Part shown: one piece after another, positions 1 to 64,000 of the stretch | Position numbering within the stretch: position 1 is the first letter of the stretch | How the letters are laid out: each line of letters starts with the position of its first letter | Assembly (NCBI GenBank): GCA_024408295.1 | Contig: JAKSVE010000003.1 | Location: forward strand, 2,043-66,042 | Source of the DNA: Bacilli bacterium | GTDB taxonomy: Bacteria > Bacillota_I > Bacilli_A > RFN20 > CAG-826 | Reading direction: 5' to 3' | DNA: 64,000 nucleotides | The notes under the pieces: generated by a model | Database searches by the model: none | What the model was told of the DNA's origin: nothing | What the model saw: only the letters and a program-made list of their open reading frames with translations | Position numbers and translations under genes: made by a program

Positions 1-700
1 ACCAACCGGTGAAGGCATAGTGTTCTCTAGTTGGATCGGTTGGCTTGTCCATTGGCTTATCTAAGTCAACTGTGACCCTTTCTGCCTCTTCTGAGCCAAC
101 GTAGTTATAGTTGAATGTGACAGTAGCTTTTGATTGCTTCCATCCAGCATATAAATCAAATGATGATTCGACTTTATTTGAGAAATCGTATTTTTCTGTG
201 CATTCTTTATCGAGATACCAACCGGTGAATGCTTTTGTTCCATCTGGATAAACCGGTGTTGTTGGTTCTCCCAATTTCTCACCATTGTTAACGATGACTG
301 TTTCGTCTTTTGTGACACCATCGTTGTAATGGAGTGTGACAATTCTTTCTGAAATATTCTCTGCCCACTTAGCAAACACTGTCATGTCCTCATAAACTGG
401 TTTGCTTGGATCGAATTCTTCTGTTGAATCTGCTTTATAGCTTAAATACCAACCGACAAAGTTGTAGCCAGGACGAGTTGGAGCCTCCGGAAGAGTGACC
501 TGTTCTCCTGCTTTAACCACTACCTTTGTAACTGATCCATCATAGTTGTTGTTGAATTTGATGACATATTCATCATCAGCATCAACTACAGATGTATTGT
601 TTCCTCCTGAGCTGTTGTTGCCGTTATTACCGCATGCAACAAGGCTTCCAAGAGAAAGAATGGATGAAATGGCTAAGAATACTGACACTTTCTTTTTCAT
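1..700 (-). CDS. Surface lipoprotein with Listeria-Bacteroides (Flg_new, PF09479-type) repeats; 3' end cut by window edge
   Basis: Absent from the ORF track because no stop lies in the window. ATG (rc) at 698-700 is preceded by AGGAG. MKKKVSVFLAISSILSLGSLVAC-G carries a lipobox. At least three ~70-aa repeats each hold a G(Y/F)xFxGWY-type motif (PGYNFVGWY, KAFTGWY, HYAFTGW). The frame stays open to nt 1. Confidence 0.75.
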   Translation of the reverse strand, partial: MKKKVSVFLAISSILSLGSLVACGNNGNNSSGGNNTSVVDADDEYVIKFNNNYDGSVTKVVVKAGEQVTLPEAPTRPGYNFVGWYLSYKADSTEEFDPSKPVYEDMTVFAKWAENISERIVTLHYNDGVTKDETVIVNNGEKLGEPTTPVYPDGTKAFTGWYLDKECTEKYDFSNKVESSFDLYAGWKQSKATVTFNYNYVGSEEAERVTVDLDKPMDKPTDPTREHYAFTGW

Positions 701-765
701 ATTCTCTTCTCCTTTTTCCCTAATTATATAGGGAATTGGCAGCATTTGACTGCCTTATCTTATAA

Positions 766-798
766 ATCTCCGGTACGTCGGATAAACGCACCGGAGAT
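766..798 (-). terminator. Candidate terminator hairpin downstream of the GH3/collagen-like gene
   Basis: Imperfect 12-bp inverted repeat ATCTCCGGTACG (766-777) / CGCACCGGAGAT (787-798), 44 nt past the stop at 842. The trailing U-tract on the minus strand is weak. Confidence 0.35.
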
Positions 799-841
799 CA
801 TTGGTTCGCTAATTACCGATTATGTTCGGTTTTTGCGGGGA

Positions 842-3800
842 TTATTTGTCTGACTTTCTCTTCTTAGCAGCAACTGCAAATCCTAATGCAGCAACTCCTG
901 CGATGATGCCAGATGTAGCGACGATTGAGCCACCGCAGCCCTGTGCGTCTGCGCCATCCTTACCGTCAGCGCCGTCTTTGCCGTCGACACCGTCCTTACC
1001 AGGAGCGCCGTCCTTACCGTCTGCGCCATCCTTACCAGGAGCGCCGTCTTTTCCGTCGGCGCCGTCCTTACCTGGAGCACCGGTAGCACCTGTGTCGCCC
1101 TTGTCGCCCTTGTCGCCCTTTGGACCCTGTTCGCCCTGAGCACCATCAGCGCCATCGACACCGTCCTTACCGTCAGCGCCGTCTGCACCTGGAGCACCGT
1201 CCTGTCCCTTGACAACGCCAAGGTTCTCTGATGTTCCGTCTGTGTATGTGACGATTAATTCGCCAGCTTCGTTGACTGATGTTGATGCGATTGCTTCGTG
1301 TCCAACAACGATTGTTGTCTTTGATGTTGCAACGATCCATCTGTCGATTGTAGCTTTGATTTCGATTGCGTATGAGCCGACTGCGGTTGTCTTACCAGTG
1401 ATTGCACCAGTTGATGGGTTGAATGAGAGTCCTTCTGGGAGTTCGCCCTTTGTGATCTCATAGACAACTTCGTGCATGCCGTTGTTTGCTTCATCATAGC
1501 CAACGTTAATGTTTGTTGTTCCGTTAACGTATGCTGTGTATGTGTCATTTAATGCATAGACGAGGTTAGCACCGCTTCTTGGAGCTGTTAAGCCGTTCAT
1601 TGAGTGTGCCTGGTTAGCATATTCATTCATCATTAAGATAGCTGATGAACGGACGATGTACCACTGGTTGTTGGAGTAGTAGACATCCTGTCCTGTTGCT
1701 TCGTCAACCTTACCGATCATGACGCCACCCTTTGTTCCGGTGAGTGGGTTGTCATAGTCTGCATCCCATCTACCTGAGTAGACGTTGTTGAGTGGGTTAC
1801 CGTTGTTTGTATTGAACTTTCCACCTGGAGCGTGGTTGTGGCCTGTACGGAGCATTAAGTCCTCTGGAGCACAGTTAGCCTGTGGTGAGTACATATCTGG
1901 GTGGAACATGAATCCTGTTGCACCCCACTCGTTACGAACGAGCTTGTTGACCATTGAGTATGAAACTGGAGTTGGGACACATCCGATACGTGCGAATGCT
2001 GACATTGCACCTTCTGCTCCACCTTCCTGGATAGCCATCTGGAATGGCTTAACGTAGACTTCACGTAATGCCTGTTCTGATGCCCAGACCATTAAGTCAC
2101 CGGTGTTACGGTTTGTTTCCTGGTCGTTGAGGAACATGTGCTTTAAGTGTGATCCGACGCCGCATGACTGGATGCCTCTGACGACAGCCTGTGCCATGTA
2201 TCCTGCGTGGTAGCCGTCTGATGAATAGTATTCGTTGTTACGGCCTGAGAATGGGGTTCTGTGAGTGTTGATTGCTGGGTTTAACCACTGGTCTCTCTTT
2301 GTACCCTGTGTCATGTTCTTGAATAAGCCTAATGAAGCAACAACTTCACCCTGGTCATATCCGAGTTCGACATTCCATGTCTGAGCAATTGTTGTGTTGC
2401 AGCACCATGTGTATGTTGAGTTCCATGATGTTGGGGAGTCTGCGATACCACCGACTGGAAGTCCAAGAGCTTCTCTTGCTTGACCGTCGTTACCGCCCTG
2501 CCAGCATCCTTCATAGAAGTCTTCCCATGTCCATTCGTTCATGAATGCCTGCCATGCTGACTTGTTGGTGTATCCACGGAGCTTGCCGGTTGTGATTGTG
2601 TATTCTTCTGCGAAGAAGTCGATGCCGTTCAAATCATTGAAGACGATCCACTTGTCGCCTGCTGCTGCCTTAGCTGCTGACTGAGCTGCTGATGATGCCT
2701 GCTGGCTCCAGCCTCTCATCATTTCTTTTGTGACATCATATCCGTTGTCTTCGCCGTTGTAGCCGTTGACATCGTCGACCATGATCTTGTCGCTGTAGAG
2801 ATATGAACCGACGTTCTGGACTGTTGTGCCTTCTGTGAAGAGAGCTAAGTAGTCTGATGCTGATAACTTTGTTGCGTTCTGGTCGTCGCCTGAGAGAACG
2901 AGTCTGTCGACTGGAGTGACAGCACGGCAGTTTGTTCTTGTTGAGAATGAAGCGCCTGCTGCAACTGCTGCTGTGATGACGACGTTGTTGACTGTGACGT
3001 TGCCCCATGATGATGTTTCATATGTGACATAGTCACCGACTTCGTATGCCTTGTCAGCCTTTGATCCACCTGCGTTCTTCTGGAGAACGATTGAGCCAAG
3101 AGCCTTGTCGATTCTATAGATATCCTGACCGTTACGGACGTATGATCCAACTTCAGTGAATGATCCGTCTAATGTGAGGGCCTTTGGAGCTGACATAGCC
3201 TTTGTTGCTCTAACGACTGATGTTCCGCCTGAGATACCGATGTAATCATTTGCTTCGTAGTTTGTTGCTGCATCGAAGTATGCATATTTTGGAGCCCACT
3301 TGTTGAGTGAGTAGTTGTTATAGTAGTTGACTAATTCTGTGAACTTCTCTGTAACAACATATCCACCGCTGAATGAGCCTTCGAGTGTCTTAACTTCTGA
3401 AATGTTGAATGCTCCTGCAGCGTGTTCTGCTGTGAATTCGTAGTATTCAACTGTTGTTCCACCAGTCAAACCGGTTGTAGTTGTTGTAACTTTTACTTTG
3501 TCACCGACGTGATATGGGAGTGTGTTGCTGAATTCTAGGAGGTCAGCTAAGACTGTTCCGCCTGAGACGATGTTTGTCTTAAGACCAGCTGGCTTTGTTC
3601 CAACCATGTCTGATCTTGAGAGGAGGACCTGTTCTTCTGTGAAGAGCTTGTCTTCGTCGTTAATGATGCCATCTGAGTTCCAGTCGTTGTTGTTTGTACG
3701 GAGTGACTGTGATCTGCCTGATGACCAGATGTTTTCGATTTCGACACCTGAGAAGTCATCTAATGCGAGCTTAGCATCATCCTGGATTGTTAATGTTGCC

Positions 3801-5329
3801 TTGTTCTCTGACTGTGAGCAGTGTGAGGTGTTTGCAGCGATGATTCCGTATGCGCCTGCTTCAACTTCATATCCCTTGAAGCCGTTGTTGTTAGCATCCT
3901 TATAGTCGTATGAAGCGATATCCTGGATGTTGACCTTGATCTGGAGCTTCTGTGTTTCGCCTGGAGCTAATTCTTTTGTCTTTGCGTAGCCAACGAGTGT
4001 GACTGCTGACTTTTCGATTCCGCCAGCGTGGTATGGAGCCTTTGAGTAGATCTGGACGACTTCCTTACCTGCGACTGAACCTGTATTTGTGACCTTAACT
4101 GTGACTGTGATGTCCTTGATAGCTGCTTCATAGCCAATTCCTGAATTGATTGCTGAAGCTGGGAGTGAATCACGGCTGAGTGTTGGCTTGCCGATGTTGA
4201 ATGATGTGTATGATAAGCCTGAACCGAATGGGTAGACGACGTTATCTGCATACCAAGCATCTGCTTCTGACTTTGCGTTTGTTGGAGCAACTTTCTCAAG
4301 CTTTCCAGCCTTGTATGAGAGGTGTCCCTGGCAGATTTCTTCGTAAACTGTTTCGCTGTACTTGTAGCCGAGGTAGATGTCTTCGCTGTAGTCAATACCG
4401 TGGTTACCGACGTTGCTTGTGTGATCAGCTGCCTTTGAGCCATCTTCCATGATGTACATGTTTGTGCCAGCTGCGTTCTGTGTGTTAGCGATTGAGTTGT
4501 ACCATGTTGGGTTTGATGTGAAGTCCTTATCCCATGTATCTGCTAATTTACCAGATGGGTTGATTTCACCTGCGAGGAGCATTGGGATAGCTTTGATACC
4601 ATTTGCACCTGGACGGCCGATGAACATGATTGAGTCGATGTCTGCATCCTGCTGGAGGTTGTACATTTCCATTGCGTTGGATGTATTTAATAAGACAACA
4701 ACCTTATTGCACTGTGCCTTAGCATAATCAATCATCTTGATTTCATTTGCTGTGAGCATCTGGTTGTGCTTGAGTTCTTCTCCTGCACCGTTGACCTGGA
4801 GTGATTCGTGGCTCCAGCCATTGTTTTCTGTAGCGTCTGCTGCTTTTTCGCCTGTGCTGACTGGGAGGTCTGAACCTTCGCCGCCGCCTCTCTTAAGGAC
4901 GACAACTGCGACGTCTGTGTGATCAGCTAATGCTTCTGTTGGAATAGCTGTTTCTGTGATGATGTTTGAAGCAACATCGAATCCTGCGTCTGCTAAGACT
5001 GTTTTGACGTTTCCTGTACCGCCCTGGAGTGAGCTTGCTGCTGCACCGAAGACTGTAACCTTAGCTGTTGCTTTGTTGAGTGGGAGGGCATTGTCCTTGT
5101 TCTTTAAGAGAACTGAGCCTTCTGCTGTCAACTTGATGTTGATGTCGATTGCAGCTGCGCTTGCTTCTGCCTGTGTTCCATAAGCTGGTTTTGCATAACC
5201 ATTGTTAGCTGCGTCTGCAACTACTGGAGCCTTGTTGAGTCCACCAATGACTGGAAGTGCAAGAAAAGCACCAACAACGATTGGTGAAATAACCTTCAAC
5301 AGACTTGGTCTATTGCGTTTTAATTTCAT
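842..5329 (-). CDS. Large cell-surface glycoside hydrolase family 3 protein with permuted domain order, Ig-like domain, collagen-like GXY tract and C-terminal membrane anchor
   Basis: 1495-aa ORF with AGGAGG 8 nt upstream of the ATG and an N-terminal signal peptide. GH3 alpha/beta-sandwich motifs (VLLKN..LPL, KRGGGEGSDL, INPSGKLADTW) and an Fn3-like segment (VTVKVTNTGSVAGKEVVQIY) come before the GH3 TIM-barrel motifs (HRTPFSGRNNEYYSSDG, KHMFLNDQETNR, EVYVKPFQ, WGATGFMFHPD). LPEGLSFNPSTGAITG is Ig-like. There are 29 GXY triplets, then a hydrophobic tail plus KKRKSDK. Confidence 0.85.
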   Translation of the reverse strand: MKLKRNRPSLLKVISPIVVGAFLALPVIGGLNKAPVVADAANNGYAKPAYGTQAEASAAAIDINIKLTAEGSVLLKNKDNALPLNKATAKVTVFGAAASSLQGGTGNVKTVLADAGFDVASNIITETAIPTEALADHTDVAVVVLKRGGGEGSDLPVSTGEKAADATENNGWSHESLQVNGAGEELKHNQMLTANEIKMIDYAKAQCNKVVVLLNTSNAMEMYNLQQDADIDSIMFIGRPGANGIKAIPMLLAGEINPSGKLADTWDKDFTSNPTWYNSIANTQNAAGTNMYIMEDGSKAADHTSNVGNHGIDYSEDIYLGYKYSETVYEEICQGHLSYKAGKLEKVAPTNAKSEADAWYADNVVYPFGSGLSYTSFNIGKPTLSRDSLPASAINSGIGYEAAIKDITVTVKVTNTGSVAGKEVVQIYSKAPYHAGGIEKSAVTLVGYAKTKELAPGETQKLQIKVNIQDIASYDYKDANNNGFKGYEVEAGAYGIIAANTSHCSQSENKATLTIQDDAKLALDDFSGVEIENIWSSGRSQSLRTNNNDWNSDGIINDEDKLFTEEQVLLSRSDMVGTKPAGLKTNIVSGGTVLADLLEFSNTLPYHVGDKVKVTTTTTGLTGGTTVEYYEFTAEHAAGAFNISEVKTLEGSFSGGYVVTEKFTELVNYYNNYSLNKWAPKYAYFDAATNYEANDYIGISGGTSVVRATKAMSAPKALTLDGSFTEVGSYVRNGQDIYRIDKALGSIVLQKNAGGSKADKAYEVGDYVTYETSSWGNVTVNNVVITAAVAAGASFSTRTNCRAVTPVDRLVLSGDDQNATKLSASDYLALFTEGTTVQNVGSYLYSDKIMVDDVNGYNGEDNGYDVTKEMMRGWSQQASSAAQSAAKAAAGDKWIVFNDLNGIDFFAEEYTITTGKLRGYTNKSAWQAFMNEWTWEDFYEGCWQGGNDGQAREALGLPVGGIADSPTSWNSTYTWCCNTTIAQTWNVELGYDQGEVVASLGLFKNMTQGTKRDQWLNPAINTHRTPFSGRNNEYYSSDGYHAGYMAQAVVRGIQSCGVGSHLKHMFLNDQETNRNTGDLMVWASEQALREVYVKPFQMAIQEGGAEGAMSAFARIGCVPTPVSYSMVNKLVRNEWGATGFMFHPDMYSPQANCAPEDLMLRTGHNHAPGGKFNTNNGNPLNNVYSGRWDADYDNPLTGTKGGVMIGKVDEATGQDVYYSNNQWYIVRSSAILMMNEYANQAHSMNGLTAPRSGANLVYALNDTYTAYVNGTTNINVGYDEANNGMHEVVYEITKGELPEGLSFNPSTGAITGKTTAVGSYAIEIKATIDRWIVATSKTTIVVGHEAIASTSVNEAGELIVTYTDGTSENLGVVKGQDGAPGADGADGKDGVDGADGAQGEQGPKGDKGDKGDTGATGAPGKDGADGKDGAPGKDGADGKDGAPGKDGVDGKDGADGKDGADAQGCGGSIVATSGIIAGVAALGFAVAAKKRKSDK
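947..1207 (-). repeat. In-frame tandem 9/18-bp repeats encoding a collagen-like (Gly-X-Y)29 tract
   Basis: Repeated units such as gcgccgtccttaccgtct / gcgccatccttaccagga and 3x tcgcccttg. They translate as GKDGADGKDGAPGKDG... and GDKGDKGDT. Confidence 0.9.
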
Positions 5330-5552
5330 CTATATTTCCTCCTGATAAGTGGTAAGGGGAGATGAAACCCCTTTCGATTTGACTATAGGTTAATCTATGA
5401 AAGCGGTTTTGTACATTTAAATGAATGAATTGCTCAAAATCTTGATAGATGAAATTGTTTTAGGCAATCAAATGAGCATATTATTCAATCAAACAATCAA
5501 AAACATGATTTTAGTAGACCAGTATTGATGAATTTAAGATTCGGCATGATTG

Positions 5553-6845
5553 TTATTGGCAATATTTTTCTAAGTAGGCATCGAAAATTATTGTTGTTGA
5601 GGCGTTTTCGGTCCCAGTTTGAAGATAGACTTCTTTTATCTTGTCGTATGTATCCGTATATAGGTTCGCGGGCTTTATATCGATCGTATATGGTGACCAT
5701 GGCTTCATCCTTGGTCCCAACCCATCTTCATGAGTGTACATATAGCAATTTGTCTTATAAGTCCAAGAAAGATGTGACCACCCCTGCTTATCAAAGAAGT
5801 CGAATGAAGTCATCCAATTCTCTTTCTCATCCCAGCAAGACCACTCCCCTATGACAATCGGGACATCATACCCCATGAGGTTAGTAAGGGCCTTGTAGAA
5901 ATCTAAAACCGTCCCGTTTCCCTTTAAAGGCGTGACGTTATAGATGTGATAAGAGTAGGCAACATTCTCCCATCCGTACTTTTTGGCGTTTACCCCGTGG
6001 ATTGGAAAAGTAAAACACTCCATCATGATCATGTGGTTTGGATCTATTTCTCTAACGGCATCATATAGCTTGTCATAGAAATCGAAATTTAGTTTGCCTG
6101 CGTACTTATCAACCCCACTTCTAGGCTCATTTAATAAGTCATAGGCAGCGACTACTTTTCTACCTTTGTATCTAGTTGCCAATTTCTTCCACACATCGAC
6201 GGTGGCATTCTCATTCTTTTCGTTACCATATAAGTCCCATGAATCATCCGCACCGGAATGGTTATCATGATTCTGAGAACCGATTGCTCCGTGATAATCG
6301 ATTATCGCATATAGACCGTACTTCTCACACATATCGAGCGTCCAATCCAATTTATCGAATGCATTATCTCTATATGTGTATCCATCGGTGGTGAAGTTAT
6401 AGCAAGTGATTGGAATACGAACCGCATTCATATTCATATCCTTGATGTTCTTAAAATCCGTTTCCTGGATAAAAGTGTCGATATATAGCTTCTGCAATTC
6501 ATCAACTTGAGCGTCATTGAGATTTGGGTTTAGCTTCATGGCTTCTAAACCACGCTTCGGTGTGTAATAGCCGGTTTCAAAGCCTTCAACGGTTGATGAA
6601 GCCATCCACCACTCCTGATTAAACCAATCACCTAGATTGATGCCTCTAAGCTGAAGTAACTTACCGTCCTCGTCATATATATTGCGCCCGTACGCCTGCA
6701 CATAGCCCGTATCATTATTTATATTAGATGGCCTATCTTTATTAACGGGAATGGCTACCAAAGTAAGATAAAAAGCAATTGGTAAAACCACTACTGCCGC
6801 TAACGCTGATGATACGATTGTTACCACTAATTTCTTGCGCTTCAT
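5553..6845 (-). CDS. Membrane-anchored glycoside hydrolase family 5 (cellulase/mannanase-type, PF00150-like)
   Basis: The track start is GTG at 6902. The preferred ATG at 6843-6845 gives MKRKKLVVTIVSSALAAVVVLPIAFYL as an N-terminal anchor. GH5 signatures: acid/base YDLLNEP, nucleophile IVIGEWSCW, DYHGAIGSQN. Confidence 0.8.
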   Translation of the reverse strand: MKRKKLVVTIVSSALAAVVVLPIAFYLTLVAIPVNKDRPSNINNDTGYVQAYGRNIYDEDGKLLQLRGINLGDWFNQEWWMASSTVEGFETGYYTPKRGLEAMKLNPNLNDAQVDELQKLYIDTFIQETDFKNIKDMNMNAVRIPITCYNFTTDGYTYRDNAFDKLDWTLDMCEKYGLYAIIDYHGAIGSQNHDNHSGADDSWDLYGNEKNENATVDVWKKLATRYKGRKVVAAYDLLNEPRSGVDKYAGKLNFDFYDKLYDAVREIDPNHMIMMECFTFPIHGVNAKKYGWENVAYSYHIYNVTPLKGNGTVLDFYKALTNLMGYDVPIVIGEWSCWDEKENWMTSFDFFDKQGWSHLSWTYKTNCYMYTHEDGLGPRMKPWSPYTIDIKPANLYTDTYDKIKEVYLQTGTENASTTIIFDAYLEKYCQ

Positions 6846-6940
6846 ATTTTCAATTATAGCCATCGAATAAAATTGAAAAAGACACACATCATTTGCCTTC
6901 ACATTTTATCCAATTGGATAATTTTATGCGCATATACATG

Positions 6941-6971
6941 AAAATAGCCCCGATTTGCATTAATCGAGGCT
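6941..6971 (-). terminator. Candidate intrinsic terminator after the LRR gene
   Basis: AGCCCCGATT (6946-6955) / AATCGAGGCT (6962-6971) stem with one mismatch, 11 nt past the stop at 6982. On the minus strand it is followed by AUUUU. Confidence 0.45.
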
Positions 6972-6981
6972 AAATTCGCAG

Positions 6982-9900
6982 TTAATTTGGAAGACCGGCC
7001 TTTGCGTTTGCGGCATTACTGAACAAAATGAAGTCTTGCCGCGTTGCGCCATAGGTCCAGTATTTGATTCCGGTATTCGCATCGCTGACATCATTCTTTC
7101 GTTCAGCATAATAATAAACCGTCGAGTCTTTTGTTGAGTCGGTTGGATAATGCGTAGAAGTGTTATATTGCGTACCTCCCGTTGCATTAGGGACCAAAGG
7201 CGATGCTTGGCACGCCCTTTCTCCGACCAAGATATTACAAGTCTTGAATGATTTCGAGTTATTCAAGGTAAGGTTGGAGACTCTATTCTTGTTATTGCCG
7301 GTCGTGTCTGGCAAGTGCATATATTCAAGCTTATCGCATTCGAGGAATGCGGCTTTCCCGATATAACGTAGGTTTGTGGAATTTCTCAAATCGAACACTC
7401 CCGATTCTTTGGTTGTCACCACTCCGGAAGAACTGTTGTTGTAATATCTGTAGACTGGCTGACTATCGCTCATCTTATTCAAGGCAATGTCGCCATTGAA
7501 CGCATAGTCACCAATGTCATAGACACTTGTCAGCTGTGTGAAATCGAATTTCTGAAGCAACTTATTTCTTTGGAATGCGCCTTGATATGTTGCGTTGTCG
7601 AATGACGCGTTATTGATCATTGGGTGGTTTGTCTTCCACGCTTCCGTGTCTCCAGCGGCAATGTGGCTGCCGTTAATGTACTTCAATCCCGATAAATCAC
7701 CGTTAATCTCGGTTAAAAGTGGATTTGCTGCAACTCCATACGGATAAACTGTCGTGACTGTGTTAGGGATGGAGATTGATGTTGCTGCGGTACCGAAGAT
7801 AGCCTCACAGTTTATGTATTTAGTACCGGTTTCGACAACGAAATTGCCAGTCGTGGACGCTTGCATGCAGTACAGCAAACCATAATGGTTGCCGTTTTGA
7901 TCGTAATAAAGAGCATCGCCTGACCAAGATGTGTTAGGAAGGGTGAGATGCGTCTTATCAAAATATGTCATTCTTGAACTCACTTCATGTCCTGTTGCGG
8001 ATGTCGTAAGCTTTGGCGAGGTTGAGAATGCAGAGATACCAAAAGTTGTCGAAGACGCATCGGTTGTAACGCTTTGGAAGGCATTATTGAAGAAAGCATG
8101 CTTACCAACCTTCGTGCAAGTTGATGGAAGCCTGCAATACGATGCACAACCATTAGGATCTGTCTGAACTACACCAGCCACCTTATAGGTGAAGACCGAT
8201 AAAGCTTTGTTAGGCAAAGAGCTGTTGGTGTTGTATTTAGATAAGAAGGCCCTATCGCCGATTTCTTCTACGGTGTCAGGGATATAAACGGTGTTGACCT
8301 CTTTTTCACCAAAAGCAAAGTCGCCTATTTTCTTGATTGGTGTAGGAGTGTCAAGAAGTGTTAAGTCCAAAGGAGGAGTGACGCTTGTACTCAAACATTG
8401 AGTGATTGTCGTACCGCCATTTTCCTGGACAGTTGCAATAGAGCCGTTGTTGTAATAAGTAACCCCGGTGTCAAGATTACCAAGACCCAAGACATAGTAT
8501 GGAACTGGTCCTGCGCTGTTCGTTGTGTCTGTTGGGTTGGAGTTTCCGGTGGTGGACTCACGTAAATATCCAGACTTCGGGTTCATCCATGTCTTATCCA
8601 ATGGTTCTCTATCCGTATAAACAACCACGCCGTTGGTGCCCAAAAAATTGGTATTCCATCCGAAATTCGCAGTTGTGTTGAAATTTAGATTCAAGAAAAT
8701 TTCTTTTAGGCCGGTGCCGGCAAAAATATTGGAACTGAACGTTTTTAAACCATGGCTGCTGACGAATTTGACTAAATTGGAGCATCCGTTGAACGCGCTG
8801 TCTCCAAAGGATATCTGACTCTTGTTGTCGTTTGTTTTGCCGTGCGTGTTATGCTGGCATTCCAACATCCTCACGCTTCTGATGCTCTTCGCTCCGTTGA
8901 ACGAGTTTGAACCAACAGCAACGCTGCTACCTCCAGCTTGGCCTGCTTGGTAATTGCTGAGTGAGCAAGGCAATTCCAAATCGAATGTTTTCTTGGAATT
9001 TTTGCCCATGTTCCTGAATGTGCCATTACCGATATTTCCTAAGCAACAATCAGCGGTCGGGTCAGTCCTAAAGGAAAGATAACTGCACATCGTCAAATCG
9101 ATAAAACAATCACTCCAGAAAAATTCTAAAGAGTTCGGGAGAATAAGCTCTTCGATTTTGTTGTTTCCAATACTTGTTCCTGCGTCGTTATTGCCGAATT
9201 GTCGCCATCCGATCTCTTTTAATTCGGTGCATCTTTCATATCTTAACTGCTCAATCTCAGTGCATCCTTGATATGCGCTATACCAAATTCTAACCAATGT
9301 CTGGTTATGGATGATGCCTTTCAGTTCTGTGTGATATGCGAAAGCCTTAGGTCCAATGACCGCAAGAGGATAATCGGCGTTTGTCGCATCGTCGTGAACG
9401 TAATCAGGCAACGTTAAAATCTGATTATGCATATATCCTTCAACATCATCTGTATCGTAACGGTTATACGATAGCAATGTCGCATAAGAGTATCTTGATT
9501 TCCACGTCTTCTTTTTACTTTCAGAAACAATGGAACCGTTTAGCGTAATAGAATAGATAAGGCCCGGATATTGATTAGCACCCGAGATGCTAGGGACTTC
9601 GAACTGGGTTTTGATTTTATAATCATCCCTATTTGAGGTCGAATATAGGTAAGTGTAGTATCTTCCGTATGCACTAGGCACTTCGCTTTCCTTGCACTGG
9701 AAATACACGGTGAGGTTGTCACATTGCGTAAAAGCGAAATCCTCAATGCAAGCCACATTTTTAGGCACATGAAGCGCAGAGAAGTTGCCGCATTTCGAGA
9801 AGGCATATGACCTGATTGTTATCGGGTTGTTTGGAAGAAATAGGTAAGGCAAAGAATCGCAATTCTCAAAAGCACACCTGCCTATTTCCAAAAGGGTTTT

Positions 9901-10479
9901 TGGTGCAGAGATGTCTTTAAGTTTGAAACATGCCGCAAATGCGTTGTCGGCAATGACGGTAATATGCTCGTTGACCGAATCCTCAGGAAGGCCTTGATGT
10001 GCGTATTTGACTGATTCCAAATTTCTACAATCCATGAATGTGGCGCATTGAATCTCGGTGATGTTCTCAGGCAGGACAATCTCGGTGAGATTAATACAGC
10101 ACATGAAAGCTTCTGGTTTAATCTCATCAATTGAATTCGGGATATCGACCTGCTCGAAATCGCAATTTGAGAATCCACCATAGGAAATGCATTTCACATC
10201 ATACGTCGTGCCATCGAATGTCAGTGTAGACGGGATCGTGAGATGAGTTGGTGTTGAACTCTTATCATCGTCTGCCCAGGCAATCGAAACAGCGGAAGAA
10301 TAATTCTTAAGAGTTTTACATAGATATTCGTAGTTGTTGCCGTCTCTTGCAACGAACGAAATCTCGTCATTTTCGGTGTATTTTTCCGCAAAAGCCACAA
10401 ATAAAGGTACATTCAAAAGAGACACGGCCACAACGGCAATGAATAGCATCAACATTTTTGATATAAAAGATTTCTTCAT
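6982..10479 (-). CDS. Secreted BspA-type leucine-rich-repeat (LRR_5, PF13306-like) surface protein
   Basis: 1165-aa ORF with signal peptide MKKSFISKMLMLFIAVVAVSLLNVPLFVAFA. Many ~23-aa repeats of the IPxSVxxIGxxAFxxCxxLxxI type, e.g. IPNSIDEIKPEAFMCCINLTEIVLPENITEIQCATFMDCRNLESV. The ATG lies 2 nt after the upstream stop. Confidence 0.8.
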   Translation of the reverse strand: MKKSFISKMLMLFIAVVAVSLLNVPLFVAFAEKYTENDEISFVARDGNNYEYLCKTLKNYSSAVSIAWADDDKSSTPTHLTIPSTLTFDGTTYDVKCISYGGFSNCDFEQVDIPNSIDEIKPEAFMCCINLTEIVLPENITEIQCATFMDCRNLESVKYAHQGLPEDSVNEHITVIADNAFAACFKLKDISAPKTLLEIGRCAFENCDSLPYLFLPNNPITIRSYAFSKCGNFSALHVPKNVACIEDFAFTQCDNLTVYFQCKESEVPSAYGRYYTYLYSTSNRDDYKIKTQFEVPSISGANQYPGLIYSITLNGSIVSESKKKTWKSRYSYATLLSYNRYDTDDVEGYMHNQILTLPDYVHDDATNADYPLAVIGPKAFAYHTELKGIIHNQTLVRIWYSAYQGCTEIEQLRYERCTELKEIGWRQFGNNDAGTSIGNNKIEELILPNSLEFFWSDCFIDLTMCSYLSFRTDPTADCCLGNIGNGTFRNMGKNSKKTFDLELPCSLSNYQAGQAGGSSVAVGSNSFNGAKSIRSVRMLECQHNTHGKTNDNKSQISFGDSAFNGCSNLVKFVSSHGLKTFSSNIFAGTGLKEIFLNLNFNTTANFGWNTNFLGTNGVVVYTDREPLDKTWMNPKSGYLRESTTGNSNPTDTTNSAGPVPYYVLGLGNLDTGVTYYNNGSIATVQENGGTTITQCLSTSVTPPLDLTLLDTPTPIKKIGDFAFGEKEVNTVYIPDTVEEIGDRAFLSKYNTNSSLPNKALSVFTYKVAGVVQTDPNGCASYCRLPSTCTKVGKHAFFNNAFQSVTTDASSTTFGISAFSTSPKLTTSATGHEVSSRMTYFDKTHLTLPNTSWSGDALYYDQNGNHYGLLYCMQASTTGNFVVETGTKYINCEAIFGTAATSISIPNTVTTVYPYGVAANPLLTEINGDLSGLKYINGSHIAAGDTEAWKTNHPMINNASFDNATYQGAFQRNKLLQKFDFTQLTSVYDIGDYAFNGDIALNKMSDSQPVYRYYNNSSSGVVTTKESGVFDLRNSTNLRYIGKAAFLECDKLEYMHLPDTTGNNKNRVSNLTLNNSKSFKTCNILVGERACQASPLVPNATGGTQYNTSTHYPTDSTKDSTVYYYAERKNDVSDANTGIKYWTYGATRQDFILFSNAANAKAGLPN

Positions 10480-10481
10480 TC

Positions 10482-13415
10482 CTATGCCCCTCCTCTATAA
10501 GTGTTTCCTAATTGCATGTATACCGCATTATTTTTATACGGCGCGTTATCTATCACGTAATACGGTGTCTTCTTTTTGTCCATAATTAGCAAGTAATCAA
10601 CGAATCTTGCACTCGTTTCATCGAATATCATCTTGAATGTTCCAGTAGATGAATCGGCAATGAACGAACCATTTGCAATATTGAATTCAATCGCCATTGA
10701 AACCTGTGAGAGATTATATTGATCTCTGGTGTTGTCTATTGGGCTATTCAACAAGAAGTCAACATTGGTGATGGAACTATCCATCATTGGTGAATCAGAT
10801 GATCCAATCGTGCCATCATCCTGTCCTTGCGCTGCCAAGAAATAGATGTTTGCGGTTCCGGATGCGGCACCAATGCAATACTCACCTTGTGGAAGTTTAA
10901 AGATGTGAGCGAAAAGCTTGCCAGATCTTCTTAAGCTTCCGGCATCGCTATCATATCTATCCACCGCCTTTGAACCAGTAGTTCCAGATGCGGCATCGTA
11001 TTTAAAGTATCTACACATATCATTGGCCTCGTTTTCGTTATTGTAATAAAGCTTCTGATAGGCCGATGGACCTGAATGCATTGTGTATTTCTTAACGAAA
11101 TCGGACGTGCTAGTGCCAGAATTGAAGCTATAGACAGAGATATCATCATTGTTGCCAACAACGGAAACGTTCGCTCCATTAGGGTTTTCAATCTTGAGAA
11201 TGATGGTATTTGAAGGATAGTAGGCTGAACTAGTATCGGTTTGGAATGCAAATTTTTGGCTTGGTCTACCAATTGGCATATAAGAAGATAAGCCATTCAA
11301 TATTTCGTTTTCGCTGCTTCTGAACATGAAACCGAATCTTTGTGTTCCCGGAGTGATGGATGCGCCGTATTTATCAATCAATCTGTTGGAAAGATAATTC
11401 GCAAGGAACGGGCTGCTGGTGTTGTAGAAGTAATTGTTTCCGTGAGTGTTATCAATATCAGCCAAATCCATTTCGTAGATATAGTCAAAATCCCTCTGAT
11501 AAAGAGGCGAGAAGGTGTTTACAGAACTCCAGCTTGGCTCGGTTCCGATGTTATCCAATTGGTTAGCAATGGCGTTCCATGTGTATCCCGTTCCAAATTT
11601 CGTGTGGTCGATTTCCGCAGTTGAATAATACACTTTGGTCTTAGCTTCTGCTTCATTCAGGATTCTGCTTGCACCAATATCGCGCGCAAATTCTGTGCCG
11701 AGGTTATCTTCTGTCAATGTTGTAGCGTTGTAATTTGTCGCGATTTTAAAGACGCCGAGACCTCTGTCTTTGCCTTCTTCATCAGCGATTACCTTGTTGT
11801 TTAGGAAATCGACAGAGTTAATGTATTTGAAATTGTCGTTGGTAACGCGAACATTTCCGCTAGAGCTCAGTTCTGACTGAGATTTGGTGATCAAGTGTCT
11901 TGATGATGATGCATCATAGCGGAGATATTCCCTATAAAGGTTGTCGACATCTTTCAATTTGTCGTCATAAGAAGTGTACGAGTATTTGGTTCCTCCAATC
12001 ATGGTGTAGGAACCCCATGCATTTGCACCGACAGCATAATTGTCTCTGATAACCCCATAGACTTTAGAGAAGTTCATAACACCTGTTTCACCGTGTAACT
12101 GCAATGCGATGTCCGGAGAGATGTCATTGAAAACACTGGCGCCGATTTCTCCAACCAAACCAGTTTGAGACTCACTCTTGATTGAAGTTAATCCGCCATT
12201 GTTGAGATTAAGCGTGCCGTTATATAGGAAACAGTTATTTAAGCTTCCATCAACGTGTCCTGCAATATATCCGATGTTGTTTCCATGGTGATAGTTCGTG
12301 TGATCACCCGCAACGAAATCGCAATACATGGTCATACCGTAATTGCCCTCGTCGTATGTAGATGCATTTGACCTGATCTTGCATAAATATGTCTGAACAA
12401 CACGCGAATACGCATAACCATCGATGATGATTGATGCGATTAATGAGATTCTAGTATCGACATAGACGTCATTGGTGTTGAACTCCTCGCTCTCTTCTAA
12501 TTTGGAGAAGTTGATACGTGCTCTTTCTTCCCCTTCTGCTTCAACCTTTTCAACTATGCCGGTAGAGAATCTCCAATAGTAGTTGAACGGCGTGCCGGTT
12601 GGAAGATAATTTGTGAAATAGAAATCGGAATAGTCTTTATCGTTGATACTGATCAGATGCTCGCTTGAATTGATTCGAGAATACGATGTCGCACCTAAGC
12701 CAGATGGATTCTTTAAATCGATTTCGCTTCCATTATAATGTAACTTAACTCCTCCATCCCTTGCAAAACGCTCAGTTTCTGCGGCAAAAATATCATCGAT
12801 ATCGCTGCCAAACAGCTGATCGACATGGTTTTTGCTTGAATCATATCCATAGGAATCGATAGTAAGATCTTTCAAGACGAGATTTTCAACAGATGCATTA
12901 GCGGCGACATATCCAAATACGCCAATATCTTCTGGATAACCAGAAATCTTTAGGTTAACGATCGGAACGTTGTGTCCATTGAATGAACCATAGAATGGTG
13001 TGCCTTCTTCTCCAATTGGAGGCATTGCGATAGACTGCATGGAAGACATATCCAAATATGAGGTGTATTCCATCTCTCCGTCTTCTCCAGGAAGCATGCA
13101 CTGATAACCAAGCTCTTCGTCAAATATGTGGCCAACAGTGAAATATGTCTTCTTTTCGAAAATACCAAGGTTCTGAAGACGGGTTAGATTATAGAAATGG
13201 ATTGGGGACACTATTTCGTATGGGTTCTCCTCTGTTCCGTTTCCCTGATAGAAATACGTTCTTAAGCCAACGCCACCACCGACAGTTTGATCGTCCTGAA
13301 CCGTAGGCAATGAGACTCTGAACCAAGCGTACGTTCCAATGCAAAAAGCGGTCGACGACAACATCGCCAACAAACCGGAGATATACAGTTTAAAGTTCTT
13401 ATTCCTAGCCGCCAT
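10482..13415 (-). CDS. 977-aa secreted/anchored protein of unknown function with TasA-type signal motif and probable beta-helix passenger
   Basis: The track start at 13475 uses an alternative codon. The preferred ATG at 13413-13415 overlaps the upstream stop by 11 nt. N-terminus is MAARNKNFKLYISGLLAMLSSTAFCIGTYAWF. GNGTEENPYEI and GLUG-like segments (GYIAGHVDGSLNNC, GLVGEIG) are present. No catalytic motif recognised. Confidence 0.7.
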   Translation of the reverse strand: MAARNKNFKLYISGLLAMLSSTAFCIGTYAWFRVSLPTVQDDQTVGGGVGLRTYFYQGNGTEENPYEIVSPIHFYNLTRLQNLGIFEKKTYFTVGHIFDEELGYQCMLPGEDGEMEYTSYLDMSSMQSIAMPPIGEEGTPFYGSFNGHNVPIVNLKISGYPEDIGVFGYVAANASVENLVLKDLTIDSYGYDSSKNHVDQLFGSDIDDIFAAETERFARDGGVKLHYNGSEIDLKNPSGLGATSYSRINSSEHLISINDKDYSDFYFTNYLPTGTPFNYYWRFSTGIVEKVEAEGEERARINFSKLEESEEFNTNDVYVDTRISLIASIIIDGYAYSRVVQTYLCKIRSNASTYDEGNYGMTMYCDFVAGDHTNYHHGNNIGYIAGHVDGSLNNCFLYNGTLNLNNGGLTSIKSESQTGLVGEIGASVFNDISPDIALQLHGETGVMNFSKVYGVIRDNYAVGANAWGSYTMIGGTKYSYTSYDDKLKDVDNLYREYLRYDASSSRHLITKSQSELSSSGNVRVTNDNFKYINSVDFLNNKVIADEEGKDRGLGVFKIATNYNATTLTEDNLGTEFARDIGASRILNEAEAKTKVYYSTAEIDHTKFGTGYTWNAIANQLDNIGTEPSWSSVNTFSPLYQRDFDYIYEMDLADIDNTHGNNYFYNTSSPFLANYLSNRLIDKYGASITPGTQRFGFMFRSSENEILNGLSSYMPIGRPSQKFAFQTDTSSAYYPSNTIILKIENPNGANVSVVGNNDDISVYSFNSGTSTSDFVKKYTMHSGPSAYQKLYYNNENEANDMCRYFKYDAASGTTGSKAVDRYDSDAGSLRRSGKLFAHIFKLPQGEYCIGAASGTANIYFLAAQGQDDGTIGSSDSPMMDSSITNVDFLLNSPIDNTRDQYNLSQVSMAIEFNIANGSFIADSSTGTFKMIFDETSARFVDYLLIMDKKKTPYYVIDNAPYKNNAVYMQLGNTYRGGA

Positions 13416-14277
13416 AACCAAACCTAAACATGTAATCGTCCACAACCACGAGGTTCTCCATACGGACGGCATCAATATATGATGTGAGTTTCTCTATGTT
13501 GTAATTAACGTTAATATACACGGTGACACAGTCGTCATCGTCTAAAACGCAATCACCATCATAAAGGGAGATTCTCTCTGTTGTTTCCTCGCCAAAGAAA
13601 TTCGAATGCTCGCTATCTTCAAGAGATGCAAGGTAACTGAGTTTGTGATAAATCTCCTCCCCTTCAGTCAGAACGGAAGATTGAGCAAGATACGATGGAT
13701 AATAATTCTTAAAACCATCAGTGATTAAGGATTCAGAAGACAAATCACTATCTAAATAGACGTCGAATTCCAAACATTCTGTTGCCTTGATTTGCCCCGA
13801 ACCCAGCGTGATTTCACGCAACAAAGACTCGACAACCAATCTCGTGTCAGGCACCAAGAATCTAATCTTTGCCTCATAGATGATGTTCGTATTCATCGAA
13901 AGCAATGTGCTGTGGTTGATTAATTGATCGAGCGGGTCATATAAATTCATGCCGGCGTCACGTTCTTCGAAAGCACCGTCGACTAACAAACCAAACTTGC
14001 ACTGTTCTTCCTCGTAAAGATATTTGGTGACGACGCCGCTTTCTGGATCAAGATAGTCGACGTACGATTCTGTTTCGCTGATCTTGACGGTTGGATAGAC
14101 AAACTTATATAAATTCAGTTCTTCTAACTGATAACGTTCTGGGTTTACTGCAGCTATATTGGACATCGAAACTTCTACATGTTGAATAGAAGTAAACCAA
14201 GCAAAAGTACCGGTAACTGCTGCACCGGCGGATAGGATGATAGCAAATATGGAGCATGCAATTTGTTTACGAATCAT
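13405..14277 (-). CDS. 290-aa acidic secreted protein of unknown function with TasA/camelysin-type signal motif
   Basis: Preferred ATG at 14275-14277 (track start 14301). N-terminus is MIRKQIACSIFAIILSAGAAVTGTFAWFTS. The mature part is D/E-rich with no recognisable domain. First gene of the three-gene operon. Confidence 0.65.
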   Translation of the reverse strand: MIRKQIACSIFAIILSAGAAVTGTFAWFTSIQHVEVSMSNIAAVNPERYQLEELNLYKFVYPTVKISETESYVDYLDPESGVVTKYLYEEEQCKFGLLVDGAFEERDAGMNLYDPLDQLINHSTLLSMNTNIIYEAKIRFLVPDTRLVVESLLREITLGSGQIKATECLEFDVYLDSDLSSESLITDGFKNYYPSYLAQSSVLTEGEEIYHKLSYLASLEDSEHSNFFGEETTERISLYDGDCVLDDDDCVTVYINVNYNIEKLTSYIDAVRMENLVVVDDYMFRFGYGG

Positions 14278-14361
14278 ACGTATCCATTCTGCAGCTGGCA
14301 ACCCTTTGAGGCCCTATAGCTTTGCGTCACACGATTTCTCGTGCTTTGCCTTTACGGGTTT

Positions 14362-14389
14362 ATTATACACACGTGTGTACGTATGTAAA
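14362..14389 (-). promoter_or_regulatory. Predicted sigma-A promoter of the surface operon with embedded 14-bp palindrome
   Basis: On the minus strand: TTTACA (14384-14389), 16-nt spacer, TATAAT (14362-14367). The perfect palindrome TACACACGTGTGTA (14366-14379) occupies the spacer and the -10 edge. Confidence 0.4.
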
Positions 14390-14471
14390 TGTTTAAAGCA
14401 CAAATGTCTGGCTATTTGAACAATAGAACGGTTTCTGTTTTTCTAGGCATTATTTATCAATATAAGTATAG

Positions 14472-14500
14472 AAAAAGCCTCGGTTTGTTGAAATCGAGGC
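14472..14500 (-). terminator. Intrinsic terminator of lysS
   Basis: GCCTCG (14477-14482) / CGAGGC (14495-14500) hairpin. On the minus strand it is followed by UUUUU (plus-strand AAAAA 14472-14476). Confidence 0.7.
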
Positions 14501-14517
14501 AGTTTTGTCGTGTTTTA

Positions 14518-16005
14518 TTACTTGTCGTCTCTTAATGTTGGGAAGAGGAGAACTTCTCTGATTGTATCCTGTTCGGTCATAAGCATGACGAATCTATCGA
14601 TACCAACACCGATGCCTCCTGCAGGTGGCATACCATAAAGGAGAGCGTCTAAGAATGTCATATCCATATCGTTAGCTTCATCGTCGCCTCTTTCTCTAGC
14701 GGCTAACTGAGCCTGGAATCTCTCAAGCTGATCGAATGGGTTGTTGAGTTCGCTATAAGCGTTGCCGAATTCGCATCCAGCAATGAAGAGTTCGAATCTA
14801 TCAACGAATCTTGGATCTTCGGTCTTCTTGGTTAATGGAGAGACTTCGATTGGATATGTGTGGATGAAGGTTGGCTGAACGAGTGTTGGTTCAACGAATT
14901 CATCGAAGAATGCCTGCATGATATAACCTGCTGAGTTCCATGACTTCTGGAGTGGAACGTTGTGTTCCTTAGCAAGCTTGACTGCTTCTTCGTAAGAGAT
15001 GTCCTGTGTGAAGTCAACACCACATGCGTTCTTGATAGCCTCTGCCATTGAGATTGATGCGAATGGCTTTGAGACATCGATATCATATCCATGCCAATGG
15101 AAGACTTCTTTGCCCATGACGTTCTTTGCGACACTGTGGAATAATCCTTCAACCCACTCCATCATGCTTCTTAAGTCACCATATGCCTGGTATAACTCGA
15201 TTGTGGTGAATTCTGGGTTGTGTCTGTTATCCATACCTTCATTTCTGAAGATACGGCCGATTTCATAAACTCTATCGATACCGCCGACCATGCACTTCTT
15301 GAGGTTTAACTCAGTTGCGATACGGAGATAGAAATCCTTATCGAGTGTATTGTGGTGTGTGATGAATGGACGAGCCGCTGCTCCACCGAGGATTGGTGAG
15401 AGGATTGATGTTTCGACTTCAACGAAGCCTAAGTCATCACAGTATTTCTGGATTGCTCTGACAATTTTTGGTCTAGCTAGAGCGATTCTTCTTGATTCGT
15501 CATTAACCATCAAGTCGAGGTATCTCTTTCTTGATCTGTCTTCAAGATCTGTGAATCCGTGGAACTTTTCTGGGAGTGGCTTCAAGCACTTTGTGATATG
15601 TGTGAACTTTGCGCATCTGATTGTGAGTTCGCCAGTTCTTGACTTCATCATTGTTCCTTCGATACCGACGATATCGCCTGTATCAGCAAGCTTGAAGATT
15701 GCGTAGTTGTCATCTCCAACAACGTTCTTTCCGATCCAGACCTGGATTGTTCCATATTCGTCTTTGACGGTGAAGAATGCTGCCTTGCCCATGCTTCTGA
15801 TGATCATGATACGGCCAGCGATGTTACATGGGATTGGGTTCTCATTGAACTGCTCCTCTGTATATTCTCCGTAATTTGCGCGTAAATCGATGATTCTATC
15901 CTTCCACTCATAGCGTGAGCCGAATGGGTCGATTCCTAATTCTTCGTACTTAGCAAGTTTTGCTCTTCTTGCTTCTTCTTGATCGTTGAGTCTTAATTCT
16001 TCCAT
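14518..16005 (-). CDS. lysS: Lysine--tRNA ligase, class II
   Basis: 495-aa ORF with OB-fold N-domain and class II core motifs (FRNEGMDNRHNPEFTTIELY, GGIGVGIDRFVMLMT). GGAGG lies upstream. dusB-lysS synteny matches Bacilli. Confidence 0.97.
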   Translation of the reverse strand: MEELRLNDQEEARRAKLAKYEELGIDPFGSRYEWKDRIIDLRANYGEYTEEQFNENPIPCNIAGRIMIIRSMGKAAFFTVKDEYGTIQVWIGKNVVGDDNYAIFKLADTGDIVGIEGTMMKSRTGELTIRCAKFTHITKCLKPLPEKFHGFTDLEDRSRKRYLDLMVNDESRRIALARPKIVRAIQKYCDDLGFVEVETSILSPILGGAAARPFITHHNTLDKDFYLRIATELNLKKCMVGGIDRVYEIGRIFRNEGMDNRHNPEFTTIELYQAYGDLRSMMEWVEGLFHSVAKNVMGKEVFHWHGYDIDVSKPFASISMAEAIKNACGVDFTQDISYEEAVKLAKEHNVPLQKSWNSAGYIMQAFFDEFVEPTLVQPTFIHTYPIEVSPLTKKTEDPRFVDRFELFIAGCEFGNAYSELNNPFDQLERFQAQLAARERGDDEANDMDMTFLDALLYGMPPAGGIGVGIDRFVMLMTEQDTIREVLLFPTLRDDK

Positions 16006-16053
16006 ACTTGTTCCTCCAAGTAGCGTGCATAGTTTAATACAAACTAGACTTAA

Positions 16054-16076
16054 TAAAAAGGCTGAATAATCAGCCC
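16054..16076 (-). terminator. Intrinsic terminator after the ABC exporter pair
   Basis: GGCTGA (16060-16065) / TCAGCC (16070-16075) hairpin followed on the minus strand by UUUUUAUU, directly after the stop at 16079. Confidence 0.65.
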
Positions 16077-16078
16077 TT

Positions 16079-18013
16079 TTAGTCTTTCATGGCGTTGCCG
16101 GTATACAACTGGTAGTATTTTCCGCCCTGCGCTATCAATTCGTCGTGCGAGCCTCTTTCAATGATTCTACCTTGGTCTAAGACCATGATAACATCTGAGT
16201 TCTTGACGGTTGAGAGTCTATGAGCGATGACAAATACCGTTCTTCCCTTCATGATGGCATCCATTCCCTTCTGGACCATCTCTTCTGTACGAGAGTCGAT
16301 AGAGCTTGTTGCTTCATCAAGAATCATGACAGGTGGATTTGCAATAGCCGCTCTTGCGATTGCGATAAGCTGCCTTTGACCTTGTGAGAGGTTGGTTCCA
16401 GCCTTCTCCAACATCGTGTCATATCCATTTGGGAGATTGGAGATAAATCTATGGGCGTTTGCGAGTTTTGCAGCCTCGATAATCTCTTCGTCTGTTGCGT
16501 CCAATTTACCGAATCTGATGTTATCCTTTACTGTTCCAGTAAACAATTCGGTATCCTGAAGAACCATGCCAAGGGATCTTCTCAAGTCATATTTCTTGAT
16601 CTTGTTGATGTTGATGTCATCGTATCTGACCTTACCATCCGCAATATCGTAGAAACGATTGATGAGGTTTGTGATTGTTGTTTTACCTGCGCCGGTTGGA
16701 CCAACGAATGCGACTTTCTGTCCAGGTTGTGCGTAAAGTGAGATGTTATGCAAGACAATCTTCTCTGGAACATATCCGAAGTCTACATCATAGAAGTCAA
16801 TCTTGCCTTTAAGCCAAGTGTATGAGACTTCTCCGTTTTCATGAGGATGTTTCCATGCCCATTTGCCAGTTCTTTCTTCAACTTCAATCGGGTTGCCGTT
16901 TTCGTCTTCCTTAGCGTTTACTAAAGTAACATAACCTTCATCAACTTCTGATGGGGTATCTGTTAATTCGAATATACGAGCAGCTCCCGCTAAGGCCATA
17001 ACGATTGCGTTTGTCTGCTGAGCAAGGTTGCCGATTGGGTTTGTGAATGACTTCGAGAGCATCAAGAATGTAACGATGACTCCAACGTCAAACATATCCG
17101 CCATCGGACCCAATGATGACTTGAATGTAAGTAAGACTGCAGCGATTAATCCAAGAATAATGTACTGCAAGTTACCAGCCTGATTAACAACTGGCATTAA
17201 GGTATTTGCAAACTTATTTGCCTTGGTTGATTCATAGCATAAAGCGTCGTTGAGCTTATCGAATCCTTCAACTGACTTCTGTTCGTGGTTGAAGACCTTG
17301 ACGACTCTCTGTCCATTAATCATTTCTTCGACATATCCATTGGTTTTTCCTAAAGCAATCTGCTGCTGAACGAAATGCTTTCCGGAACGTTTTGTAACAC
17401 CTTTGGTGAAGAAGAACATCGGGATTGTTAACGCAATAACAAGGAGAGCGAATATCCAGTTTGTGATGAACATGACGATGGTGACTGTGAGGATTGAGAA
17501 TGCACAGTTAACCACCATTGGCCATGAACGGGACATAGCTTCTCTAAGGGTGTCGACGTCGTTTGTGTAAATAGACATCAAGTCACCACGAGTTCTTGTG
17601 TCGAAATATGAAAGAGGTAATGTCTGCATATGCTCGAAAAGCTCGTCTCTTATTCTCTTCTGGGTTCCTTGAGCGCATTTGCACATCAAGAAATTGTAGA
17701 AGTAAATGCAGATGATACCGAAAACATAGACAGAGCCCATGATGATAGCCCACATGCCCATCTTCTTCATGATCTCATCACCCATTAAAGGGTTGTCTTT
17801 AAGTGGTGTGAGGATTTCATTGACGAAGACCATACCAACGAAGTAGTTGGACATGACCTGGGCGATACATGAACCGATAACGCAGAAGATAGAAGCGAAG
17901 AATTCAAATGGGTAATATTTGATTTCATATGCAAATATCCTCTTGATCGCGTGATTTCTAGCCTCTTTGCTGACTTTTCCAACGCGAGCATTAGATAACT
18001 TACTTGGTGGCAT
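16079..18013 (-). CDS. ABC transporter permease/ATP-binding protein (type I exporter half, heterodimer partner)
   Basis: N-terminal 6-TM exporter domain plus NBD (Walker A GPTGAGKTT, signature LSQGQRQ, Walker B MILDEATS). The preferred ATG at 18011-18013 lies 8 nt after GGAGG; the track start at 18022 is GTG. Confidence 0.9.
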   Translation of the reverse strand: MPPSKLSNARVGKVSKEARNHAIKRIFAYEIKYYPFEFFASIFCVIGSCIAQVMSNYFVGMVFVNEILTPLKDNPLMGDEIMKKMGMWAIIMGSVYVFGIICIYFYNFLMCKCAQGTQKRIRDELFEHMQTLPLSYFDTRTRGDLMSIYTNDVDTLREAMSRSWPMVVNCAFSILTVTIVMFITNWIFALLVIALTIPMFFFTKGVTKRSGKHFVQQQIALGKTNGYVEEMINGQRVVKVFNHEQKSVEGFDKLNDALCYESTKANKFANTLMPVVNQAGNLQYIILGLIAAVLLTFKSSLGPMADMFDVGVIVTFLMLSKSFTNPIGNLAQQTNAIVMALAGAARIFELTDTPSEVDEGYVTLVNAKEDENGNPIEVEERTGKWAWKHPHENGEVSYTWLKGKIDFYDVDFGYVPEKIVLHNISLYAQPGQKVAFVGPTGAGKTTITNLINRFYDIADGKVRYDDININKIKKYDLRRSLGMVLQDTELFTGTVKDNIRFGKLDATDEEIIEAAKLANAHRFISNLPNGYDTMLEKAGTNLSQGQRQLIAIARAAIANPPVMILDEATSSIDSRTEEMVQKGMDAIMKGRTVFVIAHRLSTVKNSDVIMVLDQGRIIERGSHDELIAQGGKYYQLYTGNAMKD

Positions 18014-19808
18014 CGAAATCACCTCCTCCCATCTGAGTTTTAACGAGATCTGCGTAGATTTCGCTAGAATTGATTAACTCTTCATGAGTTCCTTGGTTAA
18101 CAATCTCTCCGTCATCCATGACAAGAATCGTGTCACAATCCTTAACCGAAAGAACACGTTCTGCAACGATGAACTTTGTAACATCAGGTCTTTCGTTTTT
18201 AAGGTATCCACGGATTGTTGCGTCTGTATGTGTGTCAACTGCACTTGTGGAGTCGTCTAATATTAAAATCTTTGGGTTCTTTAATAATGCTCTAGCAATG
18301 CAAAGTCTCTGTTTCTGACCGCCAGATACGTTAGTTCCGCCTTCATCAAGAATCGTTTCGTACTTATCAGGGAATCTCTCAATGAATTCAGAAGCGCACG
18401 CCATATCACACGCTCTTTTGATTTCTTCATCGGTGGCATTCTCGTTGCCCCAAAGAAGATTAGCTTTGATTGTGCCGCTGAATAAAACGTTCTTCTGGAG
18501 AACAACGGAGACCGAATCTCTAAGTGTTTTGATATCGTAATCTCTAACGTCCACCCCACCGACTTTAACAACGCCTTCTTCTGCGTCATACAGTCTTGCA
18601 ATCATTGATAACAAGGTTGATTTGGAAGAGCCTGTTGAACCAACAATGCCGACTGTGGATCCTGATGGAATGTGTAGGTTAATGTGTTTTAGCACTTTGT
18701 GCTCAATATTGGATTTGTATGCGAATGTTACATTTTCAAAATCAACCGTGCCACTCTCAACATTCATAACTGGTTCATCACAATTCTTGATGTCTGGCTC
18801 TTCTTCTAGAATCTCAATTATTCTCTCGCCCGAATTTCTAGCGATGATGCACTGGACGTAAACCATGGAGAGCAAGAAAAGAGACATCATGATCATCAAG
18901 ATGTATGTGAGGAGTGATGTTAAGTCACCGGTGGATAAATATGATGTTCCATATGTCTTGATGAGATATGCACCTAAATAACAGATCATCAAAGACGCTC
19001 CATAAGAGAGGACTTGTAGTAATGGGTTATTAAACGCGATTATTCTTTCATTATGAACGAATTTCTTGAAGATATATTCGGAAACCGATCTGAATTTTGA
19101 ATTCTGCTGTTCCTGACGGCCAAAAGCCTTAACTGCTCTAATACCAGCAATATCTTCCTGGACTTCCTGGTTCAAGCCATCGTATTTATTGAAAATCTCA
19201 ACGAATACGGGGTGGACTTTATTAGCGATGAAGAATAAGAAGAAACCAACAAATGGAACCATTACCACGAAAATAGTGGCTAATTGCCATGATTTAGTGA
19301 AGGCTACCACCATTGCGAAGATAAGCATCAATGGCGATCTAAGCAATGCACGGATTGTCATCTGGTAGGCAAACTGAACGTTAGTAACATCAGTTGTCAT
19401 TCTAGTGACGATTGAAGATGTTGAGAACTTATCAATGTTATTGAATGAATAGTCCTGAATCTTGTAGAACATAGCCTTACGGATGTTGTGTCCAATGCCA
19501 GCACTTGCCTCTGCTGCAGCAAATCCAGCACCGATGCCGGTAAGGACTGCAATTGCGGCGGTGATGATCATGACAACACCTAAGATAACGACGTGAGAAA
19601 GGACAATGTCGGTGGTTGGTCCCCAAATAACAAGATTATCAGAAAAGAATGTGACGGTTTCGCCTTTCAAAACATTAACCAACCATCCGGTTAAGGTTGG
19701 AATAAATATTTCGCAGATGGTTTCAATGAAAACATAGACCCAAGCTATATAGACTTGCTTCTTGTATTTTCCTAATTGTCTTGAGAGTTTAACGATAAGT
19801 TGAATCAT
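18000..19808 (-). CDS. ABC transporter permease/ATP-binding protein (type I exporter half)
   Basis: 602 aa. TM domain plus NBD (GSTGSSKST, VSGGQKQR, LILDDSTSAVD). Overlaps the downstream partner gene. Confidence 0.9.
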   Translation of the reverse strand: MIQLIVKLSRQLGKYKKQVYIAWVYVFIETICEIFIPTLTGWLVNVLKGETVTFFSDNLVIWGPTTDIVLSHVVILGVVMIITAAIAVLTGIGAGFAAAEASAGIGHNIRKAMFYKIQDYSFNNIDKFSTSSIVTRMTTDVTNVQFAYQMTIRALLRSPLMLIFAMVVAFTKSWQLATIFVVMVPFVGFFLFFIANKVHPVFVEIFNKYDGLNQEVQEDIAGIRAVKAFGRQEQQNSKFRSVSEYIFKKFVHNERIIAFNNPLLQVLSYGASLMICYLGAYLIKTYGTSYLSTGDLTSLLTYILMIMMSLFLLSMVYVQCIIARNSGERIIEILEEEPDIKNCDEPVMNVESGTVDFENVTFAYKSNIEHKVLKHINLHIPSGSTVGIVGSTGSSKSTLLSMIARLYDAEEGVVKVGGVDVRDYDIKTLRDSVSVVLQKNVLFSGTIKANLLWGNENATDEEIKRACDMACASEFIERFPDKYETILDEGGTNVSGGQKQRLCIARALLKNPKILILDDSTSAVDTHTDATIRGYLKNERPDVTKFIVAERVLSVKDCDTILVMDDGEIVNQGTHEELINSSEIYADLVKTQMGGGDFDATK

Positions 19809-19863
19809 AACGATTTGCTATTGTAGTTCGTTTAAAAATATTATGTAAGCGAAAATTTATATT

Positions 19864-20838
19864 TTATAAATGACTTCTATTTTTAATGCCGTTGAATATC
19901 TTCTGGAGATCATCATAAGTCTTGATATTCATAGAGATTGCAGCGCGTATTTTCTTGTATCCAGGGAATCCTTTGAAGAAGTGAGGGATGAGTCCTCTTA
20001 GTTGCATGATTGCATCTCTTTCTCCAAGCTGTGCAAGAAGTCGTTTTGAGAAGTCTTCTGCCCAAGCAACTTGATCTTCAAGCGTTGCTTCAGGGAGGAG
20101 TTCTTCTCCATTCATCGCACGCTCAATATTCGTTATTAAACGAGGGTTTCCAAGGCTACCTCTCGCCACCATAACTAATTGCGCCTTAGTTATCTCCACG
20201 GCCTTCATAGCGGCTTCTACGCTGAAGATATCCCCACTGATGCATAAAGGAACCGGAAGTCTATCTCCTAAGCCTCTAAGAGCTTCATAATCCGCTACAC
20301 CCATATAGAGCTGTCTGGATGTTCTTGCGTGGATGGTAATCATAGATACTCCAGCATCAACTAAAACCTTGCAAATCTCCTCAAAATTGATGGAATTCTC
20401 ATCCCAACCGAGTCTAATCTTTGCAGTGACTGGCTTATGTGAGTGTTCCACCACTTTCTTCATGTAAACGCCGAGTCCTTCAGGGTCTTTTAACCACGCA
20501 GAACCCGCTCCGGTTTGAACTACCTTATGGACAGGGCATCCTAAATTGATATCCAAGATATCGTAGTCCGCTTCTTGTTCGATGATATCAATTGCCTTTA
20601 ATGTCATCTCGATGTCAGAACCGAAAAGCTGCAATCCAACAGGCCTATCCTCTTTTGAAGTGACAAAGTATCTCATGGTCTTTTGGTTGCCATAGGCAAG
20701 ACCGCAGTCCGAAATCATTTCGCTATATGAAAGAGCAACACCAAAAGGCTTGCAAAAATCTCTATATGCAAGTGTTGTTACTCCCGCCATAGGTCCGAGA
20801 ATTACATGTCCGTTAATTTCAACATTTCCGATCTTCAT
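19864..20838 (-). CDS. dusB: tRNA-dihydrouridine synthase
   Basis: 324 aa. Dus family TIM-barrel motifs (LGPMAGVT, DINLGCP, TIHARTSRQ). Sits upstream of lysS as in B. subtilis. Confidence 0.88.
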   Translation of the reverse strand: MKIGNVEINGHVILGPMAGVTTLAYRDFCKPFGVALSYSEMISDCGLAYGNQKTMRYFVTSKEDRPVGLQLFGSDIEMTLKAIDIIEQEADYDILDINLGCPVHKVVQTGAGSAWLKDPEGLGVYMKKVVEHSHKPVTAKIRLGWDENSINFEEICKVLVDAGVSMITIHARTSRQLYMGVADYEALRGLGDRLPVPLCISGDIFSVEAAMKAVEITKAQLVMVARGSLGNPRLITNIERAMNGEELLPEATLEDQVAWAEDFSKRLLAQLGERDAIMQLRGLIPHFFKGFPGYKKIRAAISMNIKTYDDLQKIFNGIKNRSHL

Positions 20839-20844
20839 ATTCTT

Positions 20845-20871
20845 GATAAAGAAAGAGGCCGAGGAGGCCTC
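20845..20871 (-). terminator. Hairpin (terminator/attenuator) between ftsH and dusB
   Basis: GAGGCC (20855-20860) / GGCCTC (20866-20871) stem followed on the minus strand by CUUUCUUU. Confidence 0.45.
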
Positions 20872-20886
20872 CTTCGAGTTGTTTGT

Positions 20887-23055
20887 TTATTCCGCTGTTT
20901 CTGGAGCAGCTGGAGCTTCTTCTTTTGGCTCTTCTGCCACGACTGGTTCTTCAGCTGGAGTTTCAGCCGGAACATCTTTTGATGGGAGTTTTCCGGTCTT
21001 GACCAAGGATTCGATTTCCTCAGATGTGATTGTTTCCTGAGTAAGGAGTGTATCCGCAATCATTGTAACCTGGTCTTTGTGGCTTTCGATGATAGCAAGA
21101 GCTTCCTTATGAGCGTTCTCAATGATCTCACGGACCGCTTTATCAATCTGCTGAGCCACTTCTGCAGAGAAGTTCTTCTGTGTGTTGGTGTAGTCTCTTC
21201 CCAAGAAGACTGAACCTGAAGCCTGCTCATACTGGATTGGGCCAAGATCTGACATACCCCATTCGGTAACCATGAGTCTTGCGATTCTGGTTGCTCTTTC
21301 GATATCGTTTGATGCGCCAGTAGAAATATCTTCAAAGAAGATTTCTTCTGATGCACGACCACCTAATAAGCCTGTGATTTCAGCGAGTAACTGTTTCTTG
21401 GTGTTCAAGAATCTATCGATATCAGGCATCATTTGGACATGACCACCCGTCTTTCCGCGTGGAACGATTGTGATCTTTTGAACCTTATCGGCATCAGGGA
21501 GTGTAAGTCCGATGATTGCGTGTCCTGCTTCATGGTACGCGATCTGCTTCTTTTCATTTGCAGACATAACCTGGTTTTTCTTTGCTGGACCAGCGATTCT
21601 TCTATCGATTGCCTCTTCGATTTCGTCCATTCCAATGATGTCTTTCTTGAATCTGACAGCAAGGATTGCGGCTTCGTTTAAGATGTTGTCGATATCAGCA
21701 CCGGTAAATCCAACAGTTCTCTTTGCAAGGATAGAGAAGTCAACGTCTGGAGAGATCTTCTTGTTCTTTGCGTGAACTTTGAAGATAGCCTCACGGCCCT
21801 TGAGGTCTGGATAGTTGACTGTGATGATTCTATCGAATCTTCCAGGTCTTAAAAGAGCTGGGTCAAGGACATCATCACGGTTTGTTGCTGCCATGACTAA
21901 GATACCAGCGTTGAATGCGAAGCCGTCCATCTCAACGAGTAACTGGTTGAGTGTCTGCTCTCTTTCATCGTTGCCACCACCAAGGCCTGCGCCTCTTTGA
22001 CGACCAACAGCATCGATTTCATCGATAAAGATAATACATGGTGCTGTCTGTTTTGCTTTCTTGAATAAGTCTCTAACACGTCCAGCACCGACACCGACGA
22101 ACATTTCGACGAAGTCTGAACCAGAGATGCTATAGAATGGAACTCCTGCTTCTCCTGCTGTAGCTTTGGCTAAGAGAGTCTTACCTGTTCCAGGTGGACC
22201 AACAAGAAGGACACCTTTTGGTAATCTAGCACCACATGTTGAGTATTTCTTTGGAGACTTGAGGTAGTCGACCATTTCGACCATCTCTTCTTTTTCTTCA
22301 TCGCATCCAGCCACATCATCGAATCTAACTTTTGATGATTCTCTTCTTGCTGGAGACTTGTTGAAGTCCATAGCTCCTTTTCCGCCAGCGCCGCCAAGTC
22401 TTGTAAGAAGGAAGATCATAAGTCCACCCATGACAACGATTTCAAGGATTGTTGGTCCCCAAACGTCCCAGAATGAGACTTCATATGCGTTTGTAGCATC
22501 GACTTTGCCCGGCTTTAAAGTCTTGATTACTTTGTCATCGAGTTTGCCATTGAAATAGCCTTCCTCGAGTTTCTTGTTCCATTCTGAAACCTTTCCAGAA
22601 AGGACGGTCTGATATGCATCGTGCGTAACTGTATAGCTTGTGTTTGCATCTGTATAGACAATAGCATCGAATGCATTTTCCAATCTCTCGTTTGAAACGA
22701 GTGCTTTCACGGTTGCCTTGCCTCTGACGTTTGGTGCTCCATTTTCGGCAATTGGATAGACCACCATTGTAACTTCTGTGACATCGTATGCCTTTGTCTC
22801 AGTCCATGACTGAAGATAGTAGCACTTCTCATCTCCGAGGTTGGTGTAGTCATCATCGAAGCCGTATTTTGCAACTCCTCCGTCAACTGTGACTACATAT
22901 CTGAAGAATGTGTCGATATCACTTTCAACCCACGTGGATGCTCCGCTGAGGGATGAAGAGACAAAATAAAATATAGCGGCGATTGCGATTGCGCCGATTA
23001 AAAGATAAGGCAATAAGGTTCTGAATATTCCAGGTTTTCTTGGTTGTTCGTCCAT
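20887..23055 (-). CDS. ftsH: ATP-dependent zinc metalloprotease FtsH with enlarged extracytoplasmic domain
   Basis: 722 aa. AAA Walker [12 protein letters not shown] region, HEAGHA zinc motif. Two TM helices (about aa 14-34 and 197-220). Acidic P/E/A-rich C-terminal tail. Confidence 0.97.
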
Positions 23056-23157
23056 ATCGTTTCCTCCTCTAAGTAAATTCTAGCATACGCACTTTATCAA
23101 TTTTTGTGCAATTATCAATAGAAATTGATACTTGTGCGTTCTTTTTCCACTAAAAGT

Positions 23158-23442
23158 TTAGTTATGTTGCGGGGTCTCTATTTCCCTTTCAACATATTCA
23201 TCTCCTGTGATTTCAAACATCTTTGCAGCATCTTCTTTCTTTGCAAAAGGTCTTACTTCAAGGATTTTTGCGGAGATTTTGTGTTTTCCAAGGAACAGCA
23301 CTAGCTCATCCCCTGGCTTGATTTCTGTCATTGGCTTTGCGGCCTTTCCGTTAATGAAGACATCTTTATCGTCGCAAAGTTCTTTTGCGGTCTCTCTTCT
23401 CTTGATGAGTCTTGAGACTTTTAGAAATTTATCTATTCTCAT
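23158..23442 (-). CDS. S4-domain RNA-binding protein (YabO/Hsp15-like)
   Basis: 94 aa beginning MRIDKFLKVSRLIKRRETAKELCD, an S4 motif. Its ATGA overlaps the mfd stop. mfd-S4 synteny matches Bacilli. Confidence 0.8.
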   Translation of the reverse strand: MRIDKFLKVSRLIKRRETAKELCDDKDVFINGKAAKPMTEIKPGDELVLFLGKHKISAKILEVRPFAKKEDAAKMFEITGDEYVEREIETPQHN

Positions 23443-26400
23443 GCGGTTGCACCTCCTAATTTATGGCTTGCATACACCTTATGGATGATACGCAATATCG
23501 ATTCAATGTCATCAACCCACTTATCGCGCTTCGTGACTTTGATCTTAAGTTTCTTATCCAGGAACGTCACCTTCACAATTCTAATGTAAGGGACTATCGC
23601 GCTGAAGAGTTCGTTCCCGATGCCACTAAGTGTTGAGAACTTGTCTGAGAGAGTGATATCCACTCTATCCTTAGCTTCTTCAAGAAGGGCGATCTCCTCT
23701 TGAGATGATAATACATCTATTCTCTTTTTCTGAATCAAACGCTCAGCCTGAGATGGAAGTTTTCCATAGATATCGCGCATTTTCGCAACAATTCCATCGA
23801 TTTCCTCTTCAGATTCGGCATTTTCTAAATCGGAGTACAATTCGAGTTTGTCCCCGTTTCCGGCAAACTCTTCAGGAATGTAAGCATCGATTGAGAGAAG
23901 TCTCTTAGGCTTTGGTGGCTCTTTGGTGATACCGGTCTTCTTCTCCTCTATCGTCTCGTTGAGCATCTTAAGATATAAATCCAAGCCGATTGAATCAATG
24001 AATCCGGCTTGCTCTGCTCCAAGGATATCTCCGGCACCTCTAATCATGAGATCTCTTTGGGCAATCTTGTATCCACTTCCGAGTTCAGTGAAATCCTGGA
24101 TGGCCTTAAGTCTCTTTTGAGCGTCCTCGTTCATGTTCTTTTGAGGCTTATACATCAAATATGCATATGCGATTTTATCACCTCTTCCAACACGACCTTT
24201 GATTTGATAAAGCTGAGATAATCCAAATCTATCAGCATCTTCAACGATGATCATATTCGCGTTTGGAACATCAATTCCGTTTTCAACTATGGATGTAGCA
24301 ATTAAGACGTTGACGGATCCATCATAGAATTTGGTCATGACGTCTTCGATTTCGTCTTTTGTCATCTTGCCGTGCACCACTCCAACTGAAGCGCCTTGAA
24401 CCTTCGATGATATATTCGCAGCGACGTTATAAATGCTTGCGACATAGTTATGGACATAGAAGACTTGTCCTTGTCTAGTCAACTCTCTTTGAATCAACTC
24501 GTAGACAACATCTTCTTTGAATGGGGTGACGTACGTCTGAATTGGCATTCTAACAGATGGTGCAGTGTTGATTTCCGATAATGGACGAATGCCAACCAAA
24601 GACATCTGCATCGTCCTAGGAATCGGGGTTGCCGAAAGAGTCAAGACATCAACATTTCTCTTTAACGCCTTGATCTTCTCCTTCTGCTCAACACCAAATC
24701 TTTGTTCCTCATCAATGATAAGCAATCCCAAATCTTTGAACGAAACGGATTTTGATAATAAGCGGTGTGTGCCGATAACCAAATCCATCTTCCCGTTTTT
24801 AATCTCCTCGATATCAAGTTTCTGAATCGAAGGAGGAACGAGTCTAGACATGTGTGAGATATGGATGCCGAATGTGGCAAATCTCTGCAACGCTAACTCA
24901 TAGTGTTGTCTTGCTAATAATGTTGTCGGACAAAGAATTGCTACCTGTTTTCCTGCAGAAATAGCCTTAAATGCCGCTCTCATAGCAATTTCAGTCTTCC
25001 CGAAACCGACGTCGCCACAAAGAAGACGATCCATGACTTTATTGGATTCCATGTCATCTTTGATCTCCCTTAAAGACTTTGCCTGGTCTGCAGTAAGCTC
25101 ATATGGGAATTCTTCTTCGAACTTAATCTGCAACTCATCGTCTTCCGGGAAGGCAAAACCATCCACTTTTGCTCTTTCGGAGTATAAGTTGAGCAACCTC
25201 TCAGCTAAGTCGTTAAGTTTTTCTTTGATTTTCTCTTTTCGTTTCTTCCAATCTCCGGAGAACAAATGCGAAAGTCTAGGTGATGCACCTTCTCTTCCGG
25301 AATATTTTCTAACCAACCTAAATTGTTCAAGAGGGACATATAAAGTCTCATCTCCTGCATAGGCAATTCTTAGGTAATCTCTTCTTACACCATCCTTCTC
25401 AATCATCTTGATTTCAACGAATTGACCGATGCCATATGTTTCATGGACAACATAATCTCCAGGTCTTAAATCGTCGTAATTCTTAAGGATTGTTGCTTCT
25501 TTGAATCTGGAGGTAAATCTTGAAGAAACAGCTCGTTTTCCAAAGATTTCCGATGCGGAAATGTACGCGATTGAGAGTTCTTGGATTTCAAAACCGACAT
25601 TTAACGGCTCTCTAGCAATGCCTAGATGTCCTAAAGGTAAACCATATCCTTCAACATCTTCGTAGGCGATATCCACGTTATCGAGGAATGATTTTATTGC
25701 GCCGATTTGATGGTCATCCGATACCGCTATAACAACTTTCTTGTTGTAATCCATGTAAGATTGGATCAACGGAATAAATCCGGCTATTCCGGTTGTGGCT
25801 GTTGTTATGGTTCTGACATTGAAAACAGTGTCGGTTGGATATTTTTGGAATTTTGTTCCATAGACAATTCTTCCCGCATCTCTAAAAGCGTCTTTAGGAC
25901 TCATATAATGAGAAAGGCGGGTAATTATGTTTCTTGCTTGGAATAATTCACCATAGAACCTTTCTGCCTCTTCTTTCAGCATTTCCGTTCCGGTTGCGAA
26001 TCCTTCTCTATCAGCAACAAAAGCAATTTCAGGAGAGAAATACGAAAGGATTGAATAAGGCTTCTTTAAGCCAAATCCATAATATCTGTATAAAGATGGT
26101 TTGTAATTTCTTGAGACGATGTCTTCTAAGTCTCTCATCACATTGCCACTGAGTTCCTCATGATCACCCATAGGCATGAGTTCTGCATCCGCTTTTAATC
26201 TATCTCTAATTTTATCCGTGAGTTCGCTTATGCGATCATCGCTCATGTACATATCGCTCGCAGGATAAACAGTAACTGTGTCGAGTTTGTCTTTTGATGT
26301 CTGAGTAGCTATATCAAATTCCTTGATTGAATCTACTTCATCGCCAAAAAATTCGATTCTGATAGGCTTAACAAAATTGACTGAGTAAATATCGAGGATA

Positions 26401-26831
26401 TCTCCACGAGAAGCAAATTGCAGAGATTGGTCAACTTTATTGACACGTGAATATCCCATCTCAGCCAACTTGACCTTAAGTTCAGCCAAATTAACAACAT
26501 CGCCGATCTTTAACGTGAATGAAGATGACTTGAATTCCTCAGGGTTCGCTTGGAATCTCAGAAGAGCACTAGGGTGGGTAATCAAAATATGTGGCTTACC
26601 ATTAGTTATTTGACCCATTGCATATAGTCTTTGAGCCATCAATTCTCTAGAGGATGATAAAGACTCCGCTCTGAGCAATTCGTCCGCAGGGAAGAATGCA
26701 ACATCCTCTTCTTTTAGGAAGTTCAAAAGGAATTCATAAGTCTTCTGAGCGCTGTATTGGTTATTGCAAATTAGGGCGTAATTCGCTGGTTTTTTCTTAA
26801 AAATGCTAGCGAAAATCAAACCTACACCCAA
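23439..26831 (-). CDS. mfd: Transcription-repair coupling factor Mfd (5' end uncertain, probably extends upstream)
   Basis: 1130-aa ORF from TTG at 26831. Contains a CarD-like domain, an SF2 helicase (GDVGFGKTE, DEEQRFG) and a TRG motif. The reading frame stays open and Mfd-like up to the pth stop. Confidence 0.95.
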   Translation of the reverse strand: MGVGLIFASIFKKKPANYALICNNQYSAQKTYEFLLNFLKEEDVAFFPADELLRAESLSSSRELMAQRLYAMGQITNGKPHILITHPSALLRFQANPEEFKSSSFTLKIGDVVNLAELKVKLAEMGYSRVNKVDQSLQFASRGDILDIYSVNFVKPIRIEFFGDEVDSIKEFDIATQTSKDKLDTVTVYPASDMYMSDDRISELTDKIRDRLKADAELMPMGDHEELSGNVMRDLEDIVSRNYKPSLYRYYGFGLKKPYSILSYFSPEIAFVADREGFATGTEMLKEEAERFYGELFQARNIITRLSHYMSPKDAFRDAGRIVYGTKFQKYPTDTVFNVRTITTATTGIAGFIPLIQSYMDYNKKVVIAVSDDHQIGAIKSFLDNVDIAYEDVEGYGLPLGHLGIAREPLNVGFEIQELSIAYISASEIFGKRAVSSRFTSRFKEATILKNYDDLRPGDYVVHETYGIGQFVEIKMIEKDGVRRDYLRIAYAGDETLYVPLEQFRLVRKYSGREGASPRLSHLFSGDWKKRKEKIKEKLNDLAERLLNLYSERAKVDGFAFPEDDELQIKFEEEFPYELTADQAKSLREIKDDMESNKVMDRLLCGDVGFGKTEIAMRAAFKAISAGKQVAILCPTTLLARQHYELALQRFATFGIHISHMSRLVPPSIQKLDIEEIKNGKMDLVIGTHRLLSKSVSFKDLGLLIIDEEQRFGVEQKEKIKALKRNVDVLTLSATPIPRTMQMSLVGIRPLSEINTAPSVRMPIQTYVTPFKEDVVYELIQRELTRQGQVFYVHNYVASIYNVAANISSKVQGASVGVVHGKMTKDEIEDVMTKFYDGSVNVLIATSIVENGIDVPNANMIIVEDADRFGLSQLYQIKGRVGRGDKIAYAYLMYKPQKNMNEDAQKRLKAIQDFTELGSGYKIAQRDLMIRGAGDILGAEQAGFIDSIGLDLYLKMLNETIEEKKTGITKEPPKPKRLLSIDAYIPEEFAGNGDKLELYSDLENAESEEEIDGIVAKMRDIYGKLPSQAERLIQKKRIDVLSSQEEIALLEEAKDRVDITLSDKFSTLSGIGNELFSAIVPYIRIVKVTFLDKKLKIKVTKRDKWVDDIESILRIIHKVYASHKLGGATA

Positions 26832-26926
26832 AGTGTCATTAACGACAAAATTCCCCTTACTCTCAAAGAGGGGGGTGGTGAAATTCAGTTTTTCTAGTTC
26901 TCTGAATAAATCCGTCTTTTGTCTCC

Positions 26927-27493
26927 TTATTTGCTCTGGCAGCGATTCAACGCAAAGTCGAATCCCTTCTTGAGTATCGTCATTATGGCATCAGATGCTT
27001 TTTTGATAGCGGCATCTGTTTTGACCTTGCTTTCGCCTTGAGGTTTGCCCAAGACATAATCTATCGCGTTCTTATGAGGTGGTTCACCAATACCAATTCT
27101 AATCCTCTTAATCTTATCGGTGCCAAGATTATCAATTATGTTTTGAATGCCTTTGTGTCCACCGCTTGAACCACTTGCCCTTAATCTTAGTGCACCTTCA
27201 GGAATTGCCATCTCATCGTAGACAACAACAATATCCTCGACATCAATTTTATAGAAATTCACCGCTTCCCTGACTGATGTTCCCGATAAGTTCATGTAGG
27301 TGTGAGGTTTAAGAATCATAATCTTGTCACCAAAAGCTGGGTTGTTGATGACTGTGTATTCGCCATTAAAACCTTCTCTTTCAAATGAGTAGCCCAAAGA
27401 ATCCGCAAACATATCAAGAGCCATAAAGCCCATGTTGTGGCGTGTCCCTTCGTATTCTTTTCCTGGATTTCCTAAACCAACGATTAATTTCAT
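26927..27493 (-). CDS. pth: Peptidyl-tRNA hydrolase
   Basis: 188 aa beginning MKLIVGLGNPGKEYEGTRHNMGF, the canonical Pth N-terminus. pth-mfd synteny is conserved. Confidence 0.95.
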   Translation of the reverse strand: MKLIVGLGNPGKEYEGTRHNMGFMALDMFADSLGYSFEREGFNGEYTVINNPAFGDKIMILKPHTYMNLSGTSVREAVNFYKIDVEDIVVVYDEMAIPEGALRLRASGSSGGHKGIQNIIDNLGTDKIKRIRIGIGEPPHKNAIDYVLGKPQGESKVKTDAAIKKASDAIMTILKKGFDFALNRCQSK

Positions 27494-27494
27494 A

Positions 27495-28034
27495 CTAATT
27501 TTGCAAGGATAATGTGTTAATCACGTTAACAATCTTATCCACTTTCTCCTGATCGTAATATTCGATTGCAGTTGTTTTGAATGATTTATACATAGCAACC
27601 ATTTCTGGGGTTGAGTTCTTGTCTGTTGTAACCTTGGCGATCATAAGACTCATAACCATTCTATATTTCCATTTGAGCTTGGAATAAGAGAAGCTACCAC
27701 GGAGCTGATAATAACGTATATGGTACAAATCTAAAACGTTGCTTCTTATAAGCTCTTTTCTTCCTTCTGGAGAGGTATAAGACATTCCACTTGAGAACAA
27801 CAGAACGTTCTTCTTCTGCTCCTCCATTTCTTCATAATGTGATAAGAAGTCATTGAGGCCCTGAATCTGAGCATTCAACACCCATCCGCCAAAGACGATA
27901 GTGTCGTAGTTGGCAAGTTTTCTCCATTTGAATTTCTTAAGTGGCATGACTTCTGCATTTACTCTTGCAGCGATGTCTTCCGCGTACTTCTTTGTGGTTC
28001 CTGATGAACTCTCGTATAACACAATTGTTTTCAT
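27495..28034 (-). CDS. Flavodoxin-domain protein (HemG/Flavodoxin_5-like)
   Basis: The preferred ATG at 28032-28034 gives MKTIVLYESSSGTTKKYAEDIA, an FMN-binding loop. The longer track start at 28202 would overlap the divergent gene. Confidence 0.7.
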   Translation of the reverse strand: MKTIVLYESSSGTTKKYAEDIAARVNAEVMPLKKFKWRKLANYDTIVFGGWVLNAQIQGLNDFLSHYEEMEEQKKNVLLFSSGMSYTSPEGRKELIRSNVLDLYHIRYYQLRGSFSYSKLKWKYRMVMSLMIAKVTTDKNSTPEMVAMYKSFKTTAIEYYDQEKVDKIVNVINTLSLQN

Positions 28035-28098
28035 AATATGAAATACTACCACTAACGAAGAGTAGATAAAAGATGGCGCAAAGATTAGAATAGTGTTC

Positions 28099-29046
28099 AT
28101 GAAAGTCAAAGATTGGTTTGCTGACTGCGCTAGAGGCGCAGCAATGGGATTGGGAATGGTGCCTGGCGTCAGCGCGGGCACAATGGGCATTATCGTCAAC
28201 ATTTACGATAAACTCGTTACCAACATCTCCAATTTAAAGAAGCAGTTTATCAAGTCATTTTTGATACTTCTTCCTATCGGTCTCGGTTTAGTAATCTCAT
28301 CTGTCTTGGTTCTTGCTTTAGTACACAAGACATTTAATTACGCTCCAATACCAATTTTAAGTGCTTTTGCGGGAATTATTATTGGATCCATGCCGGTAAT
28401 AACAAAAGAATTAAAAGGGCAGAAAATCTCAGCAAATACAATACTTTTAATGGCTTTGGGATTTATTGTAGCTTTCGGGATCGGGGTGCTGTCTGTTGTT
28501 TCTAAGATATATTGGAACTTTGATTTGGGAACATATTTCGTCAGCGGTGTCTGGTGGGTCTACATACTCACTTTCTTGGCGGGCTTTGTTGCGGCCGCAG
28601 CTATGATCATCCCTGGCATATCGGGCGCGATGATTTTGTTCATCTTCGGTTTATACAACCCAATCTTGGACATGTTCTCCATGAGCAACCCGAACTCTGT
28701 ATTCAACAATCCATCCAGAATTCCAAGCGTCATAGGACTGACATTGTGTTTGATAGTTGGAATTGTTGCCGGAGGGTTGATTGCTGGCAAGTCAATGAAG
28801 GATCTTTTAGACAAGCATAAAATTGGAACATTTAACGTTGTAGCGGGCTTTGTTGTGGGTTCAATCGGCTCCATGTTCTGCAACCAGGAATTGGTATTTA
28901 TCCCAGAAGGCGGAACGGATTATGTGTGGTATTATTCATTAGATTACACCAAAGCTTGGATGTATATATTGTCAATTGTCTTATTAATTATATTTACATT
29001 GCTATTCTATTTTGTATCTAAAAAGGCACTTAAAAGCAGTAAATAG
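28099..29046 (+). CDS. DUF368-family polytopic membrane protein (family reported as a polyprenyl-phosphate translocase)
   Basis: Duplicated PG(V/I)SG motifs (MVPGVSAGT, IIPGISGAM) and about 8 TM segments. ATG at 28099; the track start is GTG at 28093. Confidence 0.8.
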   Translation: MKVKDWFADCARGAAMGLGMVPGVSAGTMGIIVNIYDKLVTNISNLKKQFIKSFLILLPIGLGLVISSVLVLALVHKTFNYAPIPILSAFAGIIIGSMPVITKELKGQKISANTILLMALGFIVAFGIGVLSVVSKIYWNFDLGTYFVSGVWWVYILTFLAGFVAAAAMIIPGISGAMILFIFGLYNPILDMFSMSNPNSVFNNPSRIPSVIGLTLCLIVGIVAGGLIAGKSMKDLLDKHKIGTFNVVAGFVVGSIGSMFCNQELVFIPEGGTDYVWYYSLDYTKAWMYILSIVLLIIFTLLFYFVSKKALKSSK

Positions 29047-29146
29047 CATTGAATTTAAAAATAATTTGTTAATTTGATAAATAATTATTGAATTTTCTTT
29101 TTCGTCAGCCAAAATCTTTCCATCGCTCGCAAAGGAGAAGATTATT

Positions 29147-29740
29147 ATGCCAAGAACACCAGAACAAAACGCAAACATTAGAGATAAGCGTAAAGCCAAG
29201 ATTCTCAAAAAGGCTTTGAAGCTCTTCGCAATCAATGGTTTCGATAACGTTACCGTTGACGATATTACAGAAGCTGCAAACTGCTCCCACGGCCTTTTCT
29301 ACCACTACTTCAAGACAAGAGAGGAAATCTATAACGAGCTCTTGGAAACAAAAAAGAAGTCATATGCTAAATTCGATATCCCAATGAAAGAAGCAAAAGA
29401 AAAAGGTGGATACGAAGGGTTGAAGTTGATTGCTGGATACATCGAAATGCTTTCAACAGCTCCTCAGGATGTCATCTACTTCACAAGACTTAAGATGCTT
29501 TCTTCATTCGCAACCAAGACAGCAGAGAACAACTTGATCTCAACTGATTATCTTTCAATGATTAGGGAACTCATCGAGAAAGGCCAAGAAGAAGGAAAGA
29601 TCATTGGTGGAGATGCGAACCAATTAGCGTTATGCCTAGTGGATTTCTGTAACGGATGTAGCTATAGAAGATTATTTGCTGAACCAAACGATTTCGATAA
29701 AATCCCTGCAGAAACCATATTATCATTGCTTACTAAATAA
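29147..29740 (+). CDS. TetR/AcrR family transcriptional regulator
   Basis: 197 aa. N-terminal HTH ILKKALKLFAINGFDNVTVDDITEAANCSHGLFYHYF. AAAGGAG lies upstream. Confidence 0.85.
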   Translation: MPRTPEQNANIRDKRKAKILKKALKLFAINGFDNVTVDDITEAANCSHGLFYHYFKTREEIYNELLETKKKSYAKFDIPMKEAKEKGGYEGLKLIAGYIEMLSTAPQDVIYFTRLKMLSSFATKTAENNLISTDYLSMIRELIEKGQEEGKIIGGDANQLALCLVDFCNGCSYRRLFAEPNDFDKIPAETILSLLTK

Positions 29741-29745
29741 GGAAT

Positions 29746-29770
29746 GCCGCTTCAAAAGCGGTTTTCTTTT
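29746..29770 (+). terminator. Intrinsic terminator of the TetR gene
   Basis: CCGCTT (29747-29752) / AAGCGG (29756-29761) hairpin followed by TTTTCTTTT. Confidence 0.6.
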
Positions 29771-29775
29771 GTTAG

Positions 29776-29807
29776 AAAAAGAGGTGTTGCCACCTCTTCT
29801 TTTTTTT
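29776..29807. terminator. Bidirectional terminator between convergent genes
   Basis: AGAGGTG (29780-29786) / CACCTCT (29791-29797) stem flanked by an A-run and a T-run. Confidence 0.7.
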
Positions 29808-29813
29808 GTGTGA

Positions 29814-31433
29814 TTACTTGGAAGTGTTGAAGACGCAAATTGAACCGATGTTCATTGTGTTTGATGTACCAGCGATCGTAATCTTATGATTTCCTGCTGG
29901 AACGTCAACTTCACCAAGGACGACTGGATAATAGTTGATTCTGTTGTTAACGTTACCCATGCCCGCTTTTGCGTATGTAACATCTCTGATCGTGACTGCT
30001 TTTCCATCAAGTGAGCAGCTGATTGCAGAACCAATCTTTTTTGTAGATGAGTTTTCAGTATTTCCTAAGTATGCGACAACCTGTCCTTTGTAAGCTTCTG
30101 AAGTTGAGAATGAATAGCTAACTGTTTTTGATGAGCTGTTAAGGAGGACGTTTGCAGGTGTTCTATTGTTAAGGTTCTCCGCTGTGAGTGTGGCTCCACC
30201 ACCCAACTCAAACTTATCTGCTGTAGCTACAATCTGACCAGCCTTATTTCCTGATGCTAATTCACCTTCGGTGAGAATGCTGATGACTGAGTCAAGGTTT
30301 GCTGCCGGAACTCCAATTGAGAGGAGGGTGTTGTAAACCTTGTTCTTGAATGACTTACCGGCAACCATCTGGATGTCGTTTACATAATTCTCGATGTTAT
30401 CCTGGCCTGCTGCTTCACCGATTTTTCTCTTATCTTCGATATTTCCGAAGTTGGAGAAAAGGTAATCCTGGTAAATGTCGTTTAAATCAACGCCTAACAA
30501 ACCAGATGTGAGGATTGCGCATAATCCAGTTCTATCTGTGCCAATTCTGCAGTGGAATGCTGCTGGGTAGACCGATTCGTCAGAAATGCATTTGAAGAAT
30601 GCTTTAACCGATTCAGCATTTCTTGAGAAATGAGAAGCCGCACTGCCTCCATAATCCATATAGAAATTCTTCTGAGTTGTTCCTTGGAGATTGATATTGT
30701 ACTGAGTGTTGCTGTTAACGTTGATTTCAGTCTTCAAGCCGATATGTTCAAGCAGTTCCTTCTTACCATTTGCATTGATAATGCCCCTGCCCTCACTGTT
30801 CTGAGATTTTGTTTGGAAATTATTACCGCTAGTACGATATAAGAGGCCTTGCTTAACTGTTCCGCCGTCTTCTGTTGTTCTTCCGCCCATATCACGGCAG
30901 TTTGTTAAACCTTCAATCTTGAGGTTTCTTGGATAGACAGAATCTACGTCAAATTCCATTATTTCGGAGTCTTCAACCGATCCATCATCATAGTAAGCGT
31001 GAAGCTGGAAGTAATTCTTTCCAAGGTAAGGGTTGATGAGTGATACGCTCTTTGTTTTTGAGCCAATCAATTCATAACCATCGCTTAAATCAGCTTCCTT
31101 ACCATAGGTAACGGTATAGTTTTCGAAACCTTCATCCGGTTCGTGTTCGAAATCAATCTTTACAGGGAGAGAGTCTGAGTTGAACTCATTTCCGTCTGGA
31201 TACTGATCAAGCGGCATCTTTGAGTAATCACCACCCCACTCAAGATATTTCTTCTGATCTGCTGTGTGAATTTCAAACATTTCGTTTATATCAGTTGTGA
31301 CATTAAAACCAGAGATAGGTTCTGGTGGCAATTCAGACTCGACGGATGATTGCTGATTAGCAGGTGTCTTTCCGCATGACGCCATGATAAAGGTCGCCAA
31401 GAAGGAAAGAGCTAATATATTGTGTTTTTTCAT
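29814..31433 (-). CDS. Surface lipoprotein with tyrosine-phosphatase-like (Y_phosphatase3, PF13350-type) domain and C-terminal beta-sandwich (CBM-like) region
   Basis: 539 aa. MKKHNILALSFLATFIMASC-G carries a lipobox. NCRDMGG is present, as is the CX5R P-loop HCRIGTDRTG. Confidence 0.7.
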   Translation of the reverse strand: MKKHNILALSFLATFIMASCGKTPANQQSSVESELPPEPISGFNVTTDINEMFEIHTADQKKYLEWGGDYSKMPLDQYPDGNEFNSDSLPVKIDFEHEPDEGFENYTVTYGKEADLSDGYELIGSKTKSVSLINPYLGKNYFQLHAYYDDGSVEDSEIMEFDVDSVYPRNLKIEGLTNCRDMGGRTTEDGGTVKQGLLYRTSGNNFQTKSQNSEGRGIINANGKKELLEHIGLKTEINVNSNTQYNINLQGTTQKNFYMDYGGSAASHFSRNAESVKAFFKCISDESVYPAAFHCRIGTDRTGLCAILTSGLLGVDLNDIYQDYLFSNFGNIEDKRKIGEAAGQDNIENYVNDIQMVAGKSFKNKVYNTLLSIGVPAANLDSVISILTEGELASGNKAGQIVATADKFELGGGATLTAENLNNRTPANVLLNSSSKTVSYSFSTSEAYKGQVVAYLGNTENSSTKKIGSAISCSLDGKAVTIRDVTYAKAGMGNVNNRINYYPVVLGEVDVPAGNHKITIAGTSNTMNIGSICVFNTSK

Positions 31434-31537
31434 ATGATAGCCTCCATAATTGCCATTGATTTTACTTTAATCAGAAAGTAAATAAAGTATCATTTACGCT
31501 AATAGAAATAGGACAATCTTTAGATTTTGCAGGGAAA

Positions 31538-32323
31538 TCAATCATTTAATAACGCATCGTATGCGGCAATGTCGGATTCTTTTTCCATGCAGAAAACGAC
31601 CACTGGAGCCTCAGGATGCTCTGAGATGAAGTCTTCCACGGTTGATATAGCGATTTGGGCTGCAACGGAGGAAATGAAGCCATTTTCACCAACAGAGATT
31701 GCAGGGAACGCAACAGTTTTAACCTTATTTGTAATGCATCTCTTTAATGCTGACACATAACAATTGGCTAAATCATTTTTATCCTTGGTGGACGGTCTGT
31801 TTCTAAATGTTGGACCAACGGTGTGAATAACGTATTTAGCTAGGAGGTTATAGCCTCTTGTAATATGAGTACGTCCAGGAACCTCTTCATGCCCTATTGC
31901 CTTAATTATTTGATCGCAGTCTTCACGAAGTCTTGGTCCCGCTAAAGAATGAATTCTGTTGTCGATGCAGTTGTGTCCGGGGACAAAGCAACCCAACATA
32001 GCTGGGGTGGCCGGGTTTACAATGGCGTCAACAGCAAGCCTGGTGATGTCGCCAGCATAAAAACCTATCTTTGAGAAATTGGTTGCAGGTAATTTACTTA
32101 TACCAACAACATTGATTTCTTCCCTTTCCGTACGAAGAAGAATATCAAGTTTTTCACTTATATCGACAGGCAATGGAGATGGTCGGCGAACATTAAGTAA
32201 ACCTCGCAGTGTCTTTCTTTGATATGGATAAGAATAATTACCAGCATTAAAGAGATCCATAAAATCAGGCATCTCCTTAAGGAAATAGGAAACTAGATAT
32301 GTAACTGTATCTTGCTTATCCAT
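31538..32323 (-). CDS. Macrodomain protein-ADP-ribose hydrolase (Zn-binding Firmicute type)
   Basis: 261 aa. Motifs GDITRLAVDAIVNPA, LGCFVPGHNCIDNRIH, ITRGYNLLAKYVIHTVGP and AFPAISVGENGF match the S. aureus/S. pyogenes macrodomain class. ATG lies 3 nt after the upstream stop. Confidence 0.85.
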   Translation of the reverse strand: MDKQDTVTYLVSYFLKEMPDFMDLFNAGNYSYPYQRKTLRGLLNVRRPSPLPVDISEKLDILLRTEREEINVVGISKLPATNFSKIGFYAGDITRLAVDAIVNPATPAMLGCFVPGHNCIDNRIHSLAGPRLREDCDQIIKAIGHEEVPGRTHITRGYNLLAKYVIHTVGPTFRNRPSTKDKNDLANCYVSALKRCITNKVKTVAFPAISVGENGFISSVAAQIAISTVEDFISEHPEAPVVVFCMEKESDIAAYDALLND

Positions 32324-32326
32324 AAA

Positions 32327-32623
32327 TTATAACTTATCAATAGCGTCTTTTAATGAATCAAAGTCTTCGAAGTCTAGATCAAAATCATCAATTCCATTCT
32401 CAAAAACGGTATTTGAAGGTGTTATTGGTTGCTGTTGTTTAACAGGTTTTTTCTTGGTAGCGGTTATAGGGAAAGGAATGCTATTTGTACGCACTACAGC
32501 CTTCAAAAACAAAGTAACTGCAGTAGTCATAGAAATACCTAATTCAGACAACGTTTCTTCAGCATTGTTTTTTAAATCGTCATCAATACGTAAATTTATA
32601 GTTGTCTTCGAATGTTTTTTCAT
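32327..32623 (-). CDS. RelB/DinJ-family antitoxin-like ribbon-helix-helix protein
   Basis: 98 aa. TINLRIDDDLKNNAEETLSELGISMTTAVTLFLKAVVRTNSIPF closely parallels the E. coli DinJ N-terminus. Acidic C-terminal tail. Confidence 0.85.
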   Translation of the reverse strand: MKKHSKTTINLRIDDDLKNNAEETLSELGISMTTAVTLFLKAVVRTNSIPFPITATKKKPVKQQQPITPSNTVFENGIDDFDLDFEDFDSLKDAIDKL

Positions 32624-32629
32624 ATTTCT

Positions 32630-32673
32630 ATAATAATAGTTTGTAATGTTGATGTAAAGCGTTTTGCATTACA
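32630..32673 (-). promoter_or_regulatory. Predicted promoter/operator of the DinJ-macrodomain pair (apparently leaderless)
   Basis: On the minus strand: TTTACA (32653-32658), 17-nt spacer, TATTAT (32630-32635), with the ATG only 7 nt downstream and no SD. Inverted repeat TGTAATG (32642-32648) / CATTACA (32667-32673) brackets the -35. Confidence 0.45.
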
Positions 32674-32855
32674 TATATTATGGAATTTTAAGAAATTATA
32701 ACGTGTATGATAATTTTTTTAATATTACTTAGTTTTCTTTAGTATTTATCAGTCTTTTTTCTTACCTAGTTTCTAGATAACAAAATTTTAGGAGATAAAT
32801 CAAATTCAAATTATCAAATAAATTTAAAATAAATGTTTCACGGTCTAAAAATAGC

Positions 32856-32880
32856 AAAAAGAAAGGCCCTGTCTAGGGCC
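32856..32880 (-). terminator. Intrinsic terminator of the mnmE...ispE operon
   Basis: GGCCCT (32865-32870) / AGGGCC (32875-32880) hairpin followed on the minus strand by UUUCUUUUU. Confidence 0.7.
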
Positions 32881-32897
32881 AAAATTGAAAAGTGATT

Positions 32898-33752
32898 TTA
32901 GAGAACTTCGCAGATGTATGTCGATAATTCTGGATTAAGCTTGTTGGTAATCTGAATTAAAGGTTCTTTATCTTTAGATAAACCGAACACAACAGACCCT
33001 GAACCAGTCATGTTTGATAAATATATTCCATTAGTGCGTAATAATGTAACTAATTCGTTGATTTCTGGACGCAACGAACATGCAGCAGCTTGCAAATCAT
33101 TACCAATATTTTCCGCCAACATAGTATCATCGCCGTTTTCTAAGGCTCGAACCGCTTTATCCATGTCTATGTTTAGCCTACCAAAACTATCACAAATGGA
33201 ATAAATGGCTTTCGTAGACAGACCAAATGACGGTTTGATAAGTAAACAGTAATATTTGTTTTTTGCCTTCAGAGGGCTTATTACCTCGCCTTTACCAGTA
33301 AGTTTAGCTACCACTGGGTTGAAAAAATACGGAACGTCAGAGCCCAACTGTAAACCAATATTAGATAATTCTTCGTCATCAACGTCTAAGTCAAGAAGTT
33401 CTCTGCAAGCAACAAGAGTTGTGGCGGCATTTGATGAACCTCCGCCCAAACCAGCTTCCGATGGTATGTTCTTTGTGATTGTGACCGTAATGTTAGCATC
33501 GAACCCACATCTCGACCTCAGGAGTTCTATTGCCTTGTAACATATATTTTTCTCCATGGGTAGATCAGCAAGGGCGTCGCACACAACCGTTGTTTGTGAT
33601 TCATTTCCGTCTATAAAAATCGAAATGTCATCACACAAAGACAATGGGAAATTAATCATCTCTAGAGAATGAAAACCACCAGGAAGAATTCCAGTAACCT
33701 TCAAAAGGATGTTTATTTTTGCCGGTGACTTATACACTTTGGAAATAGGCAT
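32898..33752 (-). CDS. ispE: 4-diphosphocytidyl-2-C-methyl-D-erythritol kinase
   Basis: 284 aa. PAKINILLKV and the GHMP kinase motif PSEAGLGGGSSNAA. ksgA-ispE synteny is conserved. Confidence 0.9.
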   Translation of the reverse strand: MPISKVYKSPAKINILLKVTGILPGGFHSLEMINFPLSLCDDISIFIDGNESQTTVVCDALADLPMEKNICYKAIELLRSRCGFDANITVTITKNIPSEAGLGGGSSNAATTLVACRELLDLDVDDEELSNIGLQLGSDVPYFFNPVVAKLTGKGEVISPLKAKNKYYCLLIKPSFGLSTKAIYSICDSFGRLNIDMDKAVRALENGDDTMLAENIGNDLQAAACSLRPEINELVTLLRTNGIYLSNMTGSGSVVFGLSKDKEPLIQITNKLNPELSTYICEVL

Positions 33753-33753
33753 G

Positions 33754-34551
33754 TTATTTTATGGCCTCCAATATAGATAAGTAACCGTTGAGATCAATGT
33801 TTTGTGGTCTTGTTTTAGGGTCAATATGGCACAACGACAAAACTTCGTTGGCTTTATCAGCATTATTCAAATAGCGGCCTAAATTATTGTAGATGGTCTT
33901 TCTTCTGTTTAAGAACAATCCGGATACCAATTTATAAAGTCTCTGAGCTGTGTCGATGTCATCGTTAATTACATTGAGCGAGAAAACTGTTGAATCAACA
34001 TGCGGAGCTGGAGAGAAAGAAGTTCGAGGAACATTAAATTCCCTCTTAATTTGGCACCTATAAGCCATTAGTACATGCAATGGGCCATAATCTTCAGTGT
34101 TAATTTTGGCAATTAATCTAATAAAAGCTTCTTTTTGAATCATAAAAACGGCTTTTTGCAAAGATTTTGCGTTCAAAAGAACTTTTTCTAAAATACCAGT
34201 GGTAATGTAATACGGCAGGTTGCCAATAATCTTATTATATGTTTCTAAAGGCCATTTTAAGGCATTTCCGATCTTTGGGTGGACATTCCCATCGGCAAAG
34301 TCACCCTGAAGCTTTAGAACAAGGCTTTCATCGATGTCAATGAGATCTGCGCCGGTATTATTTTCATTCAAGAAGAAGGATAAGGAGCCGGCACCTGAGC
34401 CAATTTCAAGAATCTTGTCACCAACATTGTAATCAATACATGAAACAATCTTTTCACAGGCATTAGAGTCTATTAAAAAATTCTGTCCAACTTCATGTTT
34501 GGCGAGCAATTTATATTCAGCGACTTTAGCGAAATACTCTTCTCTATTCAT
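33754..34551 (-). CDS. rsmA: 16S rRNA (adenine1518/1519-N6)-dimethyltransferase
   Basis: 265 aa. HEVGQNFL and the SAM motif ILEIGSGAGSLS, plus GNLPYYITT. Confidence 0.93.
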   Translation of the reverse strand: MNREEYFAKVAEYKLLAKHEVGQNFLIDSNACEKIVSCIDYNVGDKILEIGSGAGSLSFFLNENNTGADLIDIDESLVLKLQGDFADGNVHPKIGNALKWPLETYNKIIGNLPYYITTGILEKVLLNAKSLQKAVFMIQKEAFIRLIAKINTEDYGPLHVLMAYRCQIKREFNVPRTSFSPAPHVDSTVFSLNVINDDIDTAQRLYKLVSGLFLNRRKTIYNNLGRYLNNADKANEVLSLCHIDPKTRPQNIDLNGYLSILEAIK

Positions 34552-35077
34552 TGATTGCCTCCTCTAATTGTTTTCTTGTTATGCCGAGTGAGCAGCATCT
34601 TTTATAAAATGTCTTACCGTTTGTGTGGCCTAAATATAGTTTAGACTCTACCTTTTCTCTAAGAAAGGAACTATTGTTGGAACCAATCAAACCCAAATCA
34701 AACAAATCGTTATGAGTAATTGATGGAGTGTTAGTGGTGGATGCTGGGATTAGATGTTCTAATGCCTTTAGGATTGCTTCTTTATTCGATTCAGCAACAC
34801 CAACCTTATGTTTCTTAATGCAATCTTTTTTATCCATGTAAGCGTGCTTAAGACCAGGTATTCTCTGATCTAAAATATCCCTGATTCTCTTGCCTGGACT
34901 ATCTGGATCGGTCAGAACAACAACAGGCTTAATCTTTGATAAAGCTAATATGTGTAATATTGTGTCTTCGGATACCTCGGAACCATTGGTTGTGATGATA
35001 TCGCAATTGAGAAAACTGGATATTAAATCCTTATCCATCTTACCTTCTACAACTAATGCAAAATCTTTATATTCCAT
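34544..35077 (-). CDS. rnmV: Ribonuclease M5 (Toprim domain)
   Basis: The preferred ATG at 35075-35077 gives MEYKDFALVVEGKMDKDL. LTDPDSPGKRIR is the Toprim motif. Overlaps the tatD end by 11 nt. Confidence 0.85.
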   Translation of the reverse strand: MEYKDFALVVEGKMDKDLISSFLNCDIITTNGSEVSEDTILHILALSKIKPVVVLTDPDSPGKRIRDILDQRIPGLKHAYMDKKDCIKKHKVGVAESNKEAILKALEHLIPASTTNTPSITHNDLFDLGLIGSNNSSFLREKVESKLYLGHTNGKTFYKRCCSLGITRKQLEEAINE

Positions 35078-35831
35078 ATATTTCCTTTGCGTTTCTATCA
35101 ATAATTTCTTCCATTTCATTAATTGAAAAACCGCGTAATTCAGCCATTTTTTCTAAAATTAGTGGAATAAATGATGGTTCGTTTCTTTTTCCTCTATAAG
35201 GTACCGGTGTTAAATATGGGCAATCTGTTTCGGTTAATAATCTATCTATGGCAATTGTTGAAACGCATTTTCTAGGACCTTCAGCATTCTTATATGTGAT
35301 GGGACCATCAAACCCAAAATAGATTCCGAGTTTTGTAAATCTCTCAGCCATTTCAGGAGATCCGCTGTAGCAATGCAAAACACATTTTTTGTTAATTGGG
35401 TGATCAACAAGAATATTGTATGTGTCTTCGGTTGCTTCCCTGGCATGTATCGAGACTGGAAGATTTAGTTTATTTGCCAATTCGATTTGTTTTAAAAACC
35501 ATACTTTTTGTTTTGCTCTATGTTCTTCTTCCTTGAACCAATGATAATCCAATCCAATCTCCCCGATAGCGACCACTTTAGGGTGTTTAGCTAGCTGTTC
35601 GATTTCCTTTAGAGCATCGTCACTTATGTCATCGAGATTCTCTGGGTGAAATCCGACCGCTGCATATACAGAGTCGAATTCATCGGCCAATTGAACAGCT
35701 CTTTTAGAACTGTCTAGATCCCAACCAACGACGAGCATCCTTGTAACTCCACTAGAAAGAGCGCGCTCAACAACCTCTTTGCGCTCAGGGTAGAGTTGTT
35801 CATCATTCAAGTGGCAGTGGGTGTCTATCAT
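35067..35831 (-). CDS. tatD: TatD-family metal-dependent hydrolase/DNase
   Basis: The preferred ATG at 35829-35831 gives MIDTHCHLNDEQ. EIGLDYHW and VSIHAREA are also present. The start lies 1 nt after the mnmE stop. Confidence 0.9.
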   Translation of the reverse strand: MIDTHCHLNDEQLYPERKEVVERALSSGVTRMLVVGWDLDSSKRAVQLADEFDSVYAAVGFHPENLDDISDDALKEIEQLAKHPKVVAIGEIGLDYHWFKEEEHRAKQKVWFLKQIELANKLNLPVSIHAREATEDTYNILVDHPINKKCVLHCYSGSPEMAERFTKLGIYFGFDGPITYKNAEGPRKCVSTIAIDRLLTETDCPYLTPVPYRGKRNEPSFIPLILEKMAELRGFSINEMEEIIDRNAKEIYGI

Positions 35832-35832
35832 C

Positions 35833-37170
35833 TTATTTACCAACGCAGAATCTTGAGAAAATCTCATCTGTAAGATCTAAGGATTTATTCTCCCCAAGCA
35901 ACTCTTCACAACATCTATAAGCTGAGAGCAAGCTTGCGGATACAAGGTCGATAGGTGCTCCGTATAAAGAATCTCTTTTTGCATCCGAAAGCAATCCATC
36001 AATTTTCTTTAAAAGAGTTATTTGTCTTTCGTTAGAAAGTGAAGGGGTGGTGAAATTCTTCTCCTCTAAGGAGAGCATTTCCTTCATTTTCTCAATTAAG
36101 GATGAGATATCTTTGTTTTTTGCAGAAATCTTAACAAAATCAGAAGAATTCTCTGCAATATCTGACTTATTCATAACAATTATTGTTTTTTCTTTATCTG
36201 CCAAATCAATAATTTCCTGATCTTCTTTTGTGATTCCTTTAGAACCATCAATAACCACTATAACAATATCAGCTTTATCGATTGCTTCTTTAGATTTCTT
36301 GATACCAATCTCTTCGATTGTTTCTCCAGATTCTCTGATGCCTGCTGTATCTAATAAATGGTATACAACTCCACCAATTGAGACGTCTCCTTCAACAATA
36401 TCTCTAGTTGTTCCCGGGATGTCTGTAACAATAGCCTTATCTTCATCAAGTAAGGCGTTTAACAATGATGATTTACCAGCATTAGGTTTTCCAACAATAG
36501 CAACATTAACGCCTTCTTTAATAACCTTAGCGGCTTTTCCTTGCGTAAGGATGTTGAGAACCTTCTCCTGTATCATTGTTACAGTGGATACGATTTTATC
36601 CTCATTAGCCTCTTCTAGGTCGGTATATTCAGGATAATCGATATTAACCTCTATAAGTGAAAGAAGGTCTGCAATCTCTTTCTTTAATGGCTTAATAAGG
36701 TTGCTACTCTCTCCAGATAAAGCCATTAGGGTGATGTTTTTGGCTTCTTTAGTTGTGGCGTTGATTAAATCATTAACAGCTTCAGCCTTAATAAGGTCTG
36801 TTTTGCCGTTGAAAAACGATCTGGCTGTAAATTCGCCCTTAGTCGCGTAACGCGCGCCTTTAGATATTAATAAGGATATGATTTCGTTGGCGATAAGCAT
36901 CGAACCGTGGCATGTGATTTCCACAACATCCTCGCCGGTTACAGATGAATGTTTTGGATACATGAAAAGCATAACCTCATCGATTGTCTGTCCATTATCG
37001 ATGATTTTCCCATATACCATTTCTTTTTCGCTTATAGGGCCTATTTCCTTGGAGAAAACAGAGTTTATCAACTCAAAGATCCCATCCCCCGAGCATCTAA
37101 TCAAAGAAAGAGCACTCTTAAAAGGAGGGGTAGCCAATGCGACGATTATATCTCTATTGGTAACGTTCAT
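35833..37170 (-). CDS. mnmE: tRNA uridine-5-carboxymethylaminomethyl modification GTPase
   Basis: 445 aa. G-domain motifs GKPNAGKSS and DTAGIRE, and the C-terminal CVGK motif. Confidence 0.95.
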   Translation of the reverse strand: MNVTNRDIIVALATPPFKSALSLIRCSGDGIFELINSVFSKEIGPISEKEMVYGKIIDNGQTIDEVMLFMYPKHSSVTGEDVVEITCHGSMLIANEIISLLISKGARYATKGEFTARSFFNGKTDLIKAEAVNDLINATTKEAKNITLMALSGESSNLIKPLKKEIADLLSLIEVNIDYPEYTDLEEANEDKIVSTVTMIQEKVLNILTQGKAAKVIKEGVNVAIVGKPNAGKSSLLNALLDEDKAIVTDIPGTTRDIVEGDVSIGGVVYHLLDTAGIRESGETIEEIGIKKSKEAIDKADIVIVVIDGSKGITKEDQEIIDLADKEKTIIVMNKSDIAENSSDFVKISAKNKDISSLIEKMKEMLSLEEKNFTTPSLSNERQITLLKKIDGLLSDAKRDSLYGAPIDLVSASLLSAYRCCEELLGENKSLDLTDEIFSRFCVGK

Positions 37171-37172
37171 GA

Positions 37173-38219
37173 TTATTCCTTGCGGATCTTACCCTTCAAT
37201 GAGTGGATTCTGATAGATCCACCTTGGGATAAGACCAATGTTTTTGCAAAAGCGATAGCCTCTGCCTGGGTTCCAAATAATTTGATGGCTTTCTTGCCGG
37301 TTGCAAGCTTGACCTGCCATTTACCCGTGGTTTTGTGTTTAGATATATGGTAAATCCTAGGTCTATCGTTATAGTTGTTTTTCTTATCTATTTCAGCCTG
37401 TTTTCTTTCTTCAGCTTCTTCCTCTTCTTCTGAATCTTCATCAGCCTGTGTGATTTCAACAGACTCTCCCTTATCTTCTGTTACTTCATCATCAGCAGGA
37501 CCTTCTAAAAGCTCTTCCGAGGCTGTGAAAGTGACGTTTTTGGTATCATAAACAACCTCTTCAATTTCTTCTTCAGGAAGTATTGTAACAAGTGGTTTTG
37601 AGTTAATGTTTCCAAACGCGGCAACAACAATACCTACAACGAATGTGATCAAGATATATACGGCGGCTGTAGAAGCAGTAAATGCGATATCAGTTCCTAG
37701 TATCTGGAATGGTGACATGTCCCAAGGGGTGTTTAAGAAATTCGCAAACACAAACGATGATGCGCAATAAACAAGTGTGAAGATTGCAGATAAAGCACCA
37801 ACCATTGGATTCTTTTTATACGATTGTTCAAAACAAACATTGGAAACGGTGTTAATCAACGCAATACCAAGAACAATGAATAGGAGTGGCGATAGGATAT
37901 TGGCGCTCTTAACAATCAAAATCGATGTAATTTCAAAGATTAGCAAGAAGATAGTTGTCGTTGTTGAGAGCGAGCGAATAACGGAAAGAGTCTTGTTTAT
38001 TGGTTTTGTTGTCTTTGAAGAAATGAGTGAAGCGACAACACCGACAAGAGATCCAAGAATAGCGATAACAACAGAATAGAATAACAAAGTGTGGTCAACA
38101 GTGACATCTGCCTCAATCACCTTAGGCAATAAGAAAAATGCAACGATAATGAATATCTCAGCCAACAATGCGACTAAGTTTAAACTGAACCCAATTAAAT
38201 GCTTTGTTTTGTTTGTCAT
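37173..38219 (-). CDS. Polytopic membrane protein fused to an acidic linker and a C-terminal DUF2188 (PF09954-like) domain
   Basis: 348 aa with about 6 TM helices. The linker is E/D-rich (EDSEEEEEAEERKQAE). The C-terminus YHISKHKTTGKWQVKLATGKKAIKLFGTQAEAIAFAKTLVLSQGGSIRIHSLKGKI matches the DUF2188 pattern. AGGAG lies upstream. Confidence 0.7.
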   Translation of the reverse strand: MTNKTKHLIGFSLNLVALLAEIFIIVAFFLLPKVIEADVTVDHTLLFYSVVIAILGSLVGVVASLISSKTTKPINKTLSVIRSLSTTTTIFLLIFEITSILIVKSANILSPLLFIVLGIALINTVSNVCFEQSYKKNPMVGALSAIFTLVYCASSFVFANFLNTPWDMSPFQILGTDIAFTASTAAVYILITFVVGIVVAAFGNINSKPLVTILPEEEIEEVVYDTKNVTFTASEELLEGPADDEVTEDKGESVEITQADEDSEEEEEAEERKQAEIDKKNNYNDRPRIYHISKHKTTGKWQVKLATGKKAIKLFGTQAEAIAFAKTLVLSQGGSIRIHSLKGKIRKE

Positions 38220-38256
38220 ACTATTTCTCCTAAGAGAAATTATTTTTCATCTATAT

Positions 38257-38284
38257 AACAAAAACAAGAGGTAATTCCTCTTGT
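38257..38284 (-). terminator. Intrinsic terminator after jag
   Basis: ACAAGAGG (38264-38271) / CCTCTTGT (38277-38284) hairpin followed on the minus strand by UUUUGUU. Confidence 0.65.
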
Positions 38285-38293
38285 TAGTGTTTT

Positions 38294-38893
38294 TTAGTCG
38301 ATATATTTGATTGTGATGGCTCTATCAGCACCCTCGCCATAGCTTTCGGTCTTGATATGCGCCATTCCGTTAAGAGCGTTGTGGACGACTCTTCTTTCAT
38401 CTGGTGTCATTGGATCGAGTTTGATGTCAACCTTGCTTCTGACAACATCTTTTGCAGCCTTCTTTGCGATATAGGTGATTCTTGAGTACTTATCCTCTTT
38501 GTAACCGCCGACATCGAGAAGAATTCTATATCTGTGGTGATATTTGTTTGAAACAGCAAGTCTAACTAATTCATTGAGAGCCTGAAGTGTTTTTCCAGCC
38601 TTACCAATGAGAACAGGGTTTCTTTCTGAGTCGATTGTGACTTTGATGATTTCATCCTGAACTGTAGCGGAGGTTGTGATTTCGATTCCCATTCCCCCAA
38701 TCGCAGTCTTGAGATATTCCTGTGCGAATTCTGCCGCATCTTCCGAGTCATAGACTTCGATGATTGTCTTCTTTGTGAATAAACCCTTCTTTTCTTCGAT
38801 GAGCTTATAAACAATCTGAGATTCGGAAACTCCGAGATCTGAAGAAGCCTGTGCTAAGCATTCTTCAAGAGTTTTGCATGTATATTGCTTCAT
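38294..38893 (-). CDS. jag: RNA-binding protein Jag/KhpB (Jag_N-KH-R3H)
   Basis: 199 aa. KH-like segment VLIGKAGKTLQALNELV and R3H region MTPDERRVVHNAL. yidC-jag synteny is conserved. Confidence 0.9.
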   Translation of the reverse strand: MKQYTCKTLEECLAQASSDLGVSESQIVYKLIEEKKGLFTKKTIIEVYDSEDAAEFAQEYLKTAIGGMGIEITTSATVQDEIIKVTIDSERNPVLIGKAGKTLQALNELVRLAVSNKYHHRYRILLDVGGYKEDKYSRITYIAKKAAKDVVRSKVDIKLDPMTPDERRVVHNALNGMAHIKTESYGEGADRAITIKYID

Positions 38894-38902
38894 GATTTGC
38901 TC

Positions 38903-40537
38903 CTATTTTCTTTTATTCTTTGCCATCAATCCCTGCATAATGAGTGTCTGTGCCATAGAGATTAATGCACCGACTGCCCAATAAAGACCCATAGCTGATG
39001 GGAGTGCGAATCCCATGACGATTGTGAAGATAACCATAACCCAGCTCATCATCTTCATTGTGCTGCCCTGCTGATCCTGTGCTGGATTTGCAGTTGTTTT
39101 TGGAATACCTTTTGTCTTTTTCTTTGCGAGCCATCTTGGCAACATCATAGCTAAGATTTGGAATCCTGCCATCATGAGGAAGAGGACTGCTGCAGTCCAC
39201 CAGCCGGTGACGTTTGTATACCAAGCTCCGCCGAAGTTGGTTAAGACCGATGAGATTGTGTCTGATAATCTAAGGTTCAAGAATGAGCCGCTAGCTAAAG
39301 CTGAAGAGCCCTGCATTGCGCCCCAAACGCAGATAAAGACAGGGAACTGAACAATCAATGTGATTAACATGGACATTGGATTGATTTTGTTTCTCTTATA
39401 GAGAGCCATCTGTTCTTGCTGCATTCTCTGAGCCTGATCCTTATCTGTATTGGAGTTAGGGTATTTAGCCTGAATCTTAGCAAGCTGTGGCTGAATTGCC
39501 TGTGTTCTCTGCTGATCAAGTGTGCTCTTGAATGTGAGAGCTAAGATGACGATACGAACGACAACAGTAACGATAAGGATGGATAAGACCTGTCCTAAAC
39601 CGGATAATGTTGGGTCGATGCCATAAGCAATTGAGTCAATTAAGTATGAGACAGGGAAGACGATAAGACCTTCAAAGAAGCCTTTTTTCCATGCATATCC
39701 CCATGTCTTCTTTTCGATTGGGGAACTCCACGATGAATCGTTTCCAAAATGTCCGAAGTAACCATCTTGCGTTGAGATACATGATCTCTGCGAATTTAAG
39801 ATAGTATCGATTTGCTGCTTATAGAAAGCCTTGAAATCAGCGCTTGGGAGGTCATCTGGAGTCATTGTTGATTCCAATTCTTCATTCCATTTGTCCCACT
39901 GTGACCAAATCTTCATGTTTTCGCCTTCGACCTTTGGTGCGCCGAACTTAACATATCCGTAATTGAGAAGAATGCTGTCTTTGTTAATTTCAACGCCTTC
40001 TTCAGTTCCGTTAACATCAGCCTTATTGAATGGGTTGATCATAGCAGCTGTTAGGTTTGTGCTGTTGTAGTGGTTTGCGTCCTGGAAACCCTTATTAGCC
40101 TCAGCAACGGCTGCATCCAAAACAAGTTGGTCGATTGTCTTGAAATAGTCATATGATGGGGTCGAGTATCCATTAGCAATTGAGTTTCCAATGATGACAT
40201 CATTTAAAAATGATGCTCTTTTAGCGGTATATCTTGTATCGATTCTGCTAGTGATGTTTGTGCTTGCCAATTCCGTTGAAACAGGAATGTATGCTAAAAT
40301 GCTGGATGGTGCTCCGCCGATTTCGACCGTCCAGTATTGTTCTTTTCCGGAAATCTTATATTCATCCGGTATCTCTTCGACATTATCTACGTATACGGTA
40401 ACGCCAGAATCATAAGCATATGCGATGCTTGCTTTATCAGTATTTGAGCAGAAATTCTGCGTACAACCGGTTAACAAAACAACGCCAACAGCTATGCCAA
40501 GAAAGCCTAAGAGATTCTTTCTATTTGTTTTGTTCAA
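38903..40537 (-). CDS. yidC: Membrane protein insertase YidC, lipoprotein form with enlarged extracytoplasmic domain
   Basis: 544 aa. Lipobox VLLTGC. The conserved YidC core starts near aa 285 (ILIVTVVVRIVILALTFKS, QPQLAKIQAKY, NPMS). Basic C-terminal tail. Confidence 0.9.
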   Translation of the reverse strand: MNKTNRKNLLGFLGIAVGVVLLTGCTQNFCSNTDKASIAYAYDSGVTVYVDNVEEIPDEYKISGKEQYWTVEIGGAPSSILAYIPVSTELASTNITSRIDTRYTAKRASFLNDVIIGNSIANGYSTPSYDYFKTIDQLVLDAAVAEANKGFQDANHYNSTNLTAAMINPFNKADVNGTEEGVEINKDSILLNYGYVKFGAPKVEGENMKIWSQWDKWNEELESTMTPDDLPSADFKAFYKQQIDTILNSQRSCISTQDGYFGHFGNDSSWSSPIEKKTWGYAWKKGFFEGLIVFPVSYLIDSIAYGIDPTLSGLGQVLSILIVTVVVRIVILALTFKSTLDQQRTQAIQPQLAKIQAKYPNSNTDKDQAQRMQQEQMALYKRNKINPMSMLITLIVQFPVFICVWGAMQGSSALASGSFLNLRLSDTISSVLTNFGGAWYTNVTGWWTAAVLFLMMAGFQILAMMLPRWLAKKKTKGIPKTTANPAQDQQGSTMKMMSWVMVIFTIVMGFALPSAMGLYWAVGALISMAQTLIMQGLMAKNKRK

Positions 40538-40866
40538 TTGTGTTCTCCGATCTTCGTCAAAGACGAATGTAATTCATCCTTGTTTGAATGAAATTTATCG
40601 GGGTCAAAGGATGCTCTGACGATAATGATCAAATCCAAAGGAAGACTTAAATCCAATTCCTCGCCGATCATCGCCCTAACCTGACGTTTGATGCGGTTTC
40701 TCGTAACTGCAATTCCGTTCTTCTTACCAACGGCTACACCAATCCTGGCTGCACCTTCGGTTCTTTTTCTGAAGTGGATTACAAAGTTCTTGCTTTTTAC
40801 GAATGGGAAATTCCTGATTATTTCGTCAAATTCCTGACGCTTCAGAATGCGATTTTCCCTTTTCAC
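40534..40866 (-). CDS. rnpA: Ribonuclease P protein component
   Basis: 110 aa. Contains the RNR-type basic motif (AVTRNRIKRQVR). Sits between rpmH and yidC. Confidence 0.9.
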   Translation of the reverse strand: MKRENRILKRQEFDEIIRNFPFVKSKNFVIHFRKRTEGAARIGVAVGKKNGIAVTRNRIKRQVRAMIGEELDLSLPLDLIIIVRASFDPDKFHSNKDELHSSLTKIGEHN

Positions 40867-40899
40867 AAAAACACCTTAAGTAAGAAAAAGGCGCCAAAA

Positions 40900-41034
40900 T
40901 TAGGCGCAGATTCTTGCTCTTCCTTTTGCTCTGCGGCGAGCTAAGACCTTACGGCCGTTGTGGGATGCCATTCTTGCGCGGAATCCTGCCATGTGAGCGT
41001 GTTTGATTTTAGATGGTTGATATGTTCTTTTCAT
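40900..41034 (-). CDS. rpmH: 50S ribosomal protein L34
   Basis: Too short for the ORF track. Encodes [44 protein letters not shown] (44 aa). GGAGG lies 8 nt upstream. Confidence 0.95.
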
Positions 41035-41071
41035 GCTATTTTCCTCCGAGTTTCACTAGCGTGCGACATAG

Positions 41072-41099
41072 ATTATACCGATTTTGATAAATTAGGCAA
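41072..41099 (-). promoter_or_regulatory. Predicted rpmH promoter
   Basis: On the minus strand: TTGCCT (41094-41099), 16-nt spacer, TATAAT (41072-41077). Confidence 0.55.
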
Positions 41100-41147
41100 C
41101 AAAAAACGAGAAAGATAAAATTAATTTTATATACTCAAATACCCCAT

Positions 41148-41383
41148 TGTGGAAAATGCCAACACAACATTTTATTAGAGAGGCACGAAATAATTTAATA
41201 ACGAATGCGCAGATATCCACATACGACATGTATATTGGGGATAAGTCATAAGTTTTCCACATTTGCCTGGTGTTGAAAAAGTTGTGGAAAAAGCAAAAAG
41301 ATAAGGTTTGTTCGATAAAATTTATATTTTCTTTATTGTGGAAAACTTTTTATCCACATTTTTGAGATAAATAATTATCCACA
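41148..41383. promoter_or_regulatory. oriC left part: DnaA-box cluster upstream of dnaA
   Basis: Seven TTATCCACA-like 9-mers. Perfect boxes at 41350-41358 and 41375-41383. One-mismatch boxes at 41213-41221 and 41253-41261, and in reverse orientation (TGTGGAAAA) at 41148-41156, 41283-41291 and 41337-41345. Confidence 0.85.
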
Positions 41384-41413
41384 ATTGTGATAATATTTCA
41401 GCGGGGAAACATT

Positions 41414-42778
41414 ATGAGTTTAGTTTTAACATTAAGCGAAACAGTATCGATCTGGGATAAAACATTGAAGAAGCTCTCATCCTCCATGGATGCGGCGACA
41501 ATGCAGGCTTTCTTTGCCGAGTCGTATATCCACAGCGTTAACGGTAATGAGATATTTGTTGTCGTTCCAACCGAATTGGCGGTTAGAGTCATTGAATCAA
41601 AATACACAAAACTTGTTGAAGATATCATTTATGAATTGACACAGAATTCATTCATCATTTCTTATATTACAGGCGATAAGGCAAAGACCATCACGCAATC
41701 AGTTAACGAAGGTGAGAAACAATTCTTCTCCGATTCAAAAATTGATCCGCGTTACACATTGGAGAATTTCGTTGTCGGTCCATCAAACAGAGAAGCCTAC
41801 CAAGCGGCTGTAATTGCATCCAGAGAACCTGGAAAAATGTACAATCCAGTCCTTATTTACGGAGATTCCGGTTTAGGTAAGACGCATTTGCTCCACGCTA
41901 TCGGAAACGCAATACTCAAAGAAAACAGCAATTTGAAGGTGTTGTACGTTAAAGCCCACGACTTCCTTGACGAGTATGTCAATTACGTTAAGAGCGATCG
42001 CGACGGCATTGGTTTAGTGGCATGGTTCAAGAATTCTGTTGATGTTCTTTTGGTTGACGATGTTCAATTCCTTGCTTCGAAGACCAAAACAGAAGAGATG
42101 TTCTTCTCAATCTACAACTACTTGCATTCATCGGGAAAGCAGGTTGTCATCACTTCCGATAGGCACCCATCAACATTAAATGGATTGGATGACAGATTGA
42201 AAACGAGGTTCGTTTCAGGTCTTCCGGTCATGGTTGGTAAGCCAGAAAAGACCGTCTGCGAATCAATTTTAATGAAGTTAATCGATGAAAAGGGCATGTC
42301 CATCAACAATTTCGATCCTGAGGTCATCAATTATTTCGCAACAAAATTTGGCAGCAACGTCAGAGAATTGGAAGGCGCATTCGGCAAATTGGTGTTCTAT
42401 TTCCAGAACTTCACCAACTCAAAACACGTCGATTTAGCCACCGCAATCGAATCGGTCAGAGGTTTAGCGGCAGGAAAAGAAGATTCCGACTCATTAACAG
42501 AGGACAAAATCATCTCTTGCGTATCAGATTACTACTCATTGACGCCAAATCAGATAATCGGAAGCTCAAGAGTCGCAAAAATCGCTCTCGCACGTCATAT
42601 ATCCATGTATTTAATCAGAACAATGCTGGATACCCCATTCACAAAGATGGGCGTTAAGTTCGGAGGGAAGGATCATTCGACCGTTATGACAGCAGTCACA
42701 AAGATCGAAGAGGCCATCAAGACCGATAAAGAGCTGGAAAAAGTCATTCAAGACTTGAAAAAGAGGATAAATGGGTAG
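41414..42778 (+). CDS. dnaA: Chromosomal replication initiator protein DnaA
   Basis: ATG at 41414 (track start is GTG at 41387). AAA+ motifs GDSGLGKTHL and LLVDDVQFL. C-terminal DNA-binding helix (HSTVMTAVTKIE). Confidence 0.97.
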   Translation: MSLVLTLSETVSIWDKTLKKLSSSMDAATMQAFFAESYIHSVNGNEIFVVVPTELAVRVIESKYTKLVEDIIYELTQNSFIISYITGDKAKTITQSVNEGEKQFFSDSKIDPRYTLENFVVGPSNREAYQAAVIASREPGKMYNPVLIYGDSGLGKTHLLHAIGNAILKENSNLKVLYVKAHDFLDEYVNYVKSDRDGIGLVAWFKNSVDVLLVDDVQFLASKTKTEEMFFSIYNYLHSSGKQVVITSDRHPSTLNGLDDRLKTRFVSGLPVMVGKPEKTVCESILMKLIDEKGMSINNFDPEVINYFATKFGSNVRELEGAFGKLVFYFQNFTNSKHVDLATAIESVRGLAAGKEDSDSLTEDKIISCVSDYYSLTPNQIIGSSRVAKIALARHISMYLIRTMLDTPFTKMGVKFGGKDHSTVMTAVTKIEEAIKTDKELEKVIQDLKKRING

Positions 42779-42782
42779 AGAG

Positions 42783-42895
42783 TGTGGAAAACAAAAGTCA
42801 GCGCACATCGAGCATATACGCGTTACGCGCGCACTTATCCACAAATCCACAGCAGTTAATTATTAATATATTTATATAATATATAATATAGATAA
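42783..42895. promoter_or_regulatory. oriC right part: DnaA boxes plus AT-rich DNA-unwinding element
   Basis: Boxes at 42783-42791 (reverse), 42835-42843 (perfect TTATCCACA) and 42843-42851. They are followed by a ~40-bp run of almost pure A/T (42856-42895, ttaattattaatatatttatataatatataatata) just before dnaN. Confidence 0.8.
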
Positions 42896-42914
42896 GAAGA
42901 AAGAGGTTATTCTT

Positions 42915-44030
42915 ATGAGATTCACAATCACAACAGAAGAGTTGCTAAAGGGCGTCTCAACAGCGGGGCACGCCATTGGCTCATCATCAGCTAACGCAAT
43001 GCTCTCATGTTTCAAAATCGAAACAACGAACAAAGGCGTTGAGATCACAGCGTCTAACGGAGATGTCTCCGTTTGGACTTTGATTCCGCAATACAGGGGA
43101 GAGCTTCAAATCATCAGAAATTCAACTTTAGGCGCCGTTTTAATCGATGCCAAAGTCTTCATGAACGTCATCAAAACCCTGTCAAATCAGGAGGTTTCTG
43201 TTGAGGTTATCGACAATTCTGCCATCATCATCGATGGAAACAACAAATTCTCCTTGAATTGCGCATACGCAGATGAATATCCTGAGGTTGATTTCGAAAA
43301 GAGCGGGACTCCTTTCGTTGTTAACACGTCAGATTTAGTCAAATTGACAAATCAGACCTCATTCGCCGCATCGGACAAAAACAGACCTGTCCTCGGCGCA
43401 ATTAACCTCAAAGCAGAAGCTGGTAGATTGGTCGCAACTGCAACCGATTCAGCTAGATTATCCAGAAAAACAATCGATGTTGACCCTGAGTTGAGATTCT
43501 CCGCGAACGTTCCTGCCAAGACCTTATCTGAGATCGTCAGAATGTTTGATGATGATTCTGAGGTTGAAATTAGCGCTTCAAAGGGACGCATCGTCTTCGC
43601 GTTTGGAACAACCGTTGTCACCAGTAGATTAATCTCGGAAGACTACCCGGTTTCAAGTTCAATTGTGCCTTCTATTTTCAACTATTATTTGGAAATAAAT
43701 TCACGTGAATTATTGAATGCAATCGAGCGCGCTTCAATCCTTGCAACGGACAAGGCTTCAGTCATAAAACTTACGATGACACCTGACAAAGTTGAGATTT
43801 CATCATCAAGTGATAAGACCGGTTCTTGCAACGCTCCGTTGAACAATGTTCAGTTCACCGGAAATAGACTTGAAATCGCCTTCAACGCACTCTTCGTTTC
43901 ACAGGCCGTAAAAGCCCTTGCGAGTGAAGATGTTGTCTTCTCATTTGTGGGCGAAATGAGACCATTCGTCATCAAAAACCCTCAGGATGACTCCGTGGTC
44001 GAATTAATCACCCCAATGAGGATGAGATAA
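42915..44030 (+). CDS. dnaN: DNA polymerase III beta sliding clamp
   Basis: 371 aa with three-domain clamp architecture. C-terminal PMRM motif. dnaA-dnaN synteny is conserved. Confidence 0.97.
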   Translation: MRFTITTEELLKGVSTAGHAIGSSSANAMLSCFKIETTNKGVEITASNGDVSVWTLIPQYRGELQIIRNSTLGAVLIDAKVFMNVIKTLSNQEVSVEVIDNSAIIIDGNNKFSLNCAYADEYPEVDFEKSGTPFVVNTSDLVKLTNQTSFAASDKNRPVLGAINLKAEAGRLVATATDSARLSRKTIDVDPELRFSANVPAKTLSEIVRMFDDDSEVEISASKGRIVFAFGTTVVTSRLISEDYPVSSSIVPSIFNYYLEINSRELLNAIERASILATDKASVIKLTMTPDKVEISSSSDKTGSCNAPLNNVQFTGNRLEIAFNALFVSQAVKALASEDVVFSFVGEMRPFVIKNPQDDSVVELITPMRMR

Positions 44031-44063
44031 GCCTTTTTAGACCCTTTAAAAATTTATTTTAAA

Positions 44064-44090
44064 GAAGCGCAAAAATGCGTTTCTTTTTTT
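44064..44090 (+). terminator. Intrinsic terminator after dnaN
   Basis: GAAGCGC (44064-44070) / GCGTTTC (44077-44083) stem with one G-U pair, followed by TTTTTTT. Confidence 0.7.
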
Positions 44091-44114
44091 ACTACTTAGT
44101 AGTAAACTAATATC

Positions 44115-44345
44115 ATGGGAAAAAACAGTACTTCTAACAAGGTCGCAATCGTGACCGAATACATCACCCTTGGGCAATTGCTCAAGTTCGCCGACATCGT
44201 TGACGGTGGTGGAGCCGCAAAGTTCTACCTCGCCGAAAACAGAGTCCTCGTCAATGGCGAAGAGGATAACAGGAGAGGTAGAAAACTTCGCCCTGGAGAT
44301 GTTGTCGAGTTGAAAGAAGGCAGATACGAAATCATCGCCAAATGA
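44115..44345 (+). CDS. yaaA: S4-domain RNA-binding protein YaaA
   Basis: 76 aa. ITLGQLLKFADIVDGGGAAKFYL..VLVNGE is an S4 fold motif. Its ATGA overlaps recF. Confidence 0.85.
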   Translation: MGKNSTSNKVAIVTEYITLGQLLKFADIVDGGGAAKFYLAENRVLVNGEEDNRRGRKLRPGDVVELKEGRYEIIAK

Positions 44346-45412
44346 TCGTCTCTAAGATTTCCTTGGTGAATTTCAGAACCTATGAGGCTATCACCTACAA
44401 GCCAAGTCCCGGAATAAACATAATCGAAGGGCCGAACGGCTGCGGTAAAAGCAATCTAGCTGAATCAATTCACTTTCTCTCCCTCTCCAAGAGTTGGAGG
44501 ACCAACGACACGAACGAATTGATAAAGTTCGGAACGTCAGGTTCCGTCATCGAGGCTAGGGTTGAGGCTTCCGGCATCTCGAAACTGTTGGGGATATCAC
44601 TAAATCCCGGGAACAAGAAGAAAGTCGCCATTAATGGAAAGTCGATCAAGAGATTGAGCGAACTCTCCAAATGCATCAACGTTCTTCTCTTCTCGCCTGA
44701 AGACGTAACGATCTTCAAAGGATCTCCTGGAGCAAGAAGAAACTTCCTGGACGTGAACATATCCAAGACATCATTGGACTACATGTCGCTCATCGGAAGG
44801 CACAACAAATTGCTCGATGAGAGAAATGCGGTTCTCAAGCAAAATGAGATAGACCGCGACTACCTCGATGTCATAACCGACAGATTAATTGAGGTTCAAG
44901 AGCCGTTAATTCGCTATAGACGGCTTTACGCAGAGGGGTTGAATAAAATACTAACCCGCCTCGCAAGCGCCCTCTATGGGGGTAATAGAGAGTTAAAAAT
45001 CGAATACAAGCCGTACATCAAAGACGGTCCTGGGTTCGCTGATAGGGCAAGGAAGGCCTATCTGAAGACTCTCGAAAGCGATATTAGGTATAAAACAACA
45101 AGCACGGGAATCCATAGAGAAGACTTCTCCACCAAGCTTGATGGAATGGATATCGCGTCATTCGGAAGCCAAGGCGAAAACCGCTTGGCATCCATAGCGT
45201 TGAAGATAAGCCCATACTTCGCAATAGAAGAAGAGGCTGAAAAACCAATCGTTGTGTTGGATGACATATACAGCGAATTGGATAAACAGCATTCGGACAA
45301 TCTCTCCGAGTTGCTAAAAACCATGGGACAGGTATTCATAACGTCCACAAATCTAGAAATTGAAGGGGCCACAAAATTCATTGTGCCTCAACCAAATACA
45401 AGGAGGATATAA
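44342..45412 (+). CDS. recF: DNA replication and repair protein RecF
   Basis: 356 aa. Walker A GPNGCGKSN, signature-like SQGENR, Walker B VVLDDIYSELD. Confidence 0.95.
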   Translation: MIVSKISLVNFRTYEAITYKPSPGINIIEGPNGCGKSNLAESIHFLSLSKSWRTNDTNELIKFGTSGSVIEARVEASGISKLLGISLNPGNKKKVAINGKSIKRLSELSKCINVLLFSPEDVTIFKGSPGARRNFLDVNISKTSLDYMSLIGRHNKLLDERNAVLKQNEIDRDYLDVITDRLIEVQEPLIRYRRLYAEGLNKILTRLASALYGGNRELKIEYKPYIKDGPGFADRARKAYLKTLESDIRYKTTSTGIHREDFSTKLDGMDIASFGSQGENRLASIALKISPYFAIEEEAEKPIVVLDDIYSELDKQHSDNLSELLKTMGQVFITSTNLEIEGATKFIVPQPNTRRI

Positions 45413-45413
45413 A

Positions 45414-47492
45414 ATGGCAGAAGAAAACAAGAATCTTGCCGAGGATGCTGAAATCAGCGGCGCCACAAAAGAATCCATCGAAGAAACCGATAAGTTCGCC
45501 TACTCAGGCGTAGAAAAGGTCGATGATTCGCGCAGCATCGAAAAAGCTGATGCAAAGTACACAGGAGAAAACATCCAGGTTCTCGAAGGACTTGAGGCTG
45601 TTAGAAAGCGTCCTGGTATGTACATCGGTACAACCGCATCCGCAGGTTTACACCACCTCGTCTGGGAAATCGTTGATAACGCAATCGACGAAGCTTTGGC
45701 GGGCTACTGTACAAACATCGACGTCATCATCAATGAAGACAACAGCATTACCGTCAAGGATGATGGTCGTGGTATCCCGGTTGATAAGGTTGCAAAATCA
45801 GGATTATCAGGTGTCGAAACTGCCTTTACAATTCTCCATGCAGGTGGAAAGTTCGGCGAAGGCGGCGGCTATAAAGTTTCCGGTGGTTTACATGGTGTCG
45901 GCGCTTCAGTTGTCAACGCATTATCATCATGGTGTGAAGTCATCGTCCACAAGGATGGCGGCATCTTCAAGGTCCGTTTCGAAAACGGCGGTAAGATTGT
46001 TGAGCCACTCCACAGAATCGGAGACGCAGACGATCACGGAACAACCGTTACATTCCTCCCAGACCCTGAGATGTTCACAGAAACACAGGTCTACAACTAC
46101 GACACAATCAAGAATCACTTACGTCAGATGGCATTCTTAAATGCAGGCGTTAAGTTGAATATCACAGACCTCCGCCCAGAGACACCTGTCAAAGAAGAAT
46201 TCGTCTATAACGGCGGTATCAAGGAATACGTCACATTCATCAATACAGCGAAGCTTCCAATCGAACCAAATGTTATTTACTGCTCAGGCGCAGAGACAGT
46301 CACATTGCTCGACGGAACAACCGAAAGAATCTACGCAGAAATCGCAATGCAGTGGACAGACCACTATAACAGCGATGGCGTTTACTCATTCTGTAACAAC
46401 ATCACCACAAAAGAAGGTGGTACACACGTCGAAGGCTTCAACCTTGCAATCAACAGAACAATGAATGATTATGCAAGAAAGACAAAACTCATCGACGACA
46501 AGACACCAAACTTCTCAACAGACGACTGCAAAGAAGGTCTTACCTGCGTCATCTCAGTCAAGCACCCAAACCCACAGTACGAAGGACAGACCAAGACAAA
46601 ACTTGGTAACTCAGAAGTCAGAAAGATCGTTTCATCAATCGTCGGCTCACAGCTCGGACAGTTCTTACTCGAGAACCCAGATGCTGGTAAGGCGATCGTT
46701 GAGAAGATCAAGATGGCATACAAGGGAAGAGTTGCAGCTCAGAAGGCTAGAGAAGCAACGAGAAAAACCGGTCTCGAAATTACAACACTTCCTGGTAAAT
46801 TAGCAGACTGTTCATCAAAAAACCCTGCAGATTGCGAACTTTACATCGTTGAGGGTAACTCAGCAGGCGGTTCCGCAAAGAATGGCAGAGACAGAGAAAC
46901 ACAGGCTATCCTCCCATTGAGAGGTAAGATTCTTAACGTTGAAAAGGCAAGAGAAGAGAGAATCTTCAAAAATGCCGAAATCGGAAACATGATCACCGCT
47001 ATCGGTGCTGGTATCCGTGAGAACTTCGACGTTTCCAAGATCAGATATCACAAAGTCGTCATCATGACCGATGCTGACGTCGACGGCGACCACATCAGAA
47101 TCCTCTTACTCACATTCTTCTACAGATTCATGAGACCACTTATCGAAGGTGGATATGTCTACATCGCACAGCCACCTCTATACAAGATTGATTACAAAGG
47201 TAATCAGTACTATGCATACAACGACAATCAGCTTGAGCAATTGAAGAAGGCTCTCCAGCTTAAAGCGGGATATCCATTCCAGCGTTACAAAGGATTAGGA
47301 GAGATGGATGCGCAGCAGCTTTGGGAAACAACAATGGATCCGAAAGCAAGAAAGATGATCCGTATCACAATCGACGATGCAGCTGAAGCTGAAAAGGCAT
47401 TCTCAGACCTTATGGGCGAAGAGGTTATGCCACGTAAACAATTCATCACAGAAAGAGCTGTCTTCATCAGCCGTGATGATCTCGACATCTAA
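45414..47492 (+). CDS. gyrB: DNA gyrase subunit B
   Basis: ATG at 45414, 8 nt after AGGAGG (track start 45360 is an alternative codon). Motifs: GHKL ATPase (LHHLVWEIVDNAIDE), Toprim (EGNSAGGSAK), PLRGKILNVEKA. Confidence 0.97.
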   Translation: MAEENKNLAEDAEISGATKESIEETDKFAYSGVEKVDDSRSIEKADAKYTGENIQVLEGLEAVRKRPGMYIGTTASAGLHHLVWEIVDNAIDEALAGYCTNIDVIINEDNSITVKDDGRGIPVDKVAKSGLSGVETAFTILHAGGKFGEGGGYKVSGGLHGVGASVVNALSSWCEVIVHKDGGIFKVRFENGGKIVEPLHRIGDADDHGTTVTFLPDPEMFTETQVYNYDTIKNHLRQMAFLNAGVKLNITDLRPETPVKEEFVYNGGIKEYVTFINTAKLPIEPNVIYCSGAETVTLLDGTTERIYAEIAMQWTDHYNSDGVYSFCNNITTKEGGTHVEGFNLAINRTMNDYARKTKLIDDKTPNFSTDDCKEGLTCVISVKHPNPQYEGQTKTKLGNSEVRKIVSSIVGSQLGQFLLENPDAGKAIVEKIKMAYKGRVAAQKAREATRKTGLEITTLPGKLADCSSKNPADCELYIVEGNSAGGSAKNGRDRETQAILPLRGKILNVEKAREERIFKNAEIGNMITAIGAGIRENFDVSKIRYHKVVIMTDADVDGDHIRILLLTFFYRFMRPLIEGGYVYIAQPPLYKIDYKGNQYYAYNDNQLEQLKKALQLKAGYPFQRYKGLGEMDAQQLWETTMDPKARKMIRITIDDAAEAEKAFSDLMGEEVMPRKQFITERAVFISRDDLDI

Positions 47493-47507
47493 GGAAAGGA
47501 GACCACA

Positions 47508-50159
47508 ATGGAAAACGAAGAGAAGAAAATCGAAGAAGCCGTTGAAGAAGAAAACGGCGCAGACGAAACTGCAGCAGCCGGTATCGTTCCTGGATTAATC
47601 GATAGAGAAATCACAGAAGAAGTTCATACAGCATTCTTAGCATACTCAATGTCAGTCATCGTCTCACGTGCTATCCCAGACGTAAGAGACGGTCTCAAAC
47701 CAGTTCAGAGAAGAATCATCTACGGTATGGATGAATCCGGCATGCAGCCAGGAAAACCATACAAGAAATCTGCTCGTATCGTCGGTGATGTCATGGGTAA
47801 ATATCACCCACACGGCGACTCCGCATTATACGGTACATTAGTCAGATTAGCTCAGCCATTCTCACTTAGATACACATTAGTCGATGGTCACGGTAACTTC
47901 GGTGACATCGATGGTGATGAAGCTGCAGCTATGCGTTACACCGAAGCTAGAATGAACAAGCTTGCGGTTGAAATGGTCAGAGACTTAGACAAGGACACAG
48001 TCGATTTCGTCGATAACTATGACGGCACAGAAAAAGAACCATCAGTTCTCCCATCAAGAATCCCTAACTTAATCGTTAACGGTTCTGAAGGTATCGCTGT
48101 TGGTATGGCAACAAACATGGCTCCACATAACCTCACCGAGGCTATCAATGCAGTCATTGCAGTTGCACGTAACCCAGAAATCACAGTCGAAGAATTAATC
48201 AGAGACTACATCCCAGGACCTGACTTCCCAACTGGAGGTATCATCCTTGGAAGACAAGGCATCGTCGATGCATACAAGACCGGTACTGGTACAATCACCA
48301 TCCGTTCAAAATATCACATCGAAGAGATGGCTAATGGCAAATCAAGAATCATTATCACAGAGATCCCATATCAGGTTAACAAGGCCGCAATGGTCGAGAA
48401 CATGGCAGAACTCGTTAGGGATAAGACAATCGAAGGTATCACCGATATCCGCGATGAATCTAACAAGGAAGGTATCCGTGTTGTCATCGAGGTTAAGCAC
48501 GATGTAATTCCAGAAATCGTTGCAAATAATCTCTTAAAGCACACTGCAATGCAGACCAACTTCGGTATCATCAACCTTTGCTTGGTCAACAACGCACCAA
48601 AGATTCTCGGCATGAAGGAACTCCTTCAGAACTACATCGACTTCCAGATTGATGTTCTCACAAGAAGAACAAAGAAGCTCTTGGAAATCGACGAAAAGAG
48701 AGATCACATCGTCCAGGGTTTGATCTTAGCTCACGACCATATCGATGAAGTTATTCAGATCATCAGAAGCTCAAAGAACGATGAAGAATCAACAGGAAAG
48801 TTAAAAGAAACATTCGGATTAACAGACGAGCAGGTTGCTCCAATCCTCGCAATGCCATTAAGGAGATTGCAGGGACTCGAGCAGGACAAGCTCCACGCTG
48901 AACACGACCAGTTGACAGCTAACATCGCTGAATACCACAGATTGTTATCCGATAGAGCAAACATCGTCGAACTCCTCATCAAGGAAATCTCAGAAATCCA
49001 GAGAAGATTCGGAGACGACAGACTCACAACAATCACAGATGATGCAGCAAACATCGATAACGAAGACCTCTTACCACAGGAAGATATCGTCGTTGTCCTT
49101 ACAAAGAACGGCTACATCAAGAGAATGAATGACAAGACATTCCGTACTCAGAATAGAGGCGGAAGAGGTGTTAAGGGTGTCTCAACAACCAATGGCGACA
49201 TGGTCAGAATCATCCGCCACACAAAGACACACACCGACATCTTATTCTTCTCATCACTTGGAAAAGTCTACAGATTACGTGGATATATGATCCCAGACGG
49301 AAATAGAGAATTCCGCGGAATCCCTGCAGTTAACCTCTTAAAACTCGACAATTCAGTCGAAGAGAGAATAGTTTCAATCGTCGCTTGCGATGACTACAAC
49401 CCTAACGACTTCTTACTCTTCGCAACCGTTAAGGGTCTTGTTAAGAGAACATCACTCTCGGAATACGAATCAATCCACAACAACGGTAAGCGCGCTATCG
49501 GCTTAAGAGAAGGCGATGAACTCTTAGATGTTAAGAGAACAAATGGTGACGCAATCGTTTCACTTGCAGCTAATACCGGTAAGGTTTGCTCATTCCACGA
49601 AAATGACATCAGACCAATGGGTAGAGACGCAACAGGTGTTAAGGGTATTGAAATCGACGATTCAGCAGCAGTCGTAGACATCACAACATCCAACGAAGGC
49701 GATAAGCTCTTAGTCTTAACCACAACCGGCTACGGTAAGATCTCATATGCTAAGGACACAGATGTCACAGACGAAAACGGAAATGTTCACCACTACGACG
49801 GTTATCGTCTTACAACAAGAGGCGCAAAGGGTGTCCTCTCGCTTAAGACAAGTGGCAAGAACGGTGAAATCACCGCTATGAGAGCAATCAATGGCGATGA
49901 AGACTTAATGATCATCACCAATAAGGGTATTGTTATCAGAACTCCAATCTCACAGATTAAGATTGCTGGTAGAAATACTCAGGGTGTTAAGATCATCAAC
50001 CTCGAACCACACAACAAGGTTGCAGCTATCACAATCGTTCCACACGCTGATGAAAGCGAGGAAGTCGAGGAGGTCGTTGTCGAGGAGGAAATCAATCCAT
50101 CACTCGTCGCACCAAGCGAGGAAGAAGTTGTTGTCGTCACACCTGATGACGTCGAATAA
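47508..50159 (+). CDS. gyrA: DNA gyrase subunit A
   Basis: 883 aa. AAAMRYTE holds the active-site Tyr. [20 protein letters not shown] (QRDR region), beta-pinwheel CTD, acidic tail. Confidence 0.97.
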
Positions 50160-50176
50160 TTCCGATAATCAAGATT

Positions 50177-50210
50177 AAAGGCCGGGGATCAAACCTTGGT
50201 CTTTTTCTTT
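50177..50210 (+). terminator. Intrinsic terminator after gyrA
   Basis: 11-bp stem 50177-50187 / 50194-50204 including G-U pairs, loop AUCAAA, followed by TTCTTT. Confidence 0.6.
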
Positions 50211-50361
50211 CAATAACACAGCAAAAATCCATAAATACGCAGGTTTTGCAGTGATTTTAAACTAAAATATAGAACCAAAGATTTCAAAGATTACTTCTTT
50301 GATTATTGAAAATCACTTTAATAGAGAGTATAAATCGCTTTAAGCGATAAGGAGTCGTAAG

Positions 50362-51642
50362 ATGATTGATTTAAAATTAATTGAAGAAAAGCCTGAATAT
50401 GTCAAAGAGGCTTTAGCTAAAAAAGGCTGGGAATTCGACCCTCAGCCATTACTTGCTCTCATCACAAAGAGACGTGAGTTGATCAGAAGCGTCGAAGCAA
50501 ATAAAGCTGAGCAGAACAAGCTTTCCGCTAGCGTACCAGCGGTCAAGAAGGCTGGTGGCAATGTCCAGGAAATCTTCGCTCAGGTTAAGGCTTTGGCAGC
50601 TGAGAACAAAGACAAGGAAGTCGAACTAAAGAATGTTGAGGCTGAAATTAAAGCAACAGTTGAAGTTCTCCCAAATATGCCAGACCCAGATTTAGAAGCT
50701 GGTGCAAAGGAAAACAACAAGCCATTCTATGTTTTCGGAAAGAAACCAGAATTCTCATTCAAAGCAAAGGATCATGTCGAATTAGCTGAATCACTTGGCT
50801 TAATCGACTACAAGAGAGCTGCAAAGATCTCTGGTTCAGGCACATGGGTTTACACCGGTCTTGGTGCACAGCTTGAATGGGCACTCCTAAACTACTTCAT
50901 CTCAACACACATTGCTGATGGATACACAATGATGCTCGTTCCACACATCTTAAATGAAGAATCAGGTTATACAGCTGGACAGTTCCCTAAGTTCAAGGAA
51001 GATGTTTTCTGGCTCGAAGACAGCGAACCTCGCAAATTCATCTTACCAACCGCAGAAACAGCATTAGTTAACATCCACAGAGACGAAGTTCTCTCGGTCG
51101 ATGACCTCCCAAAGAAATATTTCGCTTATACACCATGCTATCGTAAAGAAGCGGGAAGCTATAGAACAGAAGAAAGAGGCATGATTCGTGGCTATCAGTT
51201 CGACAAAGTCGAAATGGTTCAGTACACAACGGATGATGGCTCTGATGTCGCATTCGACGAATTAGTCAAAAAAGCGCAGGCTTTACTTGAAGGTTTAGGA
51301 CTTCACTACCAGTTAGATAAGCTTGCTGCAGGCGACTGCTCACACTCAATGGCAAGAACATATGACATTGAAGTCTGGATCCCATCAATGGGAATCTACA
51401 AAGAAGTCTCATCAGTTTCAAACGCAAGAGACTACCAGGCAAGACGTGGTATGATCCGTTACAAAGACAAAGATGGAAAGATGCATTTCTGCCACACATT
51501 AAACGGTTCAGGACTCGCAACATCCAGAGTCTATCCAGCTCTTCTTGAACAGAACCAGCAGGAAGACGGATCAGTCATCATTCCAGAGGTCTTAAGACCT
51601 TGGATGGGTGGATTAAGCGTATTAAAGCCTATCAAGAAATAA
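50362..51642 (+). CDS. serS: Serine--tRNA ligase
   Basis: 426 aa. N-terminal coiled-coil arm and class II motifs (YTPCYRKEAGS, FDKVEMVQY, TLNGSGLATSR). AAGGAG lies upstream. Confidence 0.97.
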   Translation: MIDLKLIEEKPEYVKEALAKKGWEFDPQPLLALITKRRELIRSVEANKAEQNKLSASVPAVKKAGGNVQEIFAQVKALAAENKDKEVELKNVEAEIKATVEVLPNMPDPDLEAGAKENNKPFYVFGKKPEFSFKAKDHVELAESLGLIDYKRAAKISGSGTWVYTGLGAQLEWALLNYFISTHIADGYTMMLVPHILNEESGYTAGQFPKFKEDVFWLEDSEPRKFILPTAETALVNIHRDEVLSVDDLPKKYFAYTPCYRKEAGSYRTEERGMIRGYQFDKVEMVQYTTDDGSDVAFDELVKKAQALLEGLGLHYQLDKLAAGDCSHSMARTYDIEVWIPSMGIYKEVSSVSNARDYQARRGMIRYKDKDGKMHFCHTLNGSGLATSRVYPALLEQNQQEDGSVIIPEVLRPWMGGLSVLKPIKK

Positions 51643-51663
51643 AAATTAATGTATAATAATTAA

Positions 51664-51745
51664 GCCATCGCGAGGAGTACTCTTCGAACCAGGTCAGGTG
51701 GGGAACCAAGCAGCCTTAAGATCAGAACCCCTGTGCGGTGGTTTT
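51664..51745 (+). ncRNA. ffs: Small (4.5S-type) signal recognition particle RNA
   Basis: ACCAGGUCAGGUGGGGAACCAAGCAGCC matches the conserved SRP domain IV (E. coli ACCAGGUCAGGUCCGGAAGGAAGCAGCC) with a GGAA tetraloop. The ends pair (GCCAUCGC / GCGGUGGU). Followed by a U-tract. Confidence 0.8.
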
Positions 51746-51767
51746 CTATTTGGTTTATAATTTAGTC

Positions 51768-52220
51768 ATGAATGATGAAATCTACATGGAAGAGGCTTTA
51801 AACGAAGCCGAGAAAGCGTACCAGGAGAATGAAGTTCCTGTTGGTGCAGTTGTCGTCTTAAACGGTAAGATAATCGGAAGGGGACACAACAGACGCGAAA
51901 GTCTTCTAGATATTTCATCACACGCAGAAATAGAAGCCATCAAAGATGCATCTAAAACCTTAGGATCATGGAAATTGGATGAATGCACATTATATGTGAC
52001 TTTAGAGCCTTGTTTGATGTGTAGCGGCGCAATACTTCAATCCAGAGTATCTAGAGTCGTGTTCGGCTCGAAAGATCCAAAAGACGGTGGAATAATCAGC
52101 AAGTATTATGTGTTCGATACACCTTGTGATCACGAGAGACCTTTGATTAACGGTGGTGTTCTAGAAGAGAAATGTTCCTCTTTATTAAAAGAGTTTTTCG
52201 AAGGCAAAAGAAAAGTATAG
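51768..52220 (+). CDS. tadA: tRNA-specific adenosine deaminase
   Basis: ATG at 51768 (track start 51738 would overlap the SRP RNA). Zinc-deaminase motifs HAEIEAI and PCLMCSGA. Confidence 0.9.
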   Translation: MNDEIYMEEALNEAEKAYQENEVPVGAVVVLNGKIIGRGHNRRESLLDISSHAEIEAIKDASKTLGSWKLDECTLYVTLEPCLMCSGAILQSRVSRVVFGSKDPKDGGIISKYYVFDTPCDHERPLINGGVLEEKCSSLLKEFFEGKRKV

Positions 52221-52268
52221 ACAGTGTCTAACCTTTTTGACACAAGTCTAAAAAATAGTAAAAAAGTT

Positions 52269-52287
52269 TCGATATAGTCTATATCGA
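52269..52287. promoter_or_regulatory. Perfect 19-bp palindrome upstream of the ABC/ATPase/psuG/TetR chain (candidate operator)
   Basis: TCGATATAG-T-CTATATCGA, 18 nt upstream of the ATG at 52305. Confidence 0.35.
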
Positions 52288-52304
52288 TGTGATATATTTT
52301 TATT

Positions 52305-55181
52305 ATGGTTGAGTTAGTGAATATAGTAAAAAACTATATTGTCGATAAGCAAGAATACCCTGCACTCAAAGGAATCTCGCTTAAGATCGGCGACAAAGGC
52401 ATTGTCGCAATTTTAGGCCAGTCCGGATGTGGAAAGACCACCTTGCTCAATATTATTGGTGGATTAGATAGATTCACATCCGGTGACATGATCATCAACG
52501 GTGAATCCACAACCTCATTCACGCAGCAAAGATGGGATGCATATAGAAATGAGAAACTCGGCTTTGTCTTCCAAAGCTACAACCTCATCCCGCATAAAAA
52601 TGTATATTCAAACGTTGAAGTCCCTCTTTCACTTAACGGCATGCCTGCCGATAAGAGAAAAGAATTGATCTTAGGTGCGTTAGCAAGAGTTGGCCTCTCC
52701 GGATTAGAAAAGAAGAAGCCAAATCAATTATCTGGCGGACAAGCTCAAAGAGTTGCTATCGCTAGAGCGATTGTAAATAACCCAGAAATCGTCTTGGCAG
52801 ATGAACCAACGGGCGCTTTAGATTCCCAGACATCTATCCAAGTCATGGATTTGTTCAAGGAAATCGCAAAAGACCGCGTCGTTGTTTTAGTCACTCACAA
52901 TAGAGAGTTAGCCGAACAGTATGCCAATAGAATCATCGAGATGAAAGATGGTGAAATCATTGCTGATTCCGAACAAAATAGAGAAATTGTAGAGAAAACA
53001 GAACACCAGGATATCCCAAAAAAGACTCACATGAGCCTTTGGGCATGCATAAAAACATCATTAACCAATATCAAGACAAAGAAAGGTAGAACAATCATCA
53101 CCGCGATAGCATCCAGCTTTGGTGTTGTCGGTGTTTCTCTCGTTCTTGCGGTTTCCAATGGATTCACAGGCTTTGTTAAGCGAGTAGAAGCATCTCTTGC
53201 CTCAACCGCTCCGATCTCAATAACAAAAACACAATACAGCTATTTCTCAAATTCAGAGAAACTAAACACCGTTGAATTCCCGGATGACGGAAAACTTTAT
53301 CCTTTGGATACATCTAGTGATTCATATGTCAGCCACACAAATCACTTTACCCAGAAATACATCGATGAAGTCTTAAATCCTTTGGTGGATGAAGGAATTG
53401 CTTCATCCGTTTTGGTGAACAGAACCAGCCTAAGCTTTAACATCATTACGGAAGAAGGTGTTGGTTCTGGCTCTGGAAGTTATAGGCACATCAACCAATA
53501 CAACAGCGCAGGCTCTTATGGCGGTGGAATCGCTCAAGTTACATCACTTCCTGCAACAATTTTCCACGAACTTTATCTTCCAGAAGAAGGATTAACCGAA
53601 ACATATGATGTAATCTATGGCAAATATCCGCAAAACATGAATGAAATAGTTTTGATCACGGATAGCTACAACCAAATTGAGGCAAACGTTTTAAGAAAGC
53701 TTGGTTTCTATGCAGAAGGCGATCCGATGAACCAACCAATCGACTTTAAGGACATCGTTACCACCGATAGTCATGAAGGCAAGAAATACAAAGCCTATAG
53801 AAATTCCGACTATTACAAGAACGAAGGATTACACCCAGAAAGAGAAGAATACATCGTTTCTCCAACTTTGCAGTTGGATGGAACTCTCAAATTCACCGGA
53901 GTCAGAAAAAACAAGGTGTTCAACACTTTCATCAAAGACTTCTACGAAAGCGATTCAGACGGTATGGGTTATATATATAACCACGATGCTGAATACAATC
54001 CGATTGAATTAAAGATAGTCGGTGTTTTAAGACCTTCAAAAGGCAGCTACATCTCACTTATGCCGGGCTCTATCGGTTATCTCCAATCCCTCAAAGATGA
54101 AATTGTCAAAGACACGGTAGAAAATTGCAAGGAGCTGCATGAAACCGCAACGTCAAGCTTCTACATCCCATACATAATCGATGGAGAAAATGGATTGGAT
54201 AGAATCAATAGAACTATCAATGAAGTATATTCCACAATGAGAGATTTGGATGACGATAACATGGCTTCACTTTTATCCGGAAATCTCATCAATAGCATTG
54301 CTAATTGCATTAATTTCAATTATTTCTTCGTTGAAAGAGAGAATTCCACATCTTCTTGGTATCCTGGAAATTGCGGATCTTACAACACGTTCTTCTCGCT
54401 TGCAAAGAATATCGGCGCTGACTTCCATGAGGACCAAGTCGCAAGTGTCATGGATGATCTTTTATATGGCACGAAAGCCGAAAAGGAAAACGCAAAAGAT
54501 AAGCTTCTAAACAAATTCTTATCCCCAGACTTCTACACCCCTGGATGGTATGACGACAACGATTTTAATGTTGTTGACTTGATTGCATACCACGCATCCT
54601 TCTCATTGATTGAATCAATCCTCGTCTTCCCAGCCGATTTGACTCTTAAGGCCGATTTGATTGCTAGATTAGACAACTACAATGCTGCTCAGTCTGATAA
54701 TGGCACAAGAATCTATTACTCAGACATCATGTCCACGGTTACCGATTCTGTTGGTATGCTTGTTGGAGCGTTATCAAGCGTCCTTATCGTGTTTGCCGGC
54801 ATTTCCTTGGTTGTCAGTTGCATAATGACTGCAATCATCACATATGTATCTGTTATCGAACGAACAAAAGAAATCGGAGTTCTTAGAGCGTGTGGTGCTA
54901 GAAGGCTAGATGTCAGCCGCCTGTTCCAATCCGAATGCTCGATGATTGGTCTGGCATCAGGGTTGATTGGAGTTGGTTTTGCCGCTGTTTTATGCCTTCC
55001 TTTGAATCTTATTGTAAATGCGATGTTCCCATCATACAGAATTGGATCTATCGCTGTTTTGAGTCCGATTGCAGCAATATCCCTTATTGTTTTATCAATC
55101 GGTTTGGCGTTGCTTTCTGGATTAATTCCAGCAAGAATCGCAGCACACAAAGACCCTGTGTTGGCCCTTAGGAGCGAATAA
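52305..55181 (+). CDS. Fused ABC transporter ATP-binding protein/permease (MacB/FtsX type) with very large extracytoplasmic domain
   Basis: 958 aa. N-terminal NBD (GQSGCGKTT, LSGGQAQR, VLADEPT). TM1 near aa 255-280, about 540 aa of non-membrane sequence, then a C-terminal FtsX-type 3-TM bundle. Confidence 0.85.
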   Translation: MVELVNIVKNYIVDKQEYPALKGISLKIGDKGIVAILGQSGCGKTTLLNIIGGLDRFTSGDMIINGESTTSFTQQRWDAYRNEKLGFVFQSYNLIPHKNVYSNVEVPLSLNGMPADKRKELILGALARVGLSGLEKKKPNQLSGGQAQRVAIARAIVNNPEIVLADEPTGALDSQTSIQVMDLFKEIAKDRVVVLVTHNRELAEQYANRIIEMKDGEIIADSEQNREIVEKTEHQDIPKKTHMSLWACIKTSLTNIKTKKGRTIITAIASSFGVVGVSLVLAVSNGFTGFVKRVEASLASTAPISITKTQYSYFSNSEKLNTVEFPDDGKLYPLDTSSDSYVSHTNHFTQKYIDEVLNPLVDEGIASSVLVNRTSLSFNIITEEGVGSGSGSYRHINQYNSAGSYGGGIAQVTSLPATIFHELYLPEEGLTETYDVIYGKYPQNMNEIVLITDSYNQIEANVLRKLGFYAEGDPMNQPIDFKDIVTTDSHEGKKYKAYRNSDYYKNEGLHPEREEYIVSPTLQLDGTLKFTGVRKNKVFNTFIKDFYESDSDGMGYIYNHDAEYNPIELKIVGVLRPSKGSYISLMPGSIGYLQSLKDEIVKDTVENCKELHETATSSFYIPYIIDGENGLDRINRTINEVYSTMRDLDDDNMASLLSGNLINSIANCINFNYFFVERENSTSSWYPGNCGSYNTFFSLAKNIGADFHEDQVASVMDDLLYGTKAEKENAKDKLLNKFLSPDFYTPGWYDDNDFNVVDLIAYHASFSLIESILVFPADLTLKADLIARLDNYNAAQSDNGTRIYYSDIMSTVTDSVGMLVGALSSVLIVFAGISLVVSCIMTAIITYVSVIERTKEIGVLRACGARRLDVSRLFQSECSMIGLASGLIGVGFAAVLCLPLNLIVNAMFPSYRIGSIAVLSPIAAISLIVLSIGLALLSGLIPARIAAHKDPVLALRSE

Positions 55182-57658
55182 TGATTACTAAGAAGAAGAT
55201 ACAGGAAATACAGAATAAAATTGAGTCTGCAGAAATCTACACCCCAGACTATCTTTTCGGTTTGACTAACGAACAGATTGAATCAAGAGTGGAAGAAGGC
55301 CTGACCAACAAGAGCAAGAAACGAGTCACAAAGAGCTTCTGGCAAATCCTTAAGGACAACGTTTTAACCTTCTTCAATGTCATCTTCTTTGTGGTCTGTG
55401 TTCTCTTGTTAATTGGTGATGTGGATTTGAAGAACTATTTCTTCGTTATTCCAATCCTCTCGAACATTATCCTCGGTCTTATCACCGATTTAAGAGCGAG
55501 AGCCTTAATCAATAAGTTGAATCTTGTCACAAACCCTACCCAATCCGTTATGAGAGAAGGTAAAGAGTATTCTGTTCCTTCTGAAGAACTTGTTCTCAAT
55601 GACGTTATCGTCTTGCGTTCAGGAGATCAGGTTAATGCCGACGCTGTAATCTTAAGTGGTAAGGCATCGTTTGACGAATCATCTATCACCGGAGAATCTG
55701 ATTCCGTCACCAAGACGGTAGGTGAAGAAATCCTCTCTGGAACATATGTCGTTTCCGGTGTTGTCTATGCAAAAACCACACGAATTGGCCCTGCAAACTA
55801 TGTTGAAGGTATCGCGGAAGCTGCAAAGAGTTTCAGAAGACCAAAGTCGGAAATCAAGACATCATGTCTATATATCTTCCGTGTCACAGGAACAATTGCC
55901 TTGGCTATCGGATTAACCATGATTGTCATCTGGTTATTCAAAGGACGACTTAACTACGAATCATATAGCGAGAACATCACAAAATTCGCAGGTTCAATCG
56001 TCGCTATGATTCCTGCCGGATTGTACCTCTTGTCTTCAATGACTCTTGGTGTTGGTGTTATCAATCTCGCTAGAAAGAGGATAAATGTCCAAGAGCTTTT
56101 CTGCATCGAAACCTTAGCTAGAGCGGACGTCATTTGTTTTGATAAGACCGGAACATTAACCGATGGTACATTAAGCGTTAAAGAAATTTTCAATTTCTCT
56201 GATGTATCGGATGCTGAACTAAAGAATCGCTTATCATCACTCGTCAAGGCTACACAAGATAGCAACGGTACTGCAAAAGCAATCGTTGAATATTATTCAG
56301 ATGGCGATTACAAGGCTATCGCAGCTATTCCGTTTGACTCCGTTAAGAAATATTCTGCCGCAACGTTCGAAGATGAAATGACCTATGTTATTGGAGCATA
56401 CGGATTTGTTGATTCGAAACCAAATAAAGAGGTTGAACTATTTGTTAGAAGAAAAGCCTCAGAAGGCGTTAGAACCGTATGTGTTTTCAAAACAAACAAA
56501 CCGATAAAGGATTACATTTTGCCAAGTAAATTGGAATTAATCGCAGTTATCGCAATCTCTGACCATATCAAACAGGACGCTAAGGATAATATCGCGTGGT
56601 TCGATTCTAATGGTGTTGATATCAAAATCATCAGCGGAGACGATCCAACAACCGTTGCGCGCATCGCTAATGAAGTTGCGGTTCCTGGAGCAGCTAAGTT
56701 CATATCCTTAGACGGTGTTTCCTTGGATGAAATACCTGATTTGGTTGATGAGTATTCCGTCTTTGGACGAGTTAATCCACAACAAAAGGAAAAGATCATC
56801 GAGAGCTTACAGGAAAAAGGTCATAAAGTCGCAATGACGGGCGATGGTGTTAATGATATCCTCGCCTTAAAGAAAGCTGACTGTTCCATTTGCATGGCTT
56901 CTGGATCTCCAGCGGCAAGAAACTCAGCACACATGATTGCTATGGATAATGACTTCTCTCACTTGCCAGATGTTGTCGCAGAAGGAAGACGCGTTGTTAA
57001 CAACCTTCAGAGAACTTCTTCCTTGTTCTTGTCGAAAACAATTTTCGCCATAGTTCTCAGCATTGTTTTCATAATTGTTGAGATTTTCGGTGGACCTGGA
57101 TACCCATTCACCACCTCAAATATGATTCTATGGGAAATCATCACAATCGCTGGTGGTGGATTCCTTTTGGCTTTGGAACCATCCAAAGAACAAATCAGCG
57201 GATCCTTCTTGGGTAATGTCTTAAGAGGCGCTGTTGTTGCTGGTGCGTGCCAAATATTCGCCGTCTTGGTTGTTTATATCTCATTTGCATTCGCTCCAGA
57301 ATTCTTCATGGATTCCTACACTGTCACATCCACCATCGCAGTATACGCGTTCTCAATATTGTCCTATTTGGCATTGGTGAAGAACTGCTTACCGTTCAAT
57401 AAGTATAGATTGTTCGTGTTTATATTCTTGCTCGTTGTTGGCGCTGCATTCATTGTCGCTGACAACAAGATATTCGGATTCATGACGAATTTGATTAGAG
57501 GCGCTGGAGGACACGGTGGAATCAATGAATTCCTAACCATCTATCACTGGATATTCATGGCGTCCTTAATCGTTGTGGTTTCCGGATTGTTCACTGCTGC
57601 ATCGCTTATCACCAAAAAGGTATACACTCACATAAAGGAGACGAAAGATGAGAATTAA
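55181..57658 (+). CDS. Cation-transporting P-type ATPase
   Basis: 825 aa. ITGESDS, phosphorylation motif CFDKTGTLT, hinge MTGDGVNDILALKKAD. The start overlaps the upstream stop (TAATG). Confidence 0.9.
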   Translation: MITKKKIQEIQNKIESAEIYTPDYLFGLTNEQIESRVEEGLTNKSKKRVTKSFWQILKDNVLTFFNVIFFVVCVLLLIGDVDLKNYFFVIPILSNIILGLITDLRARALINKLNLVTNPTQSVMREGKEYSVPSEELVLNDVIVLRSGDQVNADAVILSGKASFDESSITGESDSVTKTVGEEILSGTYVVSGVVYAKTTRIGPANYVEGIAEAAKSFRRPKSEIKTSCLYIFRVTGTIALAIGLTMIVIWLFKGRLNYESYSENITKFAGSIVAMIPAGLYLLSSMTLGVGVINLARKRINVQELFCIETLARADVICFDKTGTLTDGTLSVKEIFNFSDVSDAELKNRLSSLVKATQDSNGTAKAIVEYYSDGDYKAIAAIPFDSVKKYSAATFEDEMTYVIGAYGFVDSKPNKEVELFVRRKASEGVRTVCVFKTNKPIKDYILPSKLELIAVIAISDHIKQDAKDNIAWFDSNGVDIKIISGDDPTTVARIANEVAVPGAAKFISLDGVSLDEIPDLVDEYSVFGRVNPQQKEKIIESLQEKGHKVAMTGDGVNDILALKKADCSICMASGSPAARNSAHMIAMDNDFSHLPDVVAEGRRVVNNLQRTSSLFLSKTIFAIVLSIVFIIVEIFGGPGYPFTTSNMILWEIITIAGGGFLLALEPSKEQISGSFLGNVLRGAVVAGACQIFAVLVVYISFAFAPEFFMDSYTVTSTIAVYAFSILSYLALVKNCLPFNKYRLFVFIFLLVVGAAFIVADNKIFGFMTNLIRGAGGHGGINEFLTIYHWIFMASLIVVVSGLFTAASLITKKVYTHIKETKDEN

Positions 57659-58559
57659 TCAGGAAGTTAAGAAGGCTCTAGATGAAGGTAGAGCGGTTGT
57701 CGCTTTAGAAAGCACGATCATCTCGCATGGCATGCCTTATCCAAAAAACGTCGCTACCGCATTAATGGTTGAGAAGACTGTTAGAGACAATGGAGCCATT
57801 CCAGCTACGATTGGAATTATCGATGGAGAGGTTGTTGTTGGAATGACACCTGATGAAATCGAAGAATTCGGTAAAAAAGCAGGAATTGCAAAGGTTTCCA
57901 AAAGAGATATGCCGATAATTATCGCAACCAAAGGGTGGGGTGCAACAACCGTTTCAACCACGATCCTCGCCGCAAAAGCCGCAGGTATTTCGCTATTCGT
58001 CACAGGCGGAATAGGGGGCGTTCATCGCGGTGCAGAAACCACATGGGACGTATCTAGAGACCTATATGAATTAGGTTCAGAACCAGTTACCGTTGTATGT
58101 GCTGGGTGTAAAGCCATCCTTGATGTAGACAAAACACTAGAAGTGTTGGAAACACAAGGCGTACCTGTGCTTTCCTATAAGGAAGAAACATTTGCGAACT
58201 TCTACTGCCGTAGCAGTGGAAAGCCGGTCGACTACGTATTTAATGAGCCTATCGAGGCCGCAAGGGTAATGTCGGCTCAGAAAGACTTTGGATTGAAAGG
58301 TGGAATCTTGATTTCAAACCCATGCCCAGAAGAAGATGCCCTACCTCACTCGTATATCGATTCAATTATCGATCAAGCCATCAAAGAGGCTGATGAAAAA
58401 GGCGTAAAAGGTAAGGATTCCACACCGTTCTTATTAAAAAGAGTGGTTGAACTAACTGGTGGAGACAGCCTCGAAACAAACATCCATCTAGTAATAAACA
58501 ACGCGGTATTAGGTGCAAAAATCGCGGTCGAGTACGCTCGATTGAGAAAGGAGAAATAA
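57648..58559 (+). CDS. psuG: Pseudouridine-5'-phosphate glycosidase
   Basis: 303 aa. VVALESTIISHGMPYPKN and GGIGGVHRGAE are PsuG/IndA family signatures. Overlaps the upstream gene by 11 nt. Confidence 0.9.
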   Translation: MRINQEVKKALDEGRAVVALESTIISHGMPYPKNVATALMVEKTVRDNGAIPATIGIIDGEVVVGMTPDEIEEFGKKAGIAKVSKRDMPIIIATKGWGATTVSTTILAAKAAGISLFVTGGIGGVHRGAETTWDVSRDLYELGSEPVTVVCAGCKAILDVDKTLEVLETQGVPVLSYKEETFANFYCRSSGKPVDYVFNEPIEAARVMSAQKDFGLKGGILISNPCPEEDALPHSYIDSIIDQAIKEADEKGVKGKDSTPFLLKRVVELTGGDSLETNIHLVINNAVLGAKIAVEYARLRKEK

Positions 58560-59119
58560 TGACAACAGAAGCTAAATTCAAATACGCTCTCAAAGAGATG
58601 ATGCTTAGCCAACCTCTTAACGAGATCAACGTTACGGCATTATGTGAGAAATGCAAATGCCATAGACAGACATTCTATTATCACTATCAGGACATCTATG
58701 ACCTTTTAGCCGCCATCTTCTTGAATGAGAAGATTCCTGGTCTATCTTCTTCTGATGACATCAAGACTACGTTGATGTGCCTCATCAACTACGCCAAAGA
58801 GAACTTTGAATTCCTGAAATCGAGTTATAACTCAGCTGCTCATGACCTAGTCGAAAATTTCTTCTTGAGCAAGGTCATGTCTAAGGTCTTCCTCATCTTG
58901 GTTAATCGCAACAACTATGGTTTAACCAAGGATTCATATAGAAACGCAGCAAGAAGATTCGCTCGCTTCATAGGTGAGGAATTCTCATACTCATTCAAAG
59001 ACGCAAGAATTTCTCCGCAGAAGTTCGAGAAGAACATGAAGAAATTCGTAAATTGCGCAATATTAACCGTTCTCCCGTCCTTGATTGAACTCGCAAAGGA
59101 AGAGAAGAGAAAACAGTAA
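58559..59119 (+). CDS. TetR-like transcriptional regulator (DhaS/TetR_C_8-type)
   Basis: 186 aa. INVTALCEKCKCHRQTFYYHYQDIYDLL is an HTH motif. The start overlaps the psuG stop (TAATG). Confidence 0.75.
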   Translation: MTTEAKFKYALKEMMLSQPLNEINVTALCEKCKCHRQTFYYHYQDIYDLLAAIFLNEKIPGLSSSDDIKTTLMCLINYAKENFEFLKSSYNSAAHDLVENFFLSKVMSKVFLILVNRNNYGLTKDSYRNAARRFARFIGEEFSYSFKDARISPQKFEKNMKKFVNCAILTVLPSLIELAKEEKRKQ

Positions 59120-59276
59120 GAAACGGCTTAAATAGCCCAATTTAATAAATTAAGAGTGCACATTCCTAAAAGAAATCTATATAATCTTAGGGAACATAAA
59201 TCCCTAGATTGTGTGGCGATGGAATGGAACACGTGCGTTGGCTATTCCACAACGCAACACCTCTGGAGGTAGTTTT

Positions 59277-60476
59277 ATGAAGAAAAACGATATCAATGCT
59301 TTAGTCGTTTATGTGATCATGCTCGCAATCGCGATTGTCACAGGTTTGGTTTTCATTCGTCCAACATTTGCCGAATTTAATGCATCAATCCCACTCAATA
59401 ACGGATTCTTGTTCATTTTGTTAAGCGTTCTTGGATCAATCTTATTCAACGCAACAATCATCGAGCTTGGACACGTTATCGGAGCCAAGATTGGAGGATA
59501 TGAGATTTATTCAGTCTGCGTTCTTTGGTTCTCTTTAAAAAAGAGAAAAGGCAAGATGAGATTTAGAATCGCAAACTTCGATGGATTAACCGGAGAAACA
59601 AAAGTCACACCAAAAGACGTTTCAAAATCCAATCCAAAGCCAGCGATCTATTTCCCAATGTTGTTCTTGCTTCTTGAAGTAATCGCAAACATTTTCCTTA
59701 TTTCATTCGCATCAGTCCTCCAAGATTCAAATAACAGCTGGCCATGGTGGAAAGCTTTCGCAATCGTCTTCTTGGCTGCTGCATTCATGATTTATATCTA
59801 CCAGATATTCCCTGCACAGCTCGACAATAAGAATGATGGATATTTATTTGCTATTCTCACAAATCAGACCAACAAAGAAGCTTATAACAACATGCTCCTT
59901 TCAGAATACAAGATGGCGATTGGCGAGGAGGTCGGAGAACTCCCTGTCTATGACAAAGTCACAGACTATACATCAAGAATCAACGACTTAACGCTCTACA
60001 AGAAACTTGATAATTTAGAGTATGCTGAAGCAATTGCAATCTGCGAGAAGACTATCTCATGTGAGAATGATGTCTCAGATAGAGTATTCTTCACCGCGGT
60101 TTCCAACAAAGTTTCATTAATGATTCTCAGCAACCAGATTGAAGAAGCTAGAGAATATTGGATTTCACAGAAGCACGACACAAAGAAAACAGTTCTTACC
60201 GGATTCAACGCCCCATCAGTTAGAGCATATATGCTCATTAGTGCGATTTTGGACGCTTCTGAGACAGAAACAAAGAGAGCATTGGAATTAGCTGAAGGCA
60301 GCATCAGAACTTCCGCTACAAACAAGAAATCAGTAGAAGAAAAACTCATCAACATTTCCTTTGATGAAATCGTTAAGGCCCATCCAGATTGGGACTTAAG
60401 CGAATACCAGGATGATCCTGAGGAAAAGGAAGAAGAAGCTGAGGAAGAGGAAGAATCAGAAGATTCAGCAGAATAA
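59277..60476 (+). CDS. Membrane protein with degenerate M50B-like (site-2-protease-like) region and cytoplasmic helical-repeat domain
   Basis: ATG at 59277, 7 nt after GGAGG (track start 59211). About 5 TM segments. NATIIELGHVIGAKIGGY resembles HELGHxxxxxxxGG but carries I in place of the first His. Acidic tail EEKEEEAEEEEESEDSAE. Confidence 0.55.
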   Translation: MKKNDINALVVYVIMLAIAIVTGLVFIRPTFAEFNASIPLNNGFLFILLSVLGSILFNATIIELGHVIGAKIGGYEIYSVCVLWFSLKKRKGKMRFRIANFDGLTGETKVTPKDVSKSNPKPAIYFPMLFLLLEVIANIFLISFASVLQDSNNSWPWWKAFAIVFLAAAFMIYIYQIFPAQLDNKNDGYLFAILTNQTNKEAYNNMLLSEYKMAIGEEVGELPVYDKVTDYTSRINDLTLYKKLDNLEYAEAIAICEKTISCENDVSDRVFFTAVSNKVSLMILSNQIEEAREYWISQKHDTKKTVLTGFNAPSVRAYMLISAILDASETETKRALELAEGSIRTSATNKKSVEEKLINISFDEIVKAHPDWDLSEYQDDPEEKEEEAEEEEESEDSAE

Positions 60477-60482
60477 TTGAAG

Positions 60483-60518
60483 CCTTCATTCGATAAAACG
60501 AGTGAAGGTTTTTCTTTT
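60483..60518 (+). terminator. Intrinsic terminator
   Basis: CCTTCATTCG (60483-60492) / CGAGTGAAGG (60499-60508) followed by TTTTTCTTTT. Confidence 0.7.
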
Positions 60519-60604
60519 GCCTTTAAAAAAGTAAAACAAGGCATGAAGTATAAAAAGATATAAATACCAAATTGTAAAGATTTATATTGAGAGAAAAAAC
60601 AGCA

Positions 60605-60634
60605 TAAAAAAAGAGCGGTGTTCAATTCCGCTCT
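60605..60634 (-). terminator. Intrinsic terminator of the AbiEi-like gene
   Basis: AGAGCGG (60612-60618) / CCGCTCT (60628-60634), immediately after the stop at 60636. A U-run follows on the minus strand. Confidence 0.7.
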
Positions 60635-60635
60635 A

Positions 60636-61259
60636 CTAATGTTTCCAAAGGTTTCTATATAGGTCTGTTGCAAGCAGTTTTGAAGCTGTCTTGGCCGGGA
60701 AGAATCTTGTCGCTTCCATGACATCGTTAGCAGCGAGATGCTCCTTTCTGATGTAGTTAGCCAATATCGGGTAGTTAGCCTTGATGGTGGCTAGATCGGT
60801 CATTGAGATGTAACTAAGGAACGCGTTAAGCGTATAGTTGTCATTCGTGATCTCCATATACGGTTTTCTTAAGACAAATCTCTTGGAGAACATATAAACA
60901 GATTTCTTTCCGCTTGTAGCCTTGTTGGACATGATCTCTAGCTTCTGATCAAGGGACGGTCTTTTTCCTGTTATGGAGTTGATAAAGTTGATGCCGGTAT
61001 AGAAGCCAAGGCAGTTCTTCCCTGATTTGATATATCTCATTTCAATGGCATCCATTGCATTCGGCTCAGCGTCTTTCTTGCTTCCTGGAAGGTAATAAAC
61101 ACCATAAGAATATCTTCTAACAGCGCCTTCTTTTGTGAGTCTTAGAAGTTCCTGTTTGATGGCTGCTTGAGTCATTGATTTGTCGTGAATGTCAGAAATA
61201 AAGAAGAGCTCTAATGGCTCGTACTTATCCTGAATTTGCATCAAAATCGTTTTCTTCAT
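60636..61259 (-). CDS. AbiEi-antitoxin-like / DUF6088-like winged-helix protein (no toxin partner adjacent)
   Basis: 207 aa. The N-terminal pattern FISDIHDKSMTQAAIKQELLRLTKEGAVRRYSYGVYYLP is typical of AbiEi-type N-domains. Confidence 0.6.
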   Translation of the reverse strand: MKKTILMQIQDKYEPLELFFISDIHDKSMTQAAIKQELLRLTKEGAVRRYSYGVYYLPGSKKDAEPNAMDAIEMRYIKSGKNCLGFYTGINFINSITGKRPSLDQKLEIMSNKATSGKKSVYMFSKRFVLRKPYMEITNDNYTLNAFLSYISMTDLATIKANYPILANYIRKEHLAANDVMEATRFFPAKTASKLLATDLYRNLWKH

Positions 61260-61354
61260 AATCGAATTATAACATAACCTATAAAAAAGGTAAAAAGATA
61301 ACTTTATTTTTTTAAAAATTTCGTGTTTATCGATACTTTTTTAATATTTTTTAG

Positions 61355-61402
61355 TTAAAAAACACCAATATTGGGGTGCAATCCTTTGTTGGTGTTTTTT
61401 TA
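61355..61402. terminator. Bidirectional terminator-like hairpin downstream of the GNAT gene
   Basis: AAAAAACACCAA ... TTGGTGTTTTTTT with a long loop. The stem core is 61363-61368 / 61389-61394. Confidence 0.55.
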
Positions 61403-61445
61403 TAGGTTCTTCTCATACGCGTGTGCGTGCGATAAATATTAAGGA

Positions 61446-61967
61446 TTATTGGTTCGCTGTTTTTTCGAATAAAAACATCTCTGATGGGCCTTCCTCTGAT
61501 TTTTCATCTTCGTTCGGGTCTGGATAATGAGAGTTGTAAAATTTAACTATTTTGAATCCTAACTTATTTACGTAGAAGTGGATGTTCCTTTTCTCAAAAT
61601 ATGGTGTGCAAGTAATCCATATTTTTGTTTTCGGATAAAGGCGTTCAACCTCTTTCCAAGCCATTTGTCCTAGGCCTTTGTTATGGTATTTTGGGTTGAT
61701 AAAAAGAATCTCCAACTCATTCTTGTTGGACGATTCGTCTATCCTTTGAATCAGGCCTCCGACCTTGATTCCGTCCTCCACGATCCTATATGCAATGCCA
61801 TGATCAATGCAGCGTGTTATCGTCTCCCTGGATATTATTTCTTCATCGCCATTGAAATCATCATCAATCTCGCCGACCTCTCCGCATGCTCCATATTTAA
61901 ATGCCTCTTGATTGTCCTTAATGAATTGCTCTCTGTCTTCAGGGGACAGCAGCTCTAATCTAACCAT
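61446..61967 (-). CDS. GNAT-family N-acetyltransferase
   Basis: ATG at 61965-61967, 9 nt after GAGG (track start is TTG at 61982). Acetyl-CoA motif INPKYHNKGLGQMAWKEV. Confidence 0.85.
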   Translation of the reverse strand: MVRLELLSPEDREQFIKDNQEAFKYGACGEVGEIDDDFNGDEEIISRETITRCIDHGIAYRIVEDGIKVGGLIQRIDESSNKNELEILFINPKYHNKGLGQMAWKEVERLYPKTKIWITCTPYFEKRNIHFYVNKLGFKIVKFYNSHYPDPNEDEKSEEGPSEMFLFEKTANQ

Positions 61968-61980
61968 GTTTCTATACCTC

Positions 61981-62128
61981 AAAAAACTCGATTACAAAAA
62001 TTGGTATTTACCAATCTGTATCGAGCTCACTCAATATCTTATCTAACAGGCGGCCTACAAGACCTTAAGGTCTTATTATCCCCTACGCTACGGCGTACTG
62101 TCCTCCGATAACCGGTACAACTATTATA
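61981..62128 (-). promoter_or_regulatory. Promoter plus ~150-nt structured leader with intrinsic terminator (riboswitch/attenuator candidate) upstream of the GNAT gene
   Basis: TATAAT on the minus strand at 62123-62128. Hairpins on the minus strand: TACGC-CGTA-GCGTA and AAGACC-TTAA-GGTCTT. Terminator stem CTCGAT.ACA / TGTAATCGAG (61987-62025) plus U6 (61981-61986), ending 13 nt before the ATG. Confidence 0.5.
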
Positions 62129-62322
62129 CGCGCTCTAACTTTCTTTACAATCAAACGTTTTTACCTATTTTTTCGTTAGTAATAAGAAAGTGATATTGCC
62201 AACAACGTTTTCGTGCGATGATGCATTTCATCCGCTTGATTCATCATAAAAAATCCCGGAAAAAGCGATTCTATGTAACATTCGTTTTTTCTTTTTAAAG
62301 AAATACGTTTATAGTTTTATTT

Positions 62323-62919
62323 GTGATAACAACTAATACTACGTATAAGGAATTCCAGTCTTGTTGGAATGATGAAAAGAAAACCCTGTCTAAGCGTGAT
62401 ATTGCATTGATATCAGGCAAAGACGGCTTTAAGAACGCGATAAAGGGTTTCCTTACAGCAGACTACTACAAGAGAGGAAAACTAATCGAAGAAGGTCAAT
62501 TGGTTCTTGGGTATATCTTCAAGACATGGTCTTCCTCTGATGTCGGTTATTGCCCATATTGGGTATTGTTCTCACCATCACCAAAGGTTAATGAGAATCC
62601 CCAATTGCTCAAAGACGTTGCAAAATCATTGTCAGGTTACACTGAAGTAAAGGGCGACAAAACATCAAAAGCTCTGCACAAACTGTTAACCCAACCCCTA
62701 AGTGAAGCTAAATACTTCGAGCTTCCCGAAAGCATAACCAACGGAAATCTAATTTACTTATCAATCGTGTACTTGAGGCCCGAATGGCGAAATAACATTC
62801 GTCTTGGTCTCAACCCATTTATCGCCAACCAAGGCATATCCAAAGAAATACTCTACCTACCCGATCAATTCTGGAGTGGATACTTCAAGGAATGCTATTA
62901 CAATAACGAATTAATCTAG
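62323..62919 (+). CDS. Hypothetical protein (198 aa, no recognisable motif)
   Basis: GTG is the only possible start and no SD is present. TATAGT (62310-62315) sits 7 nt upstream. Followed closely by the MBL-fold gene. Confidence 0.5.
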   Translation: MITTNTTYKEFQSCWNDEKKTLSKRDIALISGKDGFKNAIKGFLTADYYKRGKLIEEGQLVLGYIFKTWSSSDVGYCPYWVLFSPSPKVNENPQLLKDVAKSLSGYTEVKGDKTSKALHKLLTQPLSEAKYFELPESITNGNLIYLSIVYLRPEWRNNIRLGLNPFIANQGISKEILYLPDQFWSGYFKECYYNNELI

Positions 62920-62929
62920 GAGGAACATC

Positions 62930-63526
62930 ATGGCCACACTCTTCTATCAAGGACACGCTTCGTTTAGAATAACCGCCGACAATGGTGCTGTTGTATTCAT
63001 TGACCCATATGAAGGAGAAGGGTACAAAACACCAGCTAATCTAGTCCTCATCACACACGAACATTACGACCACAACGGAATCGACAAGATAATTCCTGGA
63101 GATAGATGCGTGGTCATCAGATCAAAGGATGCCCTTCAAAATGGAACATATTATGATTTCGATGCATTTGGCATCCATATCCAAGCAGTTCCTGCATATA
63201 ATTCGCATCATAAGAAAGAAGAATGCGTTGGATATGTTATCGAAATCGATGGTGTTAAAATCTATCACGCCGGAGACACAGACCTCATTCCAGAGATGGA
63301 AAACCTAAAAAATGAGAACATCGATTATGCGTTATTGCCAATTGATGGATTCTATACCATGCCGCCAGAAGACGCAGCAAAAGCAGCGGACATCATGAAT
63401 GCCAAACACTTGATTCCTATGCATTGCAAACCTGGTCAGATTTGGGACATCAAGCAAGTCATGAAAGTACACTCCGACAGAGCAATGCTTGTAAGACCTA
63501 ACGATAACATTAGATTGGAGAAATAA
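62930..63526 (+). CDS. MBL-fold metallo-hydrolase
   Basis: 198 aa. HxHxDH motif (LITHEHYDHNG). AGGAGG lies 6 nt upstream. Confidence 0.85.
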   Translation: MATLFYQGHASFRITADNGAVVFIDPYEGEGYKTPANLVLITHEHYDHNGIDKIIPGDRCVVIRSKDALQNGTYYDFDAFGIHIQAVPAYNSHHKKEECVGYVIEIDGVKIYHAGDTDLIPEMENLKNENIDYALLPIDGFYTMPPEDAAKAADIMNAKHLIPMHCKPGQIWDIKQVMKVHSDRAMLVRPNDNIRLEK

Positions 63527-63527
63527 C

Positions 63528-64000
63528 ATGGAAGCACTAAAGATTCTTAAGAAAATGGCGATGTATCTCATCTACTTCGTCTGCGGATCACTCTTGCTGA
63601 TGCAGGTTGAGAAAATCGCCTTATACAACTACACATACATCGAAGAAGGAGGAGTGAGGACACTCGCTTCATCCTTGCTTGATGGAGTGTATATGCCATT
63701 GATGTTTGCGATGCTGTTCTTAATCGTCATGCTTCTCACTCAATTTGTCATTTTGAGGGAGCAGGAAGACAATGAGAAAAGACTCGCATCGATTGCAAAC
63801 GTAGTCTTCTTTGCGGTTATCATTTTCACCGTTACTTACACCGCGATTTACGGTATTTCGAAGATTAATGCAGACCCAACCCTCCCATCATACGAATACC
63901 TCTTATACCCACTTGTTCCATTAGCCTCAATCGCCATTGCAGAAGAGGCTTTGGCAATAGTTGACTTGATAAAATCAAAAAAGGCTCCAAAAACCGAAGA
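63528..64000 (+). CDS. Hypothetical multi-pass membrane protein; 3' end cut by window edge
   Basis: Absent from the track. ATG at 63528, 1 nt after the upstream stop. Begins MEALKILKKMAMYLIYFVCGSLLLMQ, with at least 4 hydrophobic segments. The frame stays open to 64000. Confidence 0.6.
   Translation, partial: MEALKILKKMAMYLIYFVCGSLLLMQVEKIALYNYTYIEEGGVRTLASSLLDGVYMPLMFAMLFLIVMLLTQFVILREQEDNEKRLASIANVVFFAVIIFTVTYTAIYGISKINADPTLPSYEYLLYPLVPLASIAIAEEALAIVDLIKSKKAPKTE

Follow-up and report, generated by a model that had tools for sequence, protein, structure and literature searches.

A putative c-di-GMP-controlled surface adhesion operon with a shared A-W-F signal junction in uncultured Bacilli

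What is made by a compact three-gene locus in which the first two proteins are dissimilar except for one short N-terminal motif, and what controls it? The locus lies in a 64-kb stretch of DNA, which was analysed as a whole and is referred to here as the window. From one promoter match to one terminator, the minus strand encodes products of 290, 977 and 1165 aa (genes 1 to 3). The promoter-like site at 14362..14389 (minus strand; TTTACA-16 nt-TATAAT, 11/12 positions) was the best sigma-70 match in the region searched, 6700-14600. It is followed by the ORFs of gene 1 (13405..14277), gene 2 (10482..13415) and gene 3 (6982..10479), all on the minus strand. The stop codon of gene 1 (13405-13407) and the ATG of gene 2 (13415) overlap by 11 nt, and the stop of gene 2 (10482) is 2 nt apart from the ATG of gene 3 (10479). 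An intrinsic-terminator-like hairpin on the same strand (6945..6972; 11-bp stem, five GC pairs and a T run) closes the operon 10 nt past the stop of gene 3. The layout described in the initial annotation, three gapless genes between a single promoter and a single terminator, was borne out by the ORFs, the sigma-70 match and the hairpin. The longest ORFs of gene 1 (13405-14301, minus strand, 298 aa) and gene 2 (10482-13475, minus strand, 997 aa) begin with TTG; the ATG codons give 290 aa (MIRKQ...) and 977 aa. For gene 1 the ATG at 14277 was taken as the start, because the TTG at 14301 would sit within the riboswitch aptamer described below.

The treatment of genes 1-3 as one unit is supported by conservation in about 30 related loci. 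The order of riboswitch, small gene, ~1000-aa gene and LRR gene recurs in about 28 related loci, and among 37 genome loci nearly every one with intact flanks keeps gene 1, gene 2 and the LRR gene in this order, at gene 2 identities of 27-75%. All of the relatives are uncultured Bacilli from rumen and faeces or hindgut samples.

Between the promoter and the ATG, the 5' leader is filled by a c-di-GMP-I riboswitch aptamer (14287..14360, minus strand; Rfam RF01051), which begins 2 nt past the end of the -10 hexamer. The match covered the full model (1-87) and scored 60.3 bits against a gathering score of 35 (E 2.7e-9), and that to the variant model RF03167 fell below threshold (53.1 against 59 bits). 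An earlier reading of the locus had overlooked this element, although it provides the strongest functional evidence. Rfam matches also lie immediately before gene 1 homologues in six related loci (L004, L005, L007, L009, L011 and L014), and a purpose-built covariance model placed the riboswitch before the first module gene in 28. The fold is supported by covariation, because 91% of the cells were paired in 36 copies from related loci, compared to 27-42% in slid controls, and 86 cells were changed on both sides in a compensatory manner against 30 expected, a number matched by 0/500 shuffles. Since 9 nt separate the end of the aptamer from the first start codon, it would gate all three genes, and expression of the operon is, judging from the sequence, most likely under c-di-GMP control. 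In seven related loci (L004, L005, L007, L013, L022, L029 and L034), the module is bordered by GGDEF, EAL or HD genes, and the neighbouring GGDEF/EAL genes are circumstantial support for a response to c-di-GMP.

In 14 loci (L005, L010, L016, L017, L022, L023, L026, L031, L032, L034, L035, L036, L037 and L041), a hairpin with a U run behind it takes its 5' arm from the 3' arm of the aptamer (GCCAGYUGCC or AACCUCA). Such competition between a terminator and the aptamer implies activation of the operon by c-di-GMP in these relatives, and it agrees with an ON switch like Bc2, a class I riboswitch that turns on a collagen adhesin (PMC6366702). The leader in the window is unlike the terminator type of its relatives, in that the 9-nt spacer between aptamer and ATG holds no terminator; the Shine-Dalgarno sequence is weak, and the control is most likely translational. 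We infer that the polarity may be ON in the window as well. In C. difficile, the ON switches belong to class II, and all of the class I switches tested were OFF switches (PMC6366702).

Gene 3 encodes a BspA-type LRR surface protein, in agreement with the initial annotation: Pfam LRR_5 (PF13306) matched it in eight stretches with E 3.8e-61 and 205 bits, against a gathering threshold of 27.7. Its predicted signal is an ordinary one (VAFA|EK), no cell-wall anchor was found in it, and its weak match to the HupY/LrrG adhesin model NF047961 (48 bits) is far below the equivalog cut-off of 1250. Unlike other BspA-type genes, it always comes after genes 1 and 2, and nearly every related locus has an LRR gene behind gene 2. 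The product of gene 2 is beta-rich and multidomain, has no Pfam family, and shares this anonymity with at least 205 homologues of ~1000 aa each, all unnamed. Its AlphaFold model (pLDDT 74) found no global match in PDB or BFVD (TM<=0.1 in BFVD); only CBM- or jelly-roll-like domains were matched (8x8h_A, probability 0.96; CBM29), at low TM-scores of 0.3-0.4 on the target and with no sequence support. The protein had been read as a beta-helix with GLUG-like turns, and this reading was not supported, since the window protein has no Pfam match to GLUG (PF07581), Glug matches occurred in 4 of 26 relatives at E>=0.08 throughout, and Foldseek returned no beta-helix match for the model.

Gene 1 is predicted to encode an exported beta-sandwich protein without a Pfam family, in a family of at least 146 clusters at 50% identity. 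A TasA-like fold had been suggested for it; the model (pLDDT 74, pTM 0.75, residues 1-42 of low confidence) did give a beta-sandwich, but not a significant TasA-like match. The top PDB match in Foldseek was AbpA of archaeal bundling pili (7ueg), a TasA-like donor-strand fibre with a beta-sandwich like that of the model, and this similarity was not significant (E 0.026, probability 0.23, TM 0.20-0.28). TasA was absent from the top 50 matches. Membership in the camelysin/TasA family was not upheld, as Peptidase_M73 (PF12389) did not match gene 1 at E<=1 and matched only one of 59 relatives (E 0.027), and a PDB profile search found nothing. With hhalign, only the signal region was aligned to TasA (probability 1.5%), with GTFAWF in register with GTWAAF of TasA.

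The sole feature common to the products of genes 1 and 2 is a G-T-[FY]-A-W-F junction, which reads GTFAWF in gene 1 (14194..14211, minus strand; predicted cleavage TFA|WF after residue 26) and GTYAWF in gene 2 (13320..13337, minus strand; predicted cleavage TYA|WF after residue 30), as was first noticed in the initial annotation. In a six-frame translation of the window, these were the only two ORFs in which [AS]W[FY] closes an N-terminal hydrophobic stretch. The motif is not due to chance, because A26-W27-F28 account for three of only six invariant columns in a 59-sequence gene 1 alignment reaching down to 25% identity, and W-F is kept in 119/120 gene 2 homologues. Conservation in orthologues, on which the idea of a functional motif depended, was near-invariant for gene 1, with A at -1 and W at +1 in 130/130 relatives, F at +2 in 129/130 and T, V, A or S at -3 in 127/130. 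The close homologues of gene 2 have A, G or S at -1, T, S or A at -3 and an invariant W-F (119/119). In distant gene 2 homologues the AWF is lost and AYY, TYM, AYV or CAF is found instead, with the hydrophobic N-terminus kept; the segment in gene 2 may thus be a plain anchor.

Does this junction belong to the SipW-cognate class of signals? The two N-termini show a basic n-region, a fixed spacer, small residues at -3/-1 and an aromatic residue followed by Phe at +1/+2. The uncharged run before the site is exactly 21 residues in both products, as it is in 27/34 TasA/CalY-type N-termini adjoining SipW genes. The -3/-1 residues follow the signal-peptidase rule, a pattern that would suit the general signal peptidase too. 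The class model TIGR04088 just missed its cut-off of 19 bits with gene 1 (18.3 bits, E 0.0019) and did not match gene 2; E<=0.01 was reached in only 3/59 gene 1 relatives, and E<=0.1 in 0/26 gene 2 relatives. No S26 or SipW-like ORF was found in the 64-kb window, just as had been stated before, and the +/-10 kb around the module in 36 related loci likewise contain no SipW or S26 gene. AWF-type proteins do stand beside SipW-type peptidase genes (SipW/archaeal-type signal peptidase I models TIGR02228 and NF046067) in the related contigs L043, L047, L062 and L091, and the peptidase of L043 matched NF046067 at 50.8 bits. The paralogue cluster that adjoins the trio in L005, L007, L014 and L023 has its homologue in L047, where the cluster has the same riboswitch and continues into the SipW gene. 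The anatomy, the spacer and this linkage argue for the class that had been proposed, and the TIGR04088 scores and the lack of a SipW gene in the window and near the module in the 36 loci argue against it, so that the signal as an A-W-F variant of the TasA/CalY class is partly supported.

We consider it probable that the locus is a c-di-GMP-controlled surface adhesion operon, in which two proteins with an AWF signal of the SipW class accompany an LRR adhesin. Transcription would start at the promoter at 14389-14362, and the riboswitch in the leader RNA would set the expression of the three genes, whose products are all predicted to be exported, the LRR adhesin via its ordinary signal. In the products of genes 1 and 2, the signal would consist of basic residues, the 21 uncharged residues and [TS]-x-A|W-F. 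An ER/archaeal-type signal peptidase of the SipW kind, encoded outside the window, would cut after the Ala, so that the mature protein would start with W-F and continue into a strand-like segment. On the model of TasA/TapA, this segment may dock both proteins on each other or on further subunits by strand complementation; residues 27-48 of gene 1, which are of low confidence and unstructured in the monomer model, are compatible with a donor strand and are not evidence for one. On the scaffold built in this way, the LRR adhesin would be displayed together with the CBM-like domains of gene 2. A bolder version, which we hold to be unlikely, would see here a new system for surface fibres in uncultured gut Bacilli with small genomes, switched on by c-di-GMP. 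In such a system, the unrelated ~300-aa and ~1000-aa proteins would be cut by SipW to identical W-F N-termini and form a donor-strand heteromeric stalk that carries the BspA-type LRR adhesin, and they would cooperate with a second cluster under riboswitch control, which encodes AWF/AWY 'pilin-like' paralogues, and with a conserved block of AAA ATPase, coiled-coil, SipW and EAL genes.

The window operon would be a variant of two known kinds, the riboswitch-controlled adhesins and the matrix proteins of the SipW class. The tapA-sipW-tasA operon of B. subtilis (TasA fibre, TapA nucleator and SipW peptidase) also encodes two dissimilar exported proteins with a common N-terminal signal and junction, TapA sharing only the N-terminal donor strand with TasA (PMC9674648), and its setting is biofilm or adhesion, the putative role in the window. 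In both signals (GGGTWA|AF in TasA, GTFA|WF in the window), basic residues and 21 uncharged residues precede the site, with small residues at -3/-1 and Phe at +2. However, the B. subtilis operon contains sipW, whereas the window and its operon do not; beyond the signal, no sequence similarity of the gene 1 and gene 2 products to TasA/TapA could be detected, and their folds are not significantly similar either; the proteins encoded alongside are one of 977 aa and an LRR adhesin; and the control is by a c-di-GMP riboswitch instead of SinR. In C. perfringens, the sipW-bsaA-bsaB-bsaC operon encodes a large protein together with small TasA-like subunits (PMC11580942), and this is like the window in that small subunits and a large accessory surface protein share one operon and that sequences diverge strongly within the family. 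The presence of several paralogues at one locus suggests heteropolymers, and some members lock their subunits by isopeptide bonds with an N-E-K triad (PMC11580942). Unlike in the window, the large protein is a vWA protein, sipW is inside the operon and no riboswitch is reported. GEMM-type c-di-GMP riboswitches precede surface-adhesion genes in B. thuringiensis (Bc2-cap) and C. difficile (CD2831, CD3246 and pilA1) as in the window, where the proteins under this control belong to new families that have neither LPXTG nor pilin features.

If the preferred explanation is true, a c-di-GMP input and a likely role in adhesion or matrix formation would be assigned to two sizeable protein families that have no Pfam domain or named homologue and are confined to uncultured rumen/hindgut Bacilli. 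The TasA/SipW signal class would extend to an A-W-F variant, with the 21-residue spacer from the last charged residue to the cleavage site as a new measurable feature. SipW-type processing and donor-strand assembly may then serve large heteromeric adhesins as well as biofilm fibres of the homopolymeric kind. Because the riboswitch is conserved, the hypothesis lends itself to direct tests in vitro, even though the organisms cannot be grown.

An adhesin complex that is likewise c-di-GMP-controlled could also be held in the membrane without TasA-like processing. The two N-termini would then be uncleaved anchors or ordinary Sec signals, A-W-F would be a membrane-interface or partner-recognition motif, and the two anchored proteins would hold the LRR adhesin. 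A 21-residue uncharged run can span the membrane, and AlphaFold modelled helices at residues 3-25 of gene 1 and 4-34 of gene 2. The hydrophobic N-terminus without AWF in distant gene 2 homologues and the lack of a SipW gene near the module in 36 loci point in the same direction, and the LRR protein itself may be N-terminally anchored in some distant relatives, where a lipobox-like N-terminus was seen (L025, L026, L030, L032 and L040). However, small residues at -1 and -3 (127-130 of 130) are a need of a cleavage site and not of an anchor, the 21-residue geometry recurs in TasA/CalY-type signals beside SipW genes, where SipW removes the TasA signal peptide (PMC9674648), and AWF proteins adjoin SipW genes in four related contigs. 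We regard the anchored complex as rather unlikely compared to the cleaved SipW-class signal.

The surroundings of the operon bring up two other explanations. Phage tails contain large beta-rich and LRR proteins, and gene 2 had a few local BFVD matches (probability 1.00, over 130-170 columns). However, the idea that the locus is a receptor-binding or tail-fibre cassette from a phage, or that unrelated genes with a shared motif stand together by chance, is effectively refuted: the neighbours in the window are housekeeping genes (lysS, ABC exporters, dus, ftsH, mfd and pth, near dnaA and oriC) and not phage genes, BFVD gave no global match, and module, riboswitch and motif are conserved across about 30 genomes. 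Directly downstream of the trio, on the same strand, are a GH5 cellulase (5553-6902) and a GH3/collagen-repeat surface enzyme (842-5329). Together with the CBM-type matches of gene 2 and the rumen or hindgut origin of all relatives, they might indicate a module for attachment to plant fibre or polysaccharides, in which gene 2 would bind carbohydrate and the target would be dietary fibre and not host cells or other microbes. This is compatible with the c-di-GMP-controlled adhesion operon preferred here, but it is improbable as an account of the locus, because the terminator at 6972-6945 splits the trio from GH5, the CBM-like matches are poor and glycoside hydrolase neighbours are not conserved among the related loci. 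No GH family match was found among the neighbours in L004 or L007, and in L005/L006 a GH31 gene lies about 7 kb upstream.

The three minus-strand genes form a riboswitch-gated operon for predicted exported proteins, and the trio and its riboswitch are kept as a unit across a clade of uncultured gut Bacilli. Gene 1 (13405-14277) encodes 290 aa from its ATG, gene 2 (10482-13415) 977 aa from its ATG, and gene 3 (6982-10479) 1165 aa. The stop of gene 1 overlaps the ATG of gene 2 by 11 nt, and only 2 nt lie between the stop of gene 2 and the ATG of gene 3. On the same strand, the top sigma-70 match of the region, the promoter-like site TTTACA-16-TATAAT (14389-14362), precedes the genes, and a terminator-like hairpin with an 11-bp stem and a T run (6972-6945) lies downstream of the gene 3 stop. 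The initial annotation had described this packing, the motif coordinates, the promoter and the terminator, and was correct in every detail checked by ORF calling, sigma-70 matching and the hairpin. It missed a c-di-GMP-I riboswitch (RF01051) in the leader, which Rfam placed at 14287-14360 on the minus strand over the full model (60.3 bits; gathering score 35). The riboswitch starts 2 nt past the -10 hexamer, and its other end is 9 nt ahead of the gene 1 ATG. Because it occupies this position, the alternative TTG start at 14301, from which ORF calling gave a 298-aa product, was excluded. The trio is flanked by lysS on one side and a GH5 gene on the other. A prophage cassette was ruled out by the housekeeping neighbours and the absence of a global BFVD match, and a sortase pilus by the absence of an LPXTG or C-terminal anchor in any trio product.

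For gene 2 we count at least 205 homologues with lengths near 1000 aa; none has a name, and every one comes from a 'Bacilli bacterium' MAG. Looking up gene contexts and scanning the GTDB species genomes yielded 37 loci. Their source organisms are uncultured Bacilli sampled from rumen, omasum, or the faeces of horses or chickens, and carry the labels 'uncultured Erysipelotrichaceae RUG', 'Ca. Alectryobacillus' or Bacilli incertae sedis. In the ORF and HMM map, almost all loci with intact flanks encode a small protein, then one of ~1000 aa, then an LRR protein, and gene 2 identity to the window protein was 27 to 75% among related loci. The size of the gene 1 family was visible only by exhaustive profile search, which found 146 clusters at 50% identity among 1.84 billion representatives, whereas the word-indexed search returned only 13 proteins even with a profile. 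Family searches found no Pfam or NCBIfam domain in the gene 1 or gene 2 family, and profile searches of the PDB found no sequence relative of either; the operon's building blocks are uncharacterised protein families. Two loci carry additional copies or neighbours. In L028 there are tandem pairs of the ~1000-aa gene and the LRR gene (1217-9609 and 9977-17068), of which only the first is accompanied by a riboswitch and a homologue of gene 1. In L004 an additional 997-aa ORF (408-3401), unmatched by the gene 2 profile, lies about 6 kb upstream of the module.

The riboswitch travels with the genes. Rfam placed RF01051 immediately upstream of the gene 1 homologue in six of six related loci, and a covariance model that we built from the copies in related loci found it ahead of the first module gene in 28. 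Across 36 copies, 91% of cells were paired, compared to 27-42% in slid controls, and both-side changes were observed in 86 cells against 30 expected, a value that none of 500 shuffles reached. The covariation is strong. Genes for GGDEF, EAL or HD proteins (diguanylate cyclase or phosphodiesterase) flank the module in L004, L005, L007, L013, L022, L029 and L034. In L022 a further c-di-GMP-I riboswitch (5991-6065) stands at the start of the GGDEF gene immediately upstream of the module, an arrangement that suggests feedback on the synthesis of c-di-GMP. The orphan RNA motif 'cow-rumen-1' (RF02946, 71-85 bits) occurs as three tandem copies at L004 17541-18239, directly after the LRR gene, and at L011 7874-8544, directly before the module riboswitch; their closeness to the module may be no accident.

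Class I c-di-GMP switches typically stand ahead of motility or adherence genes, and both directions of control are on record, OFF in C. difficile and ON in the case of Bc2, which controls a collagen adhesin of B. thuringiensis (PMC6366702). In 14 of our loci (L005, L010, L016, L017, L022, L023, L026, L031, L032, L034, L035, L036, L037 and L041) the aptamer's 3' arm (GCCAGYUGCC or AACCUCA) doubles as the 5' arm of a hairpin that leads into a U run, so aptamer and terminator are mutually exclusive. This is a predicted ON-switch architecture, in which the ligand would permit read-through. In the window and in L008, L009, L004, L007, L011, L013, L014, L027, L029 and L033, the aptamer is 8-20 nt from the start codon and there is no terminator; control in these loci is therefore most likely translational. 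Folding of the window leader gave no settled ON or OFF direction, and its start-codon-sequestering hairpin was not kept in L008 and L009. Five leaders (L010 1279-1340, L016 8968-9043, L018 9029-9115, L020 251-322 and L023 8808-8870) have a second copy of the aptamer 3' arm (AGAUAGCCAGUUGCC) beyond the competing terminator. It is nearer to the consensus than the first copy, and may be part of an unusual two-arm expression platform or the remnant of a tandem riboswitch.

The first two products carry what their sequences indicate to be an A-W-F variant of the TasA/CalY signal, GTFAWF in gene 1 (14211-14194, minus strand) and GTYAWF in gene 2 (13337-13320, minus strand). No other ORF of the window has an [AS]W[FY] that closes a hydrophobic stretch at its N-terminus. 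In a gene 1 alignment of 59 sequences with identities down to 25%, A26, W27 and F28 were three of only six invariant columns. Among 130 gene 1 N-termini, A at -1 and W at +1 were present in all, F at +2 in 129, T/V/A/S at -3 in 127 and G/A/S at -4 in 127. In 119 of 120 gene 2 homologues W-F was kept, with A/G/S at -1 and T/S/A at -3. The junction is, as predicted from these residues, a type I signal peptidase site of the -3/-1 rule followed by an invariant mature N-terminus. Distant gene 2 homologues have AYY, TYM, AYV or CAF at this position, so the signal is strict in gene 1 and limited to the nearer clade of gene 2. The expected conservation of trio and motif thus held for gene order and for gene 1 but not for distant gene 2. 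A type IV pilin or pseudopilin signal was rejected because there is no G/F-T-L-x-E (slash, cut) and the hydrophobic stretch comes before the conserved motif, not after it.

Whether these N-termini are SipW-cognate signals, as initially proposed, has to be weighed against the main rival, in which they are anchors or ordinary signals and the operon is still a c-di-GMP-controlled adhesin. The signal model TIGR04088 gave gene 1 18.3 bits, below its cut-off of 19, did not match window gene 2, and reached E<=0.01 in only 3 of the 59 gene 1 relatives. By hhalign, GTFAWF was in register with GTWAAF of TasA, not significantly; the TasA sequence used here was later matched by L054 and L055. No SipW or S26-type peptidase gene was found in the window, as had been noted, or within 10 kb on either side of 36 related modules. 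On the other side, counting the uncharged residues between the last charged or polar one and the site gives exactly 21 in 27 of 34 distinct N-termini of SipW neighbours, and likewise in window genes 1 and 2 and in 77 of the 130 gene 1 relatives; in gene 2 relatives the count is 20-22 in 89 of 119.

The gene neighbourhood in relatives bears on the same question. With B. subtilis SipW as query, phmmer gave a single match among all loci, a predicted SipW-type peptidase at L043 15603-16370 that was confirmed by NCBIfam (NF046067 50.8 bits; TIGR02228 45.2 vs 51.85). It keeps the SMEP Ser, THR His and GDN motifs, and its catalytic box, TDSMEP, diverges from the S26 pattern S[GNSA]SMxP; an AWF-type gene is 2.3 kb away and an EAL gene is adjacent. 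A metagenome scan with this peptidase gave 80 SipW-type loci, of which 32 had a TasA-class N-terminus on a neighbouring ORF. In three of those, A-W-F variants stand beside SipW: SSTFA/WFTT twice plus YS/WF in L047, GGTYA/WFNS in L062 and ATGA/WFSD in L091, and these grade into the canonical A/YFSD. Signal anatomy and gene neighbourhood in relatives together indicate that the AWF signal belongs to the SipW-cognate class, and this reading we prefer.

Relatives have a second AWF/AWY gene cluster, absent from the window, at a distance of a few kb on the downstream side of the trio (L005 17261-23075, L007 20203-22952, L013 17386-18805, L014 19597-22940, L023 17245-22964, L025 16384-17463; also L047 1401-9797). 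Besides its own c-di-GMP-I riboswitch, it has several paralogues of 270-390 aa that share the signal (GTVAWF, GTVAWY, GSVAWF), plus a membrane protein of 126-127 aa and another protein that begins MYELD..KRKRK; the whole resembles a collection of major and minor subunits of a fibre. L047 is homologous to this cluster in L005, L007, L014 and L023 by its 126-aa membrane protein (E 9e-8) and 386-aa protein (E 8e-11), and its riboswitch (72 bits) is at the syntenic position. The order in L047 is riboswitch, 386-aa gene, AAA_5-like ATPase, 467-aa protein and SipW. Such a block recurs in L043 (14069-20142, minus), L045 (42-4749) and L046 (4-3857), and that of L047 (6376-9797) is directly downstream of the riboswitch-controlled AWF cluster. 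Its members are an ATPase of about 510 aa, a 467-709-aa coiled-coil protein and a SipW-type S26 peptidase of 255-262 aa; a membrane EAL phosphodiesterase and then a 241-aa ORF complete it in L043 and L045, and the L046 and L047 sequences stop at or just beyond the peptidase gene.

Structure modelling gave gene 1 no significant match to a TasA-like fold. Its AlphaFold model (pLDDT 74, pTM 0.75) shows a beta-sandwich and a single long helix, and has low confidence at residues 1-42. The top PDB match was AbpA, the TasA-like donor-strand fibre of archaeal bundling pili, and the likeness was not significant (E 0.026, TM 0.20-0.28); with no sequence signal either, we rejected the gene 1 body as a TasA/camelysin homologue. 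Residues 27-48, past the predicted cut, are unstructured in the monomer model and have an alternating hydrophobic pattern. The gene 2 model (pLDDT 74, pTM 0.49) is beta-rich and multidomain, had no global structural match and nothing meaningful in BFVD, and matched only CBM- or jelly-roll-like domains (8x8h_A, prob 0.96, CBM29). The GLUG/beta-helix annotation of gene 2 was unsupported, with marginal Glug matches in 4 of 26 members at E>=0.08. Gene 3 is indeed a BspA-type LRR protein (LRR_5, E 3.8e-61), with an ordinary signal in the window (VAFA/EK) and a plain signal or anchor within the window's clade. In distant relatives (L025 12859-16134, L026 13374-17798, L030 3761-6768, L032 9257-13807 and L040 12854-16036) its N-terminus is lipobox-like (..LSAC/G, ..VTAC/G), which fits a surface-tethered protein; the mode of tethering seems to have changed within the family.

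We suggest that c-di-GMP would switch the operon on, that an ER-type signal peptidase encoded elsewhere would cleave the products of genes 1 and 2, and that the LRR and CBM-like domains would mediate adhesion. Assembly might proceed via an exposed N-terminal strand, as it does for TasA and TapA (PMC9674648) and for BsaA (PMC11580942). The operon is best filed as joining two known kinds, adhesins under riboswitch control and matrix or adhesin operons of the SipW class. Full-text literature searches found no c-di-GMP riboswitch linked with sipW and no mention of TIGR04088, and for c-di-GMP, riboswitch, BspA and leucine-rich repeat together returned only an unrelated L. plantarum study.

Elsewhere in the window, a 1495-aa surface enzyme (842-5329, minus) has permuted GH3 domains, the C-terminal domain being first, together with an Fn3-like domain, a He_PIG Ig domain and a collagen-like G-x-y repeat at about residues 1374-1440; its C-terminus is a hydrophobic anchor followed by KKRKSDK, without an LPXTG motif. 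The window also adjoins the replication origin, whose region lies at 38903-50159. There yidC-jag-mnmE (35.8-40.5 kb) are on the minus strand, and dnaA (41387-42778), dnaN and then gyrB/gyrA (45.4-50.2 kb) on the plus strand; the putative dnaA and gyrB/gyrA were placed by where their ORFs lie, by a peptide resembling DnaA and by the flip in AT skew. The AT skew changes sign near 42 kb, and an SRP RNA (RF00169, 56.6 bits) is at 51657-51754.

Follow-up and report, generated by a model that had tools for sequence, protein, structure and literature searches.

A two-gene locus in one genus of Bacilli is, with moderate confidence, best explained as a vertically inherited, reduced Zn-Macro operon headed by a ribbon-helix-helix (RHH) autorepressor derived from a toxin-antitoxin (TA) system, and it is not a TA system itself. 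The locus lies in a 64,000-nucleotide stretch of DNA, analyzed as a whole and hereafter called the window. We propose that a repressor of the RHH type, with RelB/DinJ antitoxins as its ancestors, would bind, as a dimer or higher oligomer, a tripartite operator that was recognized from its conservation and lies over its own promoter, and would thereby set the transcription of its own gene and of any downstream cargo. The only cargo in the window genome would be a Zn-dependent MacroD-type ADP-ribosylhydrolase. Because the same repressor heads DUF362/Macro/SirTM gene sets in relatives, the window pair would be a shortened version of a SirTM/Zn-Macro operon with redox links, in which the RHH protein would take the place held by HxlR, Rrf2, or MarR regulators in other Bacilli.

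The initial annotation had placed both open reading frames on the minus strand, and they were recovered there with the same boundaries:

32327–32623, minus strand: RHH gene, 98 aa; a RelB/DinJ-type ribbon-helix-helix N-terminus is joined through an acidic, disordered linker to a conserved helix at the C-terminus.
31538–32323, minus strand: Zn-Macro gene, 261 aa; the product is a predicted ADP-ribosylhydrolase of the MacroD type, whose N-terminus forms a three-helix bundle and whose zinc loop is Cx4HxC.
32321–32329, minus strand: junction of the RHH and macrodomain genes, consisting of TAA (32329–32327), 3 nt (TTT), and ATG (32323–32321), in frame.

The gap of 3 nt between the RHH stop codon and the macrodomain ATG bears out the tight coupling of the two genes that had been claimed. 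On inspection of the sequence, no Shine-Dalgarno sequence was found ahead of the macrodomain start, either here or in the relatives. These features support the inference that the macrodomain is expressed through translational coupling to the RHH gene. The two ORFs share one frame, and read-through translation, with TAA read as glutamine, yields a natural fusion of 361 aa. In the window, the pair is flanked by ispE upstream and by genes for a Y_phosphatase3 lipoprotein and a TetR protein downstream.

The RelB/DinJ ribbon-helix-helix N-terminus attributed to the first product was confirmed with HMMs; the 98-aa protein matched PF04221 (RelB) at 4.6e-12 and TIGR02384 (RelB_DinJ) with 66 bits, above the cut-off of 45.65. 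Its best matches in both sequence and fold were DinJ/RelB proteins (PDB 4q2u, 4fxe, and 9lew), with the structure alignment confined to RHH residues 8–58 (approximately), and similarity to RelB or DinJ was absent from the C-terminal region. This region ends in a helix that closes on ...DSLKDAIDKL, and the motif [ST][ILF]xxAI[DEN]K[LF] was present at the C-terminus of 104 of the 121 members of the RHH family, which was reached by a profile search (a single-sequence search returned 4 proteins only). When the RHH protein was modeled alone with AF2, pLDDT was >90 in the core, <50 in the tail (residues 66–84), and approximately 70 in the helix (residues 87–97). The dN/dS ratio of the RHH gene between the window and the sister species L089 was 0.07, and RHH genes without a macrodomain, from genomes having no macrodomain anywhere, gave ratios of 0.06–0.12. 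The C-terminal helix was equally conserved in the RHH proteins of genomes without a macrodomain, indicating that it is intrinsic to the repressor; it may have a role in oligomerization, signal input, or turnover. Furthermore, because the cargo-less RHH genes are kept under selection, the RHH protein has a function beyond control of the macrodomain. This retention counts against a dedicated operon repressor, which would be expected to vanish together with its cargo.

The assignment of the second product to the Firmicute protein-ADP-ribose hydrolase class of macrodomains also held. The 261-aa protein matched PF01661 (Macro) at 3.9e-29 in the HMM search, and its score against NF003163 (protein-ADP-ribose hydrolase), 252 bits, was slightly below the 272-bit cut-off. 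Zn-Macros are defined by a Cx(4)HxC zinc loop in place of the Gly-rich catalytic loop (PMC11490716). The closest solved relatives were the Zn-Macros 8rsi (4.9e-47), 5kiv (1.3e-42), 8rsl, and 8rsm, and the match to MacroD2 (4iqy) was 2e-34. The motifs GDIT, CFVPGHNC (Cx4HxC), CIDNRIH (the Asp/His dyad), and HTVGP were all kept, and the zinc loop CFVPGHNC pairs with CFIPMHNC in 8rsi and with CMQANHDC in 5kiv. The signature of the three-helix bundle, LRxLxNxR, reads LRGLLNVR, and the alignment with 8rsi begins at residue 3; AF2 placed helices at residues 3–17, 19–25, 32–45, and 53–69, with pLDDT >90 over the domain. The NAAN motif is NPAT in the window macrodomain, compared with NAAN or NAGN in the relatives. 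Between the window and L089, which has an identical two-gene layout, the macrodomain gene had a dN/dS of 0.06 at a dS of approximately 1.6. The macrodomain thus keeps the zinc ligands, the Asp/His dyad, and the three-helix bundle and is under strong purifying selection, which makes it probable that it is an active hydrolase and functions without a cognate sirtuin. Its candidate substrates would be Asp/Glu/Cys-linked protein ADP-ribose or free O-acetyl-ADP-ribose, of endogenous or foreign origin. The macrodomain could instead be a functionless vestige of a SirTM system that has been lost, in which case its position next to the RHH gene would only reflect history, and both the absence of SirTM and the occurrence of relatives in which the macrodomain has been lost, is encoded by a split gene, or lacks zinc ligands would fit such decay. 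However, apart from the NPAT variant of the NAAN motif, the window protein retains all catalytic and zinc residues, and its dN/dS over that evolutionary distance is at odds with loss of function; we disfavor the remnant reading and consider it highly improbable.

Upstream of the RHH gene, the following elements were located:

32642–32673, minus strand: predicted tripartite operator, coding strand TGTAATG-N6-GCTTTACA-N4-CATTACA.
32630–32658, minus strand: predicted promoter P1, TTTACA-17-TATTAT, sigma-70-like, with 10/12 matches in the promoter scan.
32695–32722, minus strand: candidate promoter P2, TTAAAA-16-TATAAT, approximately 70 nt upstream of the ATG, with 10/12 matches.
32624–32897, no strand assigned: AT-rich spacer between ispE and the RHH gene, 274 bp, 23% GC compared with 41.7% in the window.
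32865–32880, minus strand: intrinsic terminator of the rnmV-rsmA-ispE unit, GGCCCTAGACAGGGCC followed by a T-run.

According to the initial annotation, the pair has its own promoter with an inverted repeat and a start that fits a leaderless mRNA, and the sequence and the promoter scan agree on this. The inverted repeat is present as TGTAATG (32673–32667) and CATTACA (32648–32642), and the three half-sites of the predicted operator comprise one inverted and then two direct repeats. The −35 hexamer of P1 lies inside the central half-site, with the inverted repeat bracketing P1, and its −10 hexamer stops 6 nt before the RHH ATG. This arrangement of the −10 hexamer, 6 nt, and the ATG is kept in the sister species L089 and L090 and, with TACAAT as the hexamer, in L042 and L048; the RHH mRNA is probably leaderless. 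L089 and L090 both keep the −10 hexamer of P2 (TATAAT/TACAAT) and the TATACA ahead of it. The operator half-sites are invariant in these two sister species, whereas the intervening bases vary, and the inverted repeat is therefore more than a chance occurrence. The layout GTAACG-N5/6-GCGTTACA-N3/4-CGTTACA was found upstream of 17/17 aligned RHH orthologues. The operator occurs once in the 1.02-Mb assembly of the window, and in three relatives the perfect palindrome is limited to the RHH promoter. When further copies were sought in the window genome and eight relatives, only one extra match was obtained, in G439, with a different spacing, and a reversed-pattern control matched there as well. The earlier view of an autoregulated module is thus retained as a prediction, judged from the conserved operator over the RHH promoter. 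The spacer fits its earlier description as a very AT-rich non-coding stretch up to the ispE terminator. A three-species alignment (window, L089, and L090) at dS >1 revealed conserved islands within it at 32826–32843 (CCGTGAAACATTTATTTT), 32755–32789, and 32739–32750, and a search of the spacer against Rfam gave no match. In most relatives, this position holds a glmU-like gene and an ORF of 84–102 aa.

The initial annotation had also remarked that no ADP-ribosyltransferase (ART) lies nearby, and this was upheld at the locus and, for the families searched, in near-complete relatives. Neither the ORFs of the locus nor a domain search revealed an ART, SirTM, GcvH-L, or LplA adjoining the pair. SirTM was found neither by tblastn nor with a SirTM profile in the window assembly (64% complete), and the profile, which scored the positive controls G420 and G017 at 449–462 bits, detected none in seven relatives that are 95–98% complete. 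A search of the near-complete relatives for four families, SirTM, DarT, Tpt1, and exotoxin-type ART, was negative, with a silent control for DarT: PF14487 had no match in 7 genomes, and the control genomes were silent too. In G427 and G021, which are Zn-Macro genomes without SirTM, no sirtuin of any kind was found. That near-complete relatives carry the pair without any of the four transferases, and that the macrodomain is under strong purifying selection between the window and L089, is compatible with a stand-alone immunity function, in which the Zn-Macro would strip ADP-ribose set by the ARTs of phages or competitors and the RHH protein would hold a basal level until stress; orphan ADP-ribosylhydrolases that protect against ART toxins have precedent (PMC11833690). 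We nevertheless consider this function unlikely. The gene lies outside defense islands, the pair had no match in PADLOC, and the searches for ARTs spanned four families with the DarT control silent. Moreover, the neighbors are housekeeping genes or, in the relatives, redox/iron genes (nitroreductase, VIT1-rubrerythrin, Fur, and a DUF362 Fe-S protein), pointing to the redox role that SirTM/Zn-Macro systems have been suggested to play (PMC11490716). We conclude that the pair, for which a defense or counter-defense role had been suggested, is not a new defense module.

Adjacency of the two genes in other genomes had been set beforehand as a refutation test, and it proved to be conserved in many genomes of the genus. 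In a same-genus sample, the RHH gene was upstream of 9/10 strong macrodomain matches, the tenth of which ends at a contig edge; conversely, a macrodomain was downstream in 17 of the 25 RHH loci of GTDB genomes, and the same arrangement was seen in 5/5 of the closest metagenomic homologues examined. The host group of the pair is a single genus of gut/rumen Bacilli that are uncultured and have small genomes, and throughout this genus the chromosomal site is fixed (tatD-rnmV-rsmA-ispE-[glmU]-RHH-...-ppdK). The pair had been regarded as an inserted module, which disagrees with this genus-wide site and with the GC content of the macrodomain gene, which is typical of the genome; recent horizontal insertion of the pair was likewise considered and rejected on synteny and GC. 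The cargo behind the RHH gene varies among relatives: RHH-Macro, RHH-DUF362(Fe-S)-Macro, RHH-DUF362-Macro-SirTM, or RHH alone. In L032, the RHH, macrodomain, and SirTM genes share a single operon. The RHH gene is always kept across relatives, whereas the macrodomain has been lost, split (L024), or left without zinc ligands (L028 and L038). That a canonical toxin gene had recently been deleted between relB and the macrodomain gene was not supported either; the intervening gene in the relatives encodes the DUF362 Fe-S protein. Among 400 Bacilli genomes sampled without bias, there were 34 full-length Zn-Macros, 26 linked to SirTM, 5 linked to RHH, and 3 linked to neither, and all 5 RHH-linked proteins belong to this genus. 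In the macrodomain tree, the SirTM-linked proteins formed a clade (support 100/99) that excluded all 21 RHH-linked ones; the tree is compatible with either loss or insertion of DUF362 and SirTM. Elsewhere in the Bacilli, Macro-SirTM is preceded by HxlR, Rrf2, or MarR regulators and PNPOx-Fer4 redox genes, an arrangement paralleled here by the RHH and DUF362-Fer4 genes.

No toxin gene (RelE/YafQ/ParE-type, PIN, or other) adjoins the RHH gene, and the relatives carry DUF362, a macrodomain, or nothing at that position. Elsewhere in the window genome, a second RelB-like gene precedes a PIN-like gene, forming a classical TA pair. AF2 modeling of the read-through fusion, with an alignment for the macrodomain only, the RHH half unaligned, a short tether of 2 residues, and no PAE, gave no confident signal that the RHH tail docks on the macrodomain; pLDDT was <50 in the tail (residues 45–85) and approximately 55 in the helix, compared with approximately 70 in the RHH protein alone. 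When 1.84 billion representative proteins were searched with the read-through fusion, none of them joined an RHH domain to a macrodomain. Among the matches of that search, P0250 (361 aa) is a tandem macrodomain and P0284 is a PNPOx-like-macrodomain fusion. A TA-like pair had been proposed in the initial annotation, but with no toxin, no PADLOC match, an RHH gene constrained without the macrodomain, no confident docking in the AF2 model, and no fusions, the proposal is not sustained.

A related reading is that of a partner switch, in which the RHH tail or helix would bind the macrodomain, as RelB wraps RelE, and the macrodomain would be a toxin or a conditional-cooperativity co-repressor. The gene order, the 3-nt spacing, the RelB/DinJ ancestry, and the disordered acidic tail with its conserved helix are all reminiscent of type II antitoxins, and the persistence of the RHH gene where the macrodomain is lost, split, or zinc-less resembles TA decay with orphan antitoxins. 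However, the helix and the whole RHH gene are equally constrained where the genome has no macrodomain, the locus stays at one site and is not mobile, and in many relatives a DUF362 gene stands between the two; the fusion model, within the limits given above, the lack of natural fusions, and the lack of a PADLOC match also argue against it. Macrodomain hydrolases are not known to act as toxins. A partner switch of this kind is distinctly unlikely.

Alternatively, the RHH protein could be a substrate or sensor, with its D/E-rich tail ADP-ribosylated by SirTM or another transferase and reset by the Zn-Macro, such that expression would follow ADP-ribosylation or NAD. The target of SirTM in staphylococci and streptococci, GcvH-L, is a small acidic protein that is modified at Asp27 and encoded just upstream of the macrodomain. 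Minimal SirTM/Zn-Macro pairs have no known targets (PMC11490716). D/E-rich tails occur in most macrodomain-adjacent RHH proteins, and L032 combines all three genes in one operon. Nevertheless, tail charge does not track the presence of the macrodomain: the tails of the macrodomain-linked L041, L081, L085, and L028 are basic or neutral, and those of L027, L029, and L035 are acidic despite the lack of a macrodomain. In most genomes carrying the pair, there is no candidate transferase at all, and the RHH genes remain constrained without a macrodomain. We therefore regard the substrate reading as quite improbable. A non-toxic switch, in which the macrodomain or an ADP-ribosylated tail engages the RHH helix or tail and shifts operator occupancy, with expression following ADP-ribosylation, NAD, or redox state, also seems improbable; if true, no transcription factor would have been known before the RHH protein as a target or partner of a bacterial Zn-Macro, and SirTM-type systems other than the GcvH-L operon would gain the target that they lack so far.

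The TA-derived autorepressor that we favor can be compared with several known systems. The macrodomain of DarTG serves as antitoxin to a DNA ADP-ribosyltransferase, and the present locus resembles DarTG as a two-gene module laid out like a TA system and containing a macrodomain hydrolase. It differs in that DarT was not found here, the macrodomain is of the MacroD/Zn-type, and its gene comes second, after one for a DNA-binding protein. With Mnt, Arc, and CopG of phage P22 and plasmids, the RHH protein shares its small size and fold, as well as inverted and direct repeats approximately one helical turn apart over the promoter; however, the similarity is limited to the fold (Foldseek E approximately 2–6), and the helix here has only approximately 11 residues and follows a disordered linker of 30–40 residues. 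In Mnt, a C-terminal helix drives higher-order assembly, and the same role here may be taken as a lead only. The likeness to RelBE and DinJ-YafQ comprises the RHH fold and sequence, the position as the first gene of a packed bicistron, the operator over its own promoter, and the disordered C-terminal extension. In contrast to these systems, there is no toxin, the C-terminus is unrelated to RelB/DinJ and carries a conserved motif of its own, the gene is inherited vertically at a fixed site, and the RHH gene is selected even without any downstream partner. The pair offers a clean, testable set of operator and repressor, with a regulator that stems from toxin-antitoxin systems, and is a warning for annotation: such RHH genes are labeled “type II toxin-antitoxin system RelB/DinJ family antitoxin” in the absence of any toxin.

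SirTM/Zn-Macro systems are known as a minimal Macro-SirTM pair, as an extended operon with GcvH-L and LplA2 in S. aureus and S. pyogenes, and as fungal fusions (PMC4518038, PMC11490716). Zn-Macros have so far been described only alongside SirTM, in the pair, the extended lipoyl-carrier operon, or a fusion, and their targets beyond the GcvH-L operon are unknown (PMC11490716); an RHH/antitoxin or DUF362 context is not among the Zn-Macro contexts described there. The window macrodomain belongs to the same subfamily, with the three-helix bundle, Cx4HxC, CIDNxIH, and matches to 8rsi and 5kiv of 1e-42 to 1e-47, and some relatives in the genus keep SirTM directly downstream, in a redox/Fe-S gene context. 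In contrast, neither the locus, nor the assembly, nor the seven near-complete relatives contain SirTM, GcvH-L, or LplA2, and, unlike in the extended SirTM operon (GcvH-L, LplA2, LLM, and OYE), no GcvH-L or LplA2 gene flanks the macrodomain. The operon is instead headed by a RelB/DinJ-type RHH gene, and the RHH-linked macrodomains fall outside the SirTM-linked clade. The genus carries a distinct Zn-Macro lineage, long without SirTM and in some genomes without any sirtuin, which makes it a natural system for asking what a lone Zn-Macro does.

The RelB/DinJ-like ribbon-helix-helix (RHH) gene heads a two-gene operon with a Zn-type macrodomain gene, and a recheck of the domains, junction, promoter, spacer, and terminator coordinates bore out the initial annotation's description of both genes and their surroundings:

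32880..32865, ispE terminator
RHH-ispE spacer, 274 bp, 23% GC
32673..32642, window-lineage form of the tripartite element, TGTAATG-N6-GCTTTACA-N4-CATTACA
32658..32630, minus strand, promoter-like TTTACA-17-TATTAT, ending 6 nt before the RHH ATG
32623..32327, minus strand, RHH gene, 98 aa, PF04221 RelB (4.6e-12)
32323..31538, minus strand, macrodomain gene, 261 aa, PF01661 (3.9e-29)

The RHH product scored 66 bits against TIGR02384 RelB_DinJ (cut-off, 45.65), and its likeness to DinJ/RelB, in both sequence and fold, was confined to residues 1 to ~58. The RHH stop codon TAA is followed by three bases and the macrodomain ATG in the same frame, and no Shine-Dalgarno sequence was found 5' of the macrodomain start in the window or in the relatives checked. 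The top solved-structure relatives of the macrodomain were the zinc macrodomains 8rsi (4.9e-47), 5kiv, 8rsl, and 8rsm, and it scored 252 bits against the NCBIfam model NF003163 "protein-ADP-ribose hydrolase," slightly under the 272-bit cut-off. The hallmarks of Zn-Macros are a MacroD-type fold, an N-terminal three-helix bundle, a Cx4HxC zinc loop, and a CIDNxIH dyad (PMC11490716); the window macrodomain has each of these, with CFVPGHNC as the zinc loop, and departs from the type at one point, with NPAT in place of the NAAN motif.

The source assembly (1.02 Mb, 64% complete) represents an uncultured small-genome Bacilli lineage, whose related records come from gut and rumen under the labels Mollicutes, Bacilli, or Bacillales bacterium. 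A strong macrodomain homologue occurred in 10 of 24 same-genus genomes, with an RHH gene of the same subfamily visible upstream in nine and the tenth truncated by a contig end. Scanning GTDB genomes with a pattern from the RHH alignment yielded 25 loci, with RHH-Macro at 13, RHH-DUF362(Fe-S)-Macro at 4 (one followed by a SirTM-like sirtuin), a lone RHH facing convergent ppdK at 5, and unrelated tandem RelB pairs of Clostridia at 2; the adjacency is thus conserved in other genomes. A sister species (86% protein identity) had the window's layout, rnmV-rsmA-ispE-spacer-RHH-3 nt-Macro-phosphatase-TetR, and the nearest macrodomain homologues (47-48% identity) all lay within tatD-rnmV-rsmA-ispE-glmU-(small ORF)-RHH-DUF362-Macro, with nitroreductase, MFS, VIT1-rubrerythrin, Fur, and ppdK genes close by. 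Because this synteny is shared across the genus, the module has a constant place in the chromosome and is vertically inherited; the GC content of the macrodomain gene equals that of the genome, and the earlier suggestion of an inserted module is not supported.

Two small ORFs without Pfam matches accompany these loci in relatives (L-numbers): one of 84-102 aa, missing from the window, is conserved between the glmU-like and RHH genes in many of them (L081:4028-4297, L083:3328-3594, L085:3521-3790, L088:3570-3824, L041:3779-4087), and one of 69 aa overlaps the macrodomain 3' end in some RHH-DUF362-Macro operons (L009:1289-1498, L028:8241-8450, L088:6262-6471). Contigs clearly of this genus (L024, L026, L030, L033, L036, L037) are filed under names that include Escherichia coli, Prevotella sp., Bacteroides uniformis, Sodaliphilus, Lachnospiraceae, and Hallerella; they are "cleanbin" MAGs whose bin taxon labels look wrong. 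A Y_phosphatase3 lipoprotein gene (window 29814-31537) lies on the same strand 104 nt past the macrodomain gene, and the Macro-phosphatase-TetR order is retained in the sister species locus L089. No terminator was detected between the two genes, and transcription of the RHH operon may read through into the phosphatase gene.

The proposed autoregulation of the module gained support from a tripartite element, GTAACG-N5/6-GCGTTACA-N3/4-CGTTACA, which precedes each orthologous RHH gene and overlaps the -35/-10 region. When the window was aligned with a pair of sister species at dS >1, all three half-sites were unchanged and the intervening bases variable. The full element had one copy in the window's genome, in three relatives perfect palindromes of the operator consensus occurred nowhere but at the RHH promoter, and the operator search found no further copies making up a regulon. 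This conservation suggests that RHH is an autoregulator that would bind the operator. The spacing of the -10 hexamer, 6 nt, and ATG, common to the window, the sister species (L089, L090), and loci L042 and L048, fits a leaderless mRNA, and a second conserved -10, TATAAT at 32700..32695, could be an upstream promoter. Within the ispE-RHH spacer, three islands (32826-32843, 32755-32789, and 32739-32750; span 32739-32843), one with the sequence CCGTGAAACATTTATTTT, were identical or near-identical in three species with coding dS >1. They matched no Rfam family and contain no conserved ORF; possible explanations are a regulatory function, a small RNA, or a remnant of the two genes, the glmU-like one and the small ORF, that relatives carry at this position.

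The initial annotation had raised a toxin-antitoxin-like pair, in keeping with which RHH is always retained, while in some relatives the macrodomain is missing, broken into ORFs of 69 and 190 aa (L024:6288-7072), devoid of all three zinc ligands (L028:7450-8244 and L038:1677-2453), or partly so (third Cys to Ser; L060 and L071). However, the module contains no toxin gene and had no PADLOC match, and lone RHH genes are constrained (dN/dS 0.06-0.12) in genomes without the macrodomain; five genomes in which RHH stands alone at this site contained no macrodomain anywhere. The C-terminal motif [ST][ILF]xxAI[DEN]K[LF], present in 104 of 121 RHH family members, is kept in lone RHH genes; because motif and constraint persist where the macrodomain is absent, the conserved C-terminal helix is probably not for holding it. 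When RHH and macrodomain were modelled with AlphaFold2 as one 361-aa read-through chain, the macrodomain was confident, RHH residues 45-85 had pLDDT <50, and the C-terminal helix was near 55, compared with about 70 for RHH alone; judged by pLDDT, and with a macrodomain-only alignment and a 2-residue tether, this model is a weak negative for docking. No natural RHH-macrodomain fusion was found among 1.84 billion representative proteins. The toxin-antitoxin reading is thereby reduced to a resemblance, in contrast to the classical type II arrangement elsewhere in the same genome (contig C6:5606-6361, outside the window), where a 143-aa PIN-like gene begins 6 nt after another RelB/DinJ-like gene, of 105 aa. 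A repressor serving its cargo alone should disappear with it, and the long retention of lone RHH therefore implies that RHH does something else. Because of this retention and the lack of a regulon, we consider a simple dedicated operon repressor somewhat probable; a real RHH-macrodomain or ADP-ribose switch is very unlikely.

Between the window and a sister species (dS about 1.6), dN/dS was 0.06 for the macrodomain and 0.07 for RHH, and the macrodomain retains every zinc and dyad residue; therefore, it is not a decaying remnant. The absence of a transferase partner noted initially was supported by searches covering SirTM, DarT, Tpt1, and exotoxin-type families. A SirTM profile calibrated on two positive-control genomes (449-462 bits) found nothing in the window's assembly (64% complete) or in seven relatives 95-98% complete, genomes G427 and G021 had no PF02146 sirtuins of any kind, and Tpt1 and exotoxin-type ADP-ribosyltransferase models had no matches in the genomes searched; the DarT model was silent there and likewise in its control, and hence uninformative. 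With no partner found, the candidate substrates are ADP-ribose on protein Asp, Glu, or Cys residues, put there by a transferase that is foreign or has escaped recognition, and, in genomes with a CobB-type sirtuin, free O-acetyl-ADP-ribose. An immunity enzyme has precedent (PMC11833690), but the proposed defence or counter-defence module is not supported, and the housekeeping and redox neighbourhood better fits a part in oxidative stress, as has been proposed for SirTM/Zn-Macro systems (PMC11490716).

Among 400 evenly drawn Bacilli genomes, the neighbourhoods of 34 full-length Zn-Macro matches showed SirTM adjoining in 26, RHH preceding in 5 (this genus only), and neither in 3. A maximum-likelihood tree united the SirTM-linked macrodomains and the three with neither partner in one clade (100/99), and all 21 RHH-linked macrodomains fell outside it. 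A complete genome of the same genus, G420, holds both kinds, HxlR-Macro-SirTM and, at the ispE/ppdK site, RHH-Macro (loci L077 and L080); the former macrodomain clusters with sequences from other orders and the latter is long-branched, which suggests horizontal acquisition of the SirTM-linked copy. SirTM-linked pairs are preceded by HxlR, Rrf2, or MarR regulators and PNPOx-Fer4, Zn-ADH, or DUF1848 genes. PNPOx-like/4Fe-4S ferredoxin genes lie directly 5' of many SirTM-linked Zn-Macros (e.g., L058:2804-3463 and L055:4207-4809), and the 392-aa protein P0284 is a natural PNPOx-like domain/Zn-Macro fusion, a Rosetta-stone hint suggesting that a flavin/Fe-S redox protein, not the regulator, is the functional partner of the macrodomain. 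In this genus, the DUF362-Fer4 protein, which has a weak Lar_N match, may be that redox partner. The Zn-Macro class itself is already known; an RHH-headed Zn-Macro operon without SirTM is new. The general architecture of SirTM/Zn-Macro systems is a regulator, a redox/Fe-S protein, Macro, and SirTM, which in this genus takes the form RHH-DUF362(Fer4)-Macro-(SirTM), and the window holds its shortest cargo-bearing form.
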